64,000 bases of DNA from Macrostomum lignano (taxonomy: Eukaryota), in contig NIVC01001605.1 in assembly GCA_002269645.1 (NCBI GenBank), positions 1 through 64,000 of the forward strand, read 5' to 3'. Both the position numbers and the translations under genes were made by a program. Shown here piece by piece: positions 1 through 64,000 of this stretch (its first letter is position 1; every line of letters begins with the position of its first letter). Under the pieces are notes generated by a model, which had not been told where the DNA came from, did not search any database, and worked only from the letters and a program-made list of their open reading frames with translations.

Positions 1-369
1 GTCGAGAATTATCTAAAATCCATCGTATTAACCTGCTAATCAGCAGTTCAGCTACGCCCCCGTATCGTTGAGCACACAAGTTTTATAAATTATAGTATCT
101 GTCCACATTAGTAATAGCATTAACGCCTGTATACTTTATGCGTTTTGTTTGCCTTTCTCACTGTGCTGGTGTTCAACTTGCCAGTGGCTACTAATATTCA
201 TAGTAATAATTCTTAGTGCTGGAACTTGAAAGTCTACTAACAAAAAAGATACTGGGCCACAGCACTAGGCCTATGTGTTATATGCTTAAAGTCCTGAATT
301 GATGGCAGCTTTTATATGGCTAGTGAGCTTTCTGGCTCTGTTGGGGTGTGGCTTCTCCTACATGAGTTC

Positions 370-1120
370 CTTATCTATGCATCTGCCTTCTAACTCTCAC
401 TTTCTATCCTCCCTTCATCTCTTCGGTTTCTCTCATCCCTCCCTTCATTTCCCTTTCCCTATTTCTCCCTTCATCTCTACCTTTAACCTTTCCTCTCTTC
501 ATCCCTCGTCTATCTCATTTCTCCCTCATCTCCTCTACCAATTTCTGCCTTCATCTATCCCAATCCCTCTCCTCATCTCTCCCTTCATCTCCTTCTCTCC
601 ATATTTCTCCCTTCATCTCCCCCCTCTCCCCATCTTTCCCTTTATCTCTCCCTCTCCTTATTTCTCCCTATTTCTCCCTGCATCTTCTCTCTTCATTTCT
701 CCCTTCATCTTCCCCTTTCCCCATTTCTTACTCCATCTTCCCTTTATCTCTTTCTGTAACCTTTCTCCCACCATCCCTCGTATATCTCATTTCTCCCTTC
801 ATCTCTTCTCCCCATCTCTCCTTCATCTCTCCCTCCCTATTTCCACCATCTCCTCCCCCATCTCTCCCTTCATCTCTCCCTCCTATTTCCACCATCTCCT
901 CTCCCATTTCTCCCTTCATCTCTCCCTCTCCTCATTTCTCCCTATTTCTCCCTGCATCTTCCCCTTTTCCCATTTCTTACTTCATCTCTCCCTTCATCTC
1001 TTTCTGTAACCTTTTCTCCCATCATCCCTTGTCTATCTCATTTCTCCCTTCATCTCTTCCTCCCATTTCTCCTTCAGCTCCCATCCTCCATTTCTCCCTT
1101 AATCTTTTATTCCCTCATAC
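370..1120. repeat. Pyrimidine-rich low-complexity tandem repeat (CTCCCTTCATCTC-like units)
   Basis: Almost purely C/T on the + strand with recurring TCTCCCTTCATCTC and CCCATTTCT motifs. It accounts for the spurious Ser/Pro/Leu/Phe ORF 299-1009. Confidence 0.85.
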
Positions 1121-1231
1121 ATATATCATCCTCAAGAAGGTTAAGCATCTGCGCCAAGTGCCACTCCAAAGCCCGAGTGTGTGTACAGGATATTAACTGG
1201 ATTCGTCCCACCGCTTTCATCTCAACCGCAG

Positions 1232-3632
1232 TCGGCCTCAAACTGCAGTCCCAAGCCTCGCCAGCTGCTGCTGATCTCCGGCAAGCGCAAATCCGGCAAA
1301 GATCACGTGACCTCTCGAATATTAGCCGCCGCGGCTGAGCGCAACTTTCCTGCCGCTTGTGTTCGGGTCAGCCAGCCGCTGAAGGCGGAGTACGCCAGGC
1401 TGCACAAACTCGATGCAGACCGACTGGCGGATTCCACAGAGTACAAGGAGGCCTTCAGGGCTGACATGATCGCCTGGGGTGAGCGGCTGCGAGCTGCCGA
1501 TCCTGGCTGCTTCTGCCGGCTGGCGGTGCAGATGGCGCAACCGCCTGCTGACGGCTCTGGTGGTGTCAGATGTACGCAGGCCTACCGATATCCAATACTT
1601 TCTGGTGAGGGTATTGTCCTGACTGACTGTTTTTGAGTGTGTCTACGGTTTCTAGGGTTTGCTTTTTTCCAAAGTAGCGATTCTTTTCTTTGTAGCTAAT
1701 GTTATACCCGGTTGCTAGGGTTATTCCCGGTTGCTCTGGCTATTCCCGGTTGCTAGGGTCATTCTTCTAAGTTTCTACGGCTATTCCCGGTTGCTAGGGT
1801 TATTCCCGGTTTCTATGGCTATTTACGGTTGCTAGGGTCATTCTTCTAAGTTTCTACGGCTATTCCCGGTTGCTAGGGTTATTCCCGGTTGCTATGGCTA
1901 TTTACGGTTGCTAGGGTCATTCTTCTAAGTTTCTACGGCTATTCCCGGTTGCTAGGGTTATTCCCGGTTGCTAGGGTTATACCCGGTTGCTAGGGTTATT
2001 CCCGGTTGCTCTGGCTATTCCCGGTTGCTAGGGTCATTCTTCTAAGTTTCTACGGCTATTCCCGGTTGCTAGGGTTATTCCCGGCTTCTATGGCTATTTA
2101 CGGTTGCTAGGGTCATTCTTCTAAGTTTCTACGGCTATTCCCGGTTGCTAGGGTTATTCCCGGTTGCTATGGCTATTCCCGGTTGCTAGGGTCATTCTTC
2201 TAAGTTTCTACGGCTATTCCCGGTTGCTAGGGTTATTCCCGGTTTCTATGGCTATTTACGGTTGCTAGGGTCATTCTTCTAAGTTTCTACGGCTATTCCC
2301 GGTTGCTAGGGTTATTCCCGGTTTCTATGGCTATTTACGGTTGCTAGGGTCATTCTTCTAAGTTTCTACGGCTATTCCGGTTGCTAGGGTTATTCCCGGT
2401 TGCTATGGCTATTTACGGTTGCTAGGGTCATTCTTCTAAGTTTCTACGGCTATTCCCGGTTGCTAGGGTTATTCCCGGTTGCTAGGGTTATACCCGGTTG
2501 CTAGGGTTATTCCCGGTTGCTCTGGCTATTCCCGGTTGCTAGGGTCATTCTTCTAAGTTTCTACGGCTATTCCCGGTTGCTAGGGTTATTCCCGGCTTCT
2601 ATGGCTATTTACGGTTGCTAGGGTCATTCTTCTAAGTTTCTACGGCTATTCCCGGTTGCTAGGGTTATTCCCGGTTGCTATGGCTATTCCCGGTTGCTAG
2701 GGTCATTCTTCTAAGTTTCTACGGCTATTCCCGGTTGCTAGGGTTATTCCCGGTTTCTATGGCTATTTACGGTTGCTAGGGTTATTCCCGTTTCTATGGC
2801 TATTTACGGTTATTGGGATTATTCCGGTTGCTAGGGTTATTCCCGGTCTCTATGGTTATTTACGGTTGTTGGGATTATTCCCGGTTGCTAGGGTTATTCC
2901 CGGTTTCTATGGCTATTTACGGTTGTTGGGATTATTCCCGGTTGCTAGGGTTATTCCCGGTTTCTATGGCTATTTACGGTTGCTAGGGTCATTCTCGTTG
3001 CTAAGGTTATGCTAAGGTTATTCCCGGTTGCTAGGGTTATTCCCGGTTGCTAAGGTTATTCTCGGTTGCTAGGGTTATTCCTGGTTGCTGGGTTATTCTC
3101 GGTTGCTAAGGTTATTCCTGGTTGCTGGGTTATTCACGGTTGCTAGGGTTATTCCTGGTTACTAAGGTTATTCCCGGTTGCTAGGATTATTCCCGGTTGC
3201 TAAGGTTATTCCCGGTTGCTAGGGTTACTCCCAGTTGCTAGTGTATTTCCGGTTTGCTAGGGATATTCAGGGGTTGCTAGGGTTATTCCAGTTGTTAGGA
3301 TAATTCCTAGTTTCTAAGGATATTTTGATTGCTATAAGTCATTTTCTTTACTAAAGTGATAATTAGAGCTTGTGAAGGATGACCTCAGTCTCCCTGATCT
3401 GTCACTCCAGTCCGCCTACCCAGGCCGGGTTCACCTGCTCCGCCTGCGGGCCTCTGACGAGACTCGAACCCGGCGCGGCTGGGCCTTCGTTCCCGGAGTT
3501 GACGATGCGGAGTCCGAGTGCGCACTGGACTCCTGGGAGCGGTGGGACTCGGAGTTGGATAATAGCGGCGGAGAGTGCGACAGTGAGATTGATCGATGGA
3601 TTGATCTGCTTTTTGATAGATTGATTGTTTGA
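1232..3632 (+). CDS. PMVK: Phosphomevalonate kinase (animal type); exons ~1232-1604 and 3411-3632; 1-nt frameshift near 1545; no in-frame ATG before the domain
   Basis: Exon 1 encodes LLISGKRKSGKD, PLKAEYA and EYKEAFRADMIAWGE, then in the +1 frame LVVSDVRRPTDIQYFL ending at a GT donor (1605). Acceptor CTCCAG at 3405-3410 joins in phase 0 to SAYPGRVHLLRLRASDETRTRRGWAFVPGVDDAESECALD, matching the RGWxFTPGVDDAESEC motif of animal PMVK. Confidence 0.92.
1700..3340. repeat. Intronic minisatellite, ~19-nt core GGTTGCTAGGGTTATTCCC with higher-order structure
   Basis: Repeated GGTTGCTAGGG / GGTTGCTATGG / GGTTTCTATGG units, interleaved with GGTCATTCTTCTAAGTTTCTACGGCTATTCCC, fill the PMVK intron. Confidence 0.95.
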
Positions 3633-3720
3633 TACATTGATTGGAGACTTATCTTGTCTTTGAATTTTCTATAGTGGTGCATTTTTTCCTTTTTATATAC
3701 TTTGTAACTCTATATCTCCC

Positions 3721-4457
3721 AGTGAGAGTCAGGGAGAGAGAGAGGCCGGGTGAGAGTCAGATCGGTAGGGAAGGGTGAGAGTCAGGGAGAGACGAAAGGG
3801 CGAGAGTCAGGGAGAGAGAGAAGGGTGAGAGTCAGGGAGAGAGAGAAGGGTGAGAGTCAGGGAGAGACGAAAGGGCGAGAGTCAGGGAGAGAGAGAAGGG
3901 TGAGAGTCAGGGAGAGAGAAAAGGGTGAGAGTCAGGGAGAGAGAGAAGAGTGAGAGTCAGGGAGAGAGAAGGGTGAGAATCAGGGAGAGAGAGAAGGGTG
4001 AGAGACAGGGAGAGAGAGAAGGGTGAGAGTCAGCTCGGTAGGGAAGGGTGAGAGTCAGGGAGAGACTGACCCTGTGAGAGTCAGGGAGAGAGAGAAGGGT
4101 GAGAGACAGGGAGAGAGAGAAGGGTGAGAGTCAGCTCGGTAGGGAAGGGTGAGAGTCAGGGAGAGACTGACCCTGTGAGAGTCAGGGAGAGAGAGAAGGG
4201 TGAGAGTCAGGGAGAGAGAGAAGGGTGAGAGTCAGGGAGAGAGAGAAGGGTGAGAATCAGGGAGAGAGAGAGAGAAGGGTGAGAGTCAGGGAGAGAGAGA
4301 AGGGTGAGAGTCAGGTCGGTAGGGAAGAGTGAGAGTCAGGGAGAGACGAAAGGGTTAGAGTCAGGGAGAGATAGAAGGGTGAGAGTCAGGGAGAGAGAGA
4401 AGGGTGTGAGTCAGGGAGAGACGAAAGGGAGAGAGAGAAGGGTGAGAGTCAGGGAGA
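3721..4457. repeat. Purine-rich minisatellite (~25 nt, GGTGAGAGTCAGGGAGAGAGAGAAG)
   Basis: Direct tandem copies are visible between the PMVK stop and the NECAB 3' end. Confidence 0.9.
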
Positions 4458-4877
4458 AACTAGATGAAATATTCGGATAATATCTTTGGAGGGCCAAAAT
4501 TAGGGATTAATTGTTAAGACGTTTTATTCCATAAATGATCAAATTCGGTATTGATAAATGAGATTCTCACTATAAAGATAGTTATTACAGTGAAATTCAG
4601 TTATTATTGTGTCTTTTACAACACCGAACGCTTTTTTATAATCTATTTGTTTTAATATAGCGTTTATTTAATTTTAATAATAAACTAACTAATTTGACTT
4701 CTATGAACTTCTACATGTATGAAGCAATAAAAGAATTAAACTTTCAACAGTGTTTATAAATTTCGGCAATACATTGTGCAGCAAGCAATGTGTAAAACTG
4801 TTATAATTGAATTTGTGTGTTCGGTACTGCGTGTGGCTTTGTTAGTCCCCGTTTATAACAGCTGGCTGTCAATACCA

Positions 4878-7800
4878 TCAGTGATCCATGTTCTTCCACC
4901 AGCTCGCTGAAATTTATTCATTGCGAGGGGGGTGCATGTTTGAGTGATTTATTACTTCGGAAATGTTCAGGTAGTTTTGCGAATTCTGCAGATTCCGAAT
5001 TCATATGCGATTTCAGGACAATCTGGGGAATCTTCTATATAAGAATCCGGAGAATCTTTTATGAGAATCTTGGGAATCTTTTATGAGAATCCGGGGAATC
5101 TTTTATGAGAATCCAGGGAATCTTTTATGAGAATCCGGGGAATCTTTTATGAGAATCCAGGGAATCTTCTATATAAGAATCCGGAGAATCTTTTATGAGA
5201 ATCCGGGGAATCTTTTATGAGAATCCGGGGAATCTTTTATGAGAATCTTGGGAATCTTTTATGAGAATCCGGGGAATCTTTTATGAAAATCTTGGGAATC
5301 TTTTATGAGAATCCGGGGAATCTTTTATGAGAATCTTGGGAATCTTTTATAGGAATCCAGGGAATCTTTTATGAGAATCCGGGGAATCTTTTATGAGAAT
5401 CTTGGGAATCTTTTATGAGAATCCGGGGAATCTTTTATGAGAATCTTGGGAATCTTTTATGGGAATCCAGGGAATCTTTTATGAGAATCTTGGGAATCTT
5501 TTATGAGAATCCGGGGAATCTTTTATGAGAATCCGGAGAATCTTTTATGAGAATCTTGGGAATCTTTTATGGGAATCCAGGGAATCTTTTATGAGAATCT
5601 TGGGAATCTTTTATGAGAATCCGGGAATCTTTTATGAGAATCCGGAGAATCTTTTATGAGAATCTTGGGAATCTTTTATGAGAATCCGGGGAATCTTTTG
5701 AGAATCTTGGGAATCTTTTATAGAAATCCAGGGAATCTTTTATGAGAATCTTGGGAATCTTTTATGAGAATCCGGGGAATCTTTTATGAGAATCTTGGGA
5801 ATCTTTTATAGGAATCCAGGGAATCTTTTATGAGAATCTTGGGAATCTTTTATGAGAATCCGGGGAATCTTTTATAAGAATCTTGGGAATCTTTTATGGG
5901 AATCCGGGGAATCTTTTATAAGAATCTTGGGAATCTTTTATGGGAATCCAGGGAATCTTTTATGAGAATCTTAGGAATCTTTTATGAGAATCTTGGGAAT
6001 CTTTTATGGGAATCCAGGGAATCTTCTATATAAGAATCCGGAGAATCTTTTATGAGAATCTTGGGAATCTTTTATGGGAATCCGGGGAATCTTTTATGAG
6101 AATCTTGGGAATCTTTTATGAGAATCAGGGGAATCTTTTATGAGAATCCGGAGAATCTTTTATGAGAATCTTGGGAATCTTTTATAGGAATCCAGGGAAT
6201 CTTTTATGAGAATCTTGGGAATCTTTTATGAGAATCCGGGGAATCTTTTATGAGAATCTTTGGAATCTTTTATAGGAATCCAGGGAATCTTTTATGGGAA
6301 TCTTGGGAATCTTTTATGAGAATCCGGGGAATCTTTAATGAGAATCTTGGGAATCCAGGGAATCTTTTATGAGAATCTTGGGAATCTTTTATGAGAATCT
6401 TGGGAATCTTTTATGAGAATCCGGGGAATCTTTATGAGAATCGAGGGAATCTTTTATGAGAATCCGGGGAATCTTTTATGCGAATCCAGGGAATCTTTTA
6501 TGAGAATCTTAGGAATCTTTTATGAGAAACCGGGGAATCTTTTATGCGAGTCCAGGGAATCTTTTATGAGAATGTTGGGAATCTTTTAATGAGAATTTGA
6601 GGAATCATTCAGGAGAATCTGGGAAATTATTTAGGAGAATCTGGGGAATCTTTATTGAGAATCCGGGGAATATTTTAGGAGGCTAGGGAATTATTCAAGA
6701 GAATCTGAGGAATCGTGTCGGAGAATCTGGGGAGATTCCATTGAAGAATTCGGGGAATTTTCCATAGAAAATAGAATATTGCGTGGTAATCTCGTCGGGG
6801 AATTCAAGGAATCATGAATCGTGGGAGTTCAAATCGAAAATACAATAACTCAGAGACACTGGGAATCGAACCCAGGACCTCTGGAACACAAGAGAACGAC
6901 GGTATGCCTCTGTTACTTTTTACTCACAAGGCATGAGCATGGTGTCGGTGCTCTCGGGCGCATCTGTGCAGTCCACCAGAGCTCGGCGAAGGTCCCGGCT
7001 GACTGGGCTGGGCAGAAATTTTCTCCAGCTGCCCAGCGACTCCCAGAATTCGTAGAGGGTGACGGAGCCCGTGGATCGGTATTGCCGAATGCTCAGCCTG
7101 AGTTGGGGAGTGATGGATGGATTTGTGTGTAAAAAGATAATTATGGTTAGTACGTATGATCCTGGTTTTCCATTTTCCCCAATTACGGTTACTAGGGATT
7201 TGTACGAGTAGTTGCTAGGGCTATTTTTGGTTACTAGGGATATTTATGGTTGCTAGGGAATTTGTAGTTGTTAGAGTATTTACAGTTGCTAGGGATATTT
7301 ATGGGTCATAGGGATATTTACAATTGCTACGGATATTTATGGTTGCTAGGGCTATTTATGGTTGATAGGGCTATTTATGGTTGCTAGGGATATTTACAGT
7401 TGCTAGGGAATTTTTGGTTGCTAGGGCTTTTTATGGTTGATAGGGATATTTACAGTTGCTAGGGAATTTTTGGTTGTTTAAGGGTATTTACAGTTGCTAG
7501 GGATATTTATGGTTGCTAGGGCTATTTATGATTGCTAGGGCTATTTTATGGTTGCTATGGCTATTTACAGTTGCTATACTTATTGCTTCAAATGGATAAT
7601 TGCCAGGGCTAGGTGCTATTTTCGGTTGCTATAGGGCTACTGTATTTCAAGTTTCTCTCTTTCACAGAGAGCAATGGAGCCTCCTGGCTGAGGCAATTAC
7701 TCAAATAAACTTCTGGCTCCAGGGGCGGCTGTTGACAGAGACAAGGAGGCTCTCTGCGACCTCATCAGGGCTAAGTCAAAGAAAAAGACTATGAATAATA

Positions 7801-10800
7801 CAGAAGCTGAGAGCTTAGCCAGAGACTCTGGTCTTGAAGAGTCCGAGCATATATGAATATGTTGGCCCCTGTTATCTGGCGCAGGACTAGCTACTGCCAA
7901 CCTGACTTATAGCTAATGTTGTTTATCCAGGTTATATAGCGATTGGGGATACACCTTATAACTGCCTAAGATGCATGAAAACTCTGTCATGCAGAACCCA
8001 GTTAACTTAAGCTTCATCAAAGCCATACATAAAATGTATGTTTTTGCACGCGTCAATGAGTAATTGCGATTTTCTATTGTTCACGTGGGAGATTTGGTGC
8101 CAGTGCGTACTAAATTTCATAAAGGATCCTGACAGGATTGTATATTAATCCCAACTGCTCCGCATGCGAGCTTTGCCCAGGGATAGTAATCAATACATCA
8201 TGCTGGGGGGGGGGTTGATGCTGTGCGATATCATCTGGCATTGTTAGGCCGTATCTGCTATAAGCCCCTGGTTAATTTGCTTCTGCATAGCTCACTCCTA
8301 ATACAAGAACCATCTCCCTAAACCCACTGCAAACTCATTTATCTACCCCACAATTCACTGCAAACTCAAGCTATCTACCTCACAACTCACTGCAAACTCA
8401 AGCTATCTACCTCACACTCCACTGCAAACTCCAGCTATCTACCTCACACTCCACTGCAAACTCAAGCTATCTACCTCACACTCCACTGCAAACTCAAGCT
8501 ATCTAACCCACAACTCACTGCAAACTCAAGCTATCTACCTCACACTCCACTGCAAACTCAAGCTATCTACCTCACACTCCACTGCAAACTCAAGCTATCT
8601 ACCTCACACTCCACTGCAAACTCAAGCTATTTACCTCACACTCCACTGCAAACTCAAGCTATTTACCTCACACTCCACTGCAAACTCAAGCTATCTACCT
8701 CACACTCCACTGCAAACTCAAGCTATTTACCTCACACTCCACTGCAAACTCAAGCTATTTACCTCACACTCCACTGCAAACTCAAGCTATCTACCTCACA
8801 CTCCACTGCAAACTCAAGCTATTTACCTCACACTCCACTGCAAACTCAAGCTATTTACCTCACACTCCACTGCAAACTCAAGCTATCTACCTCACACTCC
8901 ACTGCAAACTCAAGCTATTTACCTCACACTCCACTGCAAACTCAAGCTATCTACCTCACACTCCACTGCAAACTCAAGCTATCTACCTCACACTCCACTG
9001 AAAACTCAAGCTATCTACCTCATAGCCCACCGAAAACTCGCTTCTAAAACCTTTATCTACTGAAGTACGTAATGTACACCTTAAAGACAACTCTCTAATA
9101 TTTAGTACCTAATGTGTCCCTTCTGTCAAAGCATGCATACATGTAAGCACAATACGGCACAGGACTTGTCTGCATTAATCAACTGACTCACATTTCAACC
9201 CCGGTGAATGCATGCATGCAGTAGAAATTGCAGTGCTCATCTTAAGCTCAAGATTTCGTGTCCGCTCTCTCCCTTCCTACCCCCTCTACCCTCCAAAAAA
9301 GCCCCCCGACACAAAAATTACAAGCTACATGTAGCAGATAGGCTCTTGTTTTTCTTGTTCAATTGTATCGACAACCCGGATGAAGGGGATTAGGGGAAGA
9401 GAGAATGAGAGCTGGCAGATGAAGGAGGAGGGAGAACACGGAGATGAGAACACAGATACATGCACATGCGGGCATGGCAGGTCAAACGAAGCGTCCACAC
9501 GCGCGACTTACAAGAGGCAGGATGTGACGCCTTCAAGCTGGCTCGAGTACTTCCTCACGGCGGACAGAAATGAGGCCAGCTGCTCTTCCTGGACTGCCAG
9601 CCGGCGGCGCACGATGAGGATCTGCGATGAAAGGGGGGAGGCTGAGGTGAGGACAAGTGCGCGGAAATGCAGCTGTAAATTTTACAGCAGGTTAAGTGAG
9701 AGGAAAGTGAATTGAATGATTTGCAAATGTGCTCTGCCCTCTGAGATGTGGAAAGGCGTACACGTGTACGCCTGCTGTGGTTGAAAATTTCCTCTTTGAC
9801 CATGCATTATCGCTTGCAAAACTAGCGACTGTGTATGCTCTAAAGTCCCCCATCATTAGTCCCCTAAAAGTCCCTTCCCAGCTACACTTAGAGTTCTGTC
9901 TAACGCGCTCCCTCATCATCGACTCGACGAGTTGAGAAAAAAGCCGAAATGCTCAAAGCTGGCGGTAGGAATCCATGCTGGCTGCATGCCTCTCCTCTGG
10001 CGCTAATTAGTGTAGCGGCAGTCCAATTTTCTTATGGGCTCAAAAGCGAATGAAGTCAGGGGGTGTGATGAGGGAGAGGACACGCTGGAGAGAGTTGACT
10101 GACTGACTGACTGACTGACTGACTGACTGACTGACTGACTGACTGACTGACTGACTGACTGACTGACTGACTGACTGACTGACTGACTGACTGACTGACT
10201 GACTGACTGACTGACTGACTGACTGACTGACTGACTGACTGACTGACTGACTGACTGACTGACTGACTGACTGACTGACTGACTGACTGACTGACTGACT
10301 GACTTAATTCCCATTTGCTATTCGGCTATCTAAAACATGTAGGAGAGAACCTTTTTGAGCTTGAGCCATTTGAGCTAACGGGATTACTGCAGAAGAAGGG
10401 AAACCATTCACTGAGGCGTCACATACTTCTTTCAGCACAATCTCAAATCCCCATGCTCCCCCTAACCAGCCTCATGGGAGATTTATTCCTCAATTTTCTC
10501 TGAGCTGAGTTCTCTGCTTGCGGCCCCGCATGCACTGCTCATGCTAGCTGAACTCACACACACAAGCACAGTCACACCAGTGAAAATGCACAAGGGAGAC
10601 TGAGGCAACGCTGGGTTAGAATTTTCCAACCCAGCTAGATGCAGAGAGAGAGGGACAGAGGGAGAGCGCGCGCGCAATGGAGGTTCAAGAGGCGCACTTT
10701 TCTGCACCCCATCACCTACGATCCCCAATGTTTTCCATTGCAGTCGGGGCGCTTTGCCAGCAGCCACCCTGCACTCCCTGCTGCAAATCCACTCTGCAGC

Positions 10801-13800
10801 TTTGATGTCGCATATATGATTATTAAATACCCGTGTCTGTGACCCGGCACTGTGCCCCGCACAGGTTGCAGGGGAATAAATGGGAAAGAGATGATTGGGA
10901 AATATTTCCCTCATGTCCACTGTATTGGCTCAAAGGATGTGAGCCGCTGCTTCAGCAGACTCGATCGATTTGAGCAGACTGGGGGATGATGCAGCAGATC
11001 GCCCCCAGCACCTGCTGCTTCTCACCTTACACCTGTACGCCTTTCTCGATACCTTGGTCAAAGACCAAAGTACGTAGAAGATCAGCGGTCTGACTCTACA
11101 ACGACTACACCCTGTATGAGCAGCCTGTATGTACACCTCGTTTCTGGGCCTCACCATGGCTTCATCCTCATCCAGTACAGCCTCCTCAATTCGTGTCCGC
11201 CCGGTGACCAGAGCTGTCCGACTTTCCAGCCGGTCCAGCAGCCGCTGCAGCCGCGCCACCTCCCAGTGCAGGCAGCCGTCCAGGTCCAGGTCTCCGGGAC
11301 CCGAGTCCACGCTGCCGTCCACGATTCTTGGCGACTGCGGCGCCTGCTGCTGCTGCTGAGGACGCGACTTCAGCGGCTCCTGACTTCGAGACGGAGACTG
11401 ATGGTGCTTGTTTACTTGATTTTGATGCTGCTGATGCTGCTGATGATGCTCTGACCCGGCCGGTGGTGGCGGCCTCGGTGGCGGTGGTGGCGGCGACTGC
11501 GGCGTTGGCGGCATCATCACGGAGGAGGCGGCTGGGCCACCGTCTGGCATGGCTGACTGCCCCGCGGCTGATGAGGCGGACTCGCGGGCACGTCGGCACA
11601 GACTCTCATGAGCGTTGCGCAACACCTGGGAGGGTCGGTTAGGGTCATCTCAGCTATGGACTATCAAATCTTGTCAGTCATGGACTATCAAATCATGTCA
11701 GCCATGGACTATCAAGTCATGTCAGTCATGGACTATCAAGTCATGTCAGCCATGGACTATCAAATCATGTCAGCCATGGACTATCAAATCATGTCAGCCA
11801 TGGACTATCAAATCATGTCAGCCATGGACTATCAAATCATGTCAGCCATGGACTATCAAATCATGTCAGCCATGGACTATCAAATCATGTCAGCCATGGA
11901 CTATCAAATCATGTCAGCCATGGACTATCAAATCATGTCAGCTATGGACTATCAAATCATCTCAGCCATGGACTATCAAATCATGTCAGCTATGGACTAT
12001 CAAATCATCTCAGCCATGGACTATCAAATCATCTCAGCCATGGACTATCAAGTCATGTCAGCCATGGACTATCAAGTCATCTCAGCCATGGACTATCAAA
12101 TCATGTCAGCCATGGACTATCAAGTCATGTCAGCCATGGACTATCAAGTCATGTCAGCCATGGACTATCAAGCAATAGACTACCAACCTGCAGCTGAGCC
12201 TCCAGATGGGCGCACATCTCGCGCAGCAGAAACCGGTCAACAAACTGCGCCGCGGGCGGCTTCCTGGCGTGGGTCTCGGCCAGCGACTTGACGGAGGCCG
12301 ACACGGCCCGGCAGAGCGAACCCGCCGATTCGAACACCGGCTCGTGACTGCCCAGTCTCTCCGTGAAGTAGATGCACAGCTCGTGCGTGTCGATGTTGCT
12401 GCGGCGGAAAGTTGAGGCATCCTAATGACCTCAGGGTCGCCTTTATGACCCCAGGGTCTCCTTTATGACCTCAGTGTCGCACTTTATGACCTCAGGGTCG
12501 TCTTTATGACCTCAGGGTCGCCTTTATGACCTCAGGGTCGCCTTTATGACCTCAGGGTCGCCTTTATGACCTCAGGGTTGCCTTTATGACTTCAGGGTCG
12601 CCTTTATGAACTCAGGGTTGCCTTTATGACTTCAGGGTCGTCTTTATGACCTCAAGGTCGTCTTTATGACCTCAAGGTCGTCTTTATGACCTCAGGGGTC
12701 ACTTTTATGATCGCATAGCGTCTTTCGAACCTCAGGATCGCCTTTATGACCTCAGGGTCGCCTTTATGACATCAGGGTCGCCTTCATGACCTCAGGGTCG
12801 CCTTCATGACCTCAGAGTCGTTTTTATGACCTCAGGGTCGCCTTTATGACCTTAGGGTCGCCCTTATGACCTCAGGATCGCCTTTATGACCTTAGGGTCG
12901 CCCTTATAACTTCAGTGTCGCTTTTATGACCTTCAGGGTCGCCTTAATGACTTCGGGGTCACTCTAAAGACCTCATCGTTGCTTATAAGGCTTCAGGATT
13001 TCCCTGATTACAAGTTTTCTTCCGTGACCTCGGGGTCGCTTCATTGTTGTCAGGTTTACCATAATTGCCTTCAATGTCGCTTCAGAGACCTCAGGGTTGC
13101 TTCAGCGGTGTAACGCTTCACCCCAGGATCCTGAACTCTTACTCCCTCAGTTAAAAACCATAAGTTGCAGCTCAGTCGCTTCCGAATTCAGCAGAAAATA
13201 GTCAGTTAAATCTTAATTTTTGTTGAAGATGCCAAATAAAAGACAGGAACTGGGAACCAGTGCTCAACCAAGAGGGAAGGAGAACAGCCTACCCGGTGCA
13301 GATTAGGATTACGGGGAATCAACCGAACCCATTCTCTCCCCTAATTGGGAGCTGTCACACTTGATCCGGTGGGCCGCATGGGGAAGAGGCTGATGATAGG
13401 AGAACGTGCTACTGATGATGATCCCAGATGCTGAGCTCTGGCTCTTGTATCTCTCCCTCCTTGATCTGCACTTTCTCCTGCAGTCATATCGTTAGAGTCT
13501 ACTACTATTATTATTATTAGTAAATGCATTTGCTTGGGAGCTTTGGGTGAGAGTTGGGTAATGAAGGAATTATAAAAAATCCAGTTAGTTTGGGAGGTTC
13601 GCGCTTGACTGAGCAGTGACTGGGGATGGTTTCTCTAGCGACTGAAATATTTATGTGTGATTTTTTTACTGTTATTAATTGCTCCGTTAGCCGGGTGACT
13701 TTAGGTTTATAATTTGTGTCTTGACGAAGGCTCTGAATTCAGAAATGGATTGGGGCGCTACAGTTCTTCTGATAGGGGCGCCGCAGCTATGGATGGGTGG

Positions 13801-14984
13801 GGGCGCCACAGTGATGGATGGGGCGCCACAGTGATGGATGGGGCGCCACAGTTATGGATGGGGCGCCACAGTTATGGATGGGGCGCCACAGTGATGGATG
13901 GGGCGCCACAGTTATGGATGGGGCGCCACAGTGATGGATGGGGCGCCACAGTTTTGGATGGATGGGGGCACCACAGTTTTGGATGGATGGGGGCACCACA
14001 GTTATGATGGATGGGGCGCCACAGTGATGGATGGATAGGGGCGCCACAGTGATGGATGGATAGGGGCGCCACAGTTATGGATGGGGGCGCCACAGTTATG
14101 GATGGGGGCGCCACAGTGATGGATGGGGCGCCACAGTGATGGATGGATAGGGGCGCCACAGTTATGGATGGGGGCGCCACAGTTATGGATGGGGGCGCCA
14201 CAGTGATGGATGGGGCGCCACAGTGATGAATGGATAGGGGCGCCACAGCTATGGATGGGGCGCCACAGTGATGGATGGATAGGGGCGCCACAGTTATGGA
14301 TGGGGGCGCCACAGTTATGGATGGGGGCGCCACAGTTATGGATGGGGGCGCCACAGTGATGGATGGGGCGCCACAGTGATGGATGGATGGGGCGCCACAG
14401 TTATGGATGGGGGCGCCACAGTTATGGATGGATAGGGGCGCCACAGCTATGGATGGGAGCGCCACAGTGATGGATGGATAGGGGCGCCACAGTGATGGAT
14501 GGATAGGGGCGCCACAGTTACGAGCGTATGGATGGGGGCGCCACAGTGATGGATGGATGGGGGCACCACAGTTATGGATGGATAGTGGCGCCACGTATGG
14601 ATGGATGGGGCGCCACAGATGAGGGCGCCAATTTACAGATGGGGGCCTATGACACATATGGACACAGACTGTTTAGATTTAGATAGCTATTTTCCGGAAT
14701 TAAGAAGGCAGCTGCGAAGCAAAAACCCGGAGCGTTGGACTCTGGATCGATATCGTAAAAATGCAATTAAATGGATGAAATGGGTGGCAGAGAATTCAAT
14801 AATCATCATTTTTATTTTATCGCACTGAAGCAGCCGCCCGAGAAGCAGACTCTGGCAAAATTGCACTTTTTGTGGTTTCAGGCGATCAGTTTCCTAGGCT
14901 TCGATTTCAAGAGAAGTTTTGTGTCAAATCCCCCGCGGGGAATTAATTCTCTCTCACTCTCTCTCTCTATCTCTCTCTCTCTCA

Positions 14985-15027
<43 letters not shown>

Positions 15028-15634
15028 TCAAGTGGTCAGAAATTCTGGGGCTTAAATTGATCGTGGAATGCGAGCCTCTTCTACAGAAATGCCGGTTTCA
15101 AGCTTTAGAAGAATCCTAAATAGGTTTTTAATGTTTTATAAGCAATTTATATAGTCTGAGGCTCTTAGATCGACATAATCTTTCGAATTTAGATCGCATT
15201 TCTCGCCTTTTACTGTGCCTAGCTATAATTTTTTTCGAGAAGGTGGCATTTAGCCTCCAACTTAAAATAAATACACCATATATGTACATGTAACACGTAG
15301 CCATAAGGCTATACTTAGTTTTTACTCACTTTGTGTTATGAGAATCGATTTCATTGAACAGGTTGCGCATTCCATCGTCGGTTACGATCCCATCAGAAAA
15401 GTATGACACAAACTCAGTCCAGGAAATTGCTCCATCGTCTGCAATTCAAAATCGCGCGTCGGTGCTTAAACTCAGACTTAAAACCTGCCTAAAACATAAA
15501 ACTCGATGCTTAAACTTATAATCACAACTGAGCGAAATGTTGAATTTACCGTTTTTATCTGCCCGGCGAAAAATATCTTTGAAGATACACAAATCGACTT
15601 CTGATTTTGTTTGACAATCTTTATCGGCAGACAT
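4878..15634 (-). CDS. NECAB: NECAB-family neuronal EF-hand calcium-binding protein with C-terminal ABM domain; exons 15634-15550, 15438-15330, 12398-12188, 11625-11155, 9621-9512, 7097-6928, 4906-4878
   Basis: All six introns have GT-AG ends with matching phases. The spliced product reads [106 protein letters not shown], matching NECAB1-3 motifs ([32 protein letters not shown], PASWW). Confidence 0.93.
5030..6760. repeat. 22-nt minisatellite GAATCTTTTATGAGAATC(TT/CG/CA)GG in the last NECAB intron
   Basis: Dozens of tandem copies, degenerating toward 6760. Confidence 0.95.
6845..6905 (-). mobile_element. tRNA-derived SINE head fragment
   Basis: The minus strand reads CTCTTGTGTTCCAGAGGTCCTGGGTTCGATTCCCAGTG: a B-box (GGTTCGATTCC) without a full cloverleaf. 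It resembles the SINE head at 34920-34988. Confidence 0.45.
7190..7630. repeat. ~20-nt minisatellite GGTTGCTAGGGATATTTAT, related to the PMVK intron repeat
   Basis: Shares the GGTTGCTAGGG core with 1700-3340. Confidence 0.88.
8330..9030. repeat. 32-nt minisatellite CTCCACTGCAAACTCAAGCTATCTACCTCACA
   Basis: About 20 near-identical tandem copies; the 32-nt period was counted directly. Confidence 0.95.
10097..10304. repeat. (GACT)52 perfect microsatellite
   Basis: Uninterrupted 208-nt tetranucleotide run. Confidence 0.98.
11640..12175. repeat. 24-nt minisatellite GCCATGGACTATCAAATCATGTCA filling NECAB intron 3
   Basis: Occupies nearly all of intron 11626-12187 and produces the spurious (SAMDYQIM)n and (QPWTIKSC)n ORFs. 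Confidence 0.95.
12423..13110. repeat. 20-nt minisatellite CTTTATGACCTCAGGGTCGC
   Basis: Tandem copies start ~25 nt from the exon boundary at 12398. Confidence 0.92.
13778..14615. repeat. ~21-25-nt G-rich minisatellite ATGGATGGGGCGCCACAGT(T/G)
   Basis: Direct tandem copies; produces spurious ORFs on both strands. Confidence 0.93.
14950..15027. repeat. (TC)n microsatellite
   Basis: Dinucleotide run with a few interruptions. Confidence 0.9.
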
Positions 15635-16837
15635 AATATGGTCGACCGAAAGTAGCTTACGAAAGAAAGAAAACTTCTCTTTTATAATTCGACGCGCAAT
15701 TTTGGTGCCTTCCGACAGTCATTTATAGAAACGGCTCACGGTTCGATCCTTACCTTGACAATTGCCTCGTCTGCAATTTGAAAATTGTTACTATACTTAG
15801 TTATCGCTGCGCTTAAACAAAGAAACTACAACCTTTACACTAAAGTTGTGACGCTACCCTGGTACCAAGTGTAAAATAGTAAACCTTACTATTTTTCTAT
15901 ACGTTTAATAATTAATAAGATAAATACACTTCTAAGAACCTAAGGGCATGATTAAAGTTTTAATTTTCTGTTTTATTTCGTAATAAACTTGTTCTATATT
16001 AATATTTATTATAGAATAATTAATCGAATCTTGCTATACACTATACTGAATGCTTAAGATTTCAAATTAGTCCACATAACCTAAAAAGCGTGAGAGTAAG
16101 AGTAAGAGTGTGAGAGTCGTGAGACCAAGATTAAGTATTTAGTAGGATATATTTTTTATTTTAGTGTTGCATACACTGTAATATGTCAATCTAGAAAATT
16201 AAAAAATATGCTTAGATTTATATCATTTTTTTCTTTTTTACCTGCTGCATATTTTGTAAAGTTTTGCTAATTGACTGATTTAAATTTATATTCTAATTAA
16301 GCCTAGCTTATTTGAGTTTTTAACTTAGTCTTGAGTTAAGTTGTTTGACTTTTTCTAAATCTTTTATTTTTATAAATAAATGTTTTATTATAAATTATTT
16401 TTAAAAGACAAAAAACCTTTTTAAACTCAATATTATATTGTGTATCATGAGTAATATGAATATCATAGATATAAATATAAAAGAGCTTGCAATTGTAGTT
16501 AAATAAGCTATTATATAGCATAATGTCCCTTAATATTAATAACCTTTTGGTAATGCTCATATGGATTCTTTACCTTAGCCTATAAATATTTTTTCCAGCT
16601 TTTGGAACTAGCATAATTTGGAACTAGCCTATTTGACCTCTAATGTTTTGGACAAAAGTTGATAAAATATTGATTATTGACTTTGATGTTTGGTAAAGTT
16701 ATATTAATAAAGAATTGTTTGTTTGATATAAAATCTATTAACATGGTTTTCTTAACCAAGATAGACTTGTTATTCATAGTTGACCTAGAGCATACATGCC
16801 CAAGAAATGTCCAACCCATCCAAACTAGATAGTTAAA

Positions 16838-23609
<6,772 letters not shown>

Positions 23610-23881
23610 TTACCAGCTTCTTACCTGCCAGACCATTCGGTGTGGCTTCAGATCCTACTATGACTCATCGATTTGTTATTTTACCGACTGACTTACCCAG
23701 GTATTTATGTTTAGAAATCCGTGTTTGTCTTTCTGCACCTTGCCCAATGCCCCTATCGCGCACCTGTGGCCCCAGCAACTGCGCCTGATTTTTTTATTTG
23801 TCTTAGGCTTGCACTTATATACATGTAATTCATTTTAATGCCGCTCTAGCCTCTCAGCTGTGCCTGCTTGGACAGTCTCAT

Positions 23882-24174
<293 letters not shown>

Positions 24175-24934
24175 CGGCCGTCGCTGATGCTGACAAGAGG
24201 ACAGCTGGCACATTAGTTTTACAATTGCTTTCCTTAATAGCTAAATTTGAGAACATCTCAACGTTTATATTTAGCCTAAAATACGTCGTACGGTATGACC
24301 AGCAGTGATTTTATTAGTGTTACTAAAAAAGATTCTGCCTTTGTCTCCGCTTAACAATGCAAAGCTCCTGCAAGTATTTATTCTATATTGCGTCCTGAAT
24401 GCAAGTTTTTTATGTCTTCAAGCATATTTCTAAGAATCATGAGTTTACTTTTGTACTCTAGCATACAGCTCCCAGCTCATACCCAAGTGTCTGCACGAAG
24501 CACACGATGTACTTGAAAAATACACTTAAATTTCTCTAAAGCAGATTTTGTGATCATTTATAGATTTTTATAGTACGACCGCAAAACGAATTGGCTAGTT
24601 GGCTAAGATGCTTTCTAAGAAATTCTTGATCTTTAAAAATAGCTCAAAAATCGCCAAGCCTGCCTGAGGCGGGCCCTGATAAATTATTAATTAGCAAAAA
24701 ATACTATAAGATAACTCTAGGAACGTAGAAATAAAACTAATTAATCATTCCTCTTGAGTTTTTTGTATCAAAATTTTCTCAATTCCATTGTTAAAGCCTG
24801 TCAGCAGGAGCTCAGCAGTAGTCGTTGTCCAGGGACTACTAGGCAAAGCGCCAATGGACTGGAAACCCAGCTTGGCGCAACCTGACGCAAAATCGTCCTT
24901 GGAACCAGCGCTGACGCTGGTTCCAGCGCTTCTA

Positions 24935-25216
24935 GGGGTGGAATCTCACCCCTAGAAGCTAGGAAATCTCACTTCTAGAAGGTAGGAAATCTCACCCCTA
25001 GAAGCTGGGAAATCTCACCCCTAGAAGCTAGGAAATCTCACCCCTAGAAGCTAGGAAATCTCACCCCTAGAAGCTAGGAAATCTCACCCCTAAAAGCTAG
25101 GAAATCTCACCCCTAGAAGCTAGGAAATCTCACCCCTAGAAGCTAGGAAATCTCACTAGGAAATTTCCTAGCTAGGAAAGCTAGGAAAAGTCTGTCTGTC
25201 TGTCTGTCTGTCTATG

Positions 25217-25271
<55 letters not shown>

Positions 25272-25370
25272 GTCTGTCTGTCTGTCTGTCTTCTGTCTGT
25301 CTGTCTGTCTGTCTGTCTGTGTCTGTCTGTCTGTCTGTCTTCTGTCTGTGTGTCTGTCCTTCTGTCTGTT
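24935..25370. repeat. ~22-nt repeat GAAATCTCACCCCTAGAAGCTAG (24935-25190) followed by (TCTG)n (25191-25370)
   Basis: Direct tandem copies. Confidence 0.9.
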
Positions 25371-25991
25371 TTGTAGGCGCCTCATCTTTTTTGTGGTACT
25401 CAAGCTTCCAGTCCACTTGATATCTTCAGCTTTTCCTAGATATCCCTGACTCTCTCTGTCCAACCTTGTTCCCCTAATGCTGCTAAATGTTCCCTGCGAT
25501 CCCAAAACTTGGCTTTTCATGGCGACTAGATTCCCTGATCCCCATCCAACTAACTCTCTGCTCACTGCGAAATACCGGCCGTCATCAATTCTCTCTCCCA
25601 ACCCCCCCCCCCCAGCAGCTGCGGGTTTGAGTCCAAGGATTTTTATTGAACCCAGACTCTGGACTGTTTTTCTGGTTTCGACAGGAATTTTACAACTATT
25701 AAATTTGAATACATACAAAATTACTTGCATTTAACGAGTAAAATTGGTAATTTAAAATAAGCTGTTCCACCATATCATTTCGTGATGAAGACTATAGAGG
25801 AAAAAATCGTAAATTTCGTATTTTAAGACTGCATGTAGCTGTCATGGTATCACATGCATCTGTGACATACAGAACATGCAGCTTATTCAAATCTATAAAA
25901 ATTAATGAGGAGAAACTGCTCTGCGACTCCAGATACTTCTTTTAGATCGCCAGACAGCAACCTGCCACCCCCGCAATAGTTGTTAGTGGCC

Positions 25992-26077
25992 GTTTCCATT
26001 GGCAACTGGTGGCCCAGTGATTTGCCTCACCCCGTGCCGCCAACCCCATGCACAGAAGCGGGAGCCGCCGCTATAAA
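25992..26077 (+). promoter_or_regulatory. Promoter of paralog 1: X-box-like GTTTCCATTGGCAAC (25992-26006) and TATAAA (26072-26077)
   Basis: Both motifs are conserved upstream of all three paralogs; the TATA box lies ~89 nt before the ATG. Confidence 0.6.
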
Positions 26078-26160
26078 CCTGCAGTAAAGACAGGCAACTC
26101 ATCACAGCTCTTGACTGCTCACACAAGCTCAATTCCGGAAGCCAAAATCAAAGTTGCACC

Positions 26161-28004
26161 ATGACTGCAGCTAGCAGTGCAGCTCTGCTGGCTCTGCTGT
26201 CCGCCCTCTGCTGCCAGTCTGTCCGCTGCGCCACCTTCACGGTGCCGACTGTCAACCTCTGCGCTGTCGAACTGCCCCTTCCAGGTGCAACCAATGCCAC
26301 GTTCAAGGAGGTCTCCGGGGTCACGGATTATCGGATCTGCGCCGTGGAATGCGCAGCCAGAGGGCGGCTGAGTTGCTCCGTGTTCCAGATGCTGCATCCG
26401 GGAGACAAGGTCGGCTCGGTGACGCTGAGCAGCGGAAAGTGCGTGCTCGGCTCCTCGTGCGACCTCGCCGACAAGTGGAAGTCGGGCTCGGGCTGTCTGA
26501 CACAGCTGCTGGATAACCGGCCTGAATGCAGTGCGACCACAGCTGCAACAACTGCGACAACAACAACCGCAACTCCGACAACAACAACGACAACTCCAAC
26601 AACAACAACCACAACTCCGACAACAACAACGACAACTCCAACAACCACAACTCCAATAACAACAACGACAACTCCAACAACAACAACAACAACTCCAACA
26701 ACAACAACAACTCCAACAACAACAACAACTCCAACAACAACGACAACAACTCCAACAACAACAACGACAACTCCGACAACAACGACAACAAATCCGACAA
26801 CAACGACCACAACTGCGATTACAGCGATCACAACTTCGACAACAACAACCACAACTCCAACAACAACAACGACCCCAACTCCGACAACGACCCCAACTCC
26901 GACAACGACCACAACTCCAACAACAACGACCACAACTCCAACAACAACGACCACAACTCCAACAACAACAACCACAACTCCGACAACAACAACAACGACA
27001 ACTCCGACAACAACAACGACTGCTGCCCCACGTGTGTTGACCGGTGAGTTATTATTAGCTCAAGACTCAATTGAGTTTAAAACACAGAAATATTTTCCCT
27101 ACATGCAAGTGTTGAGATACAAGGTAGTCGAAATCTCATCGTTGTTTGATCTATTTTAAAAAGCAACCAGCTCGCTGAATCCAATGCAGCCCCGGTCGCT
27201 GCGACCACCCAGACGGGCAGCGTCGTGACCCATCCGATCGACGCCACCGGCTGCTACAAGATCAGCGCTTGGGGCGCTCGAGGCGGCAGAGCCGGCGGCT
27301 CCACGGTCGGCGGCAAGGGCGCCCTCGCATCCGGCTACTTCAGACTGGACGCCGGAGTCACGTTGGCGATTATCGTTGGCAAGGCCGGCAGCGACAAACT
27401 TGGCGGTGGAAATGACGCCGCTGGCGGCGGCGGTGGCACCTTCGTCCATGTCGACGGTATCGACACGTCGTCAGCGCTGCCGCTGGTTGCGGCCGGCGGC
27501 GGCGGCGGCAGCGGCTCCGGTGACGGCTGCGACGGAATCGACGGAAGCAGCGACCAGCCCGGGACCAGCGGCGGTGGCGACGGAGCGGGCGCTGGCGGCA
27601 CAGACGGCAACGGCGGCCAAGCGAGGACATCGGGCAAAGGAAACGGCGGCGCCGGTGCTGGTTGGTGGTCGGCAGGCGACGACGGCTCCGGCAATAAGAA
27701 GGGCCACGGCGGTGAGAGCTTCGGCAGCAGCTGGAGCGGCGGCGACGGCGACGACGCGTTTGGCGGCTACGGCGGCGGCGGCGGAGGCGGCGGCGGCGGC
27801 AGCAGCTCCGGCGGGGGCGGAGGCGGCGGCTTCTCGGGCGGCGGCGGCGGCTCGGGCAATTGCGGGGGTGGCGGCGGCGGCGGCAGCTTCGTAGCGACCG
27901 AGGCGACGAGCGTCGTGAGGACGAGCGGAGCGAACTCGGAGCCGAACGGTCGAGCGGAGGTGCAACTGGTTGGGCCGTCCACCGCACTGCCGTGTCTGCT
28001 CTGA
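26161..28004 (+). CDS. Secreted protein, paralog 1: signal peptide + PAN/apple-like Cys domain + Thr/Pro mucin stalk + ALK/LTK-type glycine-rich domain; exons 26161-27043, 27190-28004
   Basis: Hydrophobic N-terminus MTAASSAALLALLSALCCQSVRC; CAVEC..CSVF..KCVL Cys pattern; (PTTTTTT)n stalk. Phase-1 intron ACCG|GTGAGT..AATGCAG|CC. Exon 2 has YKISAWGARGG, GGKGALASGYFRLDAG..LAIIVGKAG, PLVAAGGGGG, GGYGGGGG, GGGGFSGGGGG, GGGGSF and GRAEVQL, as in the Gly_rich (PF12810-like) region of ALK/LTK. No transmembrane segment. Confidence 0.85.
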
Positions 28005-28295
28005 CGGGTCGAATTGACTCCAGAAAAAGAAGCTGGATGTTCGAGTTTTACAACATCACCATCTTCTCCTTAGTATCCTTATTACTAAGCTGAACTTTTG
28101 AATATAAGCAAATAACCTCGCACCACTTACCGTTGACAATTTTTACTGTTTTATGATAAAAACTAACGATTAAAGTTGGCATCAAATTTGTACTATCTGT
28201 TTGACTAAGAACTAAAATAAATAAATATACCATGCCGTGAACTATATCTTCGAGAATATTTTACCTTTCGGTCGCATAGATGTGTCTCTTGATTA

Positions 28296-29281
28296 CGAGG
28301 GGTGTCCAAAAAGTAGTGATACTTTCAACCGTAGCTCTCGTTCTATAGCTTCCTGTGATTTAAAATTTTATGAACTGATAGCGGCAAATCTCTTCTACAG
28401 ACTGCTTTTTGAATTTTTAAAATTGATACCAGAGAACAAAGTTATACCCACAAAAGTAACAGTACCTGTATCATTGAGTTACACAAACTATATCAAAATT
28501 TATGATAGTCGACTTCTGCACTTATTCATTAAGAAGGCATCGATAAATGTCTTGTTTAAGCAATACCAAAGCCCAATTGCAAAATTATGCTCACTGTGAC
28601 TGACTGAAATTTGTCTATGGACAGAATCATGCGCAGAAAAATAAAGCATTAAATTCATTACTTTACTTGCAAACAGAGGAGCTTGCATTTTGCAATTGAT
28701 TTCATTGCCCATACTCGACAACACACATGCATGTGCACTCAGTTGTTGCTCAGCAAAGTACCATCTTCACTCTTTGGGGTGCTGGCCATAGTGCCTCAGA
28801 AATTCACGCAAAACTTTGCTCTGCGCACGGATCCTCTGCGGTCAGCAAAATGACAGTTTATCGATGGATGGAGCAGTTCAGCGAGGGAAGGACTGACTTG
28901 GCAGAACAGCATCGGACGGGACGGCCATACATTCATCAACCTGATGTACTGGCGGACTCCATTCTGAATCTTCTTGACGAGAGGACTCCCGATTGACCAT
29001 TAGAGAGATTGCTGACAGGTTGGACAAGCCGAAATCAACAATTCATCGAAGCTTACTCAGCATGGATCTCGTGAAGCTCAGCCTATAATTTGTGTAACTC
29101 TATGGTACAGGTACTGTTACTTTTGTGGGTATAACTTTTGTTCTCTGGTATCAATTTTAAAAATTCAAAAAGCAGTCTGTAGAAGAGATTTGCCACTATC
29201 AGTTCATAAAATTTTAAATCACAGGAAGCTATAGAACGAGAGCTACGGTTGAAAGTATCACTACTTTTTGGACACCCTAAG
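28296..29281 (+). mobile_element. Internally deleted Tc1/mariner element with ~197-bp inverted ends and TA TSD
   Basis: TA|CGAGGGGTGTCCAAAAAGT start; 29084-29281 is the reverse complement of 28296-28492; TA at 28294-5 and 29282-3. The internal ORF SASEIHAKLCSAHGSSAVSKMTVYRWMEQFSEGRTDLAEQHRTGRP and downstream LTIREIADRL are mariner HTH domains. No DD34D domain. Confidence 0.88.
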
Positions 29282-30264
29282 TAGTCCAAAGTCCTAAGTA
29301 GTTTAAGGATTCCTAGCTAGGAGGAGGGCTATTTGATGATTTCAAATGCCTTTTTCGTGTTTCATTGATAAAATAATTTCTTATAATCGATAGTTTGTTT
29401 CACATTTACGCAAGCTTGGCACGTTGGGTTTTGGTTATCGACAATGAGTTATAAACAATTTTTGTACGCTTAGATTATGTTTACAATATAGATACGGACC
29501 TCAGAGCTTCGATAGTTTTCAGGTTTCTTGTACCACTTTCAACAAGCAGCATAGCTGATTTATCGCAGTTTCCAAGGTGATTGTTAATTCAAGCGGCTGT
29601 ATATTCTTGGTCAATTTCGTCTACCTGATCGGCATTAATATTCACTACTAACTCGCTCGCTCTGTACGTATATCCACGTTGCGTTGCCCATGAGCTTCGA
29701 ATGCTATATATGAGCATTAACTATTTCCCTCCACTGCAGAGCCGTTCTCTCGACCGCCGGGCTGATTGCTTATTCGTATTCTTCGTCATTAGCTCCCTCT
29801 CCTCAGTGTTTAGCTACTTCATTTACAAGAGATGGTTGCGTGAAATCTAAGCGTTCCTCGTTGCTGTGCTATTTGCTACTAATAGAAGCCAAATTCGTTT
29901 TTAGTAAATATTTGTTTAACTGTTCTGACAGTTAACAATAATATTCATTTTTGAGTTGAGTTCATTTTTGAACTGTAAAATAATATTTTACTATTAGGTT
30001 TGTTATGATGCTGCTAGTTTGTTTTAATTATACATATCTCAAAATTAATATATTGACTAGGTCTTTTGGATAGTATAAATAGATGCGAAGTGGCTAGTGA
30101 GCCAACCAACTTGTTGCACTGAGTATTGTTACCTTGTATCTTGTTTTCAACTTGTTTCAGTTAATCTTTTCAACTGTTTTCAAATAACCCTGAGACTTGG
30201 AAATCTTTTCGAAGAAGGAAATAGAATTAAGGAAGTCATACACTGTATATTCTAATGCCGGCAT

Positions 30265-31612
30265 ACATTGCCGGCAGACGTGAGCTTCAGCCTAGCACCA
30301 GTCAGCACAAGCCGACGTTGTGAAGCTCGCCCTACAGTCACCGGGCGGGAAAGCGCAGGGTCCGGACGAGGTGCCCATCGAGGCGCTGCGCATCCACTGT
30401 GTGGCCAGTGAGGGCGCCAGAGTGATGAATCGCGCGCTCTTCGGTGAGGAGGCACACAACAAATGGACCACGGCGCACATCGTCGCAGTTCCTAAGAAGC
30501 CGCGGGCACCACGAGGCTTGATGAGCATCGAGGTATCTGCATCCAGTCCTGCGCTGCGAAGTTGTTCAACCGGATGCTGCTATCGCGGTTGCAGCCCGTG
30601 CTGGATCCGTACCTGCGTTCTGAGCAGAACGGCTTTCGGCCACATCGCGGCACAGTGACGCACATTCTGGCTCTTCGGCGGGTCATCGAGGAAGCGCGGA
30701 TACGCCAGTTGATCCTGATTGTTATCTTCATAGATTTCAAGAAGGCATATTTGACTCGGTCGTCAGGTCTGTGCTTCCAAAGGTGCTCCGTGCGTAAAAC
30801 GTGCCAGAGCAGCTGATTTCCGCCATCATGGCGATGTACCCTGATACGAAAGCTGCTGTTTAAACACCGGACGGCCTATCGGACTTTTATGAGACATCCT
30901 CCGGGATGCTTCAGGGAGATACGCTTGCGCCGTTCCTGTTCGTTCTGGAGCTTGACTGGGTGCTGCGGACCGCTCTTCCTACCAACGACGACGGCTTTCT
31001 GTTGCGGCGACGCGTGGGTCGATGTCAACCGGAGAGGCGGTTTAGCGTGCTTGGCTACGCTGACGACATCGCCCTGCTGTCCTCAACTGTCGAGGGCGCC
31101 CAGCGACAAATGGACAAGCTAGTTGCTGTTGCGGCGAGTGTCGGCGTGGTGGTCATCGGCCTGGTGGACGACATCGAGACAGCGATTTTGTGCCGAGGCG
31201 CTGATGGACAGGCGACAAACTTCCGCGTGTCAGCAGTTCGTCTACCTCGGCGGTCTGGTTCCCGGCGTCTGCGAGGATTTGCGGCGTCGCCGCGGGCTTG
31301 CCTGGACTGCCTTTCGTTTCGCATGATGCTGGTCTGCTGCGCGCCGCCTTCAAGATCGGCTACTAGCGAGTGACCAACACGGCGCCGTCGTGGTCTGTCC
31401 AAGCGACCTGTTGCGCCGTCGGCGACTCCAGCTGGAAGACCACATCATCCACGACGAGTCGTACGCTGCTAACGCTGCTGCAGGCACCCTACCTGCGGGG
31501 GCAGGCGCGCACTCGGCGTTTCCTCGACTGCCCGCTGGCTGACGCCGGCGCCCCGGATTCGGCAGGCGGCGTGGCGTTCATTCGCGACCTGGCCTTGAAG
31601 CGCGCCCTGTGA
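30265..31612 (+). mobile_element. 5'-truncated, degenerate RTE/RTEX-like LINE (reverse transcriptase)
   Basis: Frameshifted pieces GKAQGPDEVPIEAL, RLQPVLDPYLRSEQNGFRPHRGT, FIDFKKAY, LQGDTLAPFLFVL and GYADDIALL. Same family as 61432-64000. Confidence 0.88.
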
Positions 31613-33636
31613 CGCTCACCGCATATTTTGTTGTTTTTTGTATTTACTAATGATACACAGAATACTAAGGAGATCGAATTGAAACGTAGTCGATCTTAGA
31701 AATAAGTATACAGTATTAAGAAGGCCGTGACCCTCTAATATTCGTAACGACTAAGGACTGGATGATTGAATACTTGGATACGAGCGTATCCACTGGGAAA
31801 TTCAAAACGAAGAGTTGTTCCAAGAGACACATTTACATGTGTAAGAACTTTCAGGCCAAATAGTAGACCGCTCGGTTACTAATTACGCTACCAGTAAGGA
31901 GTAAGAAATACTAGCTCAGATATATACTCAGACTTGTTCTCCAGACGTATTAGCCCTTTGATGTTAGCACTCAACTTCTCTATTCCTTTCCTAGTGTCTA
32001 GCAACAATGTTTCAATGGTGTCAATGTTCTGTCACACTCTCCTCCCATTGCTGTTATGCGGCCTATCGATTCTACGATAGGTGTCTCGTATTCTCCTTCA
32101 TGTCACCTCACAGAGGGCTTTGCATAGCGTTTCTATTTATAAGCGCTGCCTTTGTTCTATTGTGTCTGAACTGTCGCCTCTCTGACCTCCGAGCGCCTCT
32201 GCGCGCCCCGTTCCCAGCCTGACTCTCTTTCAAACACCAACTGCATTATAAAACATTGTGTACTTTTTTGGAGGCTGATTTCCTGGGAAAAAACACTGCA
32301 GAGATAAGAGAAAATGACTTTTTCATTACAGAATCAATACATGCTTACATTTGATGTGGGACAGTGTAGAGAGCCGCTAATCATACCGTATTGCACTACT
32401 TCAAGTAACATCTAAGAAAATCAATTAAAACTCGCAATCTATTTTTAGAATGAGTCATCATGCGTCATTCTATTTTAAAATATCTATTTTTAGAATGAGT
32501 CATGTGGAAACAGAAGTGACTCAGAGCCATACGTAGGACCAACGTTTATTTGATCAAGGAACTGGTTCTGGAGAGTTGTATTTGCTTAATTCCATATATG
32601 GTGATGATCAAACATTCATGACCCCTTAATCAAACACGCATGACCTAAATAAATAACCGGATTTTAAACCAGTTTTCACCAAAATTTTACCATAAATATA
32701 AGCGACTCGGAGCGGTCTCAAGGAAGACTTTGGAATCGTTAACTAAGAAGACCCATCTCTGAGAGAAGAAATCCTCAAAGAGATTGGTAAGCGTTACCCG
32801 ATTTAGTTCTTTGCTATAGCACTAATAAGTTGATTAATTGAGTTTACGAGAGCCACTTGTTGTCGACACATTTGAGAAAGGCCTCCTTGTTTCCTAGGAT
32901 ATATTCCTAGAGGATTATTGAGTTGATTTGAGTTATCCGTTACGTTTCGGACGTATCGAAGAAGACGCCCTTCAGGAGGACCTATTACAGAAAGTTAAAG
33001 AATTCAATTGTTCATAGGGGCGCACGTTCTATTGTTAATTCCGAGCTCGAGGACCGTCACAAGAATTCTGATTCGCACTCGTTTTGGTCGACCCACAGAT
33101 AAAGTTAAGGACTCCAGGAGACAACACAGCTGTTCACCGGAACCGGCCGCCACCGCTCAGCCAAGTCAGACAGCGCTACACACTACTCGTACAAGACCTC
33201 TGCAGTAAGAGTTATTCGAATTTGAAAATTCCTAGGCACTTGTTCCCCAGTGCCTAGGAGTGGGAGTTTTTGAGTGACTCATCACCACCCAATAAACTCT
33301 TCAACAGTATAAATTACCATTCTATTAATTTAGAATGCACACTCCAACCAATAAATTTGCGCTTAAGTTAGCAAAGTTGCAATCGCTGCAATCTTTTCTT
33401 CCTTTTTACATCAAGTATATTTGTAAAAAAAATTCGCATGCAGGTACTCTTAAGCCATGCAAGAATGCTAGTTATATTAACTAGACTAGAATATTAAATG
33501 TAGACAATTTATCAATATTGTTTTTCATATTGTTGTTGACCTATAGTCTTTGGAAAGCTTTTAATTTTTGAGCTAGGCCTAGTCCAGATTTTTATTACAA
33601 ATATACTTGATTTAAAAAGGAATAAATAAAAAATCA

Positions 33637-34770
<1,134 letters not shown>

Positions 34771-34789
34771 ACTCACACAGGAGTGTACA

Positions 34790-34988
34790 ACGGCCCTAAC
34801 TTTATTTTATCGTTAGGCATGTACACTTCACTGCGCCTTGGAGGGTTGGCTCTCAAGGCCGTTAATTGCACGAGCAGAGCCAAGCCGAGATTCCAATTCA
34901 GCCCCAAATTAATGTGACTGCACTTGGAATCGAGCCTGGGTCGCTGGCACACCAGAGCAGCTGCGCTACCGCTGGGCTACGGCCCCCC
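34790..34988 (-). mobile_element. tRNA-derived SINE
   Basis: The minus strand starts GGGGGCCGTAGCCCAGCGGTAGCG (A-box) .. GGCTCGATTCC (B-box variant) and ends in an A-rich ATAAAATAAA tail. Confidence 0.65.
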
Positions 34989-35581
34989 ACCGTGGCCCCT
35001 TTCTCCCTGCGAGAAGTGGCGTGGTGCAGGAGTCCGTTGACCTCGAGGTCAGGGTGCAGATTCACAGGATCTGCTACAGTTCATCCCCGGACTTGATGGC
35101 ACTGGCGGCCGGGATCCAGACGTGAAAGCACTGGGGCCCTTATTGCCGTAAAGACGAGTTTACCGAATAGAGATCAAATAAAAATCGACAAAGACGCCAA
35201 ACTTTGCTCGCATTTAAAGCATGAATGGTTCTGCCGAAACTATATACTAGTTGCAATGGTATTACATGCGTCTGCGACATGCAGAACATGCAGCTTCTTT
35301 AAATCTATAAAAACGAATAAGGGGGAACAACTGCTGTCCAACTCCAGATAAATCTTTTAGATCGCCATACAACAGCCTGCAACCCCAGCAAAAGTTGTTA
35401 GTCTCGTTTCCATCGGCAACTGGTGGCCCAGTAATTGGCCTCACGCCCTGCCGCCAATCCCCCCCCCCCCAGAACAGAAGCAGAGCAGCGGCTATAAACC
35501 TGTAGCAGCAAAGGCAGACAACTCATCTATAAGCTCTTGACTGCTCACACAAGCTCCGGAATCCAAAATCCAAGTTGCACC

Positions 35582-37746
35582 ATGACTGCAGCCCGCAGTG
35601 CAGCTCTGCTGGCTCTGCTGTCCGCCCTCTGCTGCCAGTCTGTCCGCTGCGCCACCTTCACGGTGCCAACTGTCAACCTCTGCGCTATCGAACTGCCCCT
35701 TCCAGGTGCAACCAATGCCACGTTCAAGGAGGTCTCCGGGGTCACGGATTATCGGATCTGCGCAGTGGAATGCGCGGCCAGAGGGCGGCTGAGTTGCTCC
35801 GTGTTCCAGATGCTGCATCCGGGAGACAAGGTCGGCTCGGTGACGCTGAGCAGCGGAAAGTGCGTGCTCGGCTCCTCGTGCGACCTCACCGATAAGTGGA
35901 AGTCGCAGTCGGGCTCGGGCTGTCTGACACAGCTGCTGGATAACCGGCCTGAATGCAGTGCGACAACAACGAAGACCGATTCGACCACAACTCCGACAAC
36001 AAAAACCACAACCCCGACAACAACGAGAACGACTCTGACAACAACAACGACAACTCCGACAATAACAACGGCCACAACACCGACAACAACGACAACGACT
36101 ACGACCACCCTGACCACAGCTCCGACAACAACAACGACCACAACTCCGACAACAACAAGGACCACAACTCCAACAACAACAACCACCTCAACTTCGATAA
36201 CAACGCCCACAACTCCGACAACAACAAGAAAAACTCCGAAAACAACAACGACAACTCCGACAACAACGACCACAACCCCGACAACAAAAACCGCTACCCC
36301 GACAACAACGAGAACGACTCCGACAACAAAAACAACCACAACTCCGACAACAACAACGACCACAACACCGACAACAACGACCACAACTCCGACAACAACA
36401 ACAATCAAAACTCCGACAAAAAAAAACAACCACAATTCCAAGAACAACACGAACAACTCCGACAACAACGACCACAACTCCGACAATAAAAACCACAACT
36501 CCGACAACAACAACGTCAACCCCGACAACAATGACCACAACTCCGACAACAACAACGTCAACCCCGACAACAATGACCACAACTCCGACAAGGAAAACAA
36601 CTCCGACAACAACAACAACCACAGCTCAGACAACAACGACCACAACTCCGACAACAACAACGACTACAACTCCGACAACGACGCCCACAACTCTGATAAC
36701 AACGACAACTCCTACAACAACAACAACGACAACTCCGACAACAACAACGACTGCTGCCCCGCAAGTGTTGACCGGTGAGTTATTTTTAGCTTAAGACTCA
36801 ATTGCGTTTAAAACACAGAAATATTTTTCTACATGCAAGTTTTGAGGTACAAAGTAGTCGAAATCTCATCGTTGTTTGATCTAATTTAAAAAGCAACCAA
36901 CTCGCTGAATCCAATGCAGCCCCGGCCGCTGCGACCACCCAGAGGGGCAGCCTCGTGACCCACTCAATCGACGCTACCGGCTGCTACAAGATCAGCGCTT
37001 GGGGCGCTCGAGGCGGCAGCGCCGGCGGCTCCACGGTCGGCGGCAAGGGCGCCCTCGCATCCGGCCACTTCAGACTGGACGCCGGAGTCACGCTGGCGAT
37101 TATCGTTGGCAAGGTCGGCAGCGACAAACTTGGCGGTGGAAATAACGCCGCTGGCGGCGGCGGTGGCACCTTCGTCTATGTCGACGGTAGCGACACGTCG
37201 TCAGCACTGCCGCTGGTTGCGGCCGGCGGCGGCGGCGGCAGCGGCTCCGGTGACGGCTGCGACGGAATCGACGGAAGCAGCGACCAGCCCGGGACGAGCG
37301 GCGGCGGCGACGGAGCGGGCGCTGGCGGCACAGACGGCAACGGTGGCCAAGCGAGGACATCGGGCAGAGGAAACGGCGGCGCCGGCGCCGGTTGGAGATC
37401 GGCAGGGGACGACGGCTCCGGCGGTAAGAAGGGCCACGGCGGTGAGAGCTTCGGCAGCAGCTGGAGCGGCGGCGACGGCGACGACGCGTTTGGCGGCTAC
37501 GGTGGTGGCGGCGGAGGCGGCGGCGGCGGCAGCAGCTCGGGCGGTGGCGGAGGCGGCGGCTTCTCGGGCGGCGGCGGCGGCTCCGGCAATTGCGGCGGCG
37601 GCGGCGGCGGTGGCAGCTTCGTGGCTACCGAGGCGACGAGCGTCGTGAAGACGAGCGGAGCGAACTCGGAGCCGAACGGTCGAGCGGAGGTGCAACTGGT
37701 TGGTCCGTCCACCGCACCGCCGTGTCTGCTCGACGGGTCGACTTGA
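35582..37746 (+). CDS. Secreted PAN-mucin-Gly-rich protein, paralog 2; exons 35582-36774, 36920-37746; longest stalk; +1 frameshift in an A9 run at 36418-36426
   Basis: Near-identical to paralog 1 in the PAN and Gly-rich parts with the same intron position. The Thr frame switches at the homopolymer. TATAAA at 35493-35498; GTTTCCATCGGCAAC upstream. Confidence 0.8.
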
Positions 37747-39909
37747 CTCAAGAAAAAGAAGCTGGATGTTCGAGTTTTACAACATCACATCTTCTCGAAA
37801 GTGTCAACTAAGCTGCTTCATACTAATTTACTAAGCTGAACTTTTTAAAGCCAAATAATTACCACCTACCGTTAATAATTTACCGTTTAAGACAAGGACT
37901 TTACGACGTGAACGGTTTAAGACGACAAACTGTTTTGTCGAAAGAAAATAAATAAATAAATAAATGAATAAATAAATAATACACCAGTGCACTAAAAACC
38001 CTGCTAATATCCTTACCTTTGGGTCGCATAAGCTGCCTAAATGATTTCTTATCTGATTAGTTAAAATATTGAAATAAAACTTGCTGTTATTACAATATTT
38101 TATGATAAAGCAAAATTAATATCCCTTTTTTCAGGTAAACAACTCCAAATGTTTCTGTGTAATAGTGTCGTCGTACTCAATCTTGTACGTCTTTAGCTTG
38201 GCCTCTCGGCTTGAGCGAGAATAGGAATAAGATCCTAACACTGTCTTCTTGAACAGTATGCATCTTGCTGCTGGAGGTTGGTTGCTGGGTTCCAACTGAG
38301 GAGCGCCCTTCATACCCCAAGCCAGAGGGAGGTTTTAGCTGCGAAGTTATCTTATATTCCTCTTCTCTGGTCAATTTTGTCTACCTTGGCATTAAAAGTG
38401 ACTGCTAAAACCACTGGGGAAGACAATTCGATGGATTGTCTTCAGGACTTCTCATCCCGACTCTATTCTTCTAAACTGCAAATAGTTTACGTCGTTTGAC
38501 AGGTGGAATTCACTGTTTCCTTTCACGTACATCATGCGCTTCCGAGCAATATAATTTTGTTACATCCACCGTTTCCAAGGTCGTAATTTGTGGAGCTACA
38601 ATGGGCATTTCTTTCGGCGCCATTGCTGACTCGTTTGGATCCCAATAAACTCGCTTCCAGAACTGCGTTGCCCTTAGCTTCGAATACTATATTTGAGCAT
38701 TAACCTTTCCCTCCACTGCAGAGCGGCTCTCTCGACCATCCGGGTGACTGCTTCTTACCACGTCAGCTCGGCCTCCCTAACCTCAATGTTTACAGTGTAC
38801 TTCAGTCATGAGAGATATATAGTTGCGGGAAATCTTAAGCGTTTCTTGTTAGCACTCAACCTCTCTATTCTTTTCCTAGTGTCTGATAACAATGTTTCTA
38901 TGGGGTCACTAAGCTGTCACTCAGTCTCCCATTACTGATATGGCCCTGTCGATTCTTTATCTTTCTTAATTTCTATGGGGTCACTAAGCTGTCACGCAGT
39001 CTCCCATTACTGATATGGCCCTGTCGATTCTATCCTTCAAGTCCCCTCTACAGAGGTTTGCATAGCGTTTCTATTTAAAAGCCCTGCCTTTGTTTTATTG
39101 TGTCAGAACTGTCGGCGCCTCTCTGATCTCCGAGCGCCTCTGTGCCCCCAGTTCCCAGCCTGCCTGAAACATCGTGTCATTTTTGGAGGCCAGTTTCTTT
39201 CAAAAACACGGAGGGATAAGAAAAAACTATTTCTTCATTACAAAACCAATTCTTTCAATTTAGCATGCACAGCATGTTGTTCTGTAGTATTTTATAGAGA
39301 TGTGCATTAAAAGTTTCATTTTCATATTGATGAATTATGAATTAATTTATATTTTCATAATTCATCAGATTAGCTATCCTGTCCTAATCTCAAGACCTGT
39401 CTAAATTATTAAATTAATACATGTAAGCTGAGTTCTCAACTGAGCAGCATTAAACAGCCGCCAAACTGTGTACACAACTTTCCTCGAATCTCCCATGCAA
39501 GTTTCACTTGCACAGCTCACACTCGGCACCGTGGGGGCATACATTACATAATCAACAAGCTGAGAAATTGGGTGCAACACAAGAAGGATGATAAAATTGT
39601 TTCATTTAGTTTTGTAAGCCCCACAGCAACATTCGACCTTCGAAACACTGTTGACTCTAGAAAAAGAGTTCTACAATATCACCATCTTCTTCTCCCTGCT
39701 AAGTGTCCTTTGGCTTTAATTTTCAAAGCTAATTAATTACCTGCATGCAGTTACCGTTGAAAACTTTCACCGTTTTAAGAGAGGAACTGTACCTTGAACG
39801 GTTCAATCAATATCAAATTTCTGCTTTCCACGGGGTATTTCGAAGGAAAATAAGATTCATAAATATACCAGTGCTCTAGAAACCTCGAGAATATTTTACT
39901 TTTCAGTCA

Positions 39910-40750
39910 CTTGACTTACTCGAGCTAGCGAGCTGCAGGGTGGTCCGTAGACTCAGCGGGGAGGTCGCCCATTCCGCTAGCCCCTGAAAGCCCGCAGACA
40001 GGCAGAGGGCAGGTCAAGGTGGTCCCCCGGTCCGTCCTGCAGCGTGATCTTCCGTAGGGGACAAAGTGGCTCGTATTGTCGCCCGAAGCAAACTGGATGA
40101 GCCGTGGGATGCTGGCGGGCTGGCAGACCTCGTCAATGGACGGAATCGGCCCGAGGTAGCGTAGCCGGTCTCTGTTGAAGAAAAAGCTGTCAAAGACAAA
40201 GTGCTCAGAACATTCGTTGTCGTATTCGCAAAAAGGTCAAAGTTCACATTCGAGGTCTCCTTGGATTAAGCAGTGTCTGGAGAGGTAGCCATGACCGGTA
40301 AGTGTCATGACCTGAGCGCGAATGTCCTTCCGGTTTTTGGTTCAGAAGGACCTTTCTGAGCCTGCGGGAGGGGCACGGAGCCGTTGCACGTGATTTCCGG
40401 CAGTTCTGGCTGCCCGCCCATCTGTGCCTGTGAGGGGAATCAGCCCAGTTATTGATCTGACGATTGATGACCGTAGAAGGGATAGGGGAACAGGGCTAGA
40501 GAAGGGGCCAGAGCCGCGTCTCTTGCAAGGGTGTCTGCCAACTCGTTCCTCGAAAACCTGCTTGATCTGGGATCCATTTCAGTCTGACAGTATTGCTACT
40601 GGCCAGGAGGTTGAGCTGCCGGGCGCAGTCAGCGACTATCCGGGACATCGCTGGTTGGCATCCAGCCGGGCTTGTTTCCTGGGGGGAGGGGAGGGGGGCA
40701 GGGGTCGCTATGGTTTTTTTTTTGGACCGACAGCAGCAGCCTCCCAAGGT
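39910..40750 (-). mobile_element. Second, more degenerate RNase H-bearing LINE 3' fragment
   Basis: SRIVADCARQLNLLASSNTVRLKWIPDQAGFRG resembles RNase H (V.L.WVPGH.GI.GNE). The 3' end (ACTTGACTTA..GAGCTGCAGGG) resembles 33655-33680. Confidence 0.55.
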
Positions 40751-41414
40751 TCCCCTGTAATATCTAACAATAAGTGCTGACTAACAGAACACTGTAATTA
40801 CTTGAGCAAGTAAGAATCTTAACACGACGACTGTGCGTTTCTATTTGCACCAAATAATAAATTACCTCAAGATTGAAAATAAAGAATAATATCTACTTAT
40901 TCTACATTTGCATATTTGTTTACTTTTAGTAGAGTAGTCAGAACACTTTGCAAATGCTTACATTTTCATTAATTAGTAAAATACGTCTGGCCGGAGGGCT
41001 CGCGGATGCGCGTCCAGGTTTGTCGCCAGACAAAAGGGCGGCGCTGGCGCCAGAATCACCGGCTGGAGTTGCCGGGGTCCCGGCTTCAGTGGATTACTTG
41101 AGGCGGTAAAAAATATTTCCTATTTCTAAGAAGTATCCTATTTTCAAGAAACATCCCATTTCTAAGAAATATTTCGGCACCATGGCCTGCTGCATGGCAC
41201 TGATTGGTCTGTCTGGCATTCCCTACCTGTCCACCGATCTGCTCACTATTGGCTACAGATTCGCTGGCCTGGGGATGTGTGGCTACGGCCAGTGAATCAT
41301 CTGGGCATTGCGCCACGACTTTCTTTCTTCTTGATGGGACTGTCCAATGGCCTTGACACCGTTTCATGTGTCTGTGCGATAGCTTTTCGTTGGGGTTTCG
41401 AGGCCTGGTAGGAT

Positions 41415-41772
41415 GCAGATTTGGGGATGTGCAGATTGAAGAATGTGCAGATTGGGGAATGTGCAGATTGGGGAATGTGCAGATTGGGGAATGTGCAAAT
41501 TGGGGAATGTGCAGATTGGGGAATGTGCAGATTGGGGAATGTGCAGATTGGGGAATGTGCAGATTGGGGAATGTGCAGATTGGGGAATGTGCAGATTGGG
41601 GAATGTGCAGATTGGGGAATGTGCAGATTGGGGAATGTGCAGATTGGGGAATGTGCAGATTAGGGAATGTGCAGATTGGGGAATGTGCAGATTGGGGAAT
41701 GTGCAGATTGGGGAATGTGCAGATTGGGGAATGTGCAAATTGGGGAATGTGCAGATTGGGGAATGTGCGGAT
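41415..41772. repeat. 16-nt G-rich minisatellite GGGGAATGTGCAGATT
   Basis: About 22 near-perfect copies. The 16-aa periodic ORFs equal three units. Confidence 0.95.
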
Positions 41773-42429
41773 TTGACATTCGACTAGCAAAGAGGCGAGC
41801 GCACACGCAGCACAGATGAGCAAAGAGCAGGGAATGTGCTCACAAAGAGTTCAAGGCAGCTCTGACTGTATCATGTTCAAGTAATGTAGACACTCTGAAT
41901 AGCCTTCATGTGCACTACTCGCGGTGAAAAGTCCCATGTCTTTTTTGTGCGACAGCCTCAAAAAGATTAATGTGGCCGCGCACTTTCAATCTGAGGCATT
42001 TTCCAATTTTTCTGCAAGGAATCTTCGAAAACTTGACTTAAGGCTCCAAATTTAAAAAAAAAACAAGACTATGGATAGCCTTGTCTTTAGAAAGCTATCA
42101 ATTTTTTAAGCTAAGGCCTAGCTTAAGGCTAAGAGTACTTGCAGTCAACATTTTTTTACAAATATTCAAGTAGATTCAGGATAGAAGAAGTTTGCAACTT
42201 TTGGCTTGGGGTGATGAAATACTCGTAAATACAACAGATTGGCATGCTTTGCATGTTAAATTAAGACAGATTTCGGCGATTTTTTCACCTCGATGGTCAG
42301 ATAAAGAATTTAGTTCATGGCTGAGAAAGTGGGGGGGAGGGGTATTTACCTTCATCAGAAACACTACACATGTAGCAGGGATTTTGCGTATTATGCTTCA
42401 TCAATTTTTGTTCCTGTTCTCTGAAGTTG

Positions 42430-42700
42430 TTTGATTAAGTTCTCAAGGATTAATAGGGATCGAGCGCGAGCAAATGAAATGCTCAGCAGCATTAAAAGTT
42501 GCCACATTTTGCCTCAGTCACAGACCAATAAGTATTCAGGCATTCAGGTTTCAGCCTTCTTGGATGTGCCGCACACGTTGAAGCTGATTCGAAACCATTG
42601 GCAGTCCCTGGCAATATTTTTTCGCCGAACAGAGGAAATAGTGAATGTAAATTTGTGTGGATGCTGCAGCAAGTACAGGAAAGCCACGGACTCAGACTGG
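42430..42700 (+). mobile_element. P-element/THAP9-type transposase relic
   Basis: ANEMLSS..QVSAFLDVPHTLKLIRNHW matches the D-x-x-H-x-x-K-L-x-R-N motif of P-element transposases. No TIRs were identified. Confidence 0.6.
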
Positions 42701-44169
42701 GCAATAAGTTTTTCTCAACATTTAGGGAGCGGCTGGTGCATGCCGGAGATGGGATAAATTTATATAAATAAATTAATATAATTTATACGCTCGTAGTCTT
42801 AGAACCAGGTGAAGGTGAGCGTAGCTATTCATGTACTCTTATTGGTGTTTGTATTCTATCTGCAACAACAAGAAAGGCCTCATTTTGTCTTACAAGTGTT
42901 TATTTTTGTTTTTGATCAATATGGGTAAACCAATAAAATAATGCTGCCCATTTAAACTGTTTAATTGCACATAAAGTTTGGGATAAATGGTTAGAAATCC
43001 ATATCCCACGGCAAAAGGCAACAATAATACAACAGGCCCCATGTTTGAGGGGTAGGAAGCGAAGCCCTTGTTATCGATCGTCAGGAGGTGGGAGCTGGGG
43101 TACTTGGTCTGGTTATTACTTATTTGTCTGTGGCCTCAGTAAGCAAATTCCCTTGGATCTCCCATGCAAGTTGTAAAACTCACACTTTACACCGCGATGG
43201 CCTTTTGTAGGGAGAGCAGTAGAAAATAGACCAAGAACAACAACTTTTTAAGAAGAATCACACGCAAGTTTTGTAGTTGTTTTCGTAATAAATTGACAGA
43301 TTGACTAATTGTAGTAAATGCCTATAGTTTATATACATATAGCGACACTGTTTTGCGATATTTGAACGTGTCAAATTATGGTTTATAGTTTCATTTAACT
43401 GGGAAAGTTTAAATTCACGTCTTCATTTAACTTATACATGATCATAATAATGTCAAAGTGCCCAGATTTTGCTCAACGTCGGTCTAACGATTGACTTATA
43501 AGGTATTAACCTAGCTATTAAAACTCAGAATTACATTACTCTGTAACACTGTTACGATAAAAATAGCCTTAGATAATCAATTAGCACACTGTCTGCTTCC
43601 CACTCCGTCACTAAGCCGTCCAACCCCTCATCAAATTATAAATAAGAAAAAACGACGCACCTAACTTGAATCACCGAGACGCTGCAGGGGTTCATAAAAC
43701 TTGAATAGAGCTTAGATACATAAAATTATCTCCTAAGCCTTGGGTAAGTGATCGGGGGTAGGGCAGGTCTAGTGCCATGCTTCATCAGGATCTCAGCAAG
43801 GGCATTTGTAGCAGCTGCGAGTATATGACTGCCCCACTGCTGCCAAATGATCCTAACCATCCAATTAGTAGGGGGCTGTCCCACCCCCTAGTCACCGTTG
43901 AATACAGGCAAAGCATTCATATGGCTCCGGTGCTGTTATCTCTCTGCTGTGATGGAGCAGAGAGGCGCGCCCCACCCAGCCGCAATATTTGTTAGTGGCC
44001 GTTTCCATTGGCAACTGGTGGCCCAGTGATTTGCCTCACCCCGTGCCGCCAACCCCATGCGCAGAAGCAGGAACCGCCGCTATAAACCTGCAGTAAAGAC
44101 AGGCAACTCATCACAGCTCTTGACTGCTCACAGAATCTCAACTCCGGAATCCAAAATCCAAGTTGCATC

Positions 44170-45629
44170 ATGACTGCAGCTAGCAGTGCAGCTCTGCTGG
44201 CTCTGCTGTCCGCCCTCTGCTGCCAGTTTGTCCGCTGCGCCACCTTCACGGTGCCGACTGTCAACCTCTGCGCTGTCGAACTGCCCCTTCCAGGTGCAAT
44301 CAATGCCACGTTCAAGGAGGTCTCCGGGGTCACGGATTATCGGATCTGCGCCGTGGAATGCGCAGCCAGAGGGCGGCTGAGTTGCTCCGTGTTCCAGATG
44401 CTGCATCCGGGAGACAAGGTCGGCTCGGTGACGCTGAGCAGCGGAAAGTGCGTGCTCGGCTCCTCGTGCGACCTCGCCGACAAGTGGAAGTCGCAGTCGG
44501 GCTCGGGCTGTCTGACGCAGCTGCTGGATAACCGGCCTGAATGTAGTGCGACCACGGCTGCAACAACTGCGACAGCAACGACCGCAACTCCGATTACAGC
44601 GATCACAACTTCGACAACAACGACCACACCTCCGACAAAAACAACGACTGCTGTCCCACAAGTGTTGACCGGTAAGTTTTTGTTATCTTAATGCACAATT
44701 GCTTTTAGATATAACCAAAACATTTTCCTAGCTCGTACATGCGTGTTAATAAAAAGTAGCTCAAATCTCATTGTCGCTTAATCTCATTTAAAAAGCAACC
44801 AATTCGCTGAATCCAATGCAGCCCCGGCGGCTGCGACTACCCAGACGGGCAGCCTCGTGACCCATCCGATCGACGCCACCGGCTGCTACAAGATCAGCGC
44901 TTGGGGCGCTCGAGGCGGCAGCGCCGGTGGCTCCACGGTCGGCGGCAAGGGCGCCCTCGCATCCGGCTACTTCAGACTGGACGCCGGAGTCATGCTGGCG
45001 ATTATCGTTGGGAAGGTCGGCAGCGACAAGCTTGGCGGTGGAAATGACGCCGCTGGCGGCGGCGGTGGCACCTTCGTCTATGTCGACGGTATCGACACGT
45101 CGTCAGCGCTGCCGCTGGTCGCGGCTGGCGGCGGCAGCGGATCCGGTGACAGCTGCGACGGAATCGACGGAAGCAGCGACCAGCCCGGGACCAGCGGCGG
45201 CGGCGACGGAGCGGGCGCTGGCGGCACAGACGGCAACGGCGGCCAAGCGAGGACATCTGGCAGTGGAAACGGCGGCGCCGGCGCCGGTTGGTGGTCGGCA
45301 GGCGACGACGGCTTCGGTGGAAAGAATGGTCGCGGCGGTAAGAGCTTCGGCAGCAGCTGGAGCGGCGGCGACGGCGACGACGCGTTTGGAGGCTACGGAG
45401 GCGGCGGCGGAGGCGGCGGCGGCGGCAGCAGCTCCGGCGGGGGCGGAGGCGGCGGCTTCTCGGGCGGCGGCGGCGGCTCGGGCAATTGCGGGGTGGCGGC
45501 GGCGGCGGCAGCTTCGTAGCGGCCGAGGCGACGAGCGTCGTGAGGACGAGCGGAGCGAACTCGGAGCCGAACGGTCGAGCGGAGGTGCAGCTGGTTGTGC
45601 CGTCCACCGCACTGCTGTGTGTGCTGTGA
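44170..45629 (+). CDS. Secreted PAN-mucin-Gly-rich protein, paralog 3; exons 44170-44671, 44822-45629; very short stalk; 1-nt deletion in a G run near 45492
   Basis: Same architecture and intron as paralogs 1 and 2. TGCGGGGTGGC here versus TGCGGGGGTGGC in paralog 1. After the shift the frame reads GSFVAAEATSVVRTSGANSEPNGRAEVQLVVPSTALLCVL*. TATAAA at 44081-44086. Confidence 0.78.
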
Positions 45630-46144
45630 CGGCTAAACTGCGACTCGATGTACTTCGGACTCTGATCGATTGAAGCTTAAGTGTTTTATCGACCCTACGT
45701 ACCATATTGAACTGGTGTTGTGACGTAACCAGGACCCTGGTGGGGCCATTTGAAATACGAGGGGTAAGACCGATCGCCGACAACTAGATCCCGGAAGTTT
45801 GGTGCCGCTATTGAACTGAAAGTTCTTAGATTGTTAACGTTTTCAATGGTTTATCGGAGAATATATTATTTAAATTCGCATATTGGCTTTTTGGTTAGTT
45901 GTTTTGATGTCTTTTAGATTCTAAAATGCATACTATATTTACAATGCTACTTGCACTGGATCTGCTTAGCTGGGTGCAAGCAAAGCATCGGTTTCCTTTA
46001 GTTTAATGGGCATGCACGCTCGTGAAAGCAAATACTACATACATGTAGATGACTGTCTGTTCAATCGAGGAAATTGCATAGAAATAAAAGTACAGAGACA
46101 ATCATACGACAATCAAAGCAATACTGCTCATACTTTTGTGTGGC

Positions 46145-46290
46145 CGAGCAGCTGTAAAATGGGTGCCGATATTAGCTGGGGTAATTGAGGATGTGTGGCG
46201 ACCTTCTAGTTCTTGGACTGACAGCCGTACGCAGCCTTCAGATGCGCTGCGCAATAGTGGTGGCTGAGCTGTCGTCAATTCAGCATTGCT
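46145..46290 (+). mobile_element. Partial copy of the CORE-like SINE at 47005-47255
   Basis: CTGTAAAATGGGTGCC..TTAGCTGGGGTAATTGAGG..GCAGCCTTCAG is shared with 47135-47240. Confidence 0.6.
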
Positions 46291-47004
46291 GAAACTCATA
46301 AATCATTTTGTATCCAAATTGAATTATATATGGCCGCACCTGTCACTTTTTGAGGGTTGCTGGGAGGAGAGTTGACAGGATCTCTTGGCTTTTTGGTTTG
46401 AGTAGCAACAAGCCAATCAGAAAATTCAATGTGCGTTTTAACAAAACGGCTCAGCCAAATAGAATCGACGTGTTCCGGTATAACAAAGCACAGGCCACTT
46501 TTCGACTATTTAAACTGCCGGTTTCGACGCACTCAACCGTCTCCTAAGTGAAGACTGGTCTGGAGACCACGGTTCCCCTCCCCGATTGCTGATTCGCCCC
46601 ATCTTCGGATCGCGACATCAAGTTGGAAGGCAGCATCTGCGCCGTCAACTGCCAGAACTTCATCGAGAGTCGGCTGTCACCTGAGCTATCTGAGTCTCGG
46701 AACTCTTTGCCTATTTGCAGTCCGAGTACCTGACTGGTTGGATGAGAGGCTACTTGATCTTGCTTAGCTGGGAGCACTCTTCATCTGTCTCTGTTCTCAG
46801 TAGTTTGATTGAGTAGTATTGCAATTTACTTGCTTGAATTTTTCTTGTACTTAAGTTTTCAACGTAGAAATCTATTGTTTAATACTAAGAGTAGCTTGTT
46901 TGCTCTGAATCAGTTAAAGCAATCGTGAGCAGAGTGAAAAGGCAAATTTGATCCATAGCTCGTAATTTATTTTATTTGCTTTGTTTTGATTTCTAAACTC
47001 CCTA

Positions 47005-47255
47005 GGGTTGTAATTTTAGCCTAAAGCGTCGGACTCATAACTGAAAGGTCGGTGATCCGATTATCGACCCAACTTGAGTTGAGCAAGTGCTTTTGAGAAA
47101 GACACTCAACTCTGCAGTGATTCAATTCAGCCATCTGTAAAATGGGTGCCAGCCTTAGCTGGGGTAATTGAGGGTGTGTGGCAACCCCCAGTTCTTGTAC
47201 TGAACAGCCTTACGCAGCCTTCAGCTGCGGCTGAGCTGTCGGTTGCACATCTGGT
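47005..47255 (+). mobile_element. tRNA-headed CORE-like SINE
   Basis: tRNA-like head AAAGCGTCGGACTCATAACTGAAAGGTCGGTG, then GAGAAAGACACTCAACTC and CATCTGTAAAATGGG, which resemble CORE-SINE motifs. Confidence 0.6.
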
Positions 47256-48001
47256 CATATTGGAATGTAAGATTGCAACAATAAGAGAATTCACCAGCAA
47301 GGATTTCAGAGGGCCATGACTGCTCTGCACCAATGCTATTGGAGAGTTCGCAGGCAAGAACCCCCTGCAAAAAGTCCTCTTTGTCCCCGCATGGTCAATG
47401 CAATTCCAAGCAGTGTTTCTTTTACATGTATTACATGTAGCTGTGGCTTCGAGACTGATAGCTAAAAGACGCTGGTTGGTCCAGGACTCCAGAGCATCTT
47501 CTAGTCGGAAACCCAATTTAGAGAGAGCTGGGTTAATGAGCCATCAGTTCGCACGGGTTGGTGGGGGCATAGGATTATCTCTACCTTTCACACCTTTCAA
47601 ATTCTTCCCCTGCTCGTCTCTAGCAGAAAACACGAGTTTAGTCTCAAGCTCAAGTAATATTAAATCATAATTTATTGAAGCCCATTTTTTATTGTCTGAT
47701 AAGTGCCTGTCTATGGTCGTTTCCGGATTAAAAATGTACCCTAAAAGTTTGAGCTCAATCAAGTCTATTATGCTGTCTCGCAAAGTAAAAAGCTCAGAGA
47801 CATTTTAATTATTAAAACATAAGCTTGGACAATAGTATTGAATGTTTAATCATGACCAATGCTGTCCATTGGTCAATCGTGTCGATGTAAGTAGCAATGC
47901 ATCCTGTGACGCCGAAGTCAACTTCACAAATGCATCACCTAACTGGTAATCAATAACCGAACTCGAGGTGAATAGCATTGACCGCCAATCCAGCGACTTG
48001 A

Positions 48002-49063
48002 ATGGGCCGAATTCTGCAGGACATTGACTTGAAAAACCTGGCCAACCGGCTTCTTACCTTTGATGTTGACGATGTTGAGAATCACGTGCCGCTCACTGCG
48101 GCTGAGTGCCTGTCCGTCTGTCACATGGCCGTCGAGGCTATGAGATCCACAGACATCTGCATCCACATCAAGACGCCAATCAACATTGTGGGCGACTTGC
48201 ACGGCCAGTTCCACGATCTGCTTCGAATATTCGACGCGCTCGGCCAGCCGCCCGAGTCGCGCTTTCTGTTCCTCGGCGACTACATCGACCGAGGCAAGTA
48301 CTCGCTCGAGGTGATGACGCTGCTGTTTGTGCTGATGCTGCTGTATCCGAACTCGGTGTACCTGCTTCGAGGCAACCACGAGACGGCCAACATCTGCTGC
48401 AGGTACGGATTCAAAGACGAAATCGGGATGCGGTTTATCAAAGCGCAGGCGCACAAAGTGCTTGGTGGATTCGTCAGAACCTTCCAATGGATGTCGATGT
48501 GCGCAATTATAGATGGCCAGATCTTCTGCTGTCACGGCGGCATCTCGCCGAGCTACATGCTGCAACCCTTTAACCTACGAGGCGGACAGCAGGCCAATGT
48601 CCAGGCGTTGAACGAGTCCAAGAAGCCAGTGGAACCGTCTAGACCCAGCGTTTTGTGCGACATCATCTGGGCGGATCCCATGAGCGGCGTAATGAATGTG
48701 CAGTTCAGCCCGACGTCGGAGAGTCTCACTGAGGCCAAGTGGCTGCCAAATAAACGCGGCTGCTCCTTCATGTTCTCGGGCGTAGCATTGGAGGAGGTGA
48801 TGCGGATGTTCCAGACCCAAATGCTGATTCGGGGTCACCAAGTCGCACAAAATGGTTTTTTGACGCACCACAATCGACGCTGCGTCACCGTATTTAGCGC
48901 GCCAGGCTACTGTGGTGTCTACAACAACGCGTGCAGCATCCTGCAGGTGGACCGCATGGTAGACAACAATCGACATCCAGGCAGCTTTTTTATTATCAGA
49001 CCGACGCACAGGGACGCAGCCGCAATTAACAACCTGTTCTGGACTGAGCTCAGAGACATTTAA
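48002..49063 (+). CDS. Intronless divergent PP1-like Ser/Thr protein phosphatase (PPP family), 353 aa
   Basis: All PPP metal/catalytic motifs are present: GDLHGQ, GDYIDRG, RGNHE, HGGISP, DIIWADP, NKRG, RGHQ and FSAPGYC (canonical SAPNYC). Confidence 0.93.
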   Translation: MGRILQDIDLKNLANRLLTFDVDDVENHVPLTAAECLSVCHMAVEAMRSTDICIHIKTPINIVGDLHGQFHDLLRIFDALGQPPESRFLFLGDYIDRGKYSLEVMTLLFVLMLLYPNSVYLLRGNHETANICCRYGFKDEIGMRFIKAQAHKVLGGFVRTFQWMSMCAIIDGQIFCCHGGISPSYMLQPFNLRGGQQANVQALNESKKPVEPSRPSVLCDIIWADPMSGVMNVQFSPTSESLTEAKWLPNKRGCSFMFSGVALEEVMRMFQTQMLIRGHQVAQNGFLTHHNRRCVTVFSAPGYCGVYNNACSILQVDRMVDNNRHPGSFFIIRPTHRDAAAINNLFWTELRDI

Positions 49064-50554
49064 CGTCCATGGCTTTAACGTCCTTTGATCAGCGTCTCGG
49101 CCCCGTCCACTTGTTATACTCTCTTTCATTTTTTCTCAAAAATTATATAAAGCTACTCTTTCTATGTGTATTCACATCTTTTTAAAAAAAGACTGGCTAA
49201 GTCTATAGATTGTACTGTCGTTCGCAAACCATCCGCTTCATAGTTAACTATGCTGGTTTCCATCGTGGATTTCAAATAGCAAGAACCCAATCAAGCGTAC
49301 ACTTATTTGAGTATTAGTAGCGCAATTATCAATCTCAAAAGTATCGCTGACAATTTTTAGCTGATGACGACCTGTCAAACTTTTATTGATACGCTAATTA
49401 GATAAAAACTTTTTGTACAGCATGGTTACTGATAAAAGCCAAAATATTTGAAATGGTCGCTACCTTAGGCGTAAGAAAAAGATCAAGTTCGTCCTAAAAG
49501 CTTGTGAAAGTTGGGTCTTGTGAAATGATCGAATACGAATTGAAGCAACTGTAAACATTTATTCACAGCGACTCTTCACCACATGCAGCCTGGAGTTCTT
49601 GGCATCACGTGTTATAAATGCTCTTTGTACACATTTGCTCTTTCTCAGCTGGGGCCATGACCGCCGGTACAATTCCGCCAGGCTGGGTAGCATGCAGTCT
49701 TAGTGTGACGAAAGGACCAACAGGTCCCATATGTGTTTGAAGGTGCATACCATGAAAAAGCGCGGCGGCCACACTCAGTTACCCACGCAAAAGTACACCC
49801 GAGGCTAACGAGACGGGACTCCATGAGCTATACATGAACGGGCAAAGTTTTAAGGGCCGATCTGGGGACTCTAGCATACATGTACAGCTGTACATACATG
49901 CATTGAACAGTTAAGACAAATGCTAGAACGGGGGTTTTCGCCTAGGGAATTTTTTAATTTGGGGTGCACAATTCCATAGCATTCGTGGATGATTATTTCC
50001 AAGTGAAAGATCTATATGTAGCTATAATAATTAAGTTTCCACCCCAAAGAACCGATCATAAAATATATGCTTCGGCCTAGCGAAGCATGGCAACTTCGGT
50101 GCTATAATTAAGCGACCGAGCCTGCCGTTTACTAACCCCAATTCCTAAACAAATGCTTCTTCAGCCAATACCAAAAGAGTTGTAACGCGCACAAACTCCC
50201 ACGTCGAGATCTCGATGTGCACAAGTCCTCCGAGAATTGAGACAATTTATCTGCGTTCAACCCAATTAAATTGTTTGTTATTCGATCAGAACAGCAGCTT
50301 GTCAAGTCCGTTAGCATCTCGACGTCCCAAATGTGAACCATTTCTCAGTCTTGTTTACCTCCTGTTATTCACCTTTGGTGTGACGGCGATGGCTCTACAC
50401 ATGGAATATTTCCATATAATTCCCATGTAATTATAGTTCCTGCTGCTAACACCATACATTTCCTGCAGCCTACACTATACTATACTGAGGCTAGAAAAGA
50501 CGCAGCTACCATATAAATTCTACATGTGGATTACATATGTAACTATACTACATA

Positions 50555-51660
50555 ACAAGTTTCTTAGACATTGACGTTGACGCCACCGATGAAACTATTT
50601 CGACCAGCGTGTATAGGAAACCTAGCTTTACCGGGCTTATGCTTAGGTTTGACGCCTTGTGCCCTAGACAATGGAAAACCGGATTGATTCGTTGCTTTCT
50701 TCACCGGGCTTTTTCCACTTGCAGCTCTTGGAGACTTTTCCACAACGAAGTTGAAATCCTCACCAATCTGCTCAGCTACAATGGCTATCCTAAGAACTTT
50801 GTGATGAAAATTGTCAACTCTTTTCTCAATGACAAACTGACTGAACCTAATCGGATGAAAGTTCGTGATTCCACCTCTGAATGTCCCTTGATCACTTTGC
50901 CTTACTTTGGTGTTTGTTCTATAGAGTTTAAAAAGAAGTTAGAAAAGCTGCTCCGTAAAGACTTAAACACTCAAATCCGTGTTGTGTTTCGCACCGAAAA
51001 GATTGCTAAGTTTGTCTGCAAGTTGAAATCCAGTGTTCCACGTCCTCTCGCGGCTGGTGTCGTGTATAAATTTGTTTGCTCTGAGGACCAGAGCATCTCC
51101 TACATAGGAAAAACTAAACGACACTTATACACGAGGGTCAGAGAGCACTGGCTAAAAAACTCTGCTATTAACGAACACCTGCTAACCTGCAATTCTTGTT
51201 GTGAGGCTGAACCACACGAAATGATAAAGGCTATTGATTTTTGTAATAGAGATCACATGCTCTGCCTATTAGAAGCCCTGTACATTAAGACCAAACAGCC
51301 CACGTTAAATAACCAACTTGCGATGGGTGGGGCTAGCCGTCAACTCAGAATTTTTTAGCTGATTTGTCAATGACCGGACTGGCTTGAAACTGATATGCAC
51401 TTTACCCAACCAATACTGTATCAAAAATTGATTACTATGTACAAGTTTTAAACCATCAATTAAAAACTCAATTCAACTACTCTTGTTACTCTCAACTATC
51501 TATATATACTGAATATTCGTTCAAATTGTTTCTCAATAAAAAGACCCTGACGATGTCCTAATGCAAATGGACGAAATGCATCGGCAACTCAAATAATACT
51601 TCATGTTGATATTTACCTTTATTTATCTACTCTTCATCAAGCGAGCCACTTTACCTGATA
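50555..51660 (+). mobile_element. 5'-truncated Penelope-like element (RT thumb + GIY-YIG endonuclease) with 3' pLTR region
   Basis: FLDIDV..TSVYRKPSFTG, LSYNGYP, TLPYFG, GVVYKFVC..SYIGKTKRHLYTRVREH and LEALYIKTKQPTLN; open to the stop at 51358. Confidence 0.9.
51545..51584 (+). ncRNA. Minimal type I hammerhead ribozyme-like motif in the Penelope 3' region
   Basis: CC-CTGACGA-T-GTCC-loop-GGAC-GAAA-TGC-ATC-GG: core CUGANGA/GAAA, 4-bp stem II, palindromic ATGCAT stem III and an AUC cleavage triplet. Stem I is only 2 bp. Confidence 0.5.
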
Positions 51661-52295
51661 ACAAGTTGCTATTATAAAGTATTGATTAAGACATTTTGAC
51701 GGTCGATTGTGCATGTACGCTCGTACTAAAAGCGATAAAAAGTGTGCTTTTTTCTAAAGCTGCGATTGTATCAGACACAATCAAAACAGCTGAAATAGAT
51801 AGCGTTTTTCTCGGGGTGGCCTGGTAGGTCTTTGAATCCCACCGCTGCCACCAGTGAAGTACAATGGGTTTTCTTCCCGGTTTAGGCCCTTGCGGATTAC
51901 CTTAATCTTGAGCCTCTTCAGTGGGAAGTTCTCTCAACTCTCTCAGTAGCGTAGGTAGTGCTGCCACCAGTTCCTTCAGGTCTCGGCCTTCGATAAGGTG
52001 AGCTTCCCGTCGGAACGAAATAAACAAGTCAACGAACTCAGCACAGTGTGCAGATTTGCAGATTAATGAACAAGGCGTCCTGATCAGCAGATCCCCGCCG
52101 GGCTCAGGGGTGGCTGGGAAGGCAGTGTTAGCCTCCCTTAGGCTTGGGCTTTAGTGGGGTCTCAGTCAGACCAGTACAAACGGATTCAGTACGCAAAGGG
52201 CACTTAGTTAGACACTGACGCACACGGGTTCTTAGTGAATTCTCCGCAGATAAGAAGCCAAAAATCCTTGACGGAAACAAGGGGAGAGGGGTCCT

Positions 52296-52500
52296 ATTTA
52301 TAGCCGGGAAACACCCACGCACAAGACCTCGTGACTTGTTCTATTTTTAGAACTGACGTCACTTGAGATCTCGAGGCAGGGTCTCAGTGCGCGCAAGACC
52401 TCGTGACTCGTTCTATTTTTAGAACTGACGTCACTTGAGGTCTCCGGCCAGAGTACACGCGGCTGTGACTCAGTTGCTATTTTTAGCAACATGAGTCACT
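52296..52500 (-). promoter_or_regulatory. LTR U3 promoter: TATAAAT (52296-52302), duplicated ~70-nt enhancer with TGACGTCA sites, palindromic AP-1-flanked element (mirrored in the other LTR at +8005)
   Basis: Two GACCTCGTGAC..GTTCTATTTTTAGAACTGACGTCACTTGAG copies; GTGACTCAGTTGCTA-TTTT-TAGCAACATGAGTCAC at 52465-52499. Confidence 0.55.
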
Positions 52501-53382
52501 CCTCTCCTTAGAGAAGGGAGGGTTCCGAAAGCACGTGATTCTCCCGGTAAACAGGGCCAACGAGTGCAGTAAACATGTTTACTGCACTTTAGGACTCGAA
52601 GAACGCAGAGTCTGTCATGTGACTTGCTCACATGACAGAGGAAAACGGGACGGGAACGAAACAGAGACAGCCCACAGCAGAGAAGCTGAGGGCTGAGAAC
52701 AGAGACGCAGAAGGGCAGAACAGGCCAAGGGCAGCAACAGACGGGCCAAGGGGGGTGGGAAGCTGACCAGCGGCAGACAGCAACCCAGGGCGAGGGCGAG
52801 GGAGACTGCTGACAAAGTGGGACGCCTAACATCAACTAGCGGATCACTACACTCTCCCCGTTCAAATGAAGAGGCGGAGTGAAAGCGAAGCGCGCTTTAT
52901 TTAATAAACAAAATAGTGATTTTACTAAATAAAATTATTACAAATGCCTGGCAAAAGGATGGCAGTGTCACAAGGCATGCAAATTATTACACGGCTGGGC
53001 CAAGGTCAGGATTGTGACCCAAAATGGCGAAGCACCAATAGCACCGGTGGGTTGCCCACGCCAAGGCAGAGCCCTAGAAAATCATAAAATCGGAGGGGCT
53101 GGCAAGTCCCTCGGGCGTACGCAGAATCAGGACCTCAGTCCAACAGCGGTTTGGGGGCGCCGGCCCGGAAAATGGGCGCCTAAATATACGGGATACCATA
53201 GACAGCCGGCAGAGCCCGTCACTGGGGAGAAGGGGGATGCAGAACTGCATCAGAGCAACAGCTCACGGGAAGATAAAAGAGTACGCATTGCGGGGGCGCT
53301 GGCCTGCTATTGAGGCGCCACATAAAGTAGAGCAGGGAAAAATCAGAGGGTGCCTGTCAGCACCAAGTCCACAGAGTCAGAG

Positions 53383-56300
53383 TTAATCGCTGCGTTGGGT
53401 TGATCGGTGCACGCAGATGCGGGCAGTGCGACTAACATACGTCTTGGCCCTAGGATTAATAATTAGCCTCTCAGGCTGCCTACGATTCCTAGCCGGCCTA
53501 CCGACATCTACAGACCCTAATGACGCTTCCACCGGAGTGGTGCATAACGACGGCCCAGGGGTCTGGACCACAGAAAAAGCAGCACTGGGAGCGGGAGCAG
53601 AAACGGGCGGAAAAGAAACAGCAGGCATAGACGCATCAAGAACAGGCTTATGCAGATGACATTCACCATACGGCACTGGCTCACGCCGAAGTGCACTTGC
53701 CTGGTTCGCTGGTGTCGTGACCGGTCCACCTCCTGGCTGCACCTCCGGGATCGCCAAAGGCCGGAAGTGCCATCGGAAGGCCGGCCTTGCGTCGTAGCCG
53801 TCATCATCGTCATCGTCGGGGTCGTCCTGGTCGTCCTCGGGGATTGGCGTCAGGTCGCGGGTCCTGCGCCGTCGGGGACGTCGGGCGGCCGCCGGCGTTT
53901 CTTCGGTTTGTCGACTTCAGGGTCCGAAGTTCTCGTGTAGTCAGCGTCAGGCACGAGCAGAAGGTTCCGGCGATGGACGACTAGTTCGTCTCGTCTAGCT
54001 CTCGGGTTTGGCAGTCTCCGTCGAATCTTGTAGACGACCTCGCCCTTGGGCTCGACGACTTCGTATAGGGCTTTGCGAGGTCGATGAAACTTCGCCGCCT
54101 CATCCGGTTCGAGTACCGGGTTGTTGAGGAAGACCAGATCTCCGGGTTGAAGCTTCTTGGCGACGGGCAGGTTCGAATAGTGCTCGTCTCGCAATTGCTG
54201 GTGCAGGTGCAGGCGCTCCTTGGCCAGCTCAGTCGCCTCGTCCAGGCGACGTTGGAAGTCCTTGACGTAGTCGGGCAGGTCGGCGTACTCGGGCAGCTTC
54301 TTCAGCGCGTTGTCGATCGGGAGTCGGAAATCACGGCCGAACACCAGGTAGTGAGGCGTGAAGCCGGTCACCGGGTGCACGCTGGAGCGGAGAGCCATCA
54401 GACAGGCCGGGAGGAAGGTGTCCCAGTCGTTGTGGTTGCGCTCGAGCAGACAGGTGAGGACACTCTTCAGCTGTTTGTTGAGGTTCTCGACTTGTCCGTT
54501 GGAAGCTGGATTGTACGGTGTTGTTGTCGTATGCCGAATGCCAAACAGGTCGCAGAACTTCTTGAAGGCTGAGCCGGTGAAGTTGGTGCCTTGGTCAGTG
54601 TGGATCCAGCATGGTACACCGAACTCGGGGATGAAGCGCTCCTGCAGAAGCTTGATGACTGTTTTGGCTTTCTGGTTTCTCATCGGGTAGGCGAATGGAT
54701 ACTTCGACGTCGCATCGCACAAGGTCAGGATGTAGCGGTTGCCGCTCTTGCTCTTCTGCGCGATTGGTCCTACTACATCACAGTGGATTCTACCCAGAAC
54801 TTCGCAAACTGGGAAGCTCTGGACCGGAACTCTCTCTCGCCGTCGCGATTTACTTTCAAGGCAAGTGCGGCACTTACTGATGAAGGTCTTGGTAGCACGG
54901 GCTAATCCGGGTCTCCAGAACCGTTCTCGTAGCCGCAGTAACGTCTTCGTCTCGCCGAGGTGTCCACACAGTGGCGAACTGTGGAGCTCCTGGAGCACCT
55001 GGGCGTCAAGGGCCTCAGGCAGAACAACCTTTGGCGGCTGCTGGCCATCGGACAGGTCAATCAGCAGCAGGCCGTTGTCCTCCTGCAGGTTCTCATAGTA
55101 TCCGAGCAGGTTCCGCTGCTCCTTCGTCAGGCGCAACCGGGCGTCGAACTCAGGCTTCGGGGCTTCGTTCTTGACCAGGTTGAGCACGTAGCTGATGGCT
55201 CGGTCAGCGCGCTGGGCTTCAACGAACTGTTGGCGAGTCATCGGCAGCTTCAGAAAATCAGTGAGCACAGCGCGGCATGGCTGAGGGGTCCGGATTCCCG
55301 CAGTCTCCGCTTTAATGGCTCCAGGTCGATCACACGGCACCGTCTTGTCGGCGTCAGGATTAGGTCGCTCCGAGGGACTTTGTCTCGCAACGTCGGCGTA
55401 CGTCCGTTGATCTCGTTTCGAAGTTCTCATCGTCGCTCTATTGACAGAAAAATCCGCAGATGGAGCAGTGCACATGCCTCCACTGCCTAGCCCAGGCGAC
55501 TCTTGGCTGTAGGGCGGGACGCAACACGTGAAGCACGCCTCGTCACTGGCAGCCGTAGCCGTCGGCTCAGTCGTCGTCAAATCTGGGTGAGTCTTCTCCT
55601 GCACTGGGCGGTGTCGCAAAGGGGGAATCGACTTTCCGCACAGGCGATGAGCAGCTGTCTGTCGGCCCGGGGGACAGAGCTTCGACCTTGCAGCTGGCGC
55701 GAGATTCTGGCCCCTGTCAACATGGCGAGAGATCTCAGCGAAAGGCTCAGAAGGGTTGTACTTAGGTTGCTGTCCTGGAGTTGCGTTGCGGGCCGTCATC
55801 AGAAGGGCTGCTGGCGCGGTGGCCTTTGAATCTTGGTCCGTGGGCGTCTCCAGATTCCGAGACCGGAAGTCTTGGGCGTCGTCAAGGAGGTCTGCTTCGG
55901 CGGTGGCCTCTAGGACTTCGTCCAGGTTGGTCTCCAGGTAACGGCAGTCGGCGTGGGCATCGCTGCAGAGGGCTGTCGTCACAGTGGCCTCTGGGTTGTC
56001 GTCCAGGCCGATCTCCAGGCGTTGACTGCAGCGGTGGGCGTCGTGCTGGAAGGCTGCTGGCGCGGTGGCTTCCAGGTCTTCGTCCAGGTCAGTCTCGGCC
56101 TCCAGGTAGCGAGGGTGGACAGTCTTCGGGAGGGCTGCTCTGGCAGTGGCCTCGGGTGTCGCGTCCAAGTCCGTCTCCAGGAAACGTCGGCGCTCAGTCT
56201 TGGGGCTGCCGCCGGCACCGGGTTGGGCTGTAGAACCAGGTTGCTTTAGCAGTCGGCCATGCTCGAAGTTGATCGGTGGTGTCTCCGGTCTTCTTGACAG

Positions 56301-58700
56301 GGCGTCGGCGTTGGCGTGGTCCTTGCCTTTGCGGTGGTTAAGCTGGAAGCGGAACTCGCTAAGGCGTTCGATCCAGCGGCCTAAAATACCTGTGGCCTGA
56401 GTTTGGTTCAGTAACCACAGTAAGGCCCGATGATCGGATCGAACTTCAAACTTCTTGCCGATTAAGTAATGACGGAAATGTCGCATAGCGTCCAAAATTG
56501 CAAGCAGCTCTTTCTTCGTGACCGTGTAGCGCTTCTCAGGATCGCGAAGTTTACGGCTAAAGAACGCAATTGGACGTTCGACGCCGTCGGATTGCAGTTG
56601 TCCAAGGCAAGCGCCTATTCGAATATCAGAGGCATCCGTGTCGAGGACAAACTTCACTGCAGGATCAGAATTAAACTCAGGCAGAGCGAGAACTTCAGTA
56701 GAACACAGTTTCTTCTTCAGAGTGTCGAACGCGTGCTGATGCTCAGGAGTCCAGTGCTGCCGCAGGCTGCCAATGTCCTTTCGCGTCAGGGCATGCAGCG
56801 GCGCAGCCACTCCAGCGTAGCCGTCGACAAACTTGTGGTAGTAATTGGCGAGGCCTAGGAATTGTCTCAGTTGAGTAACGGACTGTGGCACGGGCCAATC
56901 ACGGATCTGCGCAATCTTGTCCTCACAGGTCTTCAGGCCGTCGGGAGTCACGACGTGACCTAAATAATGCAGCTCCTTGAGGAACAAATGACACTTCTTC
57001 GGTTTCACTTTGAGGTTGGCTGCGATGATGCGCTGGAGTACAGTTCGCAAGTTATCCAGCTGTTCCTCGAAAGTCACTGAGTGCACCACGATGTCGTCCA
57101 TGTAGCCAAGCGCAGTCTTTGGCGTCAGGCCGTCCAGGAGCTTATTGATGCAACGCTGAAAGCTGCCGGGACTATCGTGGAGACCCATCGGTAGAACGTT
57201 AAAACAGAATTGGCCGCGGTCGATTACTGAGAACGCCGTCAGTGCTGGTCGCAGTCCGCAGCGGGATCTGCCAGAATCCTTGAGCAAGGTCCAGCTGGAA
57301 TACCACTGAGCACCACGAAGCTTCGCGAAGGTTTCCTGGATGTGCGGCAGCGGATACGGGTGATACACACACCTATCGTTGAGAGCTCTGAAGTCGTGGA
57401 CTAGTCGGATGTTGCCGTCCTTCTTGGGCACGATGAGCATTGGCGAATTGTAGCTCGAGTAGGCAGGGCGAATGATGTGCTTCGCCAGCATCTCGTCTAG
57501 CAGGGCGTCGAGCTTGTCCTTCAGATGAGGCGGGATTCGGCGCGGTGGTAGCGCAACTGGTGTCCGGTCCTTCAAGATGATCTCGTGGGTCACCAGGTGA
57601 GTCAGGCCGGCGTCTAGCGAGTGCTTGGAGAAGGCCGTTTGACATTCGACTAGTAGATCTCGCACTCTTTGATGTTGTTCTTTGGACAATTCGCTGTTGA
57701 TCTCGACTTCATCTAGCCATGCTGTGCTGGACTCTTCAGAGTTCTTCGGGAGATGTCGCACTTCAGGTTCTGGCGTCTCGCTCAAGTACATCAGGTCGGC
57801 AGTTCGGAGTGGCGTCGCGACACCAACACGGATACCGGCTTGCAGAAACACTTCGCTGTCAGCGGTGTTGACGACCTCAATGTAGCCGCGACCTTCAGGC
57901 ATCGTCATCAGAGCAGGCGCTGCTTCCAGAGCGTTGCAGCTGGGATGCAGCCTCGACTTAACCAGCTCGACAATTGATGGCGATCCTCGATTCTCAGGGT
58001 GGCCGTCATCCAGTCTGACGGCAAGCAACGCTGAACTTCTAGGCGGCAGGGTGCACTTCTCGGAGGTGTACACTCGGCAGTTCTGAAGCTCACGACGCGA
58101 ATAGCGAACGGGGATGCACGCGCCGTTGTTAAACTTCAACATTCCTTGAGCGAAGTCCAAGTTCTGGCAGTGCTCTCGCATAAACGATACGCCAAGCAAG
58201 TTTTCACAATCGGAGACCGTGACGAGGAATTCGGTGTCCGCGACGACATCACCGAACTCCACCGGAATGGTCACCTTACAAGCAAGTGGGAGCTGCGTCC
58301 CATCATACATAGTTACGCAATCGGGAATAGCATGCGATATAATACAACGAGGCATCCGACGTCTAATAGCGGCCCAGGTTGACGAACCAAGAAAGTTTTT
58401 CCGGCTGCCGCTGTCAAGCAAGAAAGGGACCTCTCGACTCGCAACTCGACCTGTGACGTACGGATCGGCCTCACGCGCATGGATTTTTTGATTCGGGGAG
58501 GTGTCCACGAAACCTCCGCACTCCGCGTCACTTACTGACGAGTGACTGTCGGACTGGGCATTGGCGCCTGCACAGCCGACATTCTCTTCTTCTGGTGACC
58601 TCTCGGATTCTGCCAAGTAGCCTGGGCTTGGACCTCGCGGAGGGCGGTGCCGTTGTCGCTCTCCGCCTGGCCGTTTCCCTGGTTCTGGCGCATCGGGCAC
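53383..58700 (-). CDS. pol: Gypsy Pol (protease, RT, RNase H, long linker, integrase); annotated ORF 58700-53850, probably continuing to 53383 across a 1-nt deletion
   Basis: FLLDSGS; YMDDIVV; LDTDASD, KELLAI, DHRAL; H..PLCGHLG..C..C, HCDVVGP, HTDQGTNF, NGQVENLN. A shifted frame near 53850 continues RDLTPIPEDDQDD..GRPARNRRQPERL. Confidence 0.9.
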
Positions 58701-59856
58701 TGGGCGTTGCGATGACCGGGCTGTCCGCAGCTATAGCAGATTATAGCTCTCTTTGGCGGGCTGGCTACCTGCTGTTGGTCACGCTGCACCAGGTGATCCA
58801 GCATTCGCTGCTGCTTCTCATCAAGTCGGTTAGAGTCAGTAAGGCTTGGGCGGTGACGTCGGGTTTCGGGTCGCCGTCCTCCTCCCCGTCCAACATCCTA
58901 ACCGGGGGTTGAGCAGATCGGTGCGCCAATTCTTTGGCGCCTTCTAGTCGTCGTAGCTCTCGAATCGCAGCAAGAAGATTGTTCGGGCGAACCCAGTACA
59001 GCCGTTCGCGCAGATCTGGAGTCGTCCGGATACCAGCAAGAAATTGATCAGTAATCTCCTTCTCGCGGTCTTCAGGATGCATTCGAGGATATGCACGTTC
59101 ACCCAGAGTTCTCAGGGCGTCAGCGAACTCTTCTGCTGACTCATTCTTGCCTTGTTGACGACGCCTAAACAGCTCTCTATACTCATCAGCACCACCATGA
59201 CGGGCAAATCGCTCAATCAGACGCTGCTTGACCTCCTCGTAGCTGGCGAAACGCGGGAGTTTCATACTAAGCAAAGAAGGATATGCAGTAGCCAAATCAA
59301 GACTCGCAATGAGGTGTTGCTTCATCTCGAACGGGTCGACGATGCGCTCCATCTCGCAACGCTGCTCGAACGCGGCAAGCCAGACATGAATGTCCTGACT
59401 TGGAGTATACTTCACAATCTTAACTTGTTTACTCACAGGCCGCTCCATCTGCTGCTGCAGAGCTGCCATCATGGTCCTCTCGTCCTGGTGCGTGATGTTC
59501 CGGCCGATGTTGTCCAGGCCTTGCAGAAGCTCGTCTGGCGGGTCGTCGGACACGTCGCTTCTGGCACCTCGCCTCGGCGTCGGCTGCTGACCAAAGTCGT
59601 TGATCGCTGCTGCTGCTGCGGCGTCCGCTGCCGCAGGCCTCGAACTGCTGATGTGCTGATCCAGCCGGCTGCTGCACCGGCTCTCGTCTCGTTCGTTGAA
59701 CATGTTGAACTCGTAGTAGTTACTGGCCGATGTCGTTCTCGAAAGAGCGGTTGGCTTGGGTGTGTCGTAGTCGGATCTCACCGCTGCGTCACCAGTGAAA
59801 TAGATAGCGTTTTTCTCGGGGTGGCCTGGTAGGTCTTTGAATCCCACCGCTGCCAC
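58532..59856 (-). CDS. gag: Gypsy Gag (capsid + CCHC knuckle), split by a 1-nt deletion near 58812; the true ATG is probably internal (~59703)
   Basis: WLAAFEQRCE and EEFADALRTLGERAYP in ORF 59856-58765; CYSCGQPGHRNAQC in the adjacent frame 58804-58532. Confidence 0.85.
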
Positions 59857-60897
59857 CAGTGAAGTACAATGGGTTTTCTTCCCGGTTTAGGCCCTTGCGG
59901 ATTACCTTAATCTTGAGCCTCTTCAGTGGGAAGTTCTCTCAACTCTCTCAGTAGCGTAGGTAGTGCTGCCACCAGTTCCTTCAGGTCTCGGCCTTCGATA
60001 AGGTGAGCTTCCCGTCGGAACGAAATAAACAAGTCAACGAACTCAGCACAGTGTGCAGATTTGCAGATTAATGAACAAGGCGTCCTGATCAGCAGATCCC
60101 CGCCGGGCTCAGGGGTGGCTGGGAAGGCAGTGTTAGCCTCCCTTAGGCTTGGGCTTTAGTGGGGTCTCAGTCAGACCAGTACAAACGGATTCAGTACGCA
60201 AAGGGCACTTAGTTAGACACTGACGCACACGGGTTCTTAGTGAATTCTCCGCAGATAAGAAGCCAAAAATCCTTGACGGAAACAAGGGGAGAGGGGTCCT
60301 ATTTATAGCCGGGAAACACCCACGCACAAGACCTCGTGACTTGTTCTATTTTTAGAACTGACGTCACTTGAGATCTCGAGGCAGGGTCTCAGTGCGCGCA
60401 AGACCTCGTGACTCGTTCTATTTTTAGAACTGACGTCACTTGAGGTCTCCGGCCAGAGTACACGCGGCTGTGACTCAGTTGCTATTTTTAGCAACATGAG
60501 TCACTCCTCTCCTTAGAGAAGGGAGGGTTCCGAAAGCACGTGATTCTCCCGGTAAACAGGGCCAACGAGTGCAGTAAACATGTTTACTGCACTTTAGGAC
60601 TCGAAGAACGCAGAGTCTGTCATGTGACTTGCTCACATGACAGAGGAAAACGGGACGGGAACGAAACAGAGACAGCCCACAGCAGAGAAGCTGAGGGCTG
60701 AGAACAGAGACGCAGAAGGGCAGAACAGGCCAAGGGCAGCAACAGACGGGCCAAGGGGGGTGGGAAGCTGACCAGCGGCAGACAGCAACCCAGGGCGAGG
60801 GCGAGGGAGACTGCTGACAAAGTGGGACGCCTAACATCAACTAGCGGATCACTACACAGCCTTTAAGTTGCCCATAAGCAATACGCTCATAATTACA

Positions 60898-61405
60898 CAG
60901 GGGCGTCGCAATGGATTTTATGGTGGGGGACAAAGCCAAGAATTGTACATGTACATGTAAAATGACTTAATTCCTAAATGTACAATATTTTTCAAAATCG
61001 GTGTTGTCAGCCATCATTCAAGCGCCGCAGGCACCATTTTAGCGCAGCAGGCACTCATTTTGGCGCCGCAGGCACTCATTTTAGCGCCACAGGCACTCAT
61101 TTTAGCACCACATGCACTCATTTTATCGCCACAAGCACCATTTTAGCACCGCAGGCACTCATTTTGGCGCCGCAGTCACTTATTTTAGCGCCACAAGCAC
61201 CATTTTAAGCACACAAGCATCATTTTAGCGCCGCAGGCACCATTTTGGTCCACAGGCGCTATCTTTTGTCGCTCTGAAGCAAATTTTTTATTTCCATAAC
61301 AGATCAAGGTAGGGTGGGGGGACAAAGCATTGGCATGTCCTCCATAACTTTTACTGGGGGGGGGAGACACATATGTCCGTCTGTCCCCCGTTGGCGACGC
61401 CCCTG
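60898..61405. mobile_element. MITE/non-autonomous TIR element with 12-bp TIRs CAGGGGCGTCGC, 7-bp TSD AATTACA and an internal ~21-nt repeat
   Basis: CAGGGGCGTCGC at 60898 and GCGACGCCCCTG ending at 61405; AATTACA at 60891-97 and 61406-12; CATTTTAGCGCCGCAGGCACT repeats at 61030-61250. Confidence 0.82.
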
Positions 61406-61431
61406 AATTACATGGAATATAGTTTCTTCAG

Positions 61432-64000
61432 CAGCTGCTCGGGCACGTTGTACGCGCGGATCACCTTTGGGAGCACAGACCTGACGAGCGACCGAGTCGA
61501 ATGCCTTCTTGAAATCTATGAAGATAACAAAAAGGATCGACTGGCGTATCCATGCTTCCTCGATGACTCGCCGAAGAGCCAGCTAGCTAGGATCTGCGTC
61601 ACTGTGCCGCGATGGGGCCGAAGCCGTTCTGTTTATGGCGCAGGTACGGATCCAGCACGGGCTGCAACCGCGATAGCAGCATCTGGTTGAACAACTTCGC
61701 AGCGCAGGACTGAATGCAGATACCTCGATGCTCCTCAAGCCTCGTGGTGCCCGGCTTCTTAGGACTTCAAAGATGTGCGCCGTGGTCCATTCGTTGGTTG
61801 CCTCCTCACCGAATAGCACGCGATGCATCACTCTGGCAACCTCACTGGCCACTGGCGCAGCGCCTCGATGGGCACATCATCCGGACTGTTGCCTGTTGGG
61901 CGAGCCTCACAACGTCGGCTGTGCTGACTTGTGCTAGACCTAGCTGAAGCTCTCCTCTGCCGGCAACGGCATCTCCGGCGGCAGCGTCAGACTGCCTGGC
62001 AGCGGGGGTGGCGGCGCGTTGACAATGGCTGCGAGGAAGTCGCGCAGCTCGTTCCTGCGCTCGCCTGCAGAGTCGCCCGCCAGGTTTAGCGATATGCGCC
62101 GCTTTCGCCCCATCAGAGCATTGATAGCCGAACAGGCCACGCGACCTATGGAATCGGGCCCGAATGGCGTCATCAACAGCAGCCTGCTGGCACTGCAGAT
62201 AGACAGCCGTTTAGGCCTTCGTGTTGGTCGCCTGCTCAAACGGAGTCTCTCCGGCTCTTCCCTCGCTAGCCGAATCGCGGGGTCGTCTTGCCATACCGAC
62301 TGCTCCCTCCGGGCCGTTCGCATCAGCGGGACTGCTTGTTCCGCGGCGGCTGGAACTGCAGCGCTCGGCACCTCCACGCTTGCCGCCGAGCGCAGTGATG
62401 AAAGCGCTAGCAAAGCGGCTGTGCGTGTTGGCGTCCCTGAGCGCGCGGTAGTAGCGCCGCGGTGGCCGCTTCGGCGGACGGTAGAGCGGATCTCGAAGAC
62501 GAAGGTCGCAGACGAGGAGTCGATGATCAGACCACAGAGCCAGCGGCGTGATGGCGCGGCATTTGACGAAGCGCACCAGCACATGATCGAGCTGTGCCTG
62601 CCTCCGTGTTGTGTTCCCGCCACGCGCGATCCAACGCCTGCGCCTGTAGCCCACAAAAGTTGCGAGCCTGCCCAGCGGCTTGCGGAAGCGGGTGTTGGCC
62701 GACACCATGTCCTGCCGCTCTAGGAAGTCCTCCAGCGCTCCGGTGTTGCCGTTCTCACGCGGTGTGACGAACAGTGACCGTTCGGACCTACGCAAAACCG
62801 CATTCAGGTCTCCGAGGATTAACACTGTGTCACGCTGCGCCTTTGCCTCCACCTGTAACGAGAGCTGCTCAAAGATTTCTAGAGCCTCGTCAGGTCGGGT
62901 GGCAGGAGGCGCGTGCGCAGAACAGGCGAGCGTTTCGGCCGCGAAGCCGAACGTCGACCCGGAGCAGCCGAGGGGACAGAGAGACGCAGCGACATCTCAG
63001 CCGCAGCCTCGGTCCGACCAGCGCTCCAACTCCTTCACGGCCTCGTCGTCCGCCGATGTGTAGTACATGTAGAGGGTCCATCCGGCGCCCAGATCCTCAC
63101 AGTGTAGCCCCGGATCAGCCTTAATAGACACCTCCTGCAGTGCGATGACGTCACAGCTTTGGTCGAGCGCTAGCTTTGCCAGAGCCCCTCTCTGCCAGAC
63201 GGCCTTGAGCGTGCGACAGTTCCGCAATCACGGCGATGTACCGTGATACGAAAGCTGCTGTTTCAACACCGGACGGCATCGGACTTATTTGAGACATCCT
63301 ACCGGGGTGCTTCAGGGAGATGCTCGCGCCGTTCCTGTTCGTTCTGGTGCTTGACTGGGTGCTGCGGACCGCGATCTTCCTACTAACGACGACGGCGTTC
63401 TGTTGCGGCGACGCGTGGGTCGATGTCAACCGGAGAGGCGGCTCAGCGTGCTTGGCTACGCCGACGACATCGCCCTGCTGTCCTCAACTGTCGAGGGTGC
63501 CCAGCGACAAGTGGACAAGCTAGTTGCTGTTGCGGCGAGTGTCGGCCTGGTGGTCATCGGCCTGATGGACGACATCGAGACTGCGATTTTGTGCCGAGGC
63601 GCTGATGGATAGGCGACAAACTTCCGCGTGTCAGCAGTTCGTCTACCTCGGCGGTCTGGTTCCCGGCGTCTGCGAGGATTTGCGGCGTCGCCGCGGGCTT
63701 GCCTGGGCTGCCTTTTGTTCTGTGAGGCCTGACGTGCAGTCCGAGGTCTTACCTGACCGCCTGAGGGCGGCGTTGTTTCAGGCGGTAATCGAGACCGTCC
63801 TGCTGTACAACGCCGAGACCTGGACGCTGATGAAGTCGCTCGAGCAACAAGTTGACGCAGCGCACGCTGGCCTGCTGCGCGCTGCCTTCAAGATTGGCTA
63901 CGAGTGAGTGGCCAACGCGGCTTTGTATCGCCACGCCGGCCGGGTCCGTCCACAGCGAGCTGTTGCGCCGTCGGCGGCTACAGCTGGAAGGCCACATCAT
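61432..64000. mobile_element. RTE/RTEX-like LINE with inverted 5' part: minus-strand APE endonuclease to RT N-term (63221-61432), plus-strand RT C-term (63220-64000, runs off the window)
   Basis: Minus strand: NCRTL, IALQEV, ILGDLNA, QLDHVLV, SDHRLL, FIDFKKAF. Plus strand: YADDIALL, LLYNAETWTL. Collinear with the copy at 30265-31612. Confidence 0.88.

Follow-up and report, generated by a model that had tools for sequence, protein, structure and literature searches.

The TNF-like/glycine-rich (TG) domain, with its polyglycine-II lattice, has no assigned function outside the receptors ALK and LTK, though it is common in bacteria and viruses. In ALK and LTK, the TG region is followed by an EGF-like domain (PMC10605310). 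In bacteria, phages, giant viruses, and a choanoflagellate, by contrast, the TG domain usually stands alone. The bacterial proteins often end in PEP-CTERM, MYXO-CTERM, or T9SS sorting tails and are uncharacterized, and the viral ones are virion proteins or proteins of unknown function. Our search of the literature on glycine-rich, mucin, or apple proteins of Macrostomum lignano, on PF12810, and on flatworm ALK yielded one relevant item only, a note that the PF12810 proteins of a fungus have no known function.

Here, we analyze 64 kb of M. lignano DNA (assembly GCA_002269645.1, contig NIVC01001605.1, positions 1 to 64000; referred to below as the window), in which, unlike in the ALK/LTK receptors, the TG domain shares a secreted protein with a mucin stalk and a Cys module. 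The window holds three tandem genes, and on balance, we think it probable that they are specific to the M. lignano lineage and encode secreted mucin-type glycoproteins and that each protein would act as an O-glycosylated extracellular linker or adhesin with two ends.

Three tandem genes with a common two-exon plan

Searching the 64-kb window by tblastn with the N-terminal and C-terminal modules gave matches only at 26161/27189, 35582/36934, and 44170/44848 (all coordinates are on the forward strand), which bears out the three paralogs that an earlier note on this DNA had placed at the ATGs 26161, 35582, and 44170. The secreted two-exon architecture described there is also present: all three genes encode a signal peptide, a module with eight cysteines (the 8-Cys module), and a Thr/Pro tract, followed by a phase-1 intron, a glycine-rich exon of 270 amino acids, and a stop. 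The splice donor (GACCG/GTRAGT, with the slash at the junction) and the acceptor (CCAATGCAG, ending at the junction) are common to the three paralogs, and both motifs are kept in 5/5 copies when two further copies on the paralogous contigs NIVC01001474.1 (L005) and NIVC01003194.1 (L006) are included. The gene models and the TATA box are conserved across the same five copies. A side-by-side comparison of the upstream regions placed the TATA box within a GCTATAAACC motif conserved upstream of all three window copies; in copy 1, the TATAAA is read at 26072 to 26077, about 88 bp upstream of the ATG. Bacterial contaminant DNA is ruled out by the intron, the TATA box, the surrounding animal genes and retroelements, and the counterparts on three contigs. 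An exact look-up of the spliced proteins in a collection of 15 billion proteins returned no entry, which means that these genes lack annotation and are not represented in public protein sets.

Copy 1 is the only intact copy in the window, and splicing of 26161 to 27043 to 27190 to 28004 gives an open 565-amino-acid protein. Its signal peptide (MTAASSAALLALLSALCCQSVRC; 26161 to 26229) is the only 19-residue segment with a mean Kyte-Doolittle hydropathy above 1.6 across the 565 residues, and the putative cleavage site was placed by the -3/-1 rule. The 8-Cys module of 102 amino acids follows (26230 to 26535; residues 24 to 125 hold the eight cysteines), and after it comes the Thr/Pro mucin (PTS) tract up to the end of exon 1 (26536 to 27043; residues 126 to 294), recognized by Tandem Repeats Finder and by composition. 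The intron (27044 to 27189) is a 146-bp GT-AG intron of phase 1 with 36% GC, and exon 2 (27190 to 28004; residues 295 to 565, 35% Gly) encodes the TG domain and a TGA stop. The open reading frame ends about 10 residues past the last strand of the TG domain, and an AATAAA found by pattern search at 28216 to 28221 is a candidate poly(A) signal.

The C-terminal TG domain and its relatives

The C-terminal module is an ALK/LTK-type TG domain, and the earlier note's assignment is confirmed by the family profile, the AlphaFold2 (AF2) model, and Foldseek. A profile of 83 family sequences matched ALK (E = 2.9e-30), LTK (E = 4.2e-27), and SCD-2 (E = 6.9e-17) among PDB sequences, with both parts of the domain covered; the single TG sequence matched ALK at an E value of 0.0019, in the TNF-like part. 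The AF2 model of the TG exon has a pLDDT of 92 and a pTM of 0.91, with beta-strands at residues 10 to 101 and 239 to 261, while residues 102 to 238 have no DSSP helix or strand at a pLDDT of 83 to 98, the pattern expected for polyglycine-II. The predicted structure is a TNF-like beta-sandwich to which both termini contribute strands and into which a glycine-rich subdomain is inserted. All 21 Foldseek matches in the PDB with E values below 0.001 were ALK, LTK, or SCD-2 (E down to 2.5e-9). The TG domains of these receptors (PDB 7NX1, 7NX3, 7LRZ, 7N00, and 7LIR) are homologous to those in the window and share their fold, with a TM score of about 0.6 over nearly 300 columns, and in the ALK alignments, as in the window domain, terminal beta-strands enclose a long glycine-rich insert. 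The expected PF12810 match did not reach significance, as the full protein scored 13.5 bits (E = 0.073) against a gathering cut-off of 24.5; the paralogs P0027 and P0083 scored 23.8 and 21.1 bits, and several TG family members carry a precomputed PF12810 annotation. The low single-sequence score is probably due to a penalty on the strong glycine bias.

We found 730 TG homologs, the top ones being PEP-CTERM or MYXO-CTERM proteins and some carrying PF12810. In sequence, the TG exon is most closely related to bacterial PF12810 surface proteins such as P0001, P0003, and P0005 (40 to 50% identity, E down to 1e-23), and the domain scores 102 bits against the PEP-CTERM protein P0001, compared with 21 bits against human ALK. 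With its signal peptide and PEP-CTERM anchor, P0001 is extracellular like the flatworm proteins; the bacterial proteins differ in being anchored to the envelope by a C-terminal sorting signal and in lacking a Cys module, a mucin stalk, and an intron. Glycine-rich proteins of phages and giant viruses (BFVD A0A0P0YMU3 and A0A2H4JH33, and cyanophage proteins) have the flatworm TG fold and superpose on it better than ALK does (TM 0.72 to 0.76, about 30% identity, E down to 2.6e-14), although in other domain contexts; the matches include cyanophage entries named "virion structural protein," and phrog_22713 matches the whole TG domain (E = 2.6e-21). A glycine-run pattern scan of bacterial genomes for context returned four loci and was uninformative.

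The N-terminal 8-Cys module

A PAN/apple identity of the 8-Cys module, as given in the earlier note, is weakly supported. Pfam PAN models did not match the copy 1 module even at E values up to 10, and the AF2 model from a five-sequence alignment reached a pLDDT of only 35.5. What points toward PAN is the core pattern C-x3-C-x7-C with an aromatic residue and a fourth Cys before a hydrophobic residue, present here as C-AVE-C-AARGRLS-C-SVFQ...GK-C-VLG. This was aligned in register by hhalign with the plasminogen PAN sequence EC-AAK-C-EEDEEFT-C-RAFQ, but at P = 0.0047 and a probability of only 7%. The module had no match among PDB sequences, hhalign against the HGF N domain gave nothing, and a word-indexed search with the N-terminal module alone gave no matches.

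An exhaustive phmmer search of 1.84 billion representative proteins found a sole clear homolog of the module, M. lignano A0A1I8IMG2 (58% identity, E = 8.7e-20); the other three matches were low-complexity or repeat artifacts (very large PKD and DUF11 proteins plus one repeat protein). For the Cys module of A0A1I8IMG2, PAN_1 was the only Pfam match, and its score of 13.3 bits (E = 0.079) stayed below the cut-off of 21.4. A profile search with the mixed N-terminal alignment recovered only A0A1I8HRN4-type paralogs already placed in that alignment, and homology of the 8-Cys module to the N-terminal modules of A0A1I8HRN4 and A0A1I8GEH1 is not claimed (hhalign E = 0.38). UniProt names A0A1I8IMG2 and A0A1I8HRN4 "Apple domain-containing protein," which is the source's own label.

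Mucin stalk and proposed extracellular role

Copy 1 has both a signal peptide and an in-frame Pro/Thr/Ser-rich tandem-repeat tract, as expected of a mucin-type (PTS) protein. The stalk is 77% Thr and 14% Pro over 169 amino acids and consists of a 21-bp repeat (7 amino acids, TTTTTTP) present in 23 copies at 26548 to 27017 (Tandem Repeats Finder). The repeat number varies, with about 35 in copy 2 and 3.8 in copy 3, and when exon 1 of the intact copies (883, 556, and 496 nt) and of copy 3 (502 nt) is compared, every difference in length is a multiple of 3, meaning that changes in repeat number preserve the reading frame. Judged from composition, the stalk is predicted to be densely O-glycosylated and the signal peptide to be cleaved.

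The protein would act outside the cell, whether in mucus, in a surface coat, or in the secretion of a gland, and its extended stalk would separate two globular modules. Removal of the signal peptide would leave the disulfide-rich 8-Cys module, possibly PAN/apple-like, at the N terminus, and dense O-glycosylation would make the variable-length Thr/Pro tract a stiff stalk. At the C terminus, the TG domain would present a TNF-like beta-sandwich bearing a rigid glycine-rich lattice, the fold with which ALK and LTK bind ligand. The TG domain may be the binding or self-associating end, as is suggested by its presence on the surface of bacterial cells and in virion proteins of phages.

Two more specific roles have to be weighed against a linker or adhesin in general. 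A microbe-binding mucus lectin or agglutinin of innate defense, belonging to a family that expands and varies by tracking microbial surfaces, would fit the tandem array with its differing repeat numbers, the several divergent Cys-module and TG subfamilies in M. lignano, and the relatives on bacterial and phage surfaces. We nevertheless consider this quite unlikely, since dN/dS is below 1 throughout with no sign of positive selection and no TG domain has a known carbohydrate-binding activity; such a lectin would in any case be a special case of the linker or adhesin and not a true alternative to it. It is similarly doubtful that the proteins are a structural secretion of a specialized gland (adhesive, shell, prostate, or rhabdite) in which the glycine lattice self-assembles instead of serving as a recognition surface. 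Such a secretion would be in keeping with a mucin-like stalk and a rigid glycine-rich domain, and the order of the parts, from a Cys module through a mucin linker to an assembly domain at the C terminus, is reminiscent of apical-matrix proteins, but the known adhesive proteins of M. lignano are different proteins, and our literature search yielded nothing on the gene family in the window.

Frameshifts and selection in copies 2 and 3

Exon 1 of copy 2 (35582 to 36774; located by tblastn and repeats) encodes the signal peptide, the Cys module, and the repeat tract but is out of frame as assembled, with a +1 shift in an A9 run at 36418 to 36426 and a length of 1,193 nt (mod 3 = 2). Its exon 2 (36920 to 37746) is an intact TG-domain open reading frame whose protein is 95% identical to that of copy 1, with a dN/dS of 0.24. 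In copy 3, exon 1 (44170 to 44671) encodes the signal peptide, the Cys module, and a short stalk, and exon 2 (44822 to 45629) encodes the TG domain and loses frame (-1) through a 1-nt deletion in a G4 run at 45490 to 45493 that is G5 in copy 1 and on the two paralogous contigs. The shifted frame is open up to the orthologous stop at 45627 to 45629, and the counterparts of copy 3 on NIVC01001474.1 and NIVC01003194.1 are intact. Neither frameshift appears in the earlier note.

Values of dN/dS were 0.14 to 0.53 for the TG exon and 0.09 to 0.71 for the N-terminal part, mostly 0.15 to 0.35, showing that the genes are under purifying selection. Given these values and the intact counterparts of copy 3, both homopolymer frameshifts may be assembly errors; the M. 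lignano assembly was made with Canu from PacBio reads and polished with short reads (PMC5730564). The frameshifts, together with the lack of any corresponding annotated protein and of a gene call at copy 3 in the NCBI record, could also be taken to mean that the array consists of decaying, nonfunctional duplicates. This is highly improbable in view of the low dN/dS, the intact state of copy 1 and of both copy 3 counterparts, and the reading frame kept through repeat-length changes; moreover, each broken copy has a single lesion, located in a homopolymer run of a PacBio assembly, and the downstream frames stay open.

Relation to ALK receptors and ALK signaling

The earlier note also raised a soluble decoy or ligand scaffold of the ALK pathway. 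On such a reading, a free TG domain would capture a worm ALK ligand of the Jeb/HEN-1 type or present it to the receptor. ALK and LTK bind their ligands through a region of this fold, but we find nothing further in favor of this role and rate it as extremely unlikely: stand-alone versions from bacteria (102 bits) and viruses (TM 0.76) are much nearer to the window domain than human ALK is (21 bits), ALK lies farthest out among the 84 sequences in the distance tree, no EGF-like domain follows the TG region as it does in ALK/LTK, and ALKAL ligands are vertebrate-only while Jeb and HEN-1 are LDLa proteins (PMC10605310).

An ordinary ALK-like receptor is ruled out by the absence of a transmembrane segment, a kinase, and an EGF-like domain. 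As the earlier note had it, there is no transmembrane or kinase part: the only hydrophobic 19-residue stretch of the copy 1 protein is the N-terminal signal peptide, and all copies have an in-frame stop 10 to 14 residues after the TG domain. Open reading frames in the spacers and downstream hold only a Mos1-type HTH (HTH_48) fragment and a decayed reverse transcriptase (RVT_1), and the one kinase that the window encodes is of the Ser/Thr type and lies at 17.8 to 19.8 kb, 6 kb upstream of the array. Pfam found nothing in the full protein except the subthreshold PF12810 match. Compared with ALK/LTK, the window proteins thus lack the EGF-like domain, the transmembrane helix, the kinase, and MAM or LDLa domains, and identity to ALK is only about 25%. 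The window genes are not part of an ALK receptor and probably have nothing to do with ALK signaling.

Comparison with known systems

A wider reading, which we put forward as speculative and rather unlikely, sees TG as a mobile extracellular binding module of ancient origin, present on bacterial surfaces and phage virions and in giant viruses, choanoflagellates, and flatworms, from which ALK/LTK recruited their ligand-binding region, with the Macrostomum genes encoding glycan- or microbe-binding mucus lectins; these genes may have arisen when exon shuffling at the phase-1 intron linked a bacterial-type gene to a mucin exon. If this is true, the Macrostomum genes with Cys module, mucin stalk, and TG would give the first experimental access to animal TG proteins that are not receptors. 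The family would bear on the origin of the ALK ligand-binding region, and since M. lignano is amenable to RNAi and transgenesis (PMC5730564), this small secreted TG family offers a practical route to the non-receptor role of the fold.

Close counterparts of the whole architecture are the M. lignano proteins A0A1I8IMG2, A0A1I8HRN4, and A0A1I8GEH1, in which, as in the window genes, a Cys module at the N terminus precedes a TG domain but which lack the Thr/Pro stalk and are unreviewed and uncharacterized. A0A1I8IMG2 has a Cys module homologous to that in the window, and its TG domain is the nearest neighbor in the distance tree. The architecture, which the earlier note did not recognize as a characterized family, is not wholly unprecedented: a Cys module with TG and no stalk is already in UniProt (A0A1I8IMG2 and A0A1I8HRN4). 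Some M. lignano fragments with a Cys module and TG were automatically named "receptor protein-tyrosine kinase"; this name is an artifact of domain-based naming, and the mislabeling, which extends to related worm and viral fragments, is an annotation error worth flagging.

In layout, the window proteins resemble PAN/apple-mucin extracellular matrix proteins such as Caenorhabditis elegans LET-653, in which a mucin linker rich in Ser/Thr connects an N-terminal Cys-rich PAN-type module to a domain for assembly or binding at the C terminus. That C-terminal domain is a ZP domain and not TG, and the comparison is one of layout only, with no homology implied. In conclusion, we rate the TG domain family, itself uncharacterized, as already known and the window genes as a variant within that family.

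Results

With both copy 1 modules as tblastn queries, exactly three loci in the window were matched, in agreement with the three tandem paralogs proposed in the earlier note (copies 1, 2 and 3, with start codons at 26161, 35582 and 44170). What the copies have in common is the gene itself together with approximately 200 to 300 bp upstream and 60 bp downstream (84 to 95% identity by blastn). The spacers of 6 to 7 kb between them are mutually unrelated by blastn. Mobile-element remains lie in them: a decayed reverse transcriptase, and a Mos1-type HTH fragment enclosed by the arms of a 193-bp inverted repeat. The HTH fragment lies just downstream of copy 1, where an open reading frame at 28727-28996 with a Mos1-transposase HTH_48 domain is flanked by arms at 28300-28492 and 29084-29277 that are 97% identical, and it looks like a truncated mariner-type insertion. 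Frame-broken reverse-transcriptase fragments in the spacer between copies 1 and 2 (30320-31612 on the forward strand and the region of 33634-34203 on the reverse strand, with RVT_1 below threshold) are consistent with decayed retroelement debris; the reverse-strand open reading frame at 33634-34203 had no match in a Pfam scan.

All copies share a GCTATAAACC motif approximately 88 bp upstream of the ATG, the splice donor GACCG/GTRAGT and the acceptor CCAATGCAG/ (the slash marks the splice site). In copy 1, exon 1 (26161-27043) and exon 2 (27190-28004) are separated by a phase 1 intron of 146 bp between 27043 and 27190, and the spliced product is open over 565 aa. The GC content is 36% in the intron, 63% in the N-terminal coding part and 73% in exon 2.

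The reading frame of copy 1 is intact, and copies 2 and 3 each carry a single lesion, in both cases in a homopolymer. Copy 2 carries an additional base, with the frame shift at an A9 run (36418-36426) within the repeat tract. In copy 3 the run at 45490-45493 is G4, compared with G5 in copy 1 and in both copy 3 counterparts on other contigs, and the shifted frame continues via the conserved C terminus to the orthologous stop at 45627-45629. Short-read polishing is unreliable where the sequence is multicopy, and single homopolymer lesions of this kind therefore do not distinguish an assembly error from a recent real mutation; the two frameshifts may be either. The assembly (Mlig_3_7, GCA_002269645.1) was built with Canu from PacBio reads and polished with short reads (PMC5730564).

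The copy 3 counterparts, on contigs NIVC01001474.1 (5447-6917) and NIVC01003194.1 (3171-4622), have intact reading frames for proteins of 440 and 434 aa, with different stalk lengths. Window copy 3 is nearly identical to the counterpart on NIVC01003194.1 (dS of 0.012), while the one on NIVC01001474.1 is more diverged (dS of about 0.08) and has deletions within the glycine-rich part. These intact counterparts, the identical phase of exon 1 at lengths of 883, 502, 556 and 496 nt despite very different repeat numbers, and pairwise dN/dS values among the copies of mostly 0.15 to 0.35 argue that the gene family is under coding constraint. The dS between copies was 0.02 to 0.07 in the 5' coding part (26161-26535) and two to five times higher, at 0.11 to 0.21, in exon 2 (27192-28001), which suggests 5' gene conversion or else alignment or mutation effects in the GGC-rich exon.

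Residues 1 to 23 are the sole hydrophobic segment of the copy 1 protein by hydropathy, and the protein thus has a signal peptide and no membrane anchor, as the earlier note had it. Residues 24 to 125 hold the eight cysteines that it described, along with one N-glycosylation sequon. The assignment of this module to the PAN/apple type fared less well and is plausible but unproven. A Pfam scan gave no match for the window module, the C-x3-C-x7-C-xxFQ motif fell in register with that of the plasminogen PAN domain in hhalign with a probability of only 7%, and the AF2 model (pLDDT of 35) was unusable. By sequence comparison, the module is nearly an orphan: a word-indexed protein search returned no matches, and an exhaustive phmmer search over 1.84 billion representatives returned one true relative, the M. 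lignano protein A0A1I8IMG2. This protein, named "Apple domain-containing protein" in UniProt, is 58% identical to the window module, runs straight into a TNF-like/glycine-rich (TG) domain without a stalk and scores 13.3 bits against PAN_1, below the cutoff of 21.4. An older M. lignano gene model of 1,892 aa (UPI0007A20D54), in which a protein of this type is joined to two pyruvate-kinase-like stretches and a repeat tail, is a chimeric prediction.

The Thr/Pro stalk of the window genes was confirmed as a 21-bp repeat encoding TTTTTTP, present in 23, about 35 and 3.8 copies in copies 1, 2 and 3. With 77% Thr and 14% Pro, it has the composition of a classical mucin-type tract, and its glycosylation is predicted on that basis.

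The ALK/LTK-type fold that had been claimed for the C-terminal module was borne out. In single-sequence searches, exon 2 scored below the PF12810 threshold in Pfam and matched ALK in the PDB by phmmer at an E value of 0.0019. A protein database search returned 730 relatives. The top-scoring ones are bacterial, have a length of about 300 aa and in many cases end in a PEP-CTERM, MYXO-CTERM or T9SS tail; some carry PF12810. One choanoflagellate protein and two M. lignano proteins were also among the 730. In the PDB, a family profile built from 83 of the 730 matched ALK, LTK and C. elegans SCD-2 with E values from 3e-30 to 7e-17, spanning both the TNF-like and the glycine-rich parts. The AF2 model from the 83-sequence alignment (pLDDT of 92, pTM of 0.91) has strands at both ends and places residues 102 to 238 confidently without helix or strand, as DSSP would show for a polyglycine-II lattice, which this central stretch may form. 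All 21 significant Foldseek matches of the model in the PDB were TG domains of ALK, LTK or SCD-2, and nothing else in the PDB fell below an E value of 1.

The surroundings in the window are animal-like, with exons of two kinases, mobile elements and many minisatellites. One exon of a phosphomevalonate kinase (1181-1636, forward strand) belongs to a host gene unrelated to the array. Two exons of a Ser/Thr kinase, SNF1/AMPK-like by eye, lie upstream of the array (17826-18329 and 19315-19842, forward strand); this host gene is likewise unrelated to the array and is not a receptor kinase, in keeping with the earlier claim that the family has no kinase part. An intronless PP1-type metallophosphatase of 353 aa (48002-49063, forward strand) is identical at the protein level on NIVC01001605.1, NIVC01001474.1 and NIVC01003194.1, in line with the recent genome duplication of M. 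lignano. On NIVC01001605.1 its coordinate is the one that it has in the window, which therefore corresponds to positions 1-64000 of this contig. The GIY-YIG nuclease open reading frame of 249 aa (50609-51358, forward strand) possibly stems from a Penelope-like element. A Ty3/Gypsy-type retrotransposon (53850-59856, reverse strand) has a pol open reading frame of 1,616 aa with reverse transcriptase, RNase H and integrase and a gag-like one of 363 aa upstream; the NCBI record calls one 835-aa gene there. Dense mini- and microsatellites occupy 11608-12291 (an open "SAMDYQIM" frame with a period of about 24 bp by eye), 13872-14657, 23875-24174, 25000-25369 and 41414-41773. The satellites include (GTCT)n blocks and two repeats of longer period, one of 23 bp (6.8 copies) and one of 16 bp (22.5 copies), and several satellites yield long spurious open reading frames on both strands.

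Discussion

The TG family (PF12810) is known and is uncharacterized outside ALK and LTK. A fungal genome paper describes the function of PF12810 proteins as without any hint, and our literature searches found no experimental function for any nonreceptor TG protein and no work on the M. lignano genes. The earlier note did not recognize the architecture as a characterized family. The combination of Cys module and TG domain already exists as unreviewed M. lignano entries in UniProt, and what sets the window genes apart from A0A1I8IMG2, their nearest relative, is the inserted mucin stalk. None of the three genes has an exact match in public protein sets, and the NCBI record calls no gene at copy 3.

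With a cleavable signal and no anchor, and with a spacer of variable length that would be stiff and glycosylated between its two compact modules, the protein is most readily read as a secreted and O-glycosylated one that works outside the cell as a two-ended linker or adhesin. TG domains are displayed on the envelopes of bacteria and on phage particles, and by analogy the TG end of the protein would present a binding or self-associating surface. Such a protein may serve in mucus or a surface coat, as the earlier note proposed, in microbe binding or as a gland secretion. The other proposal, a soluble ALK decoy, is weak: the window protein has no EGF-like domain, its TG domain has low similarity to ALK, and ALKAL ligands are vertebrate only (PMC10605310).

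Stand-alone versions are far closer to the window TG domain than the ALK receptor is. The window domain scores 102 bits against a bacterial PEP-CTERM protein (P0001) and 78 and 67 bits against other M. lignano subfamilies, compared with 21 bits against human ALK. In a rough neighbor-joining distance tree from a glycine-rich alignment, it pairs with A0A1I8IMG2 among bacterial PEP-CTERM proteins, and of all 84 sequences human ALK lies farthest away. Several names in this family are domain- or composition-based artifacts: the automatic name "receptor protein-tyrosine kinase" is given to M. lignano fragments of some 190 aa and to many TG-fold proteins of phages and giant viruses, none of which has a kinase domain, and A0A1I8GEH1 is named "PE-PGRS family protein." Among predicted viral structures, the TG model matched phage and giant-virus proteins, including cyanophage "virion structural proteins," better than it matched ALK (TM scores of 0.72 to 0.76, E values down to 2.6e-14), and the sequence matched phrog_22713 at 2.6e-21. 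Across life, the TG fold therefore usually occurs as a stand-alone domain, and its use in a receptor is the exception.
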